DNA from: Anthoceros angustus
Taxonomy: Eukaryota; Plantae; Anthocerotophyta
Assembly (NCBI GenBank): GCA_010909165.1
Contig: VJWM01000118.1
Coordinates: 744,001-808,000 of the forward strand
Length of the DNA stretch: 64,000 bases
Direction of reading: 5' to 3'
The notes beneath the pieces were generated by a model that saw only the letters and a program-made list of their open reading frames with translations, was not told where the DNA came from and searched no databases. Positions 1-64,000 of this stretch are shown here, in pieces; positions within the stretch are counted from its first letter, which is position 1; each line of letters opens with the position of its first letter. The position numbers were made by a program, and so were the translations under genes.

Positions 1-1
1 G

Positions 2-3000
2 GTGGACTCCAAAGAGCTATGTGACAGCAAGAGAATGGAGTCCAGCATTGTGAGCTTCGAGTCACAAATGCACCTCCTGGCTCTCAATGCTGGCAATGCT
101 GAGGAGGGAATCCGGTCCAAAAGATTGGACATCACCACCAGTTCCGGGGGTTGCCAACTGAGGGAGGTAAGGAAGGCGAAAACGGAGCCAGGGGATGGAT
201 CACAGAAAGCTACGACTTGTCCTGCCTTGGACTACATAGGTCAGGTCTTCGAGAAGTACGCAACCAGCCCACCTCTTCAGGAAACCAAGAAGGATCTTTC
301 CATTCAGCTGGTTCTGGGAGCAGGAATCCAAGAGCAAGCCAAGCAGCCGTGCATAAACTACGTTGACAGTTCGCTGACAACCATCGAACGACACCGAGGC
401 AAGGATTTCTCAGACCTTGACATCGACATCCGCGCCGACGCGTTTAATGACTGCTTTGATGACGAAGGCCAGCTTGAAGGAAGCAGAGACGATAGAAACC
501 TCAGAGCCGTGGGAGATTTCACTCAGACCCTTGTATGCTTGATCCCGATACAGATAGCTCGTGCCGAGAAGAACACCTTGCGACCCTTGAGTGATGGCCT
601 GCAGCTCCCGCCTAACATCGACTACACCGACGCTGTGTCTCTGGCCACTGTCATCCGGTTCGGGTTCTATGACGCAGTGCTAGCGCAGTGGCAGGGACCC
701 ATCAAAGTCATCTCATCCATGGGAAAACAGAGCAGTGGAAAATCTTACCTTCTCAACCATCTGAGCGGGTCCTTGCTTGATGTGGCTGGAGGACGTTGCA
801 CCGATGGTGTGTGGATGACCCTGAGGCCAACCCAGAATTGTATGTATGTGCTGCTAGACTTCGAGGGCCTAGGAAGCTTCGAAAGGAGTGAACAAGAAGA
901 CATGCTGCTTTCCATCCTGAATGCTGCTGTGAGCAACATCACCATCTTCAACAAGAAGGTAACTAGGCCGCTGCATTTGGACAAATTACTGGAATCTCTG
1001 CTTGCATCTTGCTTGAATGGATCCCTGCAAAGGACGAAGGGGCTCCTGTGACAATCTGAAACTTTCTCATCTGCCTTGACGTTGTTCTTGAACCAGGACT
1101 TCCACCTTGATAAGGAGACAGAGGCCGTGTTTCAAAGATTTCAGAGTGGAGTACGCTTGGTGAAGCAGGACACTAAGCTCTTCAAAGGCATGTTCTACAT
1201 GGCTATCAAGGATGTGGACACGGATGATGTGGAAGATCTCAAGGTCGAGTTTGTTAAGAAAATCCGGCACATGTGCAGCAAGTCGGAGGAGAACTTCCTG
1301 GCCAAAATGTATGGAGGCCACGTCGAGATTGCTGCCATGCCTCCTTCCAGAAACAAGAGTTTCATGACAGCATCTGTGCAATCCAAGCAACTGTGGAGGA
1401 CTTGGTAGCAGTTCAGCACAACGGGGGAAATCTAGCAACCGACCTGAAGCTGGTGATGGCTCAGATCTGTGCCAAAGACTGGTCCCCTATTGACACAAAG
1501 CGAGCGGCTCTGAAGGCTGATCTGCTCCGCAAGCACTTCCGCACAGCCATCGCTCTTGGAAGACTGCAGGGGAAGGACGGAGACCCCCTGGTAGACTTCG
1601 ACAGGCAGGAGGCCATACCCGAGCTCCCGGTCCAGCTCCATGGCCAGAGCTTCGAAGTACCAGACACGGACCTGGAGCTCTCTCCTTACCAGGACAGCCA
1701 GGTGGTTGGCAACATACTTGAGATGATGAGGCACAAGTTTGAGCTTGTTTTCCCCAGGTCAGGAACCGATGACGAGGTTTGGCATTCCAACTGAGAAATT
1801 CTTGCTTGCTCTGGCAGACAGACGCCGCATCAGAGTGCTGGACTGGCTGGATCGCAACACATCAGAGTTCCAAAAGAATGCAGACGTGCAAACCCTGCGC
1901 ATGAAGGCTGTTGCAATGCTTGCAGAGCTGAAGCAAACCCTGTCTCTTTGCAGCTGCAAATGCCAGATCTGCTTCCTTCGCTGTGTTCTTGAAAAGTCTC
2001 ATCCTCAGAACACACCTGCATGGGAGGCCATGTCTGCTCACAGGTCTGCACCTACTGCAGCCAAGAGAGCTCAGGGGAACACAACGACTGCACGGATGCC
2101 AGCGGCCACGAAGGCCCGCATGACTGCAAGACTCGAAGCCATACCTGCGGGAAGCAGTGCCATCTCTTCAACGTATCATCGCACTGCAATCAAGTCTGTG
2201 CTTTAAGGCCGAGCCATGCCGGAAACCATCTCTGTAACACCAGCCAACACATGTGCAACCAGACCTGCTCCTGCCTTGGACTACATAGGTCAGGTCTTCG
2301 AGAAGTACGCAACCAGCCCACCTCTTCAGGAAACCAAGAAGGATCTTTCCATTCAGCTGGTTCTGGGAGCAGGAATCCAAGAGCAAGCCAAGCAGCCGTG
2401 CATAAACTACGTTGACAGTTCGCTGACAACCATCGAACGACACCGAGGCAAGGATTTCTCAGACCTTGACATCGACATCCGCGCCGACGCGTTTAATGAC
2501 TGCTTTGATGACGAAGGCCAGCTTGAAGGAAGCAGAGACGATAGAAACCTCAGAGCCGTGGGAGATTTCACTCAGACCCTTGTATGCTTGATCCCGATAC
2601 AGATAGCTCGTGCCGAGAAGAACACCTTGCGACCCTTGAGTGATGGCCTGCAGCTCCCGCCTAACATCGACTACACCGACGCTGTGTCTCTGGCCACTGT
2701 CATCCGGTTCGGGTTCTATGACGCAGTGCTAGCGCAGTGGCAGGGACCCATCAAAGTCATCTCATCCATGGGAAAACAGAGCAGTGGAAAATCTTACCTT
2801 CTCAACCATCTGAGCGGGTCCTTGCTTGATGTGGCTGGAGGACGTTGCACCGATGGTGTGTGGATGGATGACCCTGAGGCCAACCCAGAATTGTATGTAT
2901 GTGCTGCTAGACTTCGAGGGCCTAGGAAGCTTCGAAAGGAGTGAACAAGAAGACATGCTGCTTTCCATCCTGAATGCTGCTGTGAGCAACATCACCATCT

Positions 3001-5943
3001 TCAACAAGAAGGTAACTAGGCCGCTGCATTTGGACAAATTACTGGAATCTCTGCTTGCATCTTGCTTGAATGGATCCTGCAAAGGACGAAGGGGCTCCTG
3101 TGACAATCTGAAACTTTCTCATCTGCCTTGACGTTGTTCTTGAACCAGGACTTCCACCTTGATAAGGAGACAGAGGCCGTGTTTCAAAGATTTCAGAGTG
3201 GAGTACGCTTGGTGAAGCAGGACACTAAGCTCTTCAAGGCATGTTCTACATGGCTATCAAGGATGTGGACACGGATGATGTGGAAGATCTCAAGGTCGAG
3301 TTTGTTAAGAAAATCCGGCACATGTGCAGCAAGTCGGAGGAGAACTTCCTGGCCAAAATGTATGGAGGCCACGTCGAGATTGCTGCCATGCCTCCCTTCC
3401 AGAAACAAGAGTTTCATGACAGCATCTGTGCAATCCAAGCAACTGTGGAGGACTTGGTAGCAGTTCAGCACAACGGGGGAAATCTAGCAACCGACCTGAA
3501 GCTGGTGATGGCTCAGATCTGTGCCAAAGACTGGTCCCCTATTGACACAAAGCGAGCGGCTCTGAAGGCTGATCTGCTCCGCAAGCACTTCCGCACAGCC
3601 ATCGCTCTTGGAAGACTGCAGGGGAAGGACAGACCCCTGGTAGACTTCGACAGGCAGGAGGCCATACCTGAGCTCCCGGTCCAGCTCCATGGCCAGAGCT
3701 TCGAAGTACCAGACACGGACCTGGAGCTCTCTCCTTACCAGGACAGCCAGGTGGTTGGCAACATACTTGAGATGATGAGGCACAAGTTTGAGCTTGTTTT
3801 CCCCAGGTCAGGAACCGATGACGAGGTTTGGCATTCCAACTTCGAGAAATTCTTGCTTGCTCTGGCAGACAGACGCCGCATCAGAGTGCTGGACTGGCTG
3901 GATCGCAACACATCAGAGTTCCAAAAGAATGCAGACGTGCAAACCCTGCGCATGAAGGCTGTTGCAATGCTTGCAGAGCTGAAGCAAACCCTGTCTCTTT
4001 GCAGCTGCAAATGCCAGATCTGCTTCCTTCGCTGTGTTCTTGAAAAGTCTCATCCCTCAGAACACACCTGCATGGGAGGCCATGTCTGCTCACAGGTCTG
4101 CACCTACTGCAGCCAAGAGAGCTCGGGGGAACACAACGACTGCACGGATGCCAGCGGCCACGAAGGCCCGCATGACTGCAAGACTCGAAGCCATACCTGC
4201 GGGAAGCAGTGCCATCTCTTCAACGTATCATCGCACTGCAATCAAGTCTGTGCTTTAAGGCCGAGCCATGCCGGAAACCATCTCTGTAACACCAGCCAAC
4301 ACATGTGCAACCAGACCTGCTCCCTGCCTTCCTGCAACAACTCCTGCGCCTACCCGTTCGATGCTCAGGGCCACAACAGGCATGCTTGCAAGGAGTACAG
4401 GTGCCTCAAGAACTGCTCAATGCAGGGCTGCAACAGGAAATGCGCATCCCCTGACCACTTCCACGCTCTGGGCAGCGACAAACATCTCTGCGGATACGAG
4501 CATGCCTGCAGAGGAGTGTGTGAGCAACCAGGGGCCTGCCAGATAGTCACCGAGCTCTCCAAGCTTGCCAGGAGGTTCTCAGGCAAGAGAAGCCTCTTCG
4601 AGTACGAGCATGCCTCGGAGAACAAGGGGATCAAGAAGAACTGCAGCATCCCCATCCCTATCGGCCAAGAACGGCATCAAGGCCCCCATGCTTGCCACAC
4701 TGAAGCCCTCCACTACTGCGAAGCTCGCTGCCAGGCTTGTGGGTACATCTGCAACCTTCAGTCCGGGCACGCAGGCCGGCACGACACCACCCACGGCCAC
4801 ATGAGGGATGTCAAGTTTGTGTCAGAGCAGGAAGAGATCGACATCGTGGACAGGAAGTATGTGTGGGGAGAGTCGGGGATGGCAGAGATGTGCATGATGC
4901 ATTGCAAGGCTCAGGGCAGAGGCCACATACATCTGATCAAGTGTGGAGCTTCCGAGCCTGGTGGAACCTGCGCCAAGGACTTGTACCCCGACGCCCGGCA
5001 TGCGACGAGGGAGTATGGCCCAGACTTCAAGGTCCCCAAAGACGAGCTCACACATGCAGCATACTGGCGGCACTTGGGATTCCGAGACCCATGCCAGGAG
5101 GAAGACAGAAAGGAGTTCGCCCTCTGCAACCACTACTGCACATCGGAGGACCATGAGCAGCCCAACTCCAAGAGATCCTTCTGCATGGAGAAACTCTGGC
5201 ATGACCCTGTGCCTCCTCCTGCTCCTGACAAGCTTGCCAAGCTCCATGGCTATGTCACCAGAGATGGGCACCGCTTCGGATGCAAGCATGTCACCGACAC
5301 GGCCAACCACATCATCTTCGTCATAGACAGGTCTGGCTCCATGTCCAAAGACGACATCAAGCCCTCCATGCGGGAGTTCCGAAACCGGCATGACAACAGG
5401 CTGGGATGCGTATACGAAGCCATCTACAGGTTCGTGCGGTCTCGGATCAAGGCCCAGAGTTTGTCTTCCATTGAGGAGGATAAGATTTCCATCATCCTGT
5501 TCTCGGAGCCGGGGACCGCCAAGATTGTGGTGAGGAGAAGGGAAATAGGCGACCTGCCGGTGTACGAACTTCTCAACCATTTCTGCACCTTCATTGGAAC
5601 TTTTTACTCCGACGGGCTCCAGTTGGCGGCCACCGTGATGAAGGAGGCTTTGGTATCCATTTCCGACCAGCACAGAGACCCTGTGGTGATCTTCCTCAGC
5701 GACGGCGTGAACGACGACGGCGCCAGCCCCCTCTTCGTCATCGAGGAAATGCGACAGATGGATCCCAGGCTTGTGCTGCATACCATCCTGTTTGGGAAGA
5801 AGCGAGTGAGCAGTGCCATGTTGCAAGCCATGGCTGACAGCGGGAAAGGCCAGTTCCAAGTGAGCATCGACGAGGTGCAGCTGGCCAAGAGCTTCGAGGG
5901 TTTTGCAAACAGTCTTCGAGCCCCTGTAACAGCCCTGATGTAG
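2..5943 (+). CDS. Large GBP/RHD3/VLIG-like P-loop GTPase with Cys/His-rich repeats and C-terminal vWA domain; N-terminus lies outside the window; internally duplicated and frameshifted as assembled
   Basis: G1 SSMGKQSSGKSYLLNHL, G2 RCTDGVW, G3 LLDFEGLGSFERSEQED. Intron 959-1096 (GT..AG) joins FNKK to DFHLDK. Many CxxC/CxxxC..H repeats at about 4000-5290. vWA MIDAS motif FVIDRSGSM ... FLSDG. Stop at 5941-5943. Confidence 0.8.
221..4330 (+). repeat. Tandem duplication of ~2049 bp (221-2269 and 2270-4322) inside the GTPase-vWA gene
   Basis: Near-identical copies. CCTGCCTT occurs at 221, 2270 and 4323 (junction microhomology). Copies differ mostly by 1-4 bp indels plus a few substitutions. Confidence 0.92.
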
Positions 5944-8206
5944 AATTCTGTTCTCAGTTCACACCTCCTTCATTCTCACATGGGCAGCTTTCCGTGCCCT
6001 CTTCCACTTTGTTCTTCTCCCATATGTTCTCTATCCTTTCAAGGAAGCAGCGAGAGGAAACCCCGGGCTTACAGAATGATGATAAATATCAGACTCCACT
6101 GCTTCCGCTTCTGTACTTAATTTTCTTCGATTTTGTACTTACTTTACAGCAATTAAGATTCTATTATGCAACTTCCCTAAGAAACTAAATGCTTCTTGAA
6201 CATTGAAGCACTTCGATCTCCGTCCTGGCTTCGGAAGGAACATTGGCGAGCATTCCAGAAGATTTCCCTAGACTACGTGCAACCAAGAAGCCGAAGCCCC
6301 GAGTTAAATTGGAATCCCTAACATTTGTATCAAGAAGTTCCCGCTTGCTTACTTAAGGATCCAAGGAGAAGGTGAGGTATCTTACCATCCATTCCCCCGA
6401 CCTGCTTTACGTGCGCTGGGATGCATCTGAGCTAGGCGAATGTGATATCATCGATTCCACAGATCTACTTTGTCTTTCCTGTGCAGGAATTTTTCGAGCA
6501 ATACGAGACGGATAACATTATGGTGCAAACTTCGTACGATCGAGCACACTCGAGATCATAGGGCCTCCATGCAGCGAGTGATGAATCGAAGGAATGAGGG
6601 ATAAATCAAGTCGTCGTCCTCCTACTAGCCATCTTATTGCTACCAGGCATCGAGTTCTATTCCTTAAATCTATTCGTCCTCTTCTTGGATCTATTATTTA
6701 TTGCCTGCAGTTGGCTCAGCCTGATATGCGAGCGTTCATATGCAGTGCGAGAGGGAGCTGAATAGAATGAGAACAACAAGGTTCTCAATCTGCGATGGTG
6801 GACGACCATAGAAAAGGTCTTGGAAACTCACCTTCAAAGAGGAAGAGAAAGAGAGATGAATCTAATCATATGCATGACTCTGATAATGAGGAAGAGGCAA
6901 GCAGAAATAGAGGATGCTATGACCATGAAAGAAACAGAATTGAAGAACTCAGTTCATCGTCAGACTCTGACTTCGGTTATAGTTTCTCCACGGACAGTTC
7001 CTCTTCAGACAGGTCGGCTAAAAGCTCATCCAGTTCTATGGCCAGTTTGACTGAAAGTTCAAGCGAAGGTTTCATTAAAATTTTAACTAAAATGTTTCCA
7101 GACTCTACAATTAGAGCTGGGAGTATACCACATAGTTATGTTATCATTGAAAATAGTGGAGAATTTTGTGTCATTGAAAATAGTGGAGAATTTCATCTTG
7201 CGTACTTTAAACCCACGAAGTGATCCAAAGAAGTCTATAATATAGTGATTAATATTAGTCAAGAGGTATTTATGATATATATTTGGACGTTGAGTTGAAG
7301 ATAGAATCTTTTATAAACTTGAGTTAAACTATATTATTATTTTATTAGTTCAATATTAATATATATTACGTAAATAGTTTAGCATCATAATACATAATTT
7401 GTCTCTAACCTTTTATTAATCTTTTTAGCTTCAATGTATATATTGAATGGTTTTAAGATCTTTTTATTGCTTCCAATTCATTGTCGGGACTACGTCTATA
7501 TGGTTTATACATATGAAGAATATTTTAATAATTAATAAATTACTTTGCCAATAAAATTGACTAAAAAGAGATGGTTGTCCTAGGAAGTAAGATAGACAAA
7601 ATGAGAAACAACTACATAATGATCACTCAATGCAAACTAGTTACTTCTTGGCTAAAAAACGTAGGCTGCATAATCCTTGAGCTATGTGGGCATTCTCCAA
7701 AACACATCATTGTTGTTGGTTTGAGATTCGTTCTTATGGTATTTGTACATAGTATGATTTCCATTGCCTAAGTCATATTGGCTGCAAGGGTTTTCAAAAT
7801 GTAGGTATACAATGATAGCAATTTTTATAGCTTCATGATATTTCAGATACATGTTTCTGCATGTCAATCGCCATGCCCTTATCACATCTGCAATATACCC
7901 TGCAAGGTCCCATGTGACTAGACAGATGAAAACTTCTTACTCATTGTATGAAAATTCCACACTATGAATAGATGAAAACTTCATTTGTGTGGCAATGCCT
8001 CATCGTACAAACTCTATACCGGTCTTCTCCAGGCAAACATAGATTAGATGGAAAACCCTTCAAGTAACATTTCTTAAATATAAATATAATTTTTTAAAAA
8101 AGAATAATTATATTTATACTTTTAAAAGATATATTATTCATACCTTACTTTATATAGGGAAGGTGTGATTTTGACTTTGATATCTCATCAAAAAAGCCTC
8201 TATATA

Positions 8207-8268
8207 CAGTCAGACCCCTCTAATTGGGAACAATTGGGAGTAGCAAATTTCGTCCCATTTAGAGGGGT
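8207..8268 (+). mobile_element. Solo terminal sequence of a pogo/Lemi1/Emigrant-like (Tc1/mariner) element
   Basis: TA|CAGTCAGACCCCTCTAATTGGGA start, followed about 23 nt later by an inverted copy (TCCCATTTAGAGGGGT, 15/16 match), like Emigrant-type ends. No partner end or transposase seen. Confidence 0.4.
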
Positions 8269-8308
8269 TTAGGGGTTTAGGGTTTAGGGTTTAGGGTTTA
8301 GGTTTGGG
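8268..8308 (+). repeat. Interstitial plant telomeric repeat (TTTAGGG)n
   Basis: Four TTTAGGG units (8268, 8276, 8283, 8290) plus degenerate units. Confidence 0.85.
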
Positions 8309-8334
8309 TGTAAATAAATAAGATAAATTTCTAA

Positions 8335-8612
8335 GGAAACTTGATGCCCTCTAACATCGAGCGCCTCTAGGTAGGGATGAAAGGTTTCTGCGGAAACTTT
8401 GATGCCATCTACCACTCTAACATCGAGCGCCTCTAGGTAGGGATGAAAGGTTTCCGCGGAAACTTTGATGCCATCTACCACTCTAACATCGAGCGCCTCT
8501 AGGTAGGGATGAAAGGTTTCCGCGGAAACTTTGATGCCATCTACCACTCTAACATCGAGCGCCTCTAGGTAGGGATGAAAGGTTTCCGCGGAAACTTTGA
8601 TGCCATCTACCA
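8335..8612. repeat. 66-bp minisatellite, about 4 units
   Basis: GATGCCATCTACC recurs at 8401, 8467, 8533 and 8599; the first unit is partly deleted. Confidence 0.95.
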
Positions 8613-10450
8613 ATCACAAGGTAGACTAATAGAGTATGAGGTGGAGAGTAGTGATGCGCATGACTACGAATTTAAACTGGGCAAAAGCTTTTTTCACCAA
8701 TGCCGCAAAGCTCAACAAGACCTCTTTCCACCTTTTGCAGCAAAGCTCAATAAAGAGCTTTTCCACCTTTACAGAAATGCTCGACAAGTGCTCCCTTTAA
8801 CCTTTGCAGCAAACTTGCGTGCTATAATGCTCGTCTTCACTTAACTTGTCCTTTACACTCAACAAGTCCCTCGTCTTCATTAGATCTCTCTCTCCCAAGT
8901 GAGAGGAGCTCGAGTTAGACATCTGTTGGTCCAATTTAGTTGTAGTTGAGCACATTTTGTGCACAGCAATATCAAAGCCAATAAGATAAAAATAACAAAG
9001 CCAATAAGATAATCCGCCCGACAAATCAACATGACCGCACCGGTTTGGCATGGTACCTTGCCCCTACGACTAGTCAAGGTGATATAAATATTGCTTAAAT
9101 ACTGCTCATTGTTTAGCTCATCTGCCCACAGAAGTTCCCATGCACTCTTCCCATAAGCCAACTTCCAGATCCCCAATCCAACACGAGTGCAGGTCTTCAA
9201 ATGAGATGTCCAGTCCACTTTCAGCACTACCAGGACAGCAAGTTCTGACCAGAACCACTCTGGAGAGAAGCATGGTTCTGCTTCTGCCCATCCGACTCCT
9301 GCTCCTAGTACGTCCAAGAGGAGCATCGAGCCATACAAAGCAACAAGATGTGTAGATACATATCCTGGTCACCTAGTATGCCTTGCTGCCTGCATCCACT
9401 TGTATGGCAACGAAGTGACAAAACTCAAAAGACCCTTAGCTATACGACCTAGTTAGGGGACTCTAACAAAGAACGCGCACAAATCGTCTTCCAGGTCCAG
9501 CTGCTACTCCCTGATTGCTCCTAACAGAATCAGGTCCTGATTTTCACTTCAGAGTAGATAATCTAGGTGCGGTATGAAAAACAAGCTGGGATTGACCACT
9601 TTCGTACGGAACCTTGGAATTCGACGCAGCATCATCTCAGCTCCAAATAGTTTTGAAACAGCAGGGCGCCAAGAACTGACAAAATCGTTCTCCACCACTT
9701 GCAGACACACCAAATCGCAGGCAGCTGGTGATAAGGGCTCTTCCGAATACGTGAGTGAGGACATCCTACAGCAGTCTGCTCCACACACGGCGTCGGTTTC
9801 ATCCCACCCTGCTCTCTCAGAGCACCAGTCACTACATTTCCACAAAAGCAAGAAGCACTTGTCTCCCACCTCCCACCCATGGTCCAGAGCATTCTTCACA
9901 ACACAGTCACGCCACAAAAACGCTGACGTGCAACGGACGAGCTAGAGATTAACAAGTGCAAAGAAGGTGTCTAGGACAAGGGCGGCCCAGTATAAGGCAA
10001 GGAACTCCCCAACCCTACATTTTGACATGCGAGAGTGATGTGATGGAACCAGGAAACCAAAGGATCACATGGCAAGGAGCATGGAGAAAATAAGGAACCT
10101 GGCTTTCATGAAGACAATGACGACAATAATGACAAACAATGCCAGGAAAGTCTACATTATCTCAGAGCATGGAAACATAATCGTCATCCAGCCATCCCAA
10201 CTCCCTTCCTCTCATCACTAGAGCACCTAACACAGTTCAGACAGAAATATGACATTTCCATACGCGCACCTCGCATCAGCTCCAAAATTTCTTGTCAAAA
10301 ATTCTCAGAGCAGGGACCCCAGACTGCCCTATCATTGATTGACCTACTTGCTCTAACTACTGCCGGTCATCCCTGGCTGAGAGTGCAGATACTTTGCAGC
10401 AGGAACATAAGATTTGCCGCTGGGATGGACAATGTTCGTTCTAGTGGAGC

Positions 10451-11408
10451 TCAAGGCAGTATAGCAACATCCAAAAAGTCTCCAGTCTGCATCAGGTAAC
10501 CAGAATCAGAGTATGAAGCAATGGAGCCTGTGAACAAAGCTGGATTACATACAAGCATGTCATCTCACAAACCTGGAAACTCAGGTCTGCTAGAGTTTTT
10601 AAATCATCCCCAGCCCGCCTTGAGCCATTTGCATAAGTCAGTCCAACCTGCTTGGACATCAAACTATGTGTCAGCAGGGACTAGGAGGAACAGCACTTCA
10701 ACTAAAGCGGAAGAACCTATCTCCAACAAAACATACATTTCTGATGACATTGCGACCCCGGCGATCTGGGTACACGAAAGCAAATGAGAGCTTGGCATCT
10801 CTCCTCCTGGCGGCGGGTGCAACCTCTTTCACCTAGTCTCATTTCAGTGCAGCGTTAAAGTTCACAGGCTTGAAACATCAGCTCTATGGACAGAGAAAGC
10901 TAGGACGACTATGCTTACCAAGTCAGTCAGTTCACGCAGGTTAGCATCCCTCCAGGTGTAGATTTGCACTTCTTCCTTCGGCTCCTTACCTCGGACTGCA
11001 AAGTCCTCTACAGTGTGATGGCCTCCAACCTGCCTCAGAAAAACAGCAGAATAAGACCAGGAGCTGCTAAACTGCAGACTTCCACCAAACATATCACGAA
11101 AGGCACTGACATGCTCACCTTTGTGAAAACACGAAGCAGCAGAGGGCAAGTCTGCAAAAACTCAAGAAACATGATGAATCAAGGTTCGCAATTTTGTTTC
11201 AAACCGCAGAAATCAATTCCATGATCTCTGAACAAACCATTGGAGGGTAACCGGCAGTAACGGGAGGTACAAACTCTACCTTCTCCCTGTCCACAACAAG
11301 CTGCGGGCGGGGAGGACCTCCAGGTCCCATCCCCATGTTACGCTGCATCGGCAGTCGTGGCGGCCTTGGTTGCACATCTGGGGCTGCTGCCATTTCGATG
11401 TTATCCAA
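10451..11408 (-). CDS. SAP18: Sin3-associated polypeptide 18 (ASAP/PSAP complex subunit), 6 exons
   Basis: Exons 11408-11280, 11151-11119, 11029-10919, 10832-10737, 10647-10573 and 10486-10451 splice in frame: VDREK-TCPLLLRVFTK-VGGHH..VQIYTWRDANLRELTDL-VKEVAPAARRRDAKLSFAFVYPD..-..FQ-TGDFLDVAILP*. Confidence 0.95.
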
Positions 11409-11618
11409 CGCTTCCGCTTACTGCGCCTCCTCCTGCGACAGTCGTCTACCTTCCACTTCCACCCGGAGAGCCAAATTCCTGGAGGTTTCAACGGTCGATC
11501 CTACTTCTTGTTCCACCTAGTTACTGCACAGCAGCTCGGTATTCAAGCGATCACGGGAGTATGATTATCTAGGGTTTCGAGTTTCTAAAGGCTCGGTTCA
11601 ACGATGTGAGTTCCTGCC
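11409..11618. promoter_or_regulatory. Putative bidirectional promoter between SAP18 and APC10, with a telo-box
   Basis: Only ~210 bp separate the divergent start codons. CTAGGGTTT (AAACCCTAG on the minus strand) at 11569-11577. Confidence 0.45.
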
Positions 11619-12695
11619 ATGGAGGAAGGTGACAAGGAGGAGGAGGAGAAGCGGGAAGTTGGAAAGCTGGCAGTGTGGAGCGTGAGCTCAGCGAAGCCGG
11701 GGAATGGTGTGGACAAGCTTCGCGACTCCAACCTCGATACATTCTGGCAGTATGCTCTCGAGCATTTGTTTCCATCGCTGTTTGTCTACCCTGTGAATGT
11801 GCCTGAGGACCCCAGAGTGTTGTCCGTTTTCATATGCCCCACACGATTAATTTTTTTTTCTCATGTGCAATGCTACTAGCAGATCAGATGGCGCCCAACC
11901 ACATTTGGTGAACATTCAGTTTCAGAAGAAGGTCCGCCTCCAGGTAATTGCTGGTTTAAACGTCAGATTGTTGCTCCCTAGCTGAAGATGATGTGCCACA
12001 TATGATCCTGAGATATCATTGCATTGCAGCAAGTAGCTATCTACGTCAACTTTTCTACTGATGAGAGCTACACCCCGAACAAGATCTCAGTTCGTGCGGG
12101 CAATTCCTTCCATGATTTACGGGTATGGCCGTAATCTGTTATCTTGTGCGAGCTGGTTGGATGCTGAACTTAAATCCATTTCTGCAACTTTCAGCAGTCT
12201 TGTGGTTGCAGGAAATAAAAGTTGTGGATTTGCAAGAACCTGTGGGCTGGGTTTATGTATCTCTATGTCCAAATGGCGGTGATGCGAAGTGCGTGTGGTG
12301 ACGAACTGCTTTTCCGTTAAACATGGAATTCCCCACAATGTCAGTGTGAATCTTACTTCCTTTTACTTTCAGAGGTGGTGAGTTTCTGCGTGCATTCCTC
12401 GTCCAGTTGGCTGTGCTTTCGAATCACCAGAATGGAAGAGATACACACATTCATCAGATCAAGATCTTCGGGCCCAGACAGTAAGTTGATGTCCTTGGAT
12501 CTCAGCAGGTCATGGATTAGTTCTTATGTTGAGATGTCCTAAAGCTCAATGCCGTGACGGTCAGTAAAGTTCTCCAGTCTTTCTGCAGATATGTTGTTCA
12601 GTCTTAATGTTGGTTATATGCACAGGAATGCAGTTATTGGCAACTCCTTCCAATTTACAACCGTGGATTTCAGCATGCGGTCTACTGTCCGTTAG
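11619..12695 (+). CDS. APC10: Anaphase-promoting complex subunit 10 (DOC1), 6 exons
   Basis: [81 protein letters not shown]. Canonical GT-AG introns, intact frame, TAG at 12693-12695. Confidence 0.95.
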
Positions 12696-13258
12696 GTCTT
12701 TGGGGCTGCCAACTGGATTGCTGCACACATACCTTGATCAGGAGTCTCGTCTAGTTTAGACTGGGTAAGGCGGTGTTTATTTGTTTAAACTGTAACCCTG
12801 AACTCAAGGTACCCCTAAGCAGCCAGCCAGGCTTGTTAAGCCCTTGCCGTGCTCTCATGGCTCATTCAGTACTTCATTGTGACAGTTTCAAAGATACCGA
12901 TCAACGGTGTATTTTGGGGGAGTGACTGATGCTGCTGTGGAGAAGAGTGGAAGCTTAGCTGACCAGCGAGAATCATACCAACCAGCAGCTGGCGTCTCTA
13001 GTTTTATGTCTGGAGCTTGCTACTTGGCTATCCACTCAAGAAGTGCGTGTGCCCTTTGATCATATTCGGGTGTGTCTCCACCACGGCGCTTGGTCTGTCA
13101 GATTTGCCCTGCCCTCCATAGGGTGCGAACTGTCTTTGCAGATGGAACTTGTCATGCACCCTGTTGTCATTTGTGGAACGAGGCAGGGATTACATATGGA
13201 AAACTATGAGTAAAGACCTCGACCCTGACTCCGAGTGTGTTAAACTCGTCGTCCGAAA

Positions 13259-13556
13259 ATGTGTGTCCAAATGGCTTAGGCCAAATGGACACACATTTAT
13301 AAGAACGCCGTGATTGAGTATCCTGAGCTTAGATCGGTACTTAGATGGGGTGCCTAAGTATCCTGAGCTTAGATCGGTACTTAGATGGGGTGCCTAAAGG
13401 GAGTGGATGCCCTTGGTGCAAGTAGCTTAGGCACACCATGGTACAAGTTGTTAAGTACCAAGTCCCATGACGGAAATCCGTCCTTAGTGGACTTCAAAAA
13501 AATTCTTCTTCTTCTTCTTCTTCTCTCCTCCTCTTCTTCTTCTTCTTCTCTCCTCC
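13259..13556 (+). mobile_element. Short SINE-like / non-LTR-derived element, copy 1 (internal 40-bp tandem duplication)
   Basis: Homologous to 30733-30961, 31221-31436 and 50962-51183. 5' hairpin at 13259-13296, 3' (TTC)n tail. Confidence 0.65.
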
Positions 13557-13682
13557 GTAATACATCCCACCGCTCGAGATTGGTAGTGCCATACGTCCTT
13601 AGTAGGTACCGATAGTTCTCGATGTTGGTTTTCATGGTTTCTTATGCTCTTTCTGAATAGATATAAATACTAAGTAAGCGAT

Positions 13683-16600
13683 TTATTGGCCATCGATCGG
13701 CTTCTGTAGGGGCGACCGCCCGCCCGATGATTCACCTTGTTCAGAACTTGAAGCCGGTGGCTGGTACAGAGTTTGGCCTTCCAAGGGGCCTCCCAAATTC
13801 AAAGACAAGCGAGTGACATATATGTCTTCCTCAGCAGCCGCTCTGGAAGACGTTTCAGCCGACTCCTCTTCTTTCTGTTGGTTCTCAACGGCTTTCAGTT
13901 TGGCTTGGGTAGCCATCTTGATGTTGCCTTCCACTATACCCAGCTGAACCTTAGAGAACGTTTCCACCTGACGGTTCCCAGTACGCTTTGCGTACTTTAG
14001 GGCAGCATTGTACTCAGTTCGAGCTTCGAGATGCCTGCGTCGGCTTGGCAGGTCTAAGGTTAAAAGTTCGTGAATAAGGAGTTTATATGGTGGCTCACTT
14101 GCAAAATTCTTGTGCGTACCTCTCCATGCGGAAAGCTATGTTGCCAAGAGTGAAGTGTGCTCTGGCTTGACCGACTTGGTCATTCAGCAGTCGGCAGATT
14201 TGCAGGTACCTGAACATCCAGAATGAACCGAAGATGAATAGTCATGCATGGTGAAGCATTGGCACAAACTTGGATTAAGTTCTTGAGGAGGGAGGTGATA
14301 CCTTGACATGCAGGCCTTGGCGGCCAACATCTTGTCTCTCCGAAAAAGGAGGAAGCCAAGACTACTCAATGCAATGGATTGCTCCTGTGGATTCTCTAAC
14401 GTGGTACAGCATTTCAACGCTTTCTGCACATCACATGGGTCTCAGCACCTTCGCCTAAACCTGGCTCTCACAAAGAGGTGTTCAACTTAAGGGCACAACA
14501 GACTCAGCAGTGATTCTTGCCTTGAAAAACTGGGCTGCATCGTTCCACTTCCCCAGCTTCATGGAGATGAATCCCAAGTTTGTGAATGCCACAAACTTTC
14601 CTTGTAGGTCTGCCATTTCCGCATGCTTTATGTGGTGCTGCATTGCTTGCTCATACTGCGGAGGGCCACAGCGAGTCAACACGTGAACTCAGTAATTTCA
14701 GACCTCTGGAACGTTGATCCGCCCCTGGTCGGAAGGACAGAGCAAACCTCGATGATGTCATCAGTTTGGGTTGCAACCTCTTCATCATGAAGAGCATGCT
14801 TCACAGTTTGAGCTTCCTGCAAGGAGCAGCCCATGCAGTTGTACGCCAGAGCCTGGCCTTCCCTGTCTTCTACTCTTCTGCAAATGTCCAGGAATCGTTC
14901 ATAGTTCTCTATCGCCTTAGGATAGTCCTGCATTTATCAGCAGCAATATCATTTATCAGATGGGTGTCAGCACCGTCCTTATCTGCAAGCCCACCCAACT
15001 GAATGAGAGATAAAAGTACCTGGCAGTTGTCATACAGTACAGCCATGCATAAGACTGCTCTTCCTTCGTCGAGCAACCGACTTGAATCATGTGATCGCTT
15101 ACATGAATCGGCAAGCACCTGGTAGTCAAGCAGCTTCTCTTTGTACCCTGAAAGACACCTCTCCATCGAATGGATCAAAGTGGACGCTTAATATGGGACT
15201 TGCGACTTTCTCAGACACCAGTGGGTGCTGAGTATTTTTACCAAAACCTCCTTTTTCTAGAGACTTCTTCTGGTCCTCTGCAGTCAATCTGTTTGGAGCA
15301 CGGTACTGAATTGGTATTGGAAGACGAACAAAGCATGTGCTTGGTCTGCAGAGCTCGAGGTCTGCATCCATGAGGCTTCGAAAATGAGCACATCAACAGA
15401 TATTACGTAGTGCTCAGCTCATTACATCAGCATCAAGAGGCAAATTTACGACCATGAGCCTATCCTTCTTGGGCCCTCATGGACGATCCACAGACATTGC
15501 ACTGGAGCAATGTAGAAGGAAGGACCTGAGGGAGGTGGCTTGCGTCCCAAGATGTACCGAGGAATTGGTACAGCAGGGCCCGCTTTGGAATCGCTTTTCT
15601 CTTCATACCTGGACACATAAATAAACAACCACAGGCTCCATGAGGTGAAGAAAAGTGAAAGAGGTGGAGGAGGTCGTAGTCTAGCTCCCGCGATAGTGAG
15701 ATTGTTAGTCATGAAGAGACGAGTGATTGGGAAGTACCACAGACGGAGACCTTGTGCTCTGTCATTGAGTCTCAGGCCAATGTCAGAGGGGTTCAGCTGC
15801 GCAACTGAGGTTGTCATCACCACACAGCACTTTAAAATCTTGTGGTAGCCAAATGGGAAATGACATAGGCCAGATGCTTGGTGAAAAGGTTTGACATCTC
15901 CACGTGGACAGCCAAACGAAAGAATTATGGTGGTTGGGGTTTCAAGGCCTGATTTGTGAATGTCAGGAGGGAGAGTAAACAGCGTCCCTACGGGGTTGTC
16001 TACTAAAAGAACTACTCTAAGGCTTTGCAGTCCGATACATAGGGTTCATGGCCCAGATGTATCCACATGTTCCCTCCATCCCTGGGTATCTCTTCTGAGC
16101 AGCACATAGGAAACTCAGGGCTCAATACATAACTTGATCTGATAACTATAGCATGACTCCATATTGCTACAGAGCTCTCTAGTAGGTGTAAGACTGCTGT
16201 CTTCACCAAACCTCTTGGCTACTACACAGCTCCGGAGGTCATTTTTGCTTCACGGGGACTTTTCTACTTACAGGACGTTTTACCCTGTACTTACCCTTTG
16301 CAGCCTCCTCGGTTTCAAAATTCATTGCCTTCAGGAGCATGGAAGGAGATCGTCCTGTAGGGTCAGCCATTTCATCATTTTTCTCCTTCGCTTTATCCAT
16401 GATCTGCTTCTGGATAACTTTCTGCGGGGAAAAACTCAGTCCATTCAAAAATCCTCCAGAGACTCTATCATGCTTGAGGATGTTTTTTAAGCTGGGAGAA
16501 ATGCCCTTCATGTCAGGTGTTATTGCAGAGATCACGTCTTGACACCATGCTGTTGTCTTCAGAGTAAGCTTGTCTGCATGTCAGTGGTCATAGATTCAGC

Positions 16601-17329
16601 CCTCTGTTCCTGCATGCCTGTGCAGGTCCGGAAACATGAACCTTGTTGCGATCACATGGGCTCTTAAACATTTTTCCACATTGCATGTAACCATCTGGAA
16701 CAATTTGGTATGGAAGATCTGGTGTGGCTTCACAGCCTACGCTTTTCTCCACCTACCCTTCTCGCTGGGGAAGCACTTCTTGCAGTGCCTATTCCGTCCC
16801 ACACTGAAAAAAACCCCTCATTCGCTTCTTCTCTTCTCCTCCTCCTTTCTTTTTCTGAGATCCTAACTTCACGCTCCTCCAAAGCTTCTCGGTCTGCAAC
16901 CTTCTTCAAGTAAACCCTTTCCTCAGCCGCTTCTTTGTCATCTGCCTCCCGCTTCTCCCTAGCTTTCCTCAATGCCCGAAGCTCCTTCCAGTCTGATGGA
17001 ACAGGAAACTTCTCTTGCTCTTCCTTTAATTTCTGCTTCTCTAGTTCCTTTAAGGTCTTCTTATCAGTTCCCTTTGGACCACGCTCATGCCTTCCAATCT
17101 TACTCAACACCACAATCTTCGGGGCTAATGCCTTTCGAGCCTGGAAACCATTGTATCCCTGAGCAAGAGCGTTGTTTCCACGAGGCTTGAACTCACGGAG
17201 GCTGTCATGGATCCAACTCAGGGAAGACGGGGGACAGTAGCTTCCCAACTGAGGTGTGGCCTCGATATCCTTCTCAACAGTCCGCTTACCCCTTTCTAGT
17301 GCCCACATTGTCTGAGCTTTGAGCAACAA
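13683..17329 (-). CDS. Multi-exon tetratricopeptide-repeat protein with a long charged N-terminal region (5' end uncertain)
   Basis: TPR-like exons DYPKAIENYERFLDICRRVEDREGQALAYNCMG, YEQAMQHHIKHAEMADLQGKFVAFTNLG, EQSIALSSLGFLL and QARAHFTLGNIAF. Last exon ends PIDGQ* at 13683. Upstream E/K/R-rich exons assumed to belong to the same gene. Confidence 0.65.
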
Positions 17330-18476
17330 CTGATGCCCATGCAGGGTGCGATTAAGGGCCAGAACCTTCTGAACACGTCTACCACCTCCTTTTCAAGACA
17401 AGGTCTCAGCTCTGGCGGTGTCTGCGAAGCCAGCATATGTGGCCCACATCCATCAATTCATGGCACATTTTCATGCCCATGAGGGTCTAAACCTTTGTGC
17501 AATCTTTTTCATCTCAATTTCACTCCTCAGTCTCGTCCGCAGAGCAGCCAGAACCACACAAATCCCGCTGCTCCAACATCAAACCTGCTGCCCTTTGAAG
17601 AGAAGAAATCCTTCGTCTGCCTCTCTAAATCCCTAACCCTCCAGGCTCTGCTCCTCCAGCTGCGATCCGCCACTCGCTCGAGGGAAAGCAACGTTGGCGT
17701 CGTCGCCCGCAGTTTTGGAAGGCAAGTAACTGATCTGCAGGATCGGCAAAAGGGACAGGGGCAGGCGCAAGGTGAGGCCCAAAAAGTTGAAGCTTACGCC
17801 ACGGCAGGCAGGCACTGTGGGCGAGGAGCAACCTAAACCGACTTGCTTCTTTGCCTGCCCAAGAGCTGCAGAGTCCATGGCAGGAATGGGGAGCCAGGTG
17901 ACAGTCTTGCTGCTGCGAGGATCTCACTCCGATCTTGTTGCCGAACCCACCCACAAGATCGACGCCATAGCCGGCCGGCAGGCAGGCATCTCATCTTGCC
18001 ACTAGTCGCGTCCAAGCGCCTCTTCACAGCGGCCGGACAGTCCGGTGGCCGGTTTTCTCGTTGGAGAAACCCGTAACGGAACGGGACAGCGTCAAGCCAT
18101 TAAGCAAACAGAGGGTCGAGCCAAGAATTAAGCCGCGAGGTCCAAAGAAAGCCGCTCTGCCTGGCTGCCTGGCCACTCTTCCCCTTAACGTTCCTCTCCT
18201 GTTCAAACCTTTGTCATCGTCGGGCTGGAGCTCTCCTTCAGATCCTCTCTATCTCCTGCTCTCACACCTTCAGCTCACGCTTTGATTGCAAGCACAACCC
18301 ATCCTTTTGACTGAACTTATGAGGCACTCACAAACAGTGATCAAAAGCACGTGACATTTCCGGTCGTGAACAATTGCCCAGGACTGTCATGGGAGTTGCA
18401 GCATGAATTGATAGAATCACCATATCCAGGCTGCCACAACTTTGGGCCCGGGGGCACACTCACTCACTGCAGCAGC

Positions 18477-20822
18477 ATGGTTTCCACCCACGACTCTGAT
18501 GGAGAGGAGATGAGTCTGCCATATGGGAAGGAGAATTTCACAACCGTCAGCCTGGCCGGCAATCTGTACAAAAATGACGCCGAGCTGCTCTGTCCTGTTT
18601 CCACCAGCAGTGCTCTTGCAATAGCTGAATTGCAGGCGGAGCTCAGGTAATGACAAATGTACAGGCAAACCAATTTCTGATGAATTTGGCCTGCAGAGAC
18701 ATGGTCACGGATTTCTGAGACAGGCAGATGTGAATTTCATCTTTCACAGAGCTTATAAGCTGGGGAAACAGAAGTGTTCTTACAACCAGGTGGAGTTGGT
18801 GATCAAAGACATTGATTGCGGAGGAAAGGTGTCGGAGCTGAAGGTTTCAGAGGCCATAGAGACGTGCGTGGGGCCAGAGGTGGATGAGCAGCTTCGGGAG
18901 AGCTGCCTCAAATTCAATGTCCGCTTTGTGAACAACAACAGGATGAATTTGTACCTGTTTGTGGTGTATGCCACGCCTGGCAGGACAACCAGGACCGAGA
19001 AAAACACAGTCCGATATCACTGGGTACCTGTCACACGTTCCAAATGCCGCAAAGGTGATCACGGAACCGTCTTTCAGAATTGTGTGATAAGAGGAATTGA
19101 CGGCTAACCTGGGAATTTGGATGAATTGCAACCTGTAGGCTGCACAGGCCCGGTCATCAGGGGACTGCAGAGATTTGGGAGAATGCCGAGACGGGGAGCA
19201 GGTGCAGCTGAAGGAGGAGAGGATTCCTGGAAGGAGCCAAGACATTTGTATATTGCAATTGATGAAGCCAGCACACACGTCTGCCCTAGAGATGAGACCT
19301 CCAAGTTCAGACTTCTTCTTGCAGCTTACGATGACAGGCAGCAGTTGATGGGCACCACGGTGTCCAGCAGTATACGTGTTTTAGCCAACAACGACGCTCC
19401 TCTGGGTGCAGCCTCCTTCAAGCTTCACTGCCACATCAGAGGTAGGACTCATAACACAGGTATGTCAAGCTTGGAACTCTGGGCATCTGTGCATCCGTTA
19501 CCGTGTGTGTCCGGATGAAATGTCAGGTGGTTGGAGGTCCTCAAGCTCTGCACAGTTTAACTCCAAGGCTGATAGATCCGCAACTTGCAATAGAGCTCCA
19601 TTACAAGGTACTCATGATGTGGAGATTGCAGCACTGTGAAGCACTATTCTTGAACCAACCTGTCCTCCTTGAAGTCGAGCCATTCTAACAATGAGTAAGG
19701 TGGGCAGCAGCCCTACTGCAAAACAACAGCCCAACCCAGAGCTGCAGCACTAGTACACACACATCAAGCGAGGAGACACATCAGGTGGTTGAGTCTCCAA
19801 CATCTGTTCATCAAAGCTTTCTGGCCACAGATCAATCATCCCAAGAACAGGTCGACAAACTTGCAGCTGTGAGGCACATGTGATGATAAGACATAGGAGG
19901 ATCTTGACCCGTGACCATCTCAATCGTGCGCAGGTTCATACCTGCTCAAGCAAGTACAGATCCAAATGCAGTGCCTGGTCGGAAGACATGAATTCTCAAA
20001 GGAAGCAATCACTCACAGAACTGTGTGATCGGCTTTTCGAGACATATGGGGCAAAGCAGGATACAGTGGTGACTCTCAAAAATGTATGCAATGTGCTAGG
20101 TGAGTTAACACTTACAAGCGCACAGGCCTCCCGTGATGTCACATTTCTTTACACTCCATGGGTCAGCACTAACTGCACAACACTTGTCTTTAGGGACCCG
20201 GAAAAACCGCATTGGTGACGTCTTCAATGTGCTAGAAGTTCTAGAGGTGGTCAGACACCAGGCCAGGGATTCGTACATATGGCTTGGCTACCAGCAGATC
20301 AGCCACAGATTAGGAGAGCTCCAGGTACAAGCACCCCACTTGATTGTGAATTCCATAGATTCATTTCAAAAGCGGTGGAATTCGAACACCAACTGGCACG
20401 CTTGGTATGCTTCATGATATCTGTGCTAGACGGAAATGATGAGCATGAGCGAGAGACGTGATTGTCATATGTGCCGGCACACCTCCGGCATGCGAGAGAT
20501 GCAAGAACTAGGTGCCACCGAGCCAACCTTGATCAGAATCATGAGCAGTAATGGAAGGAGCTCTCCAGATTCAGTTTTACCACTGAAGAGCATGTCCCTC
20601 AACTGCAATGAATACAATGCACAGACATCCTCCCGTGCTGGTCTGTACGGAACAGAAAGGAACGACTCAGAAGCAAAGCATCTAGCTCGCAATGAACGAA
20701 TGGGTGGTACATTAGATGCCCCAAAACTTCACACTTCCGGCCAGCCGCAACCAGATGCCATCCAGGAAGTACTAACAGCTGCTGGAATGTGTGGGCTGCA
20801 GAAAATGCTGTTGGGCAGCTGA
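18477..20822 (+). CDS. Atypical E2F/DEL-like winged-helix protein with an unidentified N-terminal domain (gene ends uncertain)
   Basis: Spliced exons give RKQSLTELCDRLFETY..VTLKNVCNVL-GTRKNRIGDVFNVLEVLEVV..DSYIWLG, resembling the DEL/E2F DNA-binding domain. Upstream exons contain RHLYIAIDE..FRLLLAAYD..SSIRVLANND. Confidence 0.55.
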
Positions 20823-21339
20823 CGAGGAAGTTTCTACAGCTGTTTCTCGTGGATGAGGTTTGAGTGTACCTCTTTTCCTGTCTCCCTTGTTTGCTCAGGA
20901 CTGCGATGGACAATCACAAATCAAAGACTTAGCACTAATTTGCTGCATGTTTATCAGGGATTACTTGTTGGTTGGGATCATGCAGTCAGAGCAGTACTTG
21001 ATGATGGGGACATCCAGCACACTGTGCGCGGTGAGGCATGCTAGCCGAGATAAGACTATAGGATTTCTGCATTTCTGCTTTCATAAAAGCATGCTGATAG
21101 ACGTCCATGCTGCTGGAACACAGTTCAATTAAGGCGGCTACTGGATATTGCAACCATCCTATGTGCCTTGCACCTCATCAGGAGAATTGGAAGCTATAAC
21201 TCCAGTTGCTGCTATGAATGGCTTGGAGCTCGAGGAGTGATCAACCATTTCATGTCCAGGGGTATCTTGTCACCATCTGCTATCACTGCTGCAAGTCTCA
21301 TAACAGTCAAGAAGTAAACAGATTGGGAAGGTCCAGCAA

Positions 21340-22305
21340 TTGTATCCGGTCCGAACAAGCAATGTTTCTGTGAGTAGCAGCTTACTTCCCAGACGTGCAG
21401 ATGCAGCTGGCGTGAGGGCGGAGGAACTGAAGTCCAGACTGACCCCACCTTCCGTATTGTTGTGTCCAACCAAGCGAGGAAGATCGAGCCGTGCGGCAGT
21501 AGAGAACTGCCGACGCAAAAGGGCCAAGGTATCCAGTGGATCAGACTCAGAGGGTGTCTCTGAGTGTGCATCTAAGCGTCCCAGACAGCTGCCAAACAGA
21601 TACCTGAGCAGCTCTTCCCTTCGGAAGGAAGGATCACAAACCGGGGTAAGCTTGGCTCCCTCCGTAAAATGCACAGCACAAGGTAGCAAGAAACAAAACC
21701 ATGGCAGCAATCCGAGGGCTGTTAGAGGAAATTGTGAGAAAAGAGGAAACACTGACAACATATGCAAAAAACCTGCTCCAGCTGGGAGGAAGCCTCAACG
21801 TCCCAGGAGCATTGAGGCTCACAAGTCAGCAGCAGGGGATACAAGCCAGGTTGAAGCCGTCCAAGCTCAATCGAACATCACAAGGATTGCTCCGGACTGT
21901 CAAGAGCATAAGACATGGAAGGACAGGAGGCAGTTGACCTTGGTCATTCCTCAGTTACCGAAGGATCTCCAGCATCAGATCTACTCTGCAGCAGAGCCTG
22001 GGAAACCTGGCTCGGCTGCACTTGCCGTTCAGAGATTACAGACATTAGGCCCGTGGCCCTGGTCTGCCTCCTGGCAGCTCTGGGACTGCGAAAGTTGCCA
22101 TCTAGGTCCATGCACAGTCTTCTGTCATGGACATCATGGGCATGATTTTCAAGAGCATGAAATGCCTCTGCCTGCATTCAATCCGTTATTCTATTTGCAG
22201 ATGCTGTTCACTCCACAGCAAGTGGCACAGATGCAGTCACAGAATCCAGGTGAATACACATTTCTCCTCCTCCTTGGATTTGTCAATAGGGCGAGAGATG
22301 CATGA
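21340..22305 (+). CDS. Hypothetical protein: basic low-complexity region plus a Cys/His (B-box-like) motif
   Basis: 321-codon ORF containing WDCESCHLGPCTVFCHGHHGH; probable splice donor near 22250. Confidence 0.35.
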   Translation: MYPVRTSNVSVSSSLLPRRADAAGVRAEELKSRLTPPSVLLCPTKRGRSSRAAVENCRRKRAKVSSGSDSEGVSECASKRPRQLPNRYLSSSSLRKEGSQTGVSLAPSVKCTAQGSKKQNHGSNPRAVRGNCEKRGNTDNICKKPAPAGRKPQRPRSIEAHKSAAGDTSQVEAVQAQSNITRIAPDCQEHKTWKDRRQLTLVIPQLPKDLQHQIYSAAEPGKPGSAALAVQRLQTLGPWPWSASWQLWDCESCHLGPCTVFCHGHHGHDFQEHEMPLPAFNPLFYLQMLFTPQQVAQMQSQNPGEYTFLLLLGFVNRARDA

Positions 22306-23024
22306 AGGTTCTAATCCATGTGTGCTTTTGCAGCTTTTCTGTTCAATTACGTACACTACAACAGAGTCTACTACCATCTCTTCTGTGCACAGACATGTTC
22401 TTTCAACAGCACACTAGTCCGGCCAGTTGCTGAGCTGGGCAGTGTTAAGGCAGACGACATTTTATGTCAGCAGCACCGGAATCCATTACCTTTGTCTGTT
22501 TCTCCAGCTGCACCTCCGAAGATTCCAAGCAGCATTTCAGCCAGCCCTGTGTGGAAGAGAGACAGGAAGGAGCACGGCAATTGCAGTGAGGACTTAGATC
22601 TTGCTTTGGTTGCATGCACTGTGAGCAGGGGCTTAGGTTCAGTTCTGTATTAGCGAAATGTTACGTAGCGTAGGCTTCTGTGCTGTGAGACAAGATAGGT
22701 TTTGCAGGAACAGTTACAAATAAACACACAACAAATTGATGGGTGTGGAGTCTGCTTGCTGCATCAGCAGTACTAATGTACATTATGCGTCTGATCCACA
22801 CAGAAGTGTGATCCGCATCAGTGATACAAACCAAAATCAAGGCACCAACCACAGGTGTCAGTGCCTGTGGCATTTCCTGGCCTAGCCTAATCCTGCTCAG
22901 GAGCTAGCACATGGCCAAGCCATTTTCTCACTGACGGTGCATTCCGTCAGGCCTACAGCCATGTACCGAAGCTCTCAATTAATGATGAATCACTTACAAA
23001 AACCTAGAATCGGAGAAGACACCG

Positions 23025-26000
23025 CTAGTTCGAACTTCCGGACGGCTCCCCGCTGAAAGCGCCACTGCCGCCTGATGTAGACCCTGTCGGACCTGAAGCT
23101 CCAGAAGATGCAGCCCGCGCCCGTTGCATCTGACGAAGTCGGAACAGGTCGCTTGTTGCAGGTTTGCTCGGTGCGGCAGGAACGTCATCCTCGTCTTCCT
23201 GTCCTGCTTTGTGAACATTCAAACCTTAAGCACCATTTGTGGACACTGAACGAAAACATGCTTACTTTTCGTCTTTCACGTCTTCACATTTATGAAACGC
23301 TTGCTTACTTTGAGGATACCGCATTTACGAAAACGCGCTTACTTACTTTCAAGTTCTTTTCTCTTTTGTTGATGACTCTGGCGTGCCTGCCGTTGCCCAG
23401 TCTGGTTCAAGCCTCCTCCAGGAGGTCCCAGCCGAGTTATTCCATTTGTTCCTCCATGTGATTTACCGACATGATCTGTGGACTGAAGACCAGATCCTAC
23501 AACTTGTGCTGTATGGATGTGATGCCCTTGAGCACCAAGACCTTTCAAGTCAGCCTGCAGCAATACAGACATCACAATTTCCGGTTCTGGATACGGTCCT
23601 GCACATAACAGACACCTAACAGATTAGAAGTAATGCCATTGTGACAACTGACTCAGAAGATGTTAGGAGAGATACTTGCCAGGAACATGCGGAAGGCCTC
23701 TGATGAAAGAGGCCAGAGTTGCCGGCAGATACTTCAAACTCTCTTCTCCCGGCTTGAATGCAGCGTCAACGGATGAGCGTCCTGCCGGCAATGTTTGCGA
23801 TCCCGATGGCCGCGGAGGCAAGCCTCCAGGGATGGTTGGTTGCCGCATCTGCAGGTTATGACCAGCACTTCCTGCAGAAACCAGCAGTGAGACCTATATG
23901 AAAACAGGATTTACTACATGACACGACCAGAAAATTACGGCAGAAGAAAATTACCTTGAGCAGATACGATGCCAGGGGGAAGAGGTCCTTGCAAAATCTG
24001 TGAAGTAGCCAAAAGCATGTGGGTTCAGTACTGGTTGGCCAACACCTAAGCCAAGCCATGGCGCCATGACAGAAAGAGATTGCAACGCAGAAATCTGTCT
24101 CACTTGTGATGCTTGAACAGGTAGAGCTCCTCCTGCGGACGTAAAATCAATGATTAATCAGTCAAATACCGCTACTCATAATCACCAAAACAAAAACACT
24201 CATTATATAAGTACTGTCTGATTCGGGCCACTTCGGATTCCCGGTCCCGACCTTTCCTCTACTTCAAATACATTATGTTCTTATTGTTGGTCAATGACGT
24301 TGTGCGCGAACGTTGATTTGTTCTTACCACATCCCTGCCGCGGATCATACAAGACCATCTTCGACACATCGGGTCTTGCCAGATTGAGTGTCGGTGCCGG
24401 TGTCTGTGATTCACTTGCTCCAGTGGAGCCATTCACACCTTTCTCTGATGCAAAGGAAAGGGAAGATAAGGAAAGGAAAAGAACGAAAAACTTCGGCTCC
24501 ACAGGGAAAAAGGAGAAAGGGGACCCCTTCAAACCAACCTGCTTGCGCACTGGTTGCACCTGGTTTTTCCATCTTCTGTGATGCTTTTTGAGCCATTAGC
24601 TACAGCAAACAACTCGATTATGTTACTGGCAGAACGATATCTACAGCCCATATTCAAGCAACTCCAATAACTTTTGTAGGCAAGTAACGCACGGCGAGGG
24701 GAGAAAGGACCTGTTGACGAGTCAAGTGATCGAGATCAGATGTAGAACAGGGCCACAGATCCCGAAACCGATACCGTGAGATCAGCTGCTGTAAGGCTCC
24801 CTCTGAGGTCTCTTCCCCAATTGAAGCTAGCGCTTCCCTTTTTCTTTGTTCGACCTGACCGAGGAACACAAGCCTCTTGAGTTCAGCAATCAAACTGGTT
24901 TGTTGTGTCAGCGGGCAACATGAGAATGCATGGAAGAGAGTGTGCAGTGTGGTTAGTGTGCTTTTGTACCTTCAGTATGCTTTGCAGATCCTCGTATTTC
25001 ACTTCAAGTTCCAAGTACCTATTCCACACCTGTCATTCTAAAATCTCAGCCGAGAGAGCTCCTCACGCAGCTGTTCATCCAATGCTGAGAGGCAACAGTA
25101 CATACCTCGAGAGACTCGTCTGGTGGTAAGACGCTCAAAGCTCGCTCAAACAGTACCCGAACGTTCTTGTCGTCGTTCATGCGGTCTAGGAAATCAGCAT
25201 ATCTGTTGAACAAAGGGACCCAAATCCACTCAATAGCTATGGGGCTTGTACCCAAATTTACAAAGTGCACATCAGCAGTAACATATTGCAGACTCTCAGA
25301 CATTCAACCACTTGCATTCGACAGCACAGATTCAGTAACGAGAACATGAAACTTACTCAAGGACATAAGCAGGCTCGTGGATGTACTTCTTAAGCCCCAA
25401 CTCAAAGATATTTCGAGCTACCTGCAGACCACCAACTTAAGCTGTTTCTGTCAAGTGCAACCTGTCCACGTAATCCTAACAGTGCAAGAGTAGTAAGACA
25501 TAACGTCCATAGAGCGAGAAGAGTATAAACCTTGGGATCTTTATCCACACACAGCTCCATGATTGCAGAAGCCACATACACTTGATATGTACAAGCAGGG
25601 GCCTTGCATGCTTGTAAGAACACCTTCCTTGCTTCATCGATGCCTTCAGTTCTCCGCACAAACCGCATAAACTGATTGTTTCATGAACAACTCTATAGTG
25701 AACACACAATCTTATACTGAGTCACACTGAATGTCATCGAGTGTAGGATCCCTGCTTAGGATAGCTAATCAGGTCACGACCAACAGCTTCAACGTAAGAC
25801 ACACACCTGGATGTAGGAAAGTGCATCGGAGCTGCTGGTATTCCTAAGAAGGCTTTCATACACCTTCTTTGCCTCCTATACAACAAACCCAACAACTTGC
25901 ATAAATAGACACACTTGCCAAACAGCTTAAGAGATGGTAGGCTCCGCAACATACCTTATAATTGCCACGACCTTCTTCAAACTCAGCGCTTGCATAATGA

Positions 26001-29000
26001 AGCACTGCAGAATCTGTAACATCGTGATGAGAGAACAGCAACACGAAAGTTTAGGGATCAAATCCAAGTCCATCACAAATACTGGAGCACTTGAAACAGG
26101 AGCTTGCCTGGCAAAGCTTTCAGAGCCCGCTGAAAGATGGCTGCAGCCTGATCTGGCAACCCGTTCTGGGCATGCCAAGTTGCAAAATCGAACCACACAT
26201 CTGGAAAGTGGTACAAGGACATAAGGCACTGCAACAGATACACAAAGGTATCAGCAACACCACAAAAACAAAGATCTCAAAGTCACTGGATGACTAGACA
26301 ACACACCTGCTCATAAGTGAAGGCTACCCTTTTGGTGAGTGCCGCAGGATCTAATCGCTGAGGGTTCCCCTGCATTTGGAATTGATCAGTATGAAGGGTC
26401 CCCTCACAGCCAAATTCTGACGCCCTCAATTTCCAACAAGTAGCGCAGCACATGATCACCAGCAGAGAACAGGTTCGGCACTTAGCTGGACTTACTTCTC
26501 AAACTGCAGCAACTGCCTCCAAGCAATACATTGTTGTTCCTCCTGCAGGTTTCCAAACGGATTGCTATGAACAAGTCACTTGACATCCGTGTCTAGAGCT
26601 ACAGAGCTACCAATTGGTAGGACAGTTATGAAAATGTTCTCCTAGGCTGCTTTGCAGCGTGGAGGCTGCTTACACCCCGTACACAAGTATACTCCGTCTT
26701 ACCGTGCACAAGTATTTAGGCACACCTAAGCTGACTCCAGGAACAAACCAAACTACAAGCATTGAATGGAATATAAGTGACAAGATGGCCTCGTCAAATA
26801 ACTTGCTGGGTTTTGAACATTGCACTAGCTGAATGAAGCAGAAAGAAACACACTCAAGTGCTGCAAGAATCATGCATAGTTAGGGAAGTGAACTTGCTTT
26901 GGAGGAACCAGTTGGAGGCACTGGCAACATGCTTTGATCAGTGCGCTCGCAATACTTCTTGCGCTCCCTATAGACAGCCCTCGGACTGAAATGCTTAGGT
27001 TGGTATTTAGTAAAAAGACCTTTAGCCTGCATAGACAGTGCCTCTCAGATATGTCTCTGATACGAACGAGAACTGGAAATACATATGCACATTTGGAAGA
27101 GCGAGCATCACGAGATGGCATTGGACATCAATCTGGCAACAGAGCTTGCCGAAGAAGATGAAAGAATACCAGACAAAGTTGTGTCCACCAATCAAAGGCC
27201 ATTCACAGTGTGGGCACCAATCCAACCCAAACGCCAGCTTCACGTACAAAACAGGCAAGCTGCACTTCCATGGTTGGGGAGCATGTGAAAAATCCATAAC
27301 TCAGACGAAGAGACAAATACAAACATCATTTGGGCCCCAACACCAAAGGCAACAACTGTGATATGGAAACTGTAGCTTTTATTGAAGAAGCTCAGACTAC
27401 AAATTTCAGGATCTTCACTGTTTAACAGTGAAGTAAGAGAAAGCAGCCAACCAGGGCACGACTGACAGAATTTTCAAATGATTCATAATCCTTCCACAAC
27501 TGCTCCACGAGGTGGACGGGGCTAATACAGCCCGCTGGTAGGCCTTGCGCACTGAAGTCATCCGCTGTGACTCCTCATGGGGTGTGGATGCCTGTGGGAT
27601 CCAACATCATGAGAATTCCAGACAAACACACCAGCACATTCACATACTATGAGTAGGTCCAGTAGGTGGAGCTCAGACACGCAACAGAACAGCACATCAA
27701 CGTACCACTGCTCCCTTCAGAAATATAATGTACTCTTGCCAAACAGAACCTGCTGAGATGTCGAAACCTGCAAGTCCAAGTCCCAAAAGACACAGCCGTG
27801 CCATCATGCTCCCACCCTAAGGCTGATTGCAACTCCTCCACAACACCACATAATCTATAATTGCATACACTGCCCGAGGCAAAATCAAAGCAAAGCAGCA
27901 CTTACCAACGTGATTCAACATAAACTCATACGCCTTTTTTCACCTCCTCCCTCCCCTCAGGACCTCTACTTTCATTCACCTTCCGCATAAACCGAATGTA
28001 AGACTTCCTGCACACCGGCTGGGCCTATAAGCAACCGAAAGCAGATGAAAAAAAGCAACCCAGCCGCGTGCAGGAGTGGCCACACGCACCAAAGATCCAC
28101 ATTTAAGCAATTGAGCAAACATCGGCTGAAGATTTGCTTGACAGCATCATCATTGTTGGCACCCATTTGCAACTCCACATACTTCTTCCAGTAAACGGCC
28201 TGCACCCCAAGACCGTCAATTCATCAACATAATGCTAATCAACCGACATATGTAATCAGCTGCACATGGTCACTCAGCTCCCTCCTTACCCACTGAACAC
28301 AAAAACTCCCCCCAACACCCTACCACCACAATGTTCACAACAACGATTCCACACCAAAGCCCCACACACCCTCGTGAGAACCTCACCGAAGTTGGGAAGT
28401 TGGCAATAATAGCCTCATAAATAGGGATGGCATCAGCCACAGACCTCGACTGCCAAAAACAAAAACAACCCATTACACCTTTTCTTGAACCAAACTGCAG
28501 CAAAAGCACAACCTTTGCACCATCCCCACCCCAAAATCTCACCTGGGCCTCGTTCCCAAGCAGCACCCAAGCCTCTACGTCATACTGATCAAGCTCGATC
28601 CTCTCCCGAGCACGCCGCTCCTGAAATCGCAGGAACCCAAAACCCTCAATCACAAGACCGGAAAAAACCCACCAATCCCCGGCACCACCACACCTCACCT
28701 TCTCCGTCAGAGGAGGACCCAGCTGCAGGCGGCTACAACAGGCACCAAAGCTGGGGCCGCCTCCGGCCTCCCCTGTCCCCAGATTCAGGCCTCCCAGGCC
28801 CAGCATTCTCAGGTACCCTGCGCAGCATCCTGGATCCCAGCTGCGGACACGCTCTCCTCCTGCTTCACTTCCTCCTTCACCACCACCCGGAATTCCCCAG
28901 CACCAGTGCTGGGCACCGCAGTGCTGGCAACCTCCTCCGCCTCCACCATGTTGCCCTCGTTTGCAACAGCCTTGTCTGCAGGCTCCGGCCATGGCAGGCA

Positions 29001-29118
29001 AGCTGGCCTCATTCTCAGTCTTCACCACCACGAGCTCCAGCCCGAAGCTCACGGCCGGCCCCTCCTCCGCTGCGCTCATGCTGCCGGGCTTCCAACCTTC
29101 GCTCTCCTCATGCTGCAT
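23025..29118 (-). CDS. CSTF77: Cleavage stimulation factor 77 kDa subunit (HAT-repeat; RNA14/su(f) family), full-length copy with apparent indels
   Basis: YWKKYVELQMGANNDDAVKQIFSRCLL, EEQQCIAWRQLLQFEK, FMRFVRRTEGIDEARKVF, YADFLDRMNDDKNVRVLFERALS, RYRFRDLWPCSTSDLDHL, PDVSKMVLYDP and C-terminal DLFRLRQMQRAR..FSGEPSGSSN*. Confidence 0.92.
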
Positions 29119-30039
29119 GCTTCTTTCCAGTCATCTTCGCGGGACGTGAAAATGAAAATCCACTGCCGGCTCCGCGTCATTCTGCTGCACCGCGGATTCG
29201 GGGCGAGCGGCAGCAAGCCGGACCAAGAGGGCGATGGCCTTGGGTTGATTCTTCAATGACATCAATGTTGAATGTAAAACACTTTTTTTTTTTTTTGGAT
29301 GAAATTCTCATCCACCATTTCTGCATGTCAAGCAGCCACATCGGCCTCCTACATCGCCGCCCAGGCAGATGGGCATCCGAATGGGTGATGTTTAGTGCCC
29401 AGTATTTGTGTCATGATTGCATAGGGATTTCAGTCTAAATCTAATTTTTAAAATATAGACAGAAGAAATATACTTGGAACATACTTAGATACTTAGACCA
29501 TTCGTAGAGACGCGGACCAAGAAGTGTATTCAAAGCTGTACCCACGCTTATGTAAGCTGGACTCATGGCTAAGTAGTGGGCAATATAATGTGTGTGTGTC
29601 GTGCCGGAGCTTTGGTAGAAGTACAGTCGATATAGCTTTTACTATGTCTAGAAGTTTGAGCAAACTGAAACTATAAAGCTTTTATTATGTCTAGAAGTTT
29701 GAGTTCCCAAATTGTCAAAAATTGTAATCACAGGCCTTTTCAAAGATAGGGCAGTTGCCTTTCTGCCTCTAATTGTGCATGGTGTGATGGTGATGGCTGG
29801 TTAACACCTGAGCTTAGAAGCATGCCCCTCTCTTTGTTTTCCAAGTTTTTGTGTAGAGTTTTTGAGAGTGCCCACTTTGCATTGCTTCATAGTCATATCA
29901 TGCAACAGAGTCTGCTCATTTACATCTCATGTATCTCCTCAGTTGACCCCTTGTTATAGATGAAAAGACTAACTCTGCCCAGGCCTATTTTTGCCCTCAT
30001 CGAGCTAAAGACCATGAACGTTGTGCTGTTTGCCTTTGT

Positions 30040-30275
30040 GTGGGACCAAAGCCTCTGTGTCAGTGGGGACCAAAGCCTCTGTGTCAGTGGGGACTATCAC
30101 AGTTCTTTGATAGTTGTAGGCAACTAAGTTCCTCCATTGCCTTGTTCTCATGGTCTTTGTGCGCTACTAAGCATTGCAGGCAACTAAGTTCCTCCATTGC
30201 CTTGTTCTCATGGTCATCTCTGCAGGCGTTGCAACCTTTCATTGCCTTGTTCTCATGGTCTTTGTGCGCTACTGA
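30040..30275. repeat. Local 24-bp and 60-bp tandem repeats
   Basis: GGGACCAAAGCCTCTGTGTCAGTG at 30042 and 30066. AGGCAACTAAGTTCCTCCATTGCC repeated with a 60-bp period. Not expanded in the paralogous region near 50150-50250. Confidence 0.85.
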
Positions 30276-30732
30276 GCCCATACCCGGAGAGACATACTCC
30301 TTCCATTAAACTATTTCCCACTTAACAATACCTACCTAGATAAATGGTAAAGGAGTTATAGAATATATTTATGCAACTCGATACGTAACTAGGTAATATG
30401 GCTATAGAATTATTTTATATCTATCATCTCAATAAGTAACTTTGGTTTTATTAATAGTATTTCTATAAGCACATTTTCCAATACAAATGCTTTGAAGGTC
30501 TCATAAGAGAGCATTGTACATTGTACAAATATGAGGTTGTAGCTTTGCAAAGAAGCTATATGTACCTACATGTAAAAAGAATGGAAAATAGCATGAAAAT
30601 CAATAGATAATTGACTCCGTGTTCATTAGTTTGCTTCATAGTATTTGCTTCTTTTAACCGGTTTTGGAGAATTAAACATGCTTTTCAAAGTCAAAGAGTA
30701 TGCCTCTGTTTGCGAAGCCATTTCTACCATCC

Positions 30733-30961
30733 ATGTGTGTCCAAATGGCTTAGGCCAAATGGACACACATTTATAAGAACTTCGCAGGATTAAGCATCCT
30801 GCGCTTAGATCGGTATTTGGATGGGGTGCCTCAAGGGAGTGGATGCCCTTGGTGCAAGTAGCTTAAGCACACCATGGTACAAGTTGTTAAGTACCAAGTC
30901 CCATGACGGAAATCCATCCTTAGTGGACTTCAATAAAATTCTTCTTCTTCTTCTTCTTCTT
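30733..30961 (+). mobile_element. SINE-like element, copy 2
   Basis: 5' hairpin ATGTGTGTCCAAATGGCTTAGGCCAAATGGACACACAT; AATAAA followed by (TTC)n. Flanked by CCATCC and absent from the paralogous site at ~50691-50707. Confidence 0.75.
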
Positions 30962-31220
30962 CCATCCTAGTATGAAAATTAGAAAAGAGAAGCTCATGCT
31001 ACAAGAAAACTCATGATCATAAGAGATTAGAAACTCCTTAAAAACCACATAGAAACTTGTGTGGGTATGAAAATAAGTTGTTTTTTAGTGTGGGACCTTG
31101 AATAAATTATCGATATAAATGATGCATGATGAACAATATCTATGTACGAGGATGTGCATCGGCAAGTCCTTGGCAAATAGCCACACACACTTGTAATAAG
31201 ACAAGGTTACAGGAAAGGCC

Positions 31221-31436
31221 AAGAAGAAGAAGAAGAATTTTATTGAAGTCCACTAAGGACGAATTTCCGTCATGGGACTTGATACTTAACAACTTGTACC
31301 ATGGTGTGCCTAAGCTACTTGCACCAAGGGCATCCACTCCCTTTAACCTCCCCATCTAAGTGCCGATCTAATCGCATGATGCTTAATCACGAAGTTCTTA
31401 TAAATGTGTGTCCACTTGGCCTAAGCCATTTGGACA
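31221..31436 (-). mobile_element. SINE-like element, copy 3 (inverted relative to copy 2)
   Basis: Reverse complement of the same element; (AAG)n followed by TTTTATT on the plus strand. Confidence 0.7.
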
Positions 31437-31740
31437 AGAGCTTCACAACATCATATCTTGTACAAAAGTTTGACATAGAATAACGGTAACCCTAGTTAGT
31501 GACTGTTTTCACGAGACAGAGCTTCGGTGGTACACAACATTGTTTCGTTAAGCGGCAAAGGTGGGTGCAGGCAGGTTCCTGTTTCAAGTCAGTAGCATGT
31601 CACGAGTGCAGAGTCTAGCAGCCACGAAATGCAACAACGATCAGTGACCAAACTCATATTCCAATGAGCACAGTTCAAGGCTCACAGATAGCAACAAGAA
31701 AACGAAACAGTGCCATCACCCAATCAAGTGCAGTGATATT

Positions 31741-31809
31741 TGCGTGATGGTTGCTTGCCGACGGGCAAGCTTGCAGCAAGCCTGCCCGTTAGCCGGCAAC
31801 CATCACGCA
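31741..31809. other. 69-nt inverted-repeat hairpin
   Basis: TGCGTGATGG/CCATCACGCA, TTGCCG/CGGCAA and ACGGGCAAGCTTGC/GCAAGCCTGCCCGT stems; identical copy at 51480-51548. Confidence 0.7.
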
Positions 31810-32519
31810 TTCAACGCAAGAGCATGAGGGCAATGCCTGCGGTTTGTCCGACAAATCATAGACTATGAGCCATTTCAGATAGTCCCTAGCTAGCCAGCCC
31901 ATTTCCCTAGTACTCATTAAGATGATGGCAGCTACTAACACAGCACCTAAAGTTCCAGCACATCAACAGAAATGCTCACATCATATTCTCACATGTTCAC
32001 ATTATGCTCACATGTGAACATAAGGTATAATGTATCATAAGGTTAAGCTATGTATTGTTCACATGTGTACACCTGCACATAGAAAATATACAGGTTGCAA
32101 AAATTGAGAAAGAAATTGTAAGAAGTGAGGTGTTGTAGGTAATGGATGCCGAGTGTTCTGGGTTTTTGTCATGATATGGGGATGTGAGCGTACAAAGGTA
32201 GAAGATGGTAACATGGGGGAGTTTGTGTTGCTCTTATACAAACTCGTGGTAATATAAGAACTGAAACTTTTGCGAAGCTGTAGCTGGTCCCGATCCCAAC
32301 TGCTTGAATAAGCACGTAACTGCTTGAATAAGCACGTCATGGCTTCATAGATGGTCTTTGCCTTGCATTCCTCAGGCTAAATGTGTTTCTAGTTTTAAGC
32401 TGGTGATCTAGCAGCTTACAATTATTATGTGAAGTTCTTGCAACCAAGACACAATCCATCGAGCTACCAGTGAGATTCTTGGGCATACATTACACTTTTT
32501 GTTGTCTTCCAATCTTGAG

Positions 32520-33516
32520 GTGAGAAAGAAGAAGCTTATGAGGATGTAGGAATGTGGGTCATTCTAAACACTCCACTATACAAACAAGGTTGAAACATCC
32601 ATCTGTTAGTCCGTTTATCCAATTGGTGCTGTTCTGTGCAATTTCAACTGGTCCTCTTTAGTCAAGTGAGTCACTGCTGATTGATCTTGGTTTTTCTTAG
32701 CCTAATCTAGGCTCATATGTCTTGCCTATGACCAGATTCCATGTATTGAAGGGGCCAACTACATCCCGTCGGGTGAGCTTTCTCTAGAACTTTGTATTAG
32801 TTTGGCACCATGGAGAGTAGCGTAGGACTGTAGGTCCTGCAGGCTATCGTTGTTACACACGTTTTCTGGAATATGTAGGTGCTTTCTTCCAATGCTGTCG
32901 ATTCTTCTTCTGTCAGTGGCACTTGGCTACAACTTTCAGCTCAACTTGTGCTTATGTTAGCTCTTGGTTTATTGTGATAGTGATGTTTTTAATTTTTACA
33001 AGCTTCGTCTAGTGGCACTTGGTACAACTTTCAGCTCAATTTGTGCTCATGCTAGCTCTTGCTTTGTAGTGATAGTGCTGTTTTTTAATTTTTACAAGCA
33101 TTGTCTACAAGTCTTGGGGATACACGACCCGTGAGTCTTGGTTGCAGGTTTGTGAGCCAAGGTTCAAAAGTAGCTCCAAGTTCTGTCGCATCTACAAAGT
33201 CTCGCCACAGGCAACATAATTTCAGATATATGGTGACAACATATCAAAAGTATCTTCGGGTTGGATCAGCAGCTCATATTTGAGCAGACTCAAAGCATAT
33301 TTGAACAGACTTAAAACTTATTTGAACAGACTACAAGCTTCAGATCCGTTCAGGTGTGATGGAACGCTACATTATTTAAAAGCGAAACCGTGATCAACTT
33401 AGGAACATTAACCAACATTTTACGCGTACTCCAACCAAGCAACACCTTGGCTTTTAAACAGACCTACACTTCTAAAGAACTCCAACTTTACCAAAAGCAA
33501 ACCTTGCACATTCACA
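32520..33516 (+). other. Triplicated block downstream of ROCO 3' ends (also ~36525-37535 and ~52550-53538) with unidentified plus-strand exon-like pieces
   Basis: AG/GT-bounded pieces translate as SVYPIGAVLCNFNWSSLVK and LICLAYDQIPCIEGANYIPS; no family recognised. Confidence 0.35.
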
Positions 33517-34058
33517 TCATCGCTGCATAAGCAATCCTGCTGCCTTGCACTTACTTATGCACTTACTGCAGAGCCATGCTGTTTCCTCTCCTTCTGTGTA
33601 CCTCACTTTAGCGAGCTGGAACAGCTCCCTCCCACATACGACTCTGGAGGGATTTTGGAAGCTCCTCGAGTGCCAACCAGGCATCCACATCGACATACTC
33701 TTCATTCACGGCCACCATGTTAGGCAATTGCTGGTGGTTGGACAATGTTTCCCCTACCAATCCGGTCACAGTCACTGGTATGGCTCCTGCCCAAGTTGCA
33801 AAGACCGGTATAGCGTTTCCCAAACCTGCACCTACATTCAAGCTTGCCTTGGCTAGAAACACGAGCAACTTAGTACTCATCATAGAAAGCTTTTGAATCC
33901 ACTTGTGGTTATTGGACAGTACAAGCAAAGAATAACGAGGTTGCCCTTGTATGATATGGTTTCCACGTCTCTCCTCACACATGAGATGCAAATGAACCGC
34001 CTTCCCAACCTGAATCAAAGCCACAAACTTTTCTTGGAAGGATACACCATCACTACAC
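33517..34058 (-). pseudogene. ROCO C-terminal tail fragment
   Basis: CSDGVSFQEKFVALIQVGKAVHLHLMCEE..LLVFLAKASLNVGAGLGNAIP matches the C-termini of the two ROCO genes. Confidence 0.85.
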
Positions 34059-34060
34059 CA

Positions 34061-34191
34061 CGGATTTACTGTGAATCTGTTCCACAACAGACACCTGCTG
34101 TCAGAATTACGGTCAAGCAGGTAAGCGAATTACCATTCCCTGCAACTCCTGGCATACCCGATGTAGGTGCGACCCTTGCTGCGAGGATTCT
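34061..34191 (-). pseudogene. SLX1: 130-bp SLX1 fragment (end of exon 1, intron 1, start of exon 2)
   Basis: Matches ~61068-61191; encodes NPRSKGRTYIG / FTVNP. Confidence 0.85.
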
Positions 34192-36237
34192 TGTAGCCTG
34201 CAAAGACAGTACATGCCTCTCAGATATGTGTCTGATACGAATGACAACTGGAAATACATATGCACATCTGGAAGAGCGAGCATCACGAGATGGCTTTGGA
34301 CAAATCAATCCGGCAACAGAGCTTGCCGAAGCAGATAAAAGAATCCCAGACAAAGTTGTGTCCACCAATCAAAGGCCATTCACAGTGTGGGCACCAATCC
34401 AACTCATACACCAGCTTCACGTACAAAACACGCAAGCTGCACTTCCATGGTTGGGGAGCATGTGAAAAATCCATAACTCAGACGAAGAGACAAATGCAAA
34501 CATCATTTGGGCCCCAACACCAAAGGCAACAACTGTGATATGGAAACTGTAGCTTTTATTGAAGAAGCTCAGACTACAAATTTCAGGATCTTCACTGTTT
34601 AACAGTGAAATAAAGAGAAAGCAGCCAACCAGGGCACGACTGACAGAATTTTCAAATGATTCATAATCCTTCCACAACTGCTCCACGAGGTGGACGGGGG
34701 CTAATACAGCCCGCTGGTAGGCCTTGCGCACTGAAGTCATCCGCTGTGACTCCTCATGGGATGTGGATGCCTGTGGGATCCAACATCATCAGAATTCCAG
34801 ACAAACAAACCAGCACATTCACTACTATGAGTAGGTCCAGGAGGTGGAGCTCAGAGACGTAACGGAACAGCACATTAACGTACCACTGCTAGACACAGCC
34901 GTGCCATCATGCTCCCATCCTAAGGCTGATTGCAACTCCTCCACAACACCACATAATCTATAATTGCATACACTGCCCGAGACAAAATCAAAGCAAAGCA
35001 GCACTTACCAACGTGATTCAACATAAACTCATACGCCTTTTTTCACCTCCTCCCTCCCCTCAGGACCTCTACTTTCATTCACCTTCCGCATAAACCGAAT
35101 GTAAGACTTCCTGCACACCGGCTGGGCCTATAAGCAACCGAAAGCAGATCAAAAAAAGCAACCCAGCCGCGTGCAGGAGTGGCAACACGCACCAAAGATC
35201 CACATTTAAGCAATTGAGCAAACATCGACTGAAGATTTGCTTGACGGCATCATCATTGTTGGCACCCATTTGCAACTCCACATACTTCTTCCAGTAAACG
35301 GCCTGCACCCCAAGTCCGTCAATTCATCAACATAATGCTAATCAACCGACATATGTAATCAGCTGCAAATGGTCACTCAGCTCCCTCCTTTCCCACTGAA
35401 CACAAAAACTCCCCCCAACACCCTACCACCACAATGTTCACAACAACGATTCCACACCAAAGCCCCACACACCCTCGTGAGAACCTCACCGAAGTTGGGA
35501 AGTTGGCAATAATAGCCTCATAAATAGGGATGGCATCAGCCACAGACCTCGACTGCCAAACACAAAAACAACCCATTACACCTTTTCTTGAACCAAACTG
35601 CAGCAAAAGCACAACCTTTGCACAATCCCCACCCCAAAACCTCACCTGGGCCTCGTTCCCAAGCAGCACCCAAGCCTCCACGTCATACTGATCAAGCTCG
35701 ATCCTCTCCCGAGCACGCCGCTCCTGAAATCCCACGAACCCAAAACCCTCAATCACAAGACCGGAAAAAAACCCACCAATCCCCGGCACCACCACACCGT
35801 CACCTTCTCCGTCAGAGGAGGACCCAGCTGCGGAGGCGGCTTCACAACGGGCACCAAAGCTGGGGCCGCCTCCGGCTTCCCCCTGTCCCCAGATTCAGGC
35901 CTCCCGAGCCCAGCATTCTCAGGTACCCTGCGCGCAGCATCCTGGATCCCAGCTGCGGCGACGCTATCCTCCTGCTTCACTTCCTCATTCACCACCACCC
36001 CGGAATTCCCCCCGGCACCAGCGCTGGGCACCGCAGTGCTGGCAACCTCCTCCTCCGCCTCCACCATGTTGCCCTCGTTTGCAACAGCCTTGTCTGCGGG
36101 CTCCGCGGCCATGGCAGTCACGCTGGCCTCATTCTACGTCTTCACCACCACGAGCTCCAGCCCGACGCTCACGGCCGGCCCCTCCTCCGCTGCGCTCATG
36201 CTGCCGGGCTTCCAACCTTGCTCTCCTCATACTGCAT
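34192..36237 (-). pseudogene. CSTF77: 5' half of CstF77 (copy 2), fused to the SLX1 fragment
   Basis: Colinear with 27020-29118; homology ends a few bases after the TTGCAG acceptor of the AKGLL exon. Confidence 0.88.
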
Positions 36238-37535
36238 AGTTCTTTCCAGTCATCTTCGCCGGACGTGAAAATGCAAATCTACTACCGGCTCCGCGTCATT
36301 CTCCTGCACCGCAGCTTCGGGGCGAGCAGCGGCAAGCCGGACCAAAAGGGCGTTGGCCGTGGGTTGATTGTTCAATGACATCACTGTCGAATGTTGGGAG
36401 GACATTAGCAGCAGGCCTGGTGGGAGGACAGTAGCAGCAGGCTTTTCGCAAACAAGTATTTGCCATCTTTCCTATTGCCCTTCCTGCTACACAGAAGCCT
36501 GTTGTTGTCTTTCAACGCCAGGAATGGAGAAAGAAGAAGCTTACAAAGATGTAGGAATGTGGACCATTCTAAACACTCCACTATGTAAACAAGGCTGAAA
36601 CATCCATCTGGCAGTCAGTTTATCCAATTGGCGCTGTCCTGTGCAATTTCAACTGGTCCTCTTTAGTATCCCCGGCCAAGTGAGTCACTGCTGATTGATT
36701 CTGGTTTTTCTTAGCCTAATCTGGGATCATCTGTCTTTCTTATGACCAGATTCCATGTATTGAAAGGGCCAACTGCGTCCCGTCAGGTGAGCTTTCTCTA
36801 GAACTTGTATCAGTTTGGCACCATGGAGAGTAGCATAGGACTGTAGGTTCTGCAGGCTATGGTTGTTACACAGGTTTTCTAGAATATGTAGGTGCTTCCT
36901 TCCAATCATGTTGATTCTGCTGCTGTTAGTGGCACTTGGCTACAACTTTCAGCTCAACTTGTGCTTATGTTAGCTCTTGGTTTGTCGTGATAGTGATGTT
37001 TTCAATTTTTACCTTCGTCTAGTAGCACTTGGTCCAACATTCAGCTCAATTTGTGCTCATGCTAGCTCTTCCTTTGTAGTGATAGTGCTGTTTTTTAATT
37101 TTTACAAGCATTGTCTACAAGTCTCTACCCATGGCTGGATCACACGGCCCGTGAGTGTTGGTTGCAAGTTTGTGAGCCAAGGGTCAAAAGTAGCTCCAAG
37201 TTCTGTCGTATCTACAAAGTCTCGCCACAAGCACCATAATTTCAGGTATATGGTGACAACATATCAAAAGTATCTTTGGGTTGGACCACCAGCTCATATT
37301 TGAGCAGACTCAAAGCCTATTTGAACAGACTCGAAGCTTATTTGAACAGACTACAAGCTTCAGATCCGTTCAGGTGTGATGGAACGCTACATTATTTAAA
37401 AGCGAAAACGTGACCGGCTTAGGAACATTCACCAACGTTCCAAGCGTTCACCAAGCAAGCAACACCTTGGCTTTTAAACAAACCTACACTTCTAAAGAAC
37501 TCCAACACTAAAAACCAATAACAAACCTTGCACAT

Positions 37536-37790
37536 TCACATCATCACATATAATCCCGCCTTGCACTTGCTTATGCACTTATGCAGAGCTCGCCGCTTCC
37601 TTCCTTGTATCTCACTTTGTGAGCTGGAACAGCTCCACATACGGCTTCGGAGGGATTTTAGAAGCTCCTCGAGTGCCAACCACGCATCCACATTGACATC
37701 CTCTTCATTCACGGCCACCATGTTAGGCAATTGCTGGTGGTTGGACAATGTTTCCCCTACCAATCCGAGCAATGTCATTGGCATGGCTCG
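37536..37790 (-). pseudogene. Short ROCO extreme C-terminal fragment within a local ~0.5-kb duplication
   Basis: MPMTLLGLVGETLSNHQQLPNMVAVNEED; 37290-37790 is repeated at about 37790-38235. Confidence 0.75.
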
Positions 37791-37993
37791 CCTATTTGAG
37801 CACTCAAGCTTATTTGAGCAGACTACAAGCTTGATCCGTTCGTGTGATGGAACGCTACATTATTTAAAAGCGGCAGCTTAGGAACATTCACCAACGTTCC
37901 AAGCGTTCACCAAGCAAGCAACACCTTGGCTTTTAAACAAACCTACACTTCTAAAGAACTCCAACACTAAAACCAATAACAAACCTTGCACAT

Positions 37994-40900
37994 TCACATC
38001 ATGTGCATAAGCAATCCTGCCGCTTGCACTTGCTTATGCACTTACCGAGCCATCGCTTTCCTTGTATCTCACTTGTGATGGAACAGCTCCACATACGGCC
38101 GGAGGGATTTTAGAATGTCCTCGAGTCTCAACCAGGCATCCACATTGACATCCTCTTCATTCACGGCCACCATGTTAGGCAATTGCTGGTGGTTGGACAA
38201 TGTTTCCCCTACCAATCCGAGCAATGTCATTGGCATGGCTCCTGCCCAGTTTGCAAAGTCCGGTATAGCGTTTCCCAAACCAGCAGCTACATGCAAGCCT
38301 GCCTTGGCTAGAAACACAAGCAAGTTAGCACTCATCACAGAAAGCTTTCGAATCCACTTGTAGTTTTCGGACTGTACAACCAAAGGATAACCAGGTTGTC
38401 CTTGTACAATATGGTTGCCACCTCTCTCCTCACACATGAGATGCAAATGAACCGCCTTGCCAACCTGAATCAAAGCCATAAACCTTTCTCGGAAGGATAC
38501 ATCATCACTACATAAGAAAGGACGACGAGGCATGGTGGAACCATGATACCCTATAATATCATCCATGTTGCATTTCAAAGCCCTCAATGTTTCCCTTTTT
38601 GACTCCATCATCTTCGCTTCAAATGATCTAATCAACTCCACTAACTCCTTTTGATTATTGTCCAGTTTGTCCATCACCTGCGAATGTTGTATATCAAGCT
38701 TTTGCGATATTATAGTAAGATTGTCTAACCAAGTTCTCCTATTTCCCACGGAGAGGTCAGAGTGACTTCGTAAAGGAACTGTTGACACAGTGTGACTTGC
38801 TGCAGCCTTGGAGCTTGTGACCATATGTGACATTGGCACAAGATCTGTTGTCATCTTCAATACACAATCTCTTTGCCGTTCATAAAACTCACTATTCCTT
38901 TGCACTATATCTGCCAAGTATTCCGGATCTACAAATTCCTCCACCTTGTGAGATACCCTGATGCCACTTACTTCATCGCCAATAGGAGGCCAAGAATGCA
39001 TAAAATCCAATATGTTTCTCGTAACAAAATACCCGTCACCACACTGCAAAGTTTGCTCTTCATCTACAAGAAACTTTGTTAAATCCGTCTCAAGGTATGC
39101 TTGGTTCCGTCTTAATGTGCAAGATATCAAACGAGTTACACAGTAAGGGTTGATGAAAGCTTCCGTCAATGCAACTCCTGGACAACCCCTAGGTGAAGCA
39201 CAAAAGTTTCTCAATTCTTCGAGGATATGTTGTCTCATAAATGTATAGGCAAAACCATGACGTTGTGCTGACTTGACAAGTATGTCAACAAAATTGCCAA
39301 TTGCTCCTCCTCCGCTGTATTCTATAAAGATATCCATGCCATTGTAGACTATGGAAATAAGATTGTAGCCGAATATGTATTGATGAGATAACATTCCCAA
39401 GTCCACCTTGGAAAAAAGACGATTTCGCAAGACCACCTTGAGAAAAGAAACAAAGTTAGTGCAACGTTCAAATATAAGTTACCACCTTTGTCAACCTCTT
39501 CACCTCAAAAACTTCCAAGAAAAAAGAAAAACATTTACCTGAAACCTCGGGAAAAAACCCTCAGTTAAGACAGTGCGAACATCTTGACATTGTAAGCGGC
39601 GGCCTACAAACTCATAGGTTACATCATTGTTATGTGTAGTTTGCCATTGTAGAGATCTTTCTGTAGTTGAGCCTGTTTGCCGAGTGATGGTTGTTGGAAT
39701 GAAGAATCCGTCCATTTTCATATCGTTAGGTGCCTTACAACATAACTCCAACTCCAACATAATATTCACCAAGTCTTGAGTCTCAAGTCCGTAGCAGTCC
39801 TTTTGAAAGTCGAAGAGCTAACTCGAGTACCTCTCGTTCTACAAATCCTTCAGTAGCATGCTCTAAGAGTAGATTATGTGGTTGTATGAGATGACCTAGA
39901 AAGTTTTGAGTAATCCAATTAGGATTAATTACTATTATATCTTTATATTTCAACTGGATAATTTTTCCAACATCATGAAGATAGGATGAAATGGCAGATA
40001 TTATGTTCTTTTGGTCATCTGACTGAAACTGATTCAACTCCTTAAGCTGTTGTACACAATAGCTTTCAAATTCCTTTCGCTGCATCAAAGGTTGAAAAGG
40101 ATTTTTTGATACCCATTTTATCAAGACTCTACCCAATTTCTCACATATATCAGGAACCTTCTTAGAGTTGTTACACAGAGTTTTTAAGCTTTTGGATACC
40201 TCATGTGCTACATTTTTGATGTCTTTCATGGAATAGGCCTTGATAATTTTCATTTTTGGAATTACATCTATTAAATCTGAAAACTCATCTCCTAGAAACT
40301 CCATTTTTTTATTTAAAAGACTTTCAATAATTTGTTCTTTTCTTTTAAATTTATCTAAGTACGTAATTATAACCAATAATTTTGGTTTCACTTCACTTCC
40401 CTGCCTGACATTAGATGCAATAAATGTTAGCCAATACTTCAATTCATCCTCAAACCTTCTTTTCAATTCTTTGTTAGCCATAACCTCTCCTAACTCATGG
40501 TTAAAGGGACTAAACACGAACGAAAAAAGACATGCTTGGTGAATATTAGGAAAGAGATAATCATGGAGAATACGAAACTCAGCTTGGCCAGCTAGATCCC
40601 AAATGCTTACTTGCAAATCTTCGTCCGTGTCGAAAATATGTTCGATTTCTATCCCTTTTGTCATCTTCCACGGCAGGTGCGCATTCGTCATGCAAGTTGG
40701 CACTACTCTCCATCTTCGAGAATAGTGGACCATGCATCGACGAATTGTACTTTTCCCTGCAAATAGTTATGAGAGATAATATATTGGATATTTACAAAGA
40801 GCAACTCATGTACAAGTTCTGTAGCAGAAGAATTACCTGCTTGTGGCGGTCCACAAAGAAAGAATCTACCCACTTTTGGCCATACAGATTTGAAGACTTG

Positions 40901-42202
40901 CCAATATAATGCAGGTAAATATGCAACCTGCCGACCATTTCGTCGCGCAGCTTCCTTCAACAGTGCACTTTTTCCTTCCATTTTCCATTCCGCATCATCT
41001 ATTTCGATAGTTACCAAAGATTCATTTGCATTTATACTTCGCATAAGATCTGTAAATATTTTTGGAGTCAACGTTCTATGTCCGCGAATATCGAGAGTTT
41101 GTATGGTTTTATTCCTCCCTAAGGATGTAAAAACTATATCATTGAAGACTTTGCTAAACCATCCTTCCAATCGCAGTTTCTTGAGGGCTCTGGCGTGTTG
41201 TAACTGGAGTCCTGATCCGTCAGCTATCCAGTCAACAGTGCCCTTGATCTCGCAGACTTCCAGCACAGCATTTGTGCGTAGTACCAAATTCAGATCTGCC
41301 ACATTCCTGAGTGACAATTTGAAAATTACGAGCTTAGTGACAGATCTATTGCCCACCGTCACATGTCCCTCAGTGCTGGTTTCTCCCAATCCGGTGCGAA
41401 GGAATTCTCCCATACTCACGAATGACTCAGCTTCCATTCTACCAATTTCCAACTCTTCCAACGTTGTGTTCCTGGCCAGGGCTTCGCCGATTATTCTCGC
41501 ATCTTGCAATGTCCAGAAGATGCCGACAATGCGCAAATCACGCAAGTAGGGGCATATGCCGGGAGCGAGCAGCGCCGCTATTTGTCCAGCCCCCGATACT
41601 CCCAGCACGATGTTCAATGACAGGTCCAGGACGCGGAGCGCGGAGTGGGGGGCAGCGCTCAGTGCGCTCACCAGCTCCCCAAACCCTTTCGCATTCAGGT
41701 GGACCTCTGTCAGTATCAACTCGTGGAGCGTGCGACTGACGCGCAAGAGGCCTCCCAAAGCTTTACATCCAGCCGCTCTGACCATCCCACTACAACCTGC
41801 AACATGCAGCTTGTGTAAGGCGGAGGTGTCGGATATGGATGCCAGCCCCCCCAACAGAGCCTCCACCTCTTCCACTCTCCCATCCCCGCCGATTCCATAC
41901 TCGCCCCGCAACCGGATGGTTTCGAGAGTAGGACAATGGCCGATGGCAGAGAGCACCTGCAGTCGCACTTCCCTACACCTCTTTGTTAGCCCCTGTCCGT
42001 GCCAGGAATACAAGTCGAAGAAGTACCCGAACCTGTTATGGCTTAGGTCGTCTTCAAGAACAGTGCGCAGTGGCGGAGTGTTGGATGAAGAGGCAGAAGC
42101 TGCATCAGCTGGCCATGGGCCGGCGCCCAGCTCGGCCAGAAGCTGCTGCAACGCAACAGGAAGCGGCTCCTCATCCGCATCCTCGAAATTCGAGCCCGCC
42201 AT
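37994..42202 (-). CDS. LRR-ROC-COR (ROCO) GTPase, TORNADO1-like, copy A (indels near 39780 and at the 3' end)
   Basis: RNI-like LRRs. G1 CGPPQAG-KST split by an intron near 40835-40757; G2 TKGIEI; G3 IWDLAGQ; COR VGRRLQC..GFFPRFQ-VVLRNR as in plant TRN1. Confidence 0.85.
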
Positions 42203-43583
42203 GCCAATTCGCTCCACTCGTGACACGGCCCACGGGGCTACCAGATCCGACTCCATACCAGTACCCCCACCTCCGAATTCACACACCACGTTTCCGACGA
42301 GAACCTACAGTACAGGATGCCAAGCCCCTGCGCCCTGGGAACACGAAGCTATCATCAGCACCACTGCCGGGCAACCTGCCCCAGCCACCACTATCAGCAG
42401 CACTGCACCAATTGCAGGCCCACCACTTGCAGCTCATGATCAGCATGCACGCTCCGAGCTTGCCATCACAACAATCACCCTCGCATGCTCAAAGCCATCC
42501 GGATGGGCACAAACATTGGCACTTACCCACCGGCAACTGCAACTGCAACTGCAACTGCAACGCCCATCGCACCCTACGCTCACACACGTCCCCCGGCCGG
42601 ACACTGCCATTCACGCGTGCAGGCACCTGCAGCTCACCAACCCACAAAGCCAGCACTGGCATGATCACAACACCTCGAGCTCATGGCCAGTCACAGGTAC
42701 CTCTGTGGCAACGTATCTATGCGTGCGAGGGCAGAAGAGACTAGTCTACCATCTACCTGCATCATCTGGAGACGCTCTTTCCACCACCACCAAGCCTGCA
42801 TCAGGTGGACAGCCTCGCTACATCTCCGTGCTGCAGCCTACGTCTTGTAGGCCTACACACCACGCGCTTGAGAAGCTTCTGGGGCACTTTCCTGCTCCAA
42901 GCGCTCCCCAACCTCCTTCCTGGCCACGTGCTTTAACAGCTGTTCAGCACCACTGTCTCCAGAGAAAACAATCCTGGTGACAGTCGTGAACGGTTTAAAA
43001 CTAGGATTGGCCCCGGGTCTAGAGCTGTAAAGTGCGCGGCGGACCCACCCCATCCAGCGCATCACCACATTACTCGAACAGGGGAGTCAGGAATGTCCAA
43101 CAGTGTCGGAGCGCACAGTCTCCAAACAGTTTATGGAGCAATTATCATCTAGGAAGCGGAAGAGGGAATGCTGGAACTTTCCTCGGCAAATCACATTATC
43201 AGTGCAGGGATGACTCCACCTGGCTGACATGCCGAGAATGAACAGGAGCATACCAACTGAAGTTCAAACCGGTCCGTTGTGGGTTTCAGGACTTCCATGT
43301 CAGCTAGATCGTCTGCAAGGCCCCCCCAATCTTGATTCACAAGAAGGGGAAAAGGATGCAAGCATGGCAGCCTGATGCATCTTCTCCATGCGACAAAGCA
43401 GGCTCAAGTCCAAGTACCAGTAACACAATCACTGACCCTCACTAATATCACAATCCACAATATCTGCAATCCAAGCCCGTGCACTGGCTGTAGAACCGTC
43501 TGAGCAGTCGATGAAATCCAGTGTGACAAGATTCAGCACGCTCTCACTTTGCCACCTACCATCGGCATGAGATGTCGCTTTGC
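38060..43583. repeat. Segmental duplication unit, paired with ~53600-59198
   Basis: The ROCO gene, its upstream region with the (GCAACT)n tract and the ABC1K remnant are colinear. Similarity ends at 43583/59198. Confidence 0.9.
42533..42561. repeat. (GCAACT)n microsatellite upstream of ROCO A
   Basis: 4 full units here and 5 in the paralog at 58149-58183. Confidence 0.9.
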
Positions 43584-43990
43584 TTCATTCTGATCCTCAA
43601 CAATAGCCAGCTGACCACTCGACGATGCCCCTCTGCAATTAGTTGCATGTCCCCAGGTCGATCACCTTGCACCCATTCCATAGTCAGGACCCTCTTGGTA
43701 GTCATAGCAGGCAGGGGTACGAGGAACCACCATGTACTTCAAGTGAGCACGTGCTTCCTACAAGGGAAAGCCACCAATTGTGATCCCATCAACCAGAGTC
43801 CAAGGAATAAAGCTGCCAGAAGGATGGCTACATGTTACGACAGCTCTGGAGCAACTGCTGCTTGGACAATCCAAAACTTCATGACAAAACGGTTCGATCC
43901 ATACTCAAAATTCTTCCACATTTGTGGCCTCCACGTTGTAGTCAAGCTCCCATGCAGACCCCGTCCAAGCTCATCAGCCAGACCTAACCC
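42950..43990 (-). pseudogene. ABC1/UbiB atypical kinase gene remnant
   Basis: LADELGRGLH(G)ELDYNVEATNVEEF, TTKRVLTMEWVQGDRP and LLCRMEKMHQAAML..LADDLADMEVL are ABC1K motifs; indels present; no intact HADPHPGN exon found. Confidence 0.7.
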
Positions 43991-44148
43991 TGCCGCAACA
44001 AAACCACCGCCAATTCAACAAACACGACGAACACCAAAATCATCTTACAAAACAGAACAACAAAGCCGCACGCATCATCCTTTCAGAACAAAGCCAGTCT
44101 CGGCAAGTAAACCCTGCCGGTAAGTAAACCCTTCCTAACGCTGCCGAC

Positions 44149-44316
44149 CTTAGTATCACAGCACGTCTTGGTGGCAGTGAATTTCACATCAATCGGCAAG
44201 AAGGCTAATGGAACTGCTGGTGGCACCACAAACTCCATGGTCCCATTCCGATTGGTATTATCAATTAAGGTGATGGACCATTCCAGGTCCAGGACGGACT
44301 TTGGTGCATCATACGT
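44149..44316 (-). pseudogene. Coatomer delta subunit (delta-COP) mu-homology exon fragment
   Basis: TYDAPKSVLDLEWSITLIDNTNRNGTMEFVVPPAVPLAFLPIDVKFTATKT, followed by a GT donor. Confidence 0.75.
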
Positions 44317-44334
44317 TGGTCAATGACGTCAATT

Positions 44335-47300
44335 GTTGGTCAATGACGTTGTGCGCGAACGTTGATTTGTTCTTACCACATCCCTGCCGCGGATCATACA
44401 AGACCATCTTCGACACATCGGGTCTTGCCAGATTGAGTGTCGGTGCCGGTGTCTGTGATTCACTTGCTCCAGTGGAGCCATTCACACCTTTCTCTGATGG
44501 AAAGGAAACGGAAGATGAGGAAAGGAAAAGAACGAAAACATCGGCTCCACAGGGAAAAAGGACGTAGAAAGGGACCGCTTCAAACCAACCTGCTTGCGCA
44601 CTGGTTGCACCTGGTTTTTCCATCTTCTGTAATGCTTTCTGAGCCATTAGCTACAGCAAACAACTCGATTATGTTACTGGCAGAACGATATCTACAGCCC
44701 ACATTCAAGCAACTCCAATGACTTTTGTAGGCAAGTCACGCATGGAAAGGGGAGAAAGGACCTGTTGACGAGTCAAGTGATCGAGATCAGATGTAGAACA
44801 GGGCCACAGATCCCGAAACCGATACCGTGAGATCAGCTGCTGTAAGGCTCCCTCTGAGGTCTCTTCCCCAATTGAAGCTAGCGCTTCCCTTTTTCTTTGT
44901 TCGACCTGACCGAGGAACACAAGCCTCTTGAGTTCAGCAATCAAACTGCTTTGTTGTGTCAGCGGGCAACATGAGAATGCATGGAAGAGAGTGTGCAGTG
45001 TGGTTAGTGTGCTTTTGTACCTTCAGTATGCTTTGCAGATCCTCGTATTTCACTTCAAGTTCCAAGTACGTATTCCACACCTGTCATTCTAAAATCTCAG
45101 CCATTTTCCTTGCACAACCGAGACAGAGCTCCTCACGCAGCTGTTCATCCAATGCTGAGAGGCAACAATACATACCTCGAGAGACTCGTCTGGTGGTAAG
45201 ACGCTCAAAGCTCGCTCAAACAGTACCCGAACGTTCTTGTCGTCGTTCATGCGGTCTAGGAAATCAGCATATCTGTTGAACAAAGGGACCCAAGTCCACT
45301 CAATAACTATGGGGCTTGTACCCAAATTTACAAAGTGCACACTAGCAGTGACATATTGCAGACTCTCAGACATTCAACCACTTGCATTCGACAGCACAGA
45401 TTCAGTAACGAGAACATGAAACTTACTCAAGGACATAAGCAGGCTCATGGATGTACTTCTTAAGCCCCAACTCAAAGATATTTCGAGCTACCTGCAGACC
45501 ACCAACTTAAGCTATTTCTGTCAAGTGCAACCTGTCCACATAATCCTAACAGTGCAAGAGTAGTAAGACATAAACGTCCATAGAGCGAGAAGAGTATAAA
45601 CCTTGGGATCTTTATCCACACAGAGCTCCATGATTGCAGAAGCCACATACACTTGATATGTACAAGCAGGGGCCTTGCGTGCTTGTAAGAACACCTTCCT
45701 TGCTTCATCGATGCCTTCAGTTCTCCGCACAAACCGCATAAACTGATTGTTTCATGAACAACTCTATAGTGAACACACAATCTTATACTGAGTCACACTG
45801 AATGTCATCGAGTGTAGGATCCCTGCTTAGGATAGCTAATCAGGTCACGACCAACAGCTCCAACGTAAGACACACACCTGGATGTAGGAAAGTGCATCGG
45901 AGCTGCTGGTATTCTTGAGAAGGCTTTCATACACCTTCTTTGCTTCCTATACAACAAACCCAACAACTTGCATAAATAGACACACTTGCCAAACAGCTTA
46001 AGAGATGGTAGGCTCCGCCACATACCTTATAATTGCCACGACCTTCTTCAAACTCAGCGCTTGCATAATGAAGAACTGCAGAATCTGTAACATCGTGATG
46101 AGAGAACAGCAACACGAAAGTTTAGGGATCATATCCAAGTCCATCACAAATACTGGAGCACTTGAAACAGGAGCTTGCCTGGCAAAGCTTTCAGAGCCCG
46201 CTGAAAGATGGCTGCAGACTGTTCTGGCAACCCGTTCTGAGCATGCAAAGTTGCAAAATCGAACAACACATCTGGAAAGTGGTACAAGGACATAAGGGAC
46301 TGCAACAGATACGCAAAGGTATCAGCAACACCACAAAAACAAAGATCTCAAAGTCACTGGATGACTAGACAACACACTTGCTCATAAGTGAAGGCTACCC
46401 TTTTGGTGAGTGCCGCAGGATCTAATCGCTAAGGGTTCCCCCTGCATTTGAAATTGATCAGTATGAAGGGTCCCCTCACAGCCAAATTCCTGACGCCCTC
46501 AATTTCCAACAGGTAGCGCAGCACATGATCACCAGCAGAGAACAGGTTCGGCACTTAGCTGGACTTACTTCTCAAACTGCAGCAACTGCCTCCAAGCAAT
46601 ACATTGTTGTTCCTCCTGCAGGTTTCCAAACGGATTGCTATGAACAAGTCACTTGACATCCGTGTCTAGAGCTACAGAGCTACCAATTGGTAGGACAGTT
46701 ATGAAAATATTCTCCTAGGCTGCTTTGCAGCGTGGAGGCTACACCCTGCACACAAGAATACTCTGTCTTACCGTGCACAAGTATTTAGGCACAGCTAAGC
46801 TGACTCCAGGAACAAACCAAACTACAAGCATTGAATGGAATATAAGTGACAAGATGGCCTCGTCAAATAACTTGCTGGGTTTTGAACATTGCACCAGCTG
46901 AATGAAGCAGAAAGGAAACACACTCAAGTGCTGCAAGAATCTTGCATAGTTAGGGAAGTGAACTTGCTTTGGAGGAACCAGTTGGAGGCACTGGCAACAT
47001 GCTTTGATCAATGCGCTCGCAATACTTCTTGCGCTCCCTATAGACAGCCCTCGCACTGAAATGCTTAGGTTGATATTCAGTAAAAGACCTTTAGCCTGCA
47101 TAGACAGTGCATGCCTCTCAGATATGTCTCTGATACGAACGAGAACTGGAAATACATATGCACATTTGGAAGAGCGAGCATCACGAGATGGCATTGGACA
47201 AATCAATCTGGCAACAGAGCTTGCGAAGCAGATGAAAGAATCCCAGACAAAGTTGTGTCCACCAATCAAAGGCCATTCACAGTGTGGGCACCAATCCAAC

Positions 47301-49210
47301 CCATACACCAGCTTCACGTACAAAACAGGCAAGCTGCACTTCCATGGTTGGGGAGCATGTGAAAAATCCATAACTCAGACGAAGAGACAAATGCAAACAA
47401 ATCATTTGGGCCCCAACACCAAAGGCAACAACTGCGATATGGAAACTGTAGCTTTTATTGAAGAAGCTCAGACTACAAATTTCAGGATCTTCACTGTTTA
47501 ACAGTGAAGTAAAAGAGAAAGCAGCCAACCAGGGCACGACTGACAGAATTTTCAAATGATTCATAATCCTTCCACAACTGCTCCACGAGGTGGACGGGGG
47601 CTAATACAGCCCGCTGGTAGGCCTTGCGCACTGAAGTCATCCGCTGTGACTCCTCATCGGATGTGGATGCCTGTGGGATCCAATATCATGAGAATTCCAG
47701 ACAAACAAACCAGCACATTCACATACTATGAGTAGGTCCAGTAGGTGGAGCTCAGACACGCAATAGAACAGCACATCAACGTACCACTGCTCCCTTCAGA
47801 AATATAATGTACTCTTGCCAAACAGAACCTGCTGAGATGTCGAAACCTGCAAGTCCAAGTCCCAAAAGACACAGCCGTGCCATCATGCACCCACCCTAAG
47901 GCTGATTGCAACTCCTCCACAACACCACATAATCTATAATTGCATACACTGCCCGAGGAAAACTCAAAGCAAAGCAGCACTTACCAACGTGATTCAACAT
48001 AAACTCATACGCCTTTTTCATCTCCTCCCTCCCCTCAGGACCTCTACTTTCATTCACCTTCCGAACCGAATGTAAGACTTCCTGCACACCGGCTGGGCCT
48101 ATGAGCAACCGAAAGCAGATCAACAAAAGCAACCCAGCCGCGTGCAGGAGTGGCCACACGCACCAAAGATCCACATTTAAGCAATTGAGCAAACATCGAC
48201 TGAAGATTTGCTTGACAGCATCATCATTGTTGGCACCCATTTGCAACTCCACATACTTCTTCCAGTAAACGGCCTGCACCCCAAGATCGTCAATTCATCA
48301 ACATAATGCTAATCAACCGACATATGTAATCAGCTGCACATGGTCACTCAGCTCCCTCCTTTCCCACTGAACACAAAAACTCCCCCCAACACCCTACCAC
48401 CACAATCTTCACAACAACGATTCCACACCAAAGCCCCACACAGCCTCGTGAGAACCTCACCGAAGTTGGGAAGTTGGCAATAATAGCCTCATAAATAGGG
48501 ATGGCATCAGCCACAGACCTCGACTGCCAAACACAAAACAACCCATTACACCTTTTCTTGAACCAAACTGCAGCAAAAGCACCACCTTTGCACAATCCCC
48601 ACCCCAAAACCTCACCTGGGCCTCGTTCCCAAGCAGCACCCCAAGCCTCCACGTCATACTGATCAAGCTCGATCCTCTCTGAGCACGCCGCTCCTGAAAT
48701 CCCCACGAACCAAAAACCCTCAATCACAAGACCGGAAAAAAACCCACCAAGCCCCCGGCACCACCACACCCTCACCTTCTCCGTCAGAGGAGGACCCAGC
48801 TGCGGAGGCGGCTTCACAACGGGCACCAAAGCTGGGGCCGCCTCCGGCCTCCCCCTGTCCCCAGATTCAGGCCTCCCGAGCCCAGCATTCTCAGGTACCC
48901 TGCGCGCAGCATCCTGGATCCCAGCTGCGGACACGCTCTCCTCCTGCTTCACTTCCTCCTTCACCACCACCCCGGAATTCCCCCCGGCACCAGTGCTGGG
49001 CACCGCAGTGCTGGCAGCCTCCTCCCCCGCCTCCACCATGTTGCCATCGTTTGCAACAGCCTTGTCTGCGGGCTCCGCGGCCATGGCAGGCAAGCTGGCC
49101 TCATTCTCAGTCTTCACCACCACGAGCTCCAGCCCGAAGCTCACGGCCGGCCCCTCCTCCGCTGCGCTCATGCTGCCGGGCTTCCAACCTTCGCTCTCCT
49201 CATGCTGCAT
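44335..49210 (-). pseudogene. CSTF77: CstF77 copy 3, 3'-truncated (HAT repeats kept, last exons lost)
   Basis: Colinear with 24285-29118; breaks in the intron after the PDVSKMVLYDPRQGC exon. Confidence 0.88.
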
Positions 49211-50961
49211 GGTTCTTTCCAGTCATCTTCGGGGGACGTGAAAATGCAAATCCACAGCCGGCTCCGCGTCATTCTGCTGCACCGCGGCTTCGGGGCGAGC
49301 GGCAGCAAGCCGGACCAAAAGGGCGATGGCCTTGGGTTGATTCTTCAATGACATCAATGTTGAATGGGAAACACTTTTTTTTTTTGATGAAATTCTCATC
49401 CACCATGTCTGCATGTCAAGCAGCCACATCGGCCTACTACATCGCCGCCCAGGCAGATGGGCATCCGAATGGGTGATGTTTAGTGCCCAGTATTTGTGTC
49501 ATGATTGCATAAGGATTTCAGTCTAAATCTAATTTTTAAAATATAGACAGAAGAAATATACTTGGAACATACTTAGATATTGGTAGAGACGCGGACCAAA
49601 AAGTGTATTCAAAGCTGTACCCACACTTATGTAAGCTGGGCCCATGGCTAAGTAGTGGGCAATATAATGTGTGTGTGTGGTGCTGGAGCTTTGGTAGAAG
49701 TACAGCCGACATAGCTTTTACTATGTCTAAAAGTTTGAGCAGATTGGAACTATAAAGCTTTTATTATGTCTAGAAGTTTGAGTTCCCAAATTGTCAAAAA
49801 TTGTAATCACAGGCCTTTTCAAAGATAGGGCAGTTGCCTTTCTGCCTCTAATTGTTTTCCTTGTGCATGGTGTGATGATGATGGCTGGTTAACACCTGGG
49901 CTTAGAAGCCTATCCCTCCCTTTGTTTTCCAAGTTTTTGTGTAGAGTTTTTGAGAGTGCCCACTTTGCATTACTTCATAGTCATATCATGCAACAGAGTC
50001 TGCTCATTTACATCTCATGTATCTCCTCAGTTGACCCCTTGTTACAGATGAAAAGACTAACTCTGCCCAGGCCTGTTTTTTCCCTCACCGAGCTAAAGAC
50101 CATGAACGTTGTGCTTTAGACTGTTGCCACTAACCAAACTGCTCTGTGTCCAGGCTGGGGACTATCACAGTTCTTTGATAGTTGCAGGCAACTAAGTTCC
50201 TCCATTGCCCTGTTCTCATAGGTCTTTGTGTGCTACTGAGCCCATACCCGAAGAGACATACTCCTTCCATTAAACTATTTCCCACTTAACAATACCTACC
50301 TAGATAAGTAGTAAAGGAGTTATAGAATATATTTATGCAACTAGATACGTAACTAGGTAATATGGCTATAGAATTATTTTATATCTATCATCTCAATAAG
50401 TAACTTTGGTATTATCAATAGTATTTCTATAAGCACATTTTTCAAGACAAATGCTTTGAAGGTCTCATAAGAGAGCATTGTACATTGTACAAATATGAGG
50501 TTGTAGCCTTGCAAAGAAGCTATATGTACCTGCATGTAAAAAGAATGGAAAATAGCATGAAAATCAATAGATAATTGATTCCGTGTTCATTATTTTGCTT
50601 CATAGTATTTGCTTCTTTTAATTGGTTTTGGAGAATTAAACATGCTTTTCAAAGTCAAAGTGTATGCCTCTGTTTGCGAAGCGATTTCTACCATCCATGG
50701 CCCATCCTAGTATGAAAAATTAGAAAAGAGAAGTTCATGCTACAAGGAAACTCATGATCATATGAGATTAGAAACTCCTTAAAGACCACATAGAAACCTG
50801 TGTGGGTATGAAAATAAGTTGTTTTTTAATGTAGGACCTTGAATAAATTATAGATATAAATGATGCATGATGAACAACATCTATGTACGAGGAGGTACAT
50901 CGGCAAGTCCTTGGCAAATAGCCACACACACTTGTAATAAGACAAGGTTACAGGAAAGGCC

Positions 50962-51183
50962 AAGAAGAAGAAGAACAACAAGAATTTTATTTAAGTCCAC
51001 TAAGGACGAATTTCCGTCATGGGACTTGATACTTAACAACTTGTACCATGGTGTGCCTAAGCTACTTGCACCAAGGGCATCCACTCCCTTTAACCACCCC
51101 ATCTAAGTGCCGATCTAAGCGTAGGATGCTTAATCACGAAGTTCTTATAAATGTGTGTCTATTTGGCCTAAGCCATTAGAACA
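50962..51183 (-). mobile_element. SINE-like element, copy 4 (paralog of copy 3)
   Basis: Same element at the position equivalent to 31221-31436. Confidence 0.7.
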
Positions 51184-51479
51184 AGAGCTTCACAACATCA
51201 TATCTTGTACGAAAGTTTGACATAAAATAACGGTGACCCTAGTTAGTGACTGTTTTCACGAGACAGAGCTTCGGTGGTGCGCAACAGTGTTTCGTTAAGC
51301 GGCAAAGGTGGGTGCAGGCAAGTTCGTGTTTCAAGTCAGTAGCATGTCACGAGTGCAGAGTCTAGTCTAAAATGCAAAGCAAAGGACCAAACTCATATTC
51401 CAATGAGCATAGTTCAAGGCTCACAGACAGCAACAAGAAAACGAAACAGTGCCATCACCCAATCAAGTGCAGTGATATT

Positions 51480-51548
51480 TGCGTGATGGTTGCTTGCCGA
51501 CGGGCAAGCTTGCAGCAAGCCTGCCCGTTAGCCGGCAACCATCACGCA
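51480..51548. other. 69-nt hairpin, second copy
   Basis: Identical to 31741-31809. Confidence 0.7.
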
Positions 51549-53538
51549 TTCAATGCAAGAGAAAACAGTTAGGAGGCATGAGGGCAATGCCCTGCAGTTT
51601 GTCCAGCCTGAAATCAAAGACTATGAGCCATTTCAGATAGTCCCTAGCTAGCCAACCCATTTCCCTAGTACTCATTAAGATGATGGTGGCTACTAACACA
51701 GCACCCGAAGTTCCAGCACATCAACAGAAATGCTCACATCATACTCTCACATGTTCACATTATGCTCACATGTGAACATAAGGTATAATGTATCACAAGG
51801 TTAAGCTATGTATTGTTCACATGTGTACACCTGCAAATAGAAAATATACAGGTTGCAAAAATTGAGAAAGAAATTGTAAGAAGTGAGGTGTTGTAGGTAA
51901 TGGATGCCGAGTGTTCTGGGCTTTTGTCATGATATGGGGATGTGAGCGTACAAAGGTACAAGATGGTAACATGGGGGAGTTTGTGTTGCTCTTATAGAAA
52001 CTCGTGGTAATTTAAGAACCGAAACTTTTGCGTAGCTGTAGCCGGTCTCAATCCCAACTGCTTGAATAAGCACGTCATGGCTTCATTCCGGATGCTTGTG
52101 ATTGAGGAGACGTGGGGATGAAGGAACAATTGGGAAGCTCGGCCTGTCAACGAGATCATGGAATATTGCGCACAAGGGACAAACGCAGTCCGGCGTCAGG
52201 CATTCCGTGGAGGAGCTGAGCAAGCGCCGCGTTGCGAGCAACACTGCAGGCAGGAAACCTTGTGAAGCGATTAATTCACAAGGCGGGAAAATGTGCTCTA
52301 TCTTGTGCTCAAGCGGTGCATGGAGGAGAGGGATTTAGGGCTTGGGAGGCGCATTCACGGGCTAGGACACCTCAACAGTGTCATTTTGGCTCCTCCGCCT
52401 GTCGCTGTGAGTGTGGACGTCGTGAAGAACCGGAAGCACTTGCAGGCGTGGTAGGAGGACATTAGCAGCCTTTCGCAAACAAGTATTTGCCCTCTCTCCT
52501 ATTGCCCTTCCTGCTACACAGTAGCCTGTTGTTGTCTTTCAACGCCAGGAATGGAGAAAGAATAAGCTTACAAAGATGTAGGAATGTGGGCCATTCTAAA
52601 CACTGCGCTATGTAAACAAGGCTGAAACATCCATCTAGCAGTCAGTTTATCCAACTGGTGCTGTCCTGTGCAATTTCAACTGGTCCTCTTTAGTCAAGTG
52701 AGTCACTGCTGATTGATCCTGGTTTTTCTTAGCCTAATCTGGGCTCATATGTCTTGCCTATGACCAGATTCCATGTATTGAAGGGGCCAACTACGTCCCG
52801 TCAGGTGAGCTTTCTCTAGAACTTGTATTAGTTTGGCACCATGGAGAGTAGCGTAGGACTGTAGGTCCTGCAGGATATCGTTATTACACAGTTTTCTGGA
52901 ATACGTAGGTGCTTTCTTCCAATGCTGTTGATTCTTCTTCTGTCAGTGGCACTTGGCTACAACTTTCAGCTCAACTTGTGCTTATGTTAGCTCTTGGTTT
53001 GTCGTGATAGTGATGCTTTTAATTTTTACAGGCTTCGTCTAGTGGCTTGGTACAACTTTCAGCTCAATTTGTGCTCATGCTAGCTCTTGCTTTGTAGTGA
53101 TAGTGCTGTTTTTTAATTTTTACAAGCATTGTCTACAAGTCTGCCATTTGGATCACACCCGCAGGTCTTGGTTGCAAGTTTGTGAGCCAAGGTTCAAAAG
53201 TGGCTCCAAGTTCTGTCGCATCTACAAAGTCTCGCCACAGGCAACATAATTTCAGGTATATGGTGACAACGTATCAAAAGTATCTTTGGGTTGGACCACC
53301 AGCTCATATTTGAGCAGACTCAAAGCATATTTCAACAGACTCAAATCTTATTTGAACAAGCTTCAGATCCGTTCAGGTGTGATGGAACGCTAAATTATTT
53401 AAAAGAAAAACCGTGATCAGCTTAGGAAGATTCACCAACGTTCCACGCGTTCACCAACCAAGCAACACCTCGGCTTTTAAACAGCCCTACACTTCTAAAG
53501 AACTCCAACACTAAAAACCAATAACAAACCTTGCACAT

Positions 53539-56500
53539 TCACATCATCGCTGCATAAGCAATCCTGCTGCCTTGCACTTACTTATGCATATTCATGAGCC
53601 ATCTTTGTTTCCTCTCCTTCGTACCTCACTTTCTTGAGCGCGGCTCCACATACTGATCTGGAGGGATTTTAGAAGCTCCTCGAGTCCAACCAGCATCCAC
53701 ATTGACATCCTCTTCATTCACGGCCACCATGTTAGGCAATTGCTGGTGGTTGGACAATGTTTCCCTACCAATCCGATCCGCATCACTTGGTATGGCTCAC
53801 CCTTGATTTTGCAAAGTCCGGTATAGCGTTTCCCAAACCTGCAGCTACATGCAAGCCTGCCTTGGCTAGAAACACGAGCAACTTAGCACTCATCACAGAA
53901 AGCTTTCGAATCCACTTGTGGTTATTGGACAGTACAAGCAAAGGATAACCAGGTTGTCCTTGTACGATATGGTTTCCACCTCTCTCCTCACACATGAGAT
54001 GCAAATGAACCACCTTGCCAACCTGAATCAAAGCCATAAACTTTTCTTGGAAGGATACACCATCACTACACAACAAAGGACGACGAGGCATGGTGGAACC
54101 ATGATACCCTATAATACCATCCATGTTGCGTTTCAAAGCCCTCAATGTTTCTCTTTTCGACTCCATCATCTTAGCTTCCAATAACCTAATCAACTCCAGT
54201 ACCTCCTTTTGATTACTGTCCAGTTTGTCCATCACCTGCGAATGATGTATATCAAGCTTTTGTGATATTATGATAAAATAGTCCAACAAAGTTGTGCTAT
54301 TTCCCACGGAGAGGTCAGAGTGACTTCGTAAAGGAATTGTAGACACACTGTGACTTGCTGCAGCCTTGGAGGTTGTGACCATATGTGATGTTGGCATAAG
54401 ATCTGTTGTCATCTTCAATACACAATTTCTTTGCCGTTGATAAAACTCACTATTCCTTTGCACTATATCTGCCAAGTATTCCGGATCTACAAAGTCCTCC
54501 ACCTTATGAGATAACCTGATGCCATTTACTTCATCGCCAATAGGAGGCCAAGAATGTATAAAATCCAATATGTTTCTAGTAACAAAATACCCTTCACCAC
54601 ACTGCAAAGTTTGCTCTTCATCTAGAAGAAACTTCGTTAAATCTGTCTCAAGGTATGCTTGGTTCCGTCTCAATTTGCAAGGTACCAAACGAGTTACACA
54701 GAAAGGGTTGATGAAAGCTTCTGTTAATGCAACTCCTGGACAACCCCTAGGTGAAGCACAAAAGTTTCTCAATTCTTCAAGGATATGTTGTCTCATAAAT
54801 GTATAGGCAAAACCACGTCGTTGTGTTGACCTGACAAGTATATCAACAAAATCGCCAATCACTCCTCCTCCACTGTATTCTATAAAGATATCCATACCAT
54901 TGTAGACTATGGAAATAAGATTGTAGCCAAATATGTATTGATGAGACAACATTCCCAAGTCCACCTTGGAGAAAAGACGATTTCGCAAAACCACCTTGAG
55001 AAAAGAAACAAAGTTAGTACAACGTTCAAATATAAGTTACTCTTCACCTCAAAAACTTGCAAGGAAAAGACAAACATTTACCTGAAACCTCGGAAAAAAA
55101 CCCTCAGTTAAGAAAGTTCGAACATCTTGACATTGTAAGCGGCGGCCTATAAACTCATAGTTTACATCATTGTCATATGTAGTTGGCCATTGTAGAGATC
55201 TTTCTCTACTTGCGCCTGCTTGCCGATTGATGGTTGTTGGAATGAAAAACCCTTGGGTTTTCATATCTAGAGGTGCCTCGTAACATAACTCCAACTCCAA
55301 CATAATATTCACCAAGTCTTGAGTCTCAAGTCCGGTATAGTCCTTTGAAAAGTTAGTAAGAACTGACTCGAGTAGCTCTCGTTTCACAAATCCTTGAGTA
55401 GTAGGGGGTAAGAGTGGACTATGTGATTGTATGAAATGACCTAGAAAGTTGTGAGTAATCCAATTAGGATTAATTACTATTACATTTTTATTTTTCAACT
55501 GGATAATTTTTCCAACATCATGAAGATAGGATGAAATGGCAGATACTATGTTCTCTCGATCAGCAGACGTCAAACGCTTTAACTCTTCAAGCTGTTGCAC
55601 ACAATAGCTTTCAAATCTCTCTTGTTGCATCAAAGGTTGAGAAGGATTCTTAGATACCCACTTTATCAAGGCTTTACTCAATTTCTCACATACATAAGGA
55701 ACTAATTTTGAGTTCTCACATGCAATTTTTAAGCTTTTACATACCTCACGTGATACGTTCTTTATGTATTTCAATGAATAAGCCTTGATAATTTCTATTT
55801 TTGGAATTACTTCTATTAAATCTGAAAACTCTTTTATTACATCCTTCATTTGTGTGTTTAGTAAACTTTCTATAAATTTTTGCTCTTTTTTAAATTTATC
55901 TACGTACGTAATTATAACCAATAATTTTGGTTTCACTACACTTCCCCCCTTGACATTAGATGCAATAAATGTTAGCCAATACTTCAATTCATCCTCAAAC
56001 CTTCTTTTCATATCTTCGTAAGACATAATCTCTCCTGACTCATGGTCAAAGGGACTAAACACGAACGAAAATAGACAAGCTTGGTGAATATTAGGAAAGA
56101 GATAATCATGGAGAATGCGAAATTCAGCTTGGCCGGCTAGATCCCAAATGCTTACTTGCAAATCTTCGTCATTATTGAAAATGTGTTCGATTTCTATCCC
56201 TTTTGTCATCTCCCACGGCAGGCGCACATTTGTCATACAAGTCAGCACCACTCTCCATGTTTGAGAATAGCGGACCATACTTCGACGTATTGTGCTTTTC
56301 CCTGCAAACATTTGTCAGAGATTATATGAGACATTCACAAGGAGCAACTAATGTTGAAGTACGATGTAGCAAAGGATGGAATTACCTGCTTGTGGCGATC
56401 CACAAAGAAAGAATCTACCCACTTTTGGAAATACAAATTTGAAGCGTTGGCGATAAAATATAGGTAAATATGCATACTGATAACTGTTTCGTCGCACAGC

Positions 56501-57816
56501 TTCCCTCAACAATGCACTTTTCCCTTCCTTTTCCCATTTCTTATCATCTATTTTTATAGTTATCAAATGCTCATTCAAATGTAAGCTTTGCATAAGAGTT
56601 GTAAATATTTTTGAAGACAATCTTCCATATCCACGAATATCGAGGGTTTGTATACTTGTATTACTCCCTAAGGATGTAAAAACCGTATCACTAAAGCGTG
56701 TGGGAAAATCCCCTTTCATACTCAGTTGCTTGAGGGCTATGGCGTCTTGTAACTGGAGTCCTGGAAAATCCCCTTCCATATTCACTTGCCTGAGGGCTAT
56801 GCCGTCTTCTTCTGCTTCGGCATATGTCTGGTCAGTATGTCTCTCCAAGACAGGGTCAATTGTATAATGACTAGGGAGCTTCATCTCGCAGGCTTCCAGC
56901 ACAGCATTCGTGCGTAGTACCAAATTTAGATCTGCCACACACCCATGTGGCAAGTTATACATTACGAGCCTAGTGACAGATCTATTGCCCACCGTCACAT
57001 GTCCCTCAGTGCTGGTTTCTCCCAATCCGGTGCGAAGCAATTCCTCCGTACACACATCCACATTTGAAAAACCAATCTGCAACCCTTGCAACGTGGTGTT
57101 CCTGGCCAGGGCTTTGCCGATTTTTCTCGCATCTTGCAATGTCCAGGGGATGCTCGCAATGTTCAAATCACGCAAGGAGGGGCATATACCGGGAGCGAGC
57201 AGCGCCGCTATTTGTTCAGCCCCCGATCCCGACAGCGGGAAGTTGCCTGCCAGGTCCAGGACGCGGAGCGCGGAGTGCGGGGCAGCGCTCAGTGCGCTCA
57301 CCAGCTCCCCCAACCCGTTCCCATTCAGGTCGACCTCTATCAGCGTCAACTTGTGGAGCGTGCGACTGACGCGCAGGAGACCTCCCAAAGCTTTACATCC
57401 AGCCGGGCTGCCCATACCACTACAAAATGCAACATACAGCTTGTGTAAGGCGGAGGTGTCGGCTATGGATGCCAGCCCCCCCAACAGAGCCTCCACCTCT
57501 CCATTCCCGCCGATTCCATACTCGCCCCGCAACCGGATGGTTTCGAGCGTAGGACAATGGCCGATGGCAGAGAGCACCTGCAGTCGCACTTCCCTCCACC
57601 GCTTTGACACCACCACGTCCCGATGCGATTGGAAGAAGTCCCCGAACCTGTCATCCTTAGATCGTCTTCAAGAACAGTGCGCAGTGGCGGAGTGTTGGAT
57701 GAAGAGGCAGAAGCTGCATCAGCTGGCCATGGGCCGGCGCCAAGCTCGGCCAGAAGCTCCTGCAACGCAATAGAAAGCGGCTCCTCAGCCGCATCCTCGG
57801 AATCCGAGCCCGCCAT
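53539..57816 (-). CDS. LRR-ROC-COR (ROCO) GTPase, TORNADO1-like, copy B (frameshifts near 57620 and 53790 as assembled)
   Basis: ORFs 57463-57900, 56348-57616, 55049-56311 and 53783-54994 give MAGS.. LRRs, CGSPQAG-KST, WDLAGQ and COR with GFFPRFQ. Confidence 0.85.
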
Positions 57817-58559
57817 GCCAATTCGTTCCACTGCTGACACGGCCCACCGGGCTACCAGATCCGACTCCGGACCAGTACCCCCACCTCCGAATTCACACAA
57901 CGCGTTTCCGACGAGAACCTACAGTACAGGATGTCAAGCCCCTGCACCCTTGGAACACGAAGCTATCATCAGCACCACTGCCGGGCAACCTGCCCCAGCC
58001 ACCACTATCAGCAGCACTGCACCAATTGCAGGCCCACCACTTGCAGCTCATGATCAGCATGCAGGCTCCGAGCTTGCCATCACAACAATCACCCTCGCAT
58101 GCTCAAAGCCATCCGGATGGGCACAAACATTGGCACTTACCTCAACCGGCAACTGCAACTGCAACTGCAACTGCAACTGCAACGCCCATCGCACCCTACG
58201 CTCACACACGTCCCCGGCCGGACACTGCCATTCACGCGTGCAGGCACCTGCAGCTCACCAACCCACAAAGCCAGCACTGGCATGATCACAACACCTCGAG
58301 CTCATGTCCAGTCACAGGTACCTCTGTGGCAACGTATCTATGCGTGCGAGGGCAGAGAGACTAGTCTACCATCTACCTGCATCATCTGGAGACGCTCTTT
58401 CCACCACCACAAAGCCTGCATCAGTGGACAGCCTCGCTACACCCCGTGCTGCAGCCTACGTTTTGTAGGCCTGCACACCACGCGCTGAGAAGCTTCTGGG
58501 ACACCTCCTGCTCCAAGCGCTCCCCAACCTCCTTCCTGGCCACGTGCTTTAACAGCTGT

Positions 58560-59198
58560 TCAGCACCACTGTCTCCAGAGAAAACAATCCTGGTGACAGT
58601 CGTGAACGGTTTAAAACTAGGATTGGCCCCGGGTCTAGAGCTGTAAAGTGCGCGGCGGACCCACCCCATCCAGCGCATCACCACATTACTCGAACAGGGG
58701 AGTCAGGAATGTCCAACAGTGTCGGAGCGCACAGTCTCCAAACAGTTTTTGGAGCAATTATCTTCCAGGAAGCGGAAGAGGGAATGGTGGAACTTTCCTC
58801 GGCAAATCACATTATCAGTGCAGGGATGACTACACCTAGCTGACATGCCGAGAATGAACAGGAGCATACCAACTGAAGTTCAAACTGGTCCGTTGTGGGT
58901 TTCAGGACTTCCATGTCAGCTAGATCGTCTGCAAGGTAACGCCATTCTCCATTCACAAGAGGGGCAATGGATGCAAACATGGCAGCCTGATGCATCTTCT
59001 CCATGCGACAAAGCAGGCTAAAGTCCAAGTACCTGTAACACAATCACTAACCCTCACTAATATCACAATCCTCAATATCTGCAATCCAAGCCAGTGCACT
59101 GGCTGTAGAACCGTCTGAACACTCGATGAAATCCAGTGTGACAAGATTCAGCACGCTCTCACTTTGCCACCTACCATCGGCATGAGATGTCGCTTTGC
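58560..59198 (-). pseudogene. ABC1 kinase remnant (3' part), upstream of ROCO B
   Basis: Exon 59032-58870 reads YLDFSLLCRMEKMHQAAMFASIAPLVNGEWRYLADDLADMEVLKPTTDQFELQL with AG/GT borders. Confidence 0.7.
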
Positions 59199-59472
59199 CA
59201 AGCCCCTGCACCCTTGGATACAAAACAGAGTAAGTATCTGCACCTACATATCTCCTCCACCGCAGGATCATGAGACTGGCCAGAAAATCTGTGCACCAAT
59301 GATAGTTCAGGCTTGTTCATATTGGAGTGTTTAGAACAGCTGATCACAGTCCTCCTATCGATCTTTGTATACTCCTTCCTATGCACTGCGCTACCCAACA
59401 CCAGAGGCTTGCAAGACATGATCTGTAGGAAAATAGCGAGAACGAGCTCCTCCTGGAACCGGCAAGGAAATT

Positions 59473-59595
59473 GACAGACTGCCTGCAAGAGATGTGGTGA
59501 TTTGGAGTTCTGTGCTGCATGGCTACGCTGAACATGGGGATGGAAAAATGGCAATGCAGTGTTTCAAGGAAACTTGGGCTCTTGTCGCACGCTCT
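59473..59595 (+). pseudogene. Pentatricopeptide-repeat (PLS-class-like) fragment
   Basis: DRLPARDVVIWSSVLHGYAEHGDGKMAMQCFKE. Confidence 0.7.
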
Positions 59596-59705
59596 TCGTT
59601 TTCTTACATCTTGGAGAAGACCTTACAGACCTGCAATTCAGTATGGATAGCCTGAACTATACCAGGGCCAGCATCCTTCGAACACTTTTCAGTGTACCTG
59701 TTCCG

Positions 59706-59822
59706 GCAGCAGCAAAGTGTTGTGGCAACAACAAGTTACAACAAAGTGCTCCGGCAAAAGCAGCAGCAAAGTGTTGTGGCAACAACACGTTACAACAAAG
59801 TGCTCCGGCAAAAGCAGCAGCA
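59706..59822. repeat. 54-bp tandem repeat, 2 units
   Basis: GCAGCAGCAAAGTGTTGTGGCAACAAC at 59706 and 59760. Confidence 0.9.
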
Positions 59823-60563
59823 GTAGACTGTTTCGGCAGCAGCAACTCCAAGTCCAGAGCCCGGTTCTGTGGTGATGGGTCTGATGCGGTAGAGGATGTT
59901 GCGAGGGTGCACTACTAGGTTGTAGAACGTTCTCGCTCACCGAATGCCCGAAACTTCATGCATCATGCATTCCGGCCAAGACAAAACGTTTTTGCATTCT
60001 GGCGGTCGTTGAATGATGAAGACAGGTGACGGAGGCATTGCCAGAGTTCTACCATGAGGACCACGATATCTGCACGTCTGCTGAATAATGTTAGAGGCTG
60101 TCTAGGTCTACTGTTGGAAGCTATCTAGTGCGGTTGCGCAGTGGCTTGGGGACTACTGAAGGTTCAGGCTTGCTCTCAGACGAATTCTAGCCCCAGCCGC
60201 TGAGAATTGTCGCTTGCTCCGCTCCGCTCCCCGCAGGAGGCCACACAAATGCCACTCCCCTCTTCCTAACACACTGTTTGTCAGAGCCCACATAAAAGCA
60301 CGCCAGGCACGCTACCAAGGTCAGTCCTCGATGACTATTACTTCCCTACAGACGGGAAGGGGAGAGGCCTCGATATACATCACCTCCCTGTCACTGCGGG
60401 CTGGCAAAGGGGAAGCATCGATGACAATCACCTCAGAACTAGTCGGAGGGCAGAAAAAGGGATTCTGTTACTTGGGGATTCTGCACACTACTCTTCAGTG
60501 GTCTCATGAGAATCGGGAGTCATGTGTTGAGGTGCATGAGGCGAATCACCTTGAGAAGCCTGC

Positions 60564-60790
60564 TCAAAAGTCAACTACGTAAGTTCCACTCCTGGCAGCA
60601 TCTGAAGATGAGTTGGTAGTACCTTCCTTAGGCTTTGACTTCCCAGTATCCAAGGCACCTGGAATCCCTTGGAACATTGGGTTCTTGTTGCAAAGATCTG
60701 CCATTGCATGGAAGTGTGGCCATGTGGTATTGATGCTCCCCGTTGCTGTCTTTTGCTCCTTCTCCTTCTCCTTCTGCTTTGCAGCGTGGA
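60564..60790 (-). pseudogene. Possible Myb/SANT-like (trihelix or Harbinger-type) domain fragment
   Basis: KQKEKEKEQKTATGSINTTWPHFHAMADL resembles the end of trihelix-type domains; weak. Confidence 0.25.
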
Positions 60791-60880
60791 GGCACACCCC
60801 ACCCCGTACACAAGAATACTCTGTCTTACTGTGCACAAGTATTTAGGCACAGCTAAGCTGACTCCAGGAACAATCCAAAC
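60775..60880 (-). other. Fragment of a CstF77 intron
   Basis: Matches ~26647-26750 (CTGCTTTGCAGCGTGGAGGC..GACTCCAGGAACAA). Confidence 0.8.
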
Positions 60881-61284
60881 ATCGAGAGTGTGCTCAGACA
60901 CTCACGACTACAACACGGTCCAAGTTGACACACTCGCCTGTAATGCATCCACTTGTGTGTGGAAACCGTGCACGCAGAGAATGATGTTCCAGGGCCGGTT
61001 CTTCTTTGTCAGCCATGCTCCCTGTTTGACCTGACCGTTGTGCTGCCTCAGACGCCTGCTCGGATTTACTGTGAATCTGTTCCACAACAGACACCTGCTG
61101 TCAGAATTACGGTCAAGCAGGTAAGCGAATTACCATTCCCTGCAGCTCCCAGCATACCCGATGTAGGTGCGACCCTTGCTGCGAGGATTCTCGGAACAAA
61201 GCAAATAGAATGCGAAGAATGCACTCTGGTGTTCCTCCTCCTCCAGCGGCACATCGGCCAGCTCCGGCTCCTCCACCGGTTCAT
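60881..61284 (-). pseudogene. SLX1: SLX1 GIY-YIG fragment, exons 1-2 (unit 1)
   Basis: AFFAFYLLCSENPRSKGRTYIG / FTVNPSRRLRQHNGQVKQGAWLTKKNRPWNIILCVHGFHTQVDALQ. Confidence 0.85.
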
Positions 61285-62351
61285 TTCTCCCAGAGTTCCC
61301 CCTTAGTGAATCGAAAAAGTGCCCAACAAAGCGAAGAGGAAGATAGCTGCTGCCCAGATTTGACGGCGCTTGTGCTGGATTGGATTGCTTCAAGCTGCAG
61401 CAGTGGTGTCCCGAAAATATGACCGTTCACCGTTCCGTGTTCGTGGCAAGTATTCCACGGTCCCGATCCAGGGTCACCTGAACTGGACCCTGCTGGTAGC
61501 CTTTCTGATGATACCCCCACCATGCCTCAATAGATAAGGAGCGTCCCAAGGCATTGAGGTTTTGGATGTGGCTCATAATCCTTGTTGGGAGTTCAGGATG
61601 CACTCCTCAACGCCCTGATTGAGTGCCTTCCCGACTTGCAAGAGGTGGATGGAGTTCCTGTTTGAAAACTCGAAACGGTTTGCCGAGACGAGGTAGGATA
61701 GCTCCTTCTTTGCTTGGGGTCCGCAATGACCTTACGACTGCTTCCTACTGAGCCATGGCTTGTGAACCCCAGCCCGTTCGATCCCGCTCTTGGAGGTGAG
61801 GGCTCTGACGGAGGTGCAGAGGCTGAATACGAGTATCCGGTTCTTGCAGCTGATTAGACTTTTCTGGAAGAGTTATAGAGGACACTGTCCGACAATCCAG
61901 TGATGGATGCGGCACCTGGTCATCCTCCAACATCCGGCTTCTTGACAGATTCAGTGGGACACCTCTAGTGGTAACTAAGAATCAACCGTAGGCATGTGGA
62001 GTGACTGCCACAATTCCACAGAGATCATGTCAAAGGCTAGGCATGTGCATCGACTGCCACAATTCCACAGAGATCATGTCAAAGGCTTGAATAGCAAGAC
62101 ATTGTTGTAAGGGATGGGAACCATGTGCATTGCTGGTTGTTGCAGTTGTAAGGGTGGACGTGATAGTTAGTGACAACACATATGATAAAATATAATATTT
62201 ATATATAAAATCACATCGGATAATATCTATGATTTTAGAATGAAAAATAATGAAAAAATATAATATAATAATACTTATATAATTTTAATAACATCATAAA
62301 TATAAGATTTGTATATATATACCTATGATATCTTGTAATAATATTCACGTT

Positions 62352-62515
62352 AACTGCTGGTGGCACCACAAACTCCATGGTCCCATTCCGATTGGTATTA
62401 TCAATTAAGGTGATGGACCATTCCAGGTCCAGGACGGACTTTGGTGCATCATACGTCCAGTCTCCATCAACTTGATTCATGCTTGGTGGATCCTTTGCCG
62501 CAAAGATGGCAAGGA
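62352..62515 (-). pseudogene. delta-COP exon fragment, second copy
   Basis: DPPSMNQVDGDWTYDAPKSVLDLEWSITLIDNTNRNGTMEFVVPPA; 62352-62456 matches 44213-44316. Confidence 0.75.
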
Positions 62516-62977
62516 TGCTGCCATGCCCATTCAAACTGTGCACCAGAACACAACAGAACAGAGCGGTGGATCAACATCGAGTGTGCTCAGACACTCACGA
62601 CTACAACACGGTCCAAGTTGACACACTCGCCTGTAATGCATCCACTTGTGTGTGGAAACCGTGCACGCAGAGAATGATGTTCCAGGGCCGGTTCTTCTTT
62701 GTCAGCCATGCTCCCTGTTTGACCTGACCGTTGTGCTGCCTCAGACGCCTGCTCGGATTTACTGTGAATCTGTTCCACAACAGACACCTGCTGTCAGAAT
62801 TACGGTCAAGCAGGTAAGCGAATTACCATTCCCTGCAGCTCCCAGCATACCCGATGTAGGTGCGACCCTTGCTGCGAGGATTCTCGGAACAAAGCAAATA
62901 GAATGCGAAGAATGCACTCTGGTGTTCCTCCTCCTCCAGCGGCACATCGGCCAGCTCCGGCTCCTCCACCGGTTCAT
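62467..62977 (-). pseudogene. SLX1: SLX1 GIY-YIG core, exons 1-3 (unit 2), fused to the delta-COP fragment
   Basis: Exons ..-62851, 62769-62631 and 62535-62467 give YLL..YIG..RRLRQHN..ALQFEWAWQHP. The ATG at 62977 is one base out of frame as assembled. Confidence 0.85.
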
Positions 62978-64000
62978 TTCTCCCAGAGTTCCCCCTTAGT
63001 GAATCGAAAAAGTGCCCAACAAAGCGAAGAAGAGGAAGATAGCTGCTGCCCAGATTTGACGGCGCTTGTGCTGGATTGGATTGCTTCAAGCTGCAGCAGT
63101 GGTGTCCCGAAAATATGACCGTTCACCGTTCCGTGTTCGTGGCAAGTATTCCACGGTCCCGATCCAGGGTCACCTGAACTGGACCCTGCTGGTAGCCTTT
63201 CTGATGATACCCCCACCATGCCTCAATAGATAAGGAGCGTCCCAAGGCATTGAGGTTTTGGATGTGGCTCATAATCCTTGTTGGGAGTTCAGGATGCACT
63301 CCTCAACGCCCTGATTGAGTGCCTTCCCGACTTGCAAGAGGTGGATGGAGTTCCTGTTTGAAAACTCGAAACGGTTTGCCGAGACGAGGTAGGATAGCTC
63401 CTTCTTTGCTTGGGGTCCGCAATGACCTTACGACTGCTTCCTACTGAGCCATGGCTTGTGAACCCCAGCCCGTTCGATCCCGCTCTTGGAGGTGAGGGCT
63501 CTGACGGAGGTGCAGAGGCTGAATACAGTATCCGGTTCTTGCAGCTGATTATACTTTTCTGGAAGAGTTATAGAGGACACTGTCTTACAATCCAGTGATG
63601 GATGCGGCACCTGGTCATCCTCCAACATCAGGCTTCTTGACAGATTCAGTGGGACACCTCTAGTGGTAACTAAGAATCAACCGTAGGCATGTGGAGTGAC
63701 TTGCCACAATTCCACATAGATCATGTCAAAGGCTAGGCATGTGCATGGACTGCCACAATTCCAGAGATCATGTCAAAGGCTTGAATAGCAAGACATTGTT
63801 GTAAGGGTTGGGAACCATGTGCATTGCTGGTTGTTGCAGTTGTAAGGGTGGACGTGATAGTTAGTGACAACACATATGATAAATATAATATTTATATATA
63901 AAATCACATCGGATAATATCTATGATTTTAGAATGAAAATAATGAAAAATAAATATAATAATACTTATATAATTTTAATAACATCATAAATATAAGATTT

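What the first reader, a model, noticed from the sequence alone, without database searches (positions are those of the whole stretch)
41150..42202. TORNADO1-like ROCO paralogs with NLR-style hypervariable LRR surfaces
Between copies A and B the helical linkers are invariant (GCKALGGLLRVSRTLH, GELVSALSAAPHSALRVLDL, QIAALLAPGICP, RTGLGETSTEGHVTVGNRSVT). The residues in and after each LxxLxL strand change: LHVAG/LYVAF, LILTEVHLNAK/LTLIEVDLNGN, LDLSLNIV/LDLAGNFP, LRIVGIF/LNIASIP, LEIGRMEA/LQIGFSNV, LVIFKLSLRN/LVMYNLPHGC. Upstream non-coding DNA looks more similar than these codons. Established: this xxLxLxx pattern marks diversifying selection in plant NLRs, and variable ROCO LRRs have been proposed as immune receptors in brown algae, whereas angiosperm TRN1 is a single developmental gene. 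Inference: a ROCO-based variable receptor family in a land plant.
Basis: partly seen in the sequence, partly recalled or inferred. Interest (0 to 1): 0.82.

Follow-up and report, generated by a model that had tools for sequence, protein, structure and literature searches.

The report
Variable-surface TORNADO1-like ROCO gene pair
Two neighbouring, transcribed copies of a TORNADO1-like sensor-plus-GTPase gene in a non-flowering plant (probably a hornwort) differ mainly on the likely binding face of their leucine-rich repeats, as immune-receptor families do, but both copies are broken as assembled and no immune role is shown.

Summary
Copy A (38069-42256, minus strand) and copy B (53786-57918, minus strand) are tandem paralogs of an LRR-Roc-COR gene with a TORNADO1-type C-terminal region, inside a ~20 kb segmental duplication.

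- **Where they differ:** amino-acid differences cluster on the LRR beta-strands and the loops after them (40-47% of residues, against 13-27% elsewhere). Upstream DNA differs by only 2-3.5%.
- **Selection test:** a two-sequence codon model with one shared synonymous rate gives omega 2.6 at xxLxLxx positions and 4.5 in the following loop, both significantly above 1. The simpler local Nei-Gojobori ratio is only about 1.15 and not significant.
- **Uneven divergence:** intron 1 differs by 22% and intron 2 by 5%, so sequence exchange among paralogs cannot be excluded.
- **Expression:** RNA-like contigs skip both introns exactly. They contain A-type, B-type and a third patch variant.
- **Damage:** B has lost its start codon and carries several frameshifts. 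A has a 2-bp frameshift in COR that an RNA contig reads intact.
- **Relatives:** the closest proteins are bryophyte ROCOs at 30-39% identity. Angiosperm TRN1 lies outside their clade.

An immune function is inference only. This scan had already noted the same pattern at other loci of this genome (s1-270535, s1-267867).

The parts
24283..43583 (.). Segmental duplication, unit 1. It holds copy A plus an inserted chimeric segment.
   Evidence: Self-BLAST: 24283-30172 matches 44332-50241 at 95.6%; 37825-41214 matches 53356-56763 at 87.6%; 41243-43583 matches 56879-59198 at 92.5%.
44332..59198 (.). Segmental duplication, unit 2. It holds copy B.
42257..42867 (-). Transcribed leader of copy A
   Evidence: X1 contigs cover the stretch up to 42867 and give no depth at 42868-43235. 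It differs from copy B by only 2%.
40837..42256 (-). Copy A exon 1: a ~100-aa low-confidence N-terminus, the LRR domain, and the first part of the P-loop
   Evidence: ORF. Donor G|GTAAT seen. The X1 joint 40755->40836 skips 80 nt.
40934..41926 (-). Copy A LRR domain: 11 RI-type repeats, with variable patches after each LxxLxL
   Evidence: AF2 strands at residues 113-418. Foldseek matches RNase inhibitor, NLRP, NOD2 and CARMIL. Difference mapping; omega tests.
40757..40836 (-). Copy A intron 1 (80 nt), which splits the P-loop Gly codon
   Evidence: Spliced joint in X1. K = 0.22 against copy B.
39539..40756 (-). Copy A exon 2: Roc GTPase and COR-A
   Evidence: Pfam Roc and COR-A. Motifs GPPQAGKST, WDLAGQ and ITYLD read.
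39790..39813 (-). Frame-breaking lesion in copy A (net -2 nt), leading to a premature stop as assembled
   Evidence: The only X1 contig over this site carries +G, -1, +A, +T and 4 substitutions, and it reads intact as ...LELALTDFTKGYTGLETQDLV.
39437..39538 (-). Copy A intron 2 (102 nt)
   Evidence: The X1 joint 39434->39537 skips 102 nt, with CT..AC on the + strand, which is GT..AG on the gene strand.
38069..39436 (-). Copy A exon 3: a COR-B-like start and the TRN1-type C-terminal region. It ends early relative to the family's VRY...AWLCxxC tail.
   Evidence: BLASTP against TRN1 and Riccia P0008. Tail comparison.
37315..37789 (-). Tandem duplicate of copy A's 3' tail
   Evidence: 37315-37789 matches 37790-38241 at 90%
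57657..57918 (-). Copy B degenerate N-terminus: start codon ATG replaced by CCG at 57868-57870, and a 1-nt deletion near 57656
56386..57655 (-). Copy B exon 1 (LRR domain), carrying 87 nt more than copy A
56703..56808 (-). 60-nt tandem duplication inside copy B's LRR region
55082..56301 (-). Copy B exon 2 (Roc and COR-A), uninterrupted
   Evidence: COR-A 38.2 bits, above the 35.3 cut-off. Used as the query.
53786..54994 (-). Copy B exon 3, ending prematurely
53590..53860 (-). Copy B decayed tail with several 1-2-nt indels that are derived relative to three other tail copies
33520..34070 (-). Third, fragmentary copy of the ROCO 3' end. It retains the AWLCSKCISKCK tail motif.
   Evidence: The X1 loose end is an exact 29-mer found at 33567.

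Best explanation
A and B are tandem members of a multi-copy, fast-evolving branch of the TORNADO1 family of ROCO proteins. The domain order is a disordered N-terminus, about 11 ribonuclease-inhibitor-type LRRs, a Roc GTPase, COR, and a TRN1-type C-terminal region. The host is a non-seed land plant, probably a hornwort.

The family is transcribed and correctly spliced. Members share a near-identical LRR scaffold: the Leu core and several helices. They differ in short blocks on the beta-strand x positions and the loop that follows. This is the surface with which RI-type LRRs bind partners.

The excess there is specifically in amino-acid-changing substitutions, with omega about 2.6-4.5 against a shared synonymous rate. 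This points to diversifying selection on a binding surface. Exchange of sequence among paralogs probably assists it.

The locus shows birth-and-death turnover. B is decaying. A is broken as assembled, but RNA reads at least one of its breaks as intact. Tail fragments lie nearby.

Inferred mechanism, not shown: the variable LRR face binds a changing ligand, this is coupled to the Roc GTPase switch (P-loop, DxxGQ and TxxD motifs are kept in both copies), and the output goes through the conserved C-terminal region. A role in non-self recognition is the most natural reading, but it is inference only.
For: Architecture:
- Pfam finds Roc and COR-A.
- phmmer finds 258 relatives, with bryophyte ROCOs best at 34-39% identity and TORNADO 1 of Ipomoea at E 9e-35.
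- Exon 3 is collinear with the TRN1 and Riccia C-termini.
- The LRR model has pLDDT around 90 over the repeats and matches RNase inhibitor and NLRP LRRs.

Variation:
- Clustering has a variance/mean ratio of 2.38, p<0.0005.
- Residues differing: 40% in strands, 47% in post-strand loops, 27% in helices, 13-15% elsewhere (Fisher p 1e-4). Leu core positions 1 and 4 change in 0 of 11 repeats.
- The partitioned ML codon model gives omega_surface 4.5 in the 5' half (LRT 21.8, p 3e-6) and 3.4 over the whole LRR (p 7e-7). Canonical xxLxLxx positions give 2.6 (p 0.001), loop positions 9-14 give 4.5 (p 6e-9), core 0.39, rest 0.75.
- Pure synonymous differences in codons whose amino acid is unchanged are no more frequent inside patches (4/45) than outside (14/188).

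Expression and family size:
- X1 contigs skip both introns exactly.
- One loose end is copy B's patch, an exact 30-mer at 57044. Another is a third variant that is absent from the window.
- 61 of 131 contigs laid are 95-99% alike rather than identical.

Turnover: lesions; RNA reads A's COR break intact.
Against: - Only two sequences were compared, so no site model across a tree was possible.
- The omega result depends on one synonymous rate for all LRR codons and on position classes chosen after the alignment had been seen.
- The local Nei-Gojobori omega on surface codons is 1.15 (p 0.74), because surface dS is also raised there (0.31 against 0.12).
- 33 of 91 changed LRR codons carry 2-3 differences. 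Multi-nucleotide events or templated micro-conversion could therefore inflate omega.
- Neutral divergence is uneven along the gene.
- ML omega in the rest of the gene is high (Roc 0.60, COR 0.98, exon 3 0.65), so constraint is weak overall.
- Both copies are broken as assembled.
- No ligand, induction or phenotype data exist.
Confidence: 0.58

Rival explanations
1. The patchwork comes from sequence exchange, that is micro gene conversion or unequal recombination, among many paralogs. A and B are young duplicates whose LRR blocks and central part were overwritten from other family members. There need be no current positive selection on these two genes.
For: - Divergence is uneven: upstream K 0.02-0.035, intron 1 K 0.22, Roc/COR dS about 0.22, exon 3 dS 0.13, intron 2 K 0.047.
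- Many codons carry several hits.
- NG86 dS is raised in surface codons (p 0.0065).
- Many near-identical expressed variants share the scaffold.
- The tail has been duplicated and fragmented repeatedly.
Against: - Synonymous differences in unchanged codons inside patches sit at the background level (4/45 against 14/188). Tracts brought in from diverged donors should carry more.
- The patches follow the LRR register in 10 of 11 repeats. Even if they were copied, the donor variation itself would need an explanation.
Confidence: 0.2
2. Neutral decay. Both copies are dead pseudogenes and the differences are unconstrained drift.
For: - B has lost its ATG and has frameshifts at both ends, and A has a COR frameshift and a truncated tail.
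- Whole-gene NG86 omega is 0.77.
- ML omega for COR is 0.98.
Against: - Drift gives omega of about 1 and an even spread. What is seen is strong clustering in register with the repeats, omega 2.6-4.5 in the patches against 0.39 at core Leu positions, and Nei-Gojobori omega significantly below 1 in Roc-COR and exon 3.
- Transcripts are spliced, and one reads A's break intact.
Confidence: 0.07
3. The variable face co-evolves with the plant's own partners, for example paralog-specific membrane or signalling proteins as with TRN1 and tetraspanin TRN2 in Arabidopsis. This would be developmental or cell-biological subfunctionalisation rather than immunity.
For: - The only studied family member, TRN1, is developmental (Cnops et al. 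2006, seen here only as a reference in PMC11378527).
- The C-terminal region is shared with TRN1.
Against: - Tandem multi-copy clusters with pseudogenes and omega above 1 on an LRR face are unusual for developmental regulators.
- Other notes of this scan report relatives fused to caspase-like domains in the same genome. That was not tested here.
Confidence: 0.12
4. Assembly artefact: collapsed or mis-joined paralogs create a false pair.
For: Other agents' notes on this genome report many small frame-breaking gaps. The indel cluster at 39790-39812 differs from the RNA.
Against: Independent contigs match copy A's LRR with no differences (40857-41269 and 41380-41551). They also contain copy B's patch exactly.
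Confidence: 0.03

Closest known systems
TORNADO1 (TRN1/LOPPED1) of angiosperms
   Same: - Same domain order and similar length (about 1335 aa against 1379 aa): RI-type LRR, Roc, COR and a shared C-terminal region.
- Roc-COR matches at E 9e-35 with 30% identity.
- The C-terminus matches at E 9e-18.
   Different: - The LRR sequences are not alignable (E 0.26).
- The window genes sit in a bryophyte clade that excludes the angiosperm protein (quick tree).
- Here the gene is tandemly multi-copy with variable LRR patches and pseudogenes. TRN1 is described as a single developmental gene; that rests on the literature and was not tested here.
Uncharacterised liverwort, moss and hornwort ROCO proteins
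   Same: Examples are Marchantia Mp5g17320, Mp1g27080 and Mp2g05030, several Riccia and Ceratodon proteins, and a Nothoceros transcript. They are the best database relatives, share Roc-COR and the C-terminal region, and several paralogs occur per species.
   Different: Identity is only 28-39%. The window pair sits on a long branch of its own (1.11 changes per column). None of these proteins is characterised. No study of their LRR variability was found in the paper searches.
Brown-algal LRR-ROCO candidate immune receptors (Ectocarpus, Saccharina)
   Same: These are ROCO proteins whose LRR concave-face positions show positive selection and are proposed as immune receptors (PMC11378527, read).
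   Different: There, each LRR is a separate 72-bp exon, and diversity comes from exon shuffling and alternative splicing. Here the whole LRR domain lies in one 1.4-kb exon, the repeats are the 26-40-aa RI type, and the variation is by substitution blocks plus one 60-nt duplication. The lineage and the C-terminal domain also differ.
NLR immune receptors (animal NLRP/NOD LRRs by fold; plant NLRs by evolutionary pattern)
   Same: - An LRR sensor joined to a nucleotide-driven switch.
- Tandem clusters, pseudogenes, and hypervariable solvent-exposed LRR positions.
- The LRR fold matches NLRP9, NLRP3 and NOD2.
   Different: The switch is a Ras-like Roc GTPase with COR, not an NB-ARC or NACHT STAND ATPase. 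No TIR, CC, PYD or CARD domain was detected. The LRR is N-terminal to the switch.

Membership tests
ROCO proteins | Roc (Ras-like GTPase) domain with G motifs | tested here: met
   Pfam Roc scores 23.8 bits in A and 25.7 in B, just under the 27-bit cut-off. phmmer matches ROCO proteins down to E 8e-84. The motifs GxxxxGKST, DLAGQ and TY(L/V)D are present in both copies.
ROCO proteins | COR domain directly after Roc | tested here: met
   Pfam COR-A scores 38.2 bits in B, above the 35.3 cut-off, and 22.8 in the frameshifted A piece. The start of exon 3 weakly resembles the LRRK1 COR region by fold (prob 0.69).
TORNADO1 family | N-terminal ribonuclease-inhibitor-type LRR domain | tested here: met
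   The AF2 model has 11 strand-helix repeats. Foldseek gives E about 1e-9 to RNase inhibitor, NLRP and CARMIL.
TORNADO1 family | Shared C-terminal region after COR | tested here: met
   BLASTP of exon 3 against Ipomoea TORNADO 1 residues 926-1267 gives E 9e-18. Against Riccia P0008 it gives E 4e-47. 75 of the family hits share this region.
TORNADO1 family | Orthology to angiosperm TRN1 (same clade) | tested here: not met
   In the quick ML tree of Roc-COR, the window pair lies in a 37-row clade (support 99) with liverwort paralogs. Ipomoea TRN1 lies outside it. The careful tree search did not finish.
Variable LRR receptor families (NLR-like evolutionary pattern) | Excess amino-acid change (omega > 1) at solvent-exposed LRR positions | tested here: inconclusive
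   The ML partition model gives omega 2.6-4.5, p 1e-3 to 6e-9. The local NG86 omega is 1.15 and not significant. Only two sequences were available, and the position classes were chosen after viewing the alignment.
Variable LRR receptor families (NLR-like evolutionary pattern) | Tandem multi-copy organisation with pseudogenes and fragments | tested here: met
   The window holds two copies, a tail fragment and a tail duplicate. A third expressed variant is seen in X1.
Variable LRR receptor families (NLR-like evolutionary pattern) | Role in pathogen recognition or cell death | not testable with these tools
   No infection, elicitor or phenotype data were reachable.
Brown-algal ROCO receptors | One LRR per exon, shuffled or alternatively spliced | tested here: not met
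   The whole LRR domain lies in one exon (42256-40837). Only two introns were seen, in the P-loop and after COR-A.

The most novel reading that the evidence does not exclude
Hornworts, and perhaps bryophytes in general, keep an expanded, transcribed repertoire of TORNADO1-type ROCO proteins whose RI-type LRR faces diversify under positive selection. These would act as intracellular non-self receptors independent of NLRs, with a Roc GTPase in place of the NB-ARC switch.
Probability: 0.3. Interest if true: 0.85.

Novelty: new variant of a known kind. Interest (0 to 1): 0.6.

Why it matters
Land-plant intracellular immunity is described almost wholly in terms of NLRs. TRN1, the one studied plant ROCO, is treated as a developmental gene. 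A transcribed, tandemly expanded ROCO clade with a diversifying LRR face would be a second candidate class of variable receptor in plants. It would parallel the brown-algal ROCOs and would use a different molecular switch. It would also suggest what the unexplained ROCO expansions in Marchantia, Riccia and Ceratodon might be for. Hornwort and liverwort models can be transformed, so the idea is testable.

Tried and rejected
1. The word-index protein search with copy A's exon 1 found nothing. Its length filter excludes the ~1300-aa relatives, so the blank means little.
2. The exhaustive search with copy B's Roc-COR found no protein above 39% identity. No same-species paralogs could therefore be collected, and no multi-sequence site model (M7/M8) could be run.
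3. Folding exon 3 gave a weak model (pLDDT 63, pTM 0.38) and no PDB match at E<=0.001. The output domain remains unknown.
4. A search with the neighbouring 900-aa VWA gene, meant to fix the species, gave only 46-51% hits to unnamed metagenome proteins and Taxus. The hornwort label therefore rests on the best exon-3 hit (Nothoceros) and on other agents' notes.
5. Looking up this scan's notes by sequence was blank.
6. The idea that the patches are old tracts was tested through synonymous changes in unchanged codons and was not supported.
7. An intron after exon 3 was considered and rejected. The family tail motif continues in the same stretch of DNA, but it is out of frame in copy A.
8. Five paper searches and two papers searched by term (PMC11378527, PMC12513842) found no description of variable ROCO families in land plants. 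Subscription-only papers are not covered.

Full report
**What is there**

The window contains a ~20 kb segmental duplication: 24283-43583 matches 44332-59198. Each unit carries, on the minus strand, one LRR-Roc-COR gene.

Copy A has three exons and two short introns:
- exon 1, 42256-40837
- intron 1, 40836-40757 (80 nt)
- exon 2, 40756-39539
- intron 2, 39538-39437 (102 nt)
- exon 3, 39436-38069

Intron 1 splits the P-loop glycine codon. Copy B has the same structure at 57918-53786.

Pfam finds Roc and COR-A in both copies. Only B's COR-A score passes its cut-off; both Roc scores fall just under theirs. LRR hits are weak. Both copies keep GxxxxGKST, DLAGQ and TY(L/V)D.

**Family placement**

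An exhaustive search with B's Roc-COR returned only 258 proteins at E<=0.001, and none above 39% identity.
- The best hits are uncharacterised ROCOs of liverworts (Riccia, Marchantia), a moss (Ceratodon) and a hornwort transcript (Nothoceros). Chara is further out, and 'protein TORNADO 1' of Ipomoea scores E 9e-35.
- Exon 3 is collinear with the C-terminal region of TORNADO 1 (E 9e-18) and of a 1400-aa Riccia protein (E 4e-47). 75 of the retrieved proteins share this region.
- The LRR domain is barely alignable to any of them.
- A quick maximum-likelihood tree puts A and B together on a long branch. They sit inside a well-supported clade of liverwort paralogs, and angiosperm TRN1 lies outside it. 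The careful tree search did not finish.

So 'TORNADO1-like' is right for architecture and family, but these genes are not TRN1 orthologs.

An AlphaFold model of A's exon 1 has pLDDT around 90 over the repeats. It shows 11 strand-helix repeats and matches ribonuclease inhibitor, NLRP, NOD2 and CARMIL LRRs.

**The observation**

All quoted invariant and variable peptides are present. A-B identity along the locus:

| Region | Identity |
|---|---|
| Upstream | 97-99% |
| LRR | 78-85% |
| Roc | 87-91% |
| COR | 80-87% |
| Exon 3 | 92-96% |

In the 5' LRR half, differences fall in short multi-nucleotide blocks separated by identical stretches. The variance/mean ratio is 2.38, p<0.0005.

Mapped on the model, the share of residues that differ is 40% in strands, 47% in post-strand loops, 27% in helices and 13-15% elsewhere (Fisher p 1e-4). 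Core Leu positions 1 and 4 never change, and positions 10-13 change most.

**Selection or something else**

Nei-Gojobori counting gives omega 1.15 both for the whole LRR and for surface codons. Neither differs significantly from 1. Roc-COR gives 0.58 and exon 3 gives 0.48, both below 1 (p 0.006 and 0.001).

The surface estimate is pulled down by a raised local dS (0.31 against 0.12). That rise comes from multi-hit codons. In codons whose amino acid is unchanged, synonymous differences are equally frequent inside and outside the patches (4/45 against 14/188).

I therefore fitted a pairwise codon model with one synonymous rate and kappa for the LRR, and a separate omega for each position class.

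| Position class | omega | Test of omega = 1 |
|---|---|---|
| Surface, 5' half | 4.5 | LRT 21.8, p 3e-6 |
| Surface, whole LRR | 3.4 | p 7e-7 |
| Non-surface | 0.84-1.0 | not tested |
| Canonical xxLxLxx | 2.6 | p 0.001 |
| Loop positions 9-14 | 4.5 | p 6e-9 |
| Core Leu | 0.39 | not tested |
| Rest | 0.75 | not tested |

Relaxed constraint alone cannot push omega above 1, so neutral decay does not explain the patches.

Caveats:
- Only two sequences were available.
- The position classes were chosen after I had seen the alignment.
- A single synonymous rate is assumed.
- 33 of 91 changed codons carry 2-3 differences, which multi-nucleotide or templated events could produce.
- Neutral divergence is uneven along the gene: upstream K 0.02-0.035, intron 1 K 0.22, intron 2 K 0.047, central dS 0.22-0.26.

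**Expression**

Two public runs from one sample hold the sequence. X1's contigs skip exactly the two predicted introns, with GT..AG on the gene strand. They cover the gene up to 42867 and give no depth at 42868-43235, so X1 behaves as RNA.

Contigs match A's LRR with no differences. One loose end is B's patch (an exact 30-mer at 57044). Another is a third patch variant that is not in the window. Nearly half of the laid contigs are 95-99% alike rather than identical.

Several closely related members are therefore expressed. The refutation 'both copies untranscribed' is not met.

**Integrity**

As assembled, both copies are broken.
- **Copy B:** the start codon is replaced (ATG to CCG at 57868-57870). 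There is a 1-nt deletion near 57656 and a 60-nt internal duplication in the LRR. Several tail indels are derived relative to three other tail copies.
- **Copy A:** it has a net 2-nt loss at 39790-39813 that stops translation in COR. Its reading frame also ends before the family's conserved VRY...AWLCxxC tail.

The only RNA contig over A's COR lesion carries compensating indels and reads intact. So this break is an assembly error, an allelic difference, or a difference from a very close paralog.

**Verdict**

The pattern is real and statistically non-random. It lies on the expected binding face and belongs to a transcribed multi-copy family. Positive selection on that face is the best single explanation, and paralog exchange is a live partial alternative. 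An immune function is untested.

This scan had already noted the same pattern at other loci of this genome (s1-270535, s1-267867), which I did not re-examine. No description of such a land-plant ROCO family was found in the paper library. The brown-algal ROCOs are the nearest published analogue (PMC11378527).

Noticed in passing
window 33520-34070 (minus strand): A third, fragmentary copy of the ROCO 3' end keeps the family tail motif (AWLCSKCISKCK) that is out of frame in copy A. An X1 contig end matches it exactly at 33567, so the chimeric segment that holds it may be transcribed.
   Followed up: partly
window 37315-37789 and 37790-38241: The last ~450 nt of copy A's exon 3 are duplicated in tandem at 90% identity, directly downstream of the gene.
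   Followed up: partly
window 56703-56808: Copy B's LRR region holds a 60-nt tandem duplication (46 nt at 89% identity). It is part of 87 extra nucleotides relative to copy A. At 20 aa it is not a whole LRR unit.
   Followed up: partly
window 38290-38370 (copy A exon 3, residues ~365-390): A conserved hydrophobic, Gly/Ala-rich helix (LLVFLAKAGLHVAAGLGNAIP; Kyte-Doolittle 1.56 over 19 aa) is shared with TRN1 and bryophyte relatives. It may be a membrane-associating or oligomerising element of the unknown output domain.
   Followed up: partly
window 214-2277 and 2262-4330: A 2-kb direct repeat at 99% identity lies inside the giant GBP/URGCP-type GTPase-VWA gene at the start of the window. It is either a recent internal duplication or an assembly duplication.
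   Followed up: no
window 27020-29275, 34190-36394 and 47089-49366: There are three ~95% identical copies of a segment with a CstF77/Suf-like N-terminal ORF. The unit has been copied within the duplication as well as together with it.
   Followed up: no
window 60878-62310 and 62573-64000: A direct repeat of 1.4 kb at 98.6% identity, possibly the LTRs of a retroelement.
   Followed up: no
window 42331-42545 (copy A leader): X1 contigs replace about 195-202 nt of the leader with 5-6 other letters, without GT..AG ends. Both runs insert TT after 42526, beside a (CAG/CTG-like) QLQLQL-coding microsatellite. The leader varies in length among copies or alleles.
   Followed up: no
X1 contig end at window 41415: A third expressed variant of the patch after LRR 6 shares the downstream invariant helix but matches nothing in the window. 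At least one further close paralog therefore lies elsewhere in the genome.
   Followed up: partly
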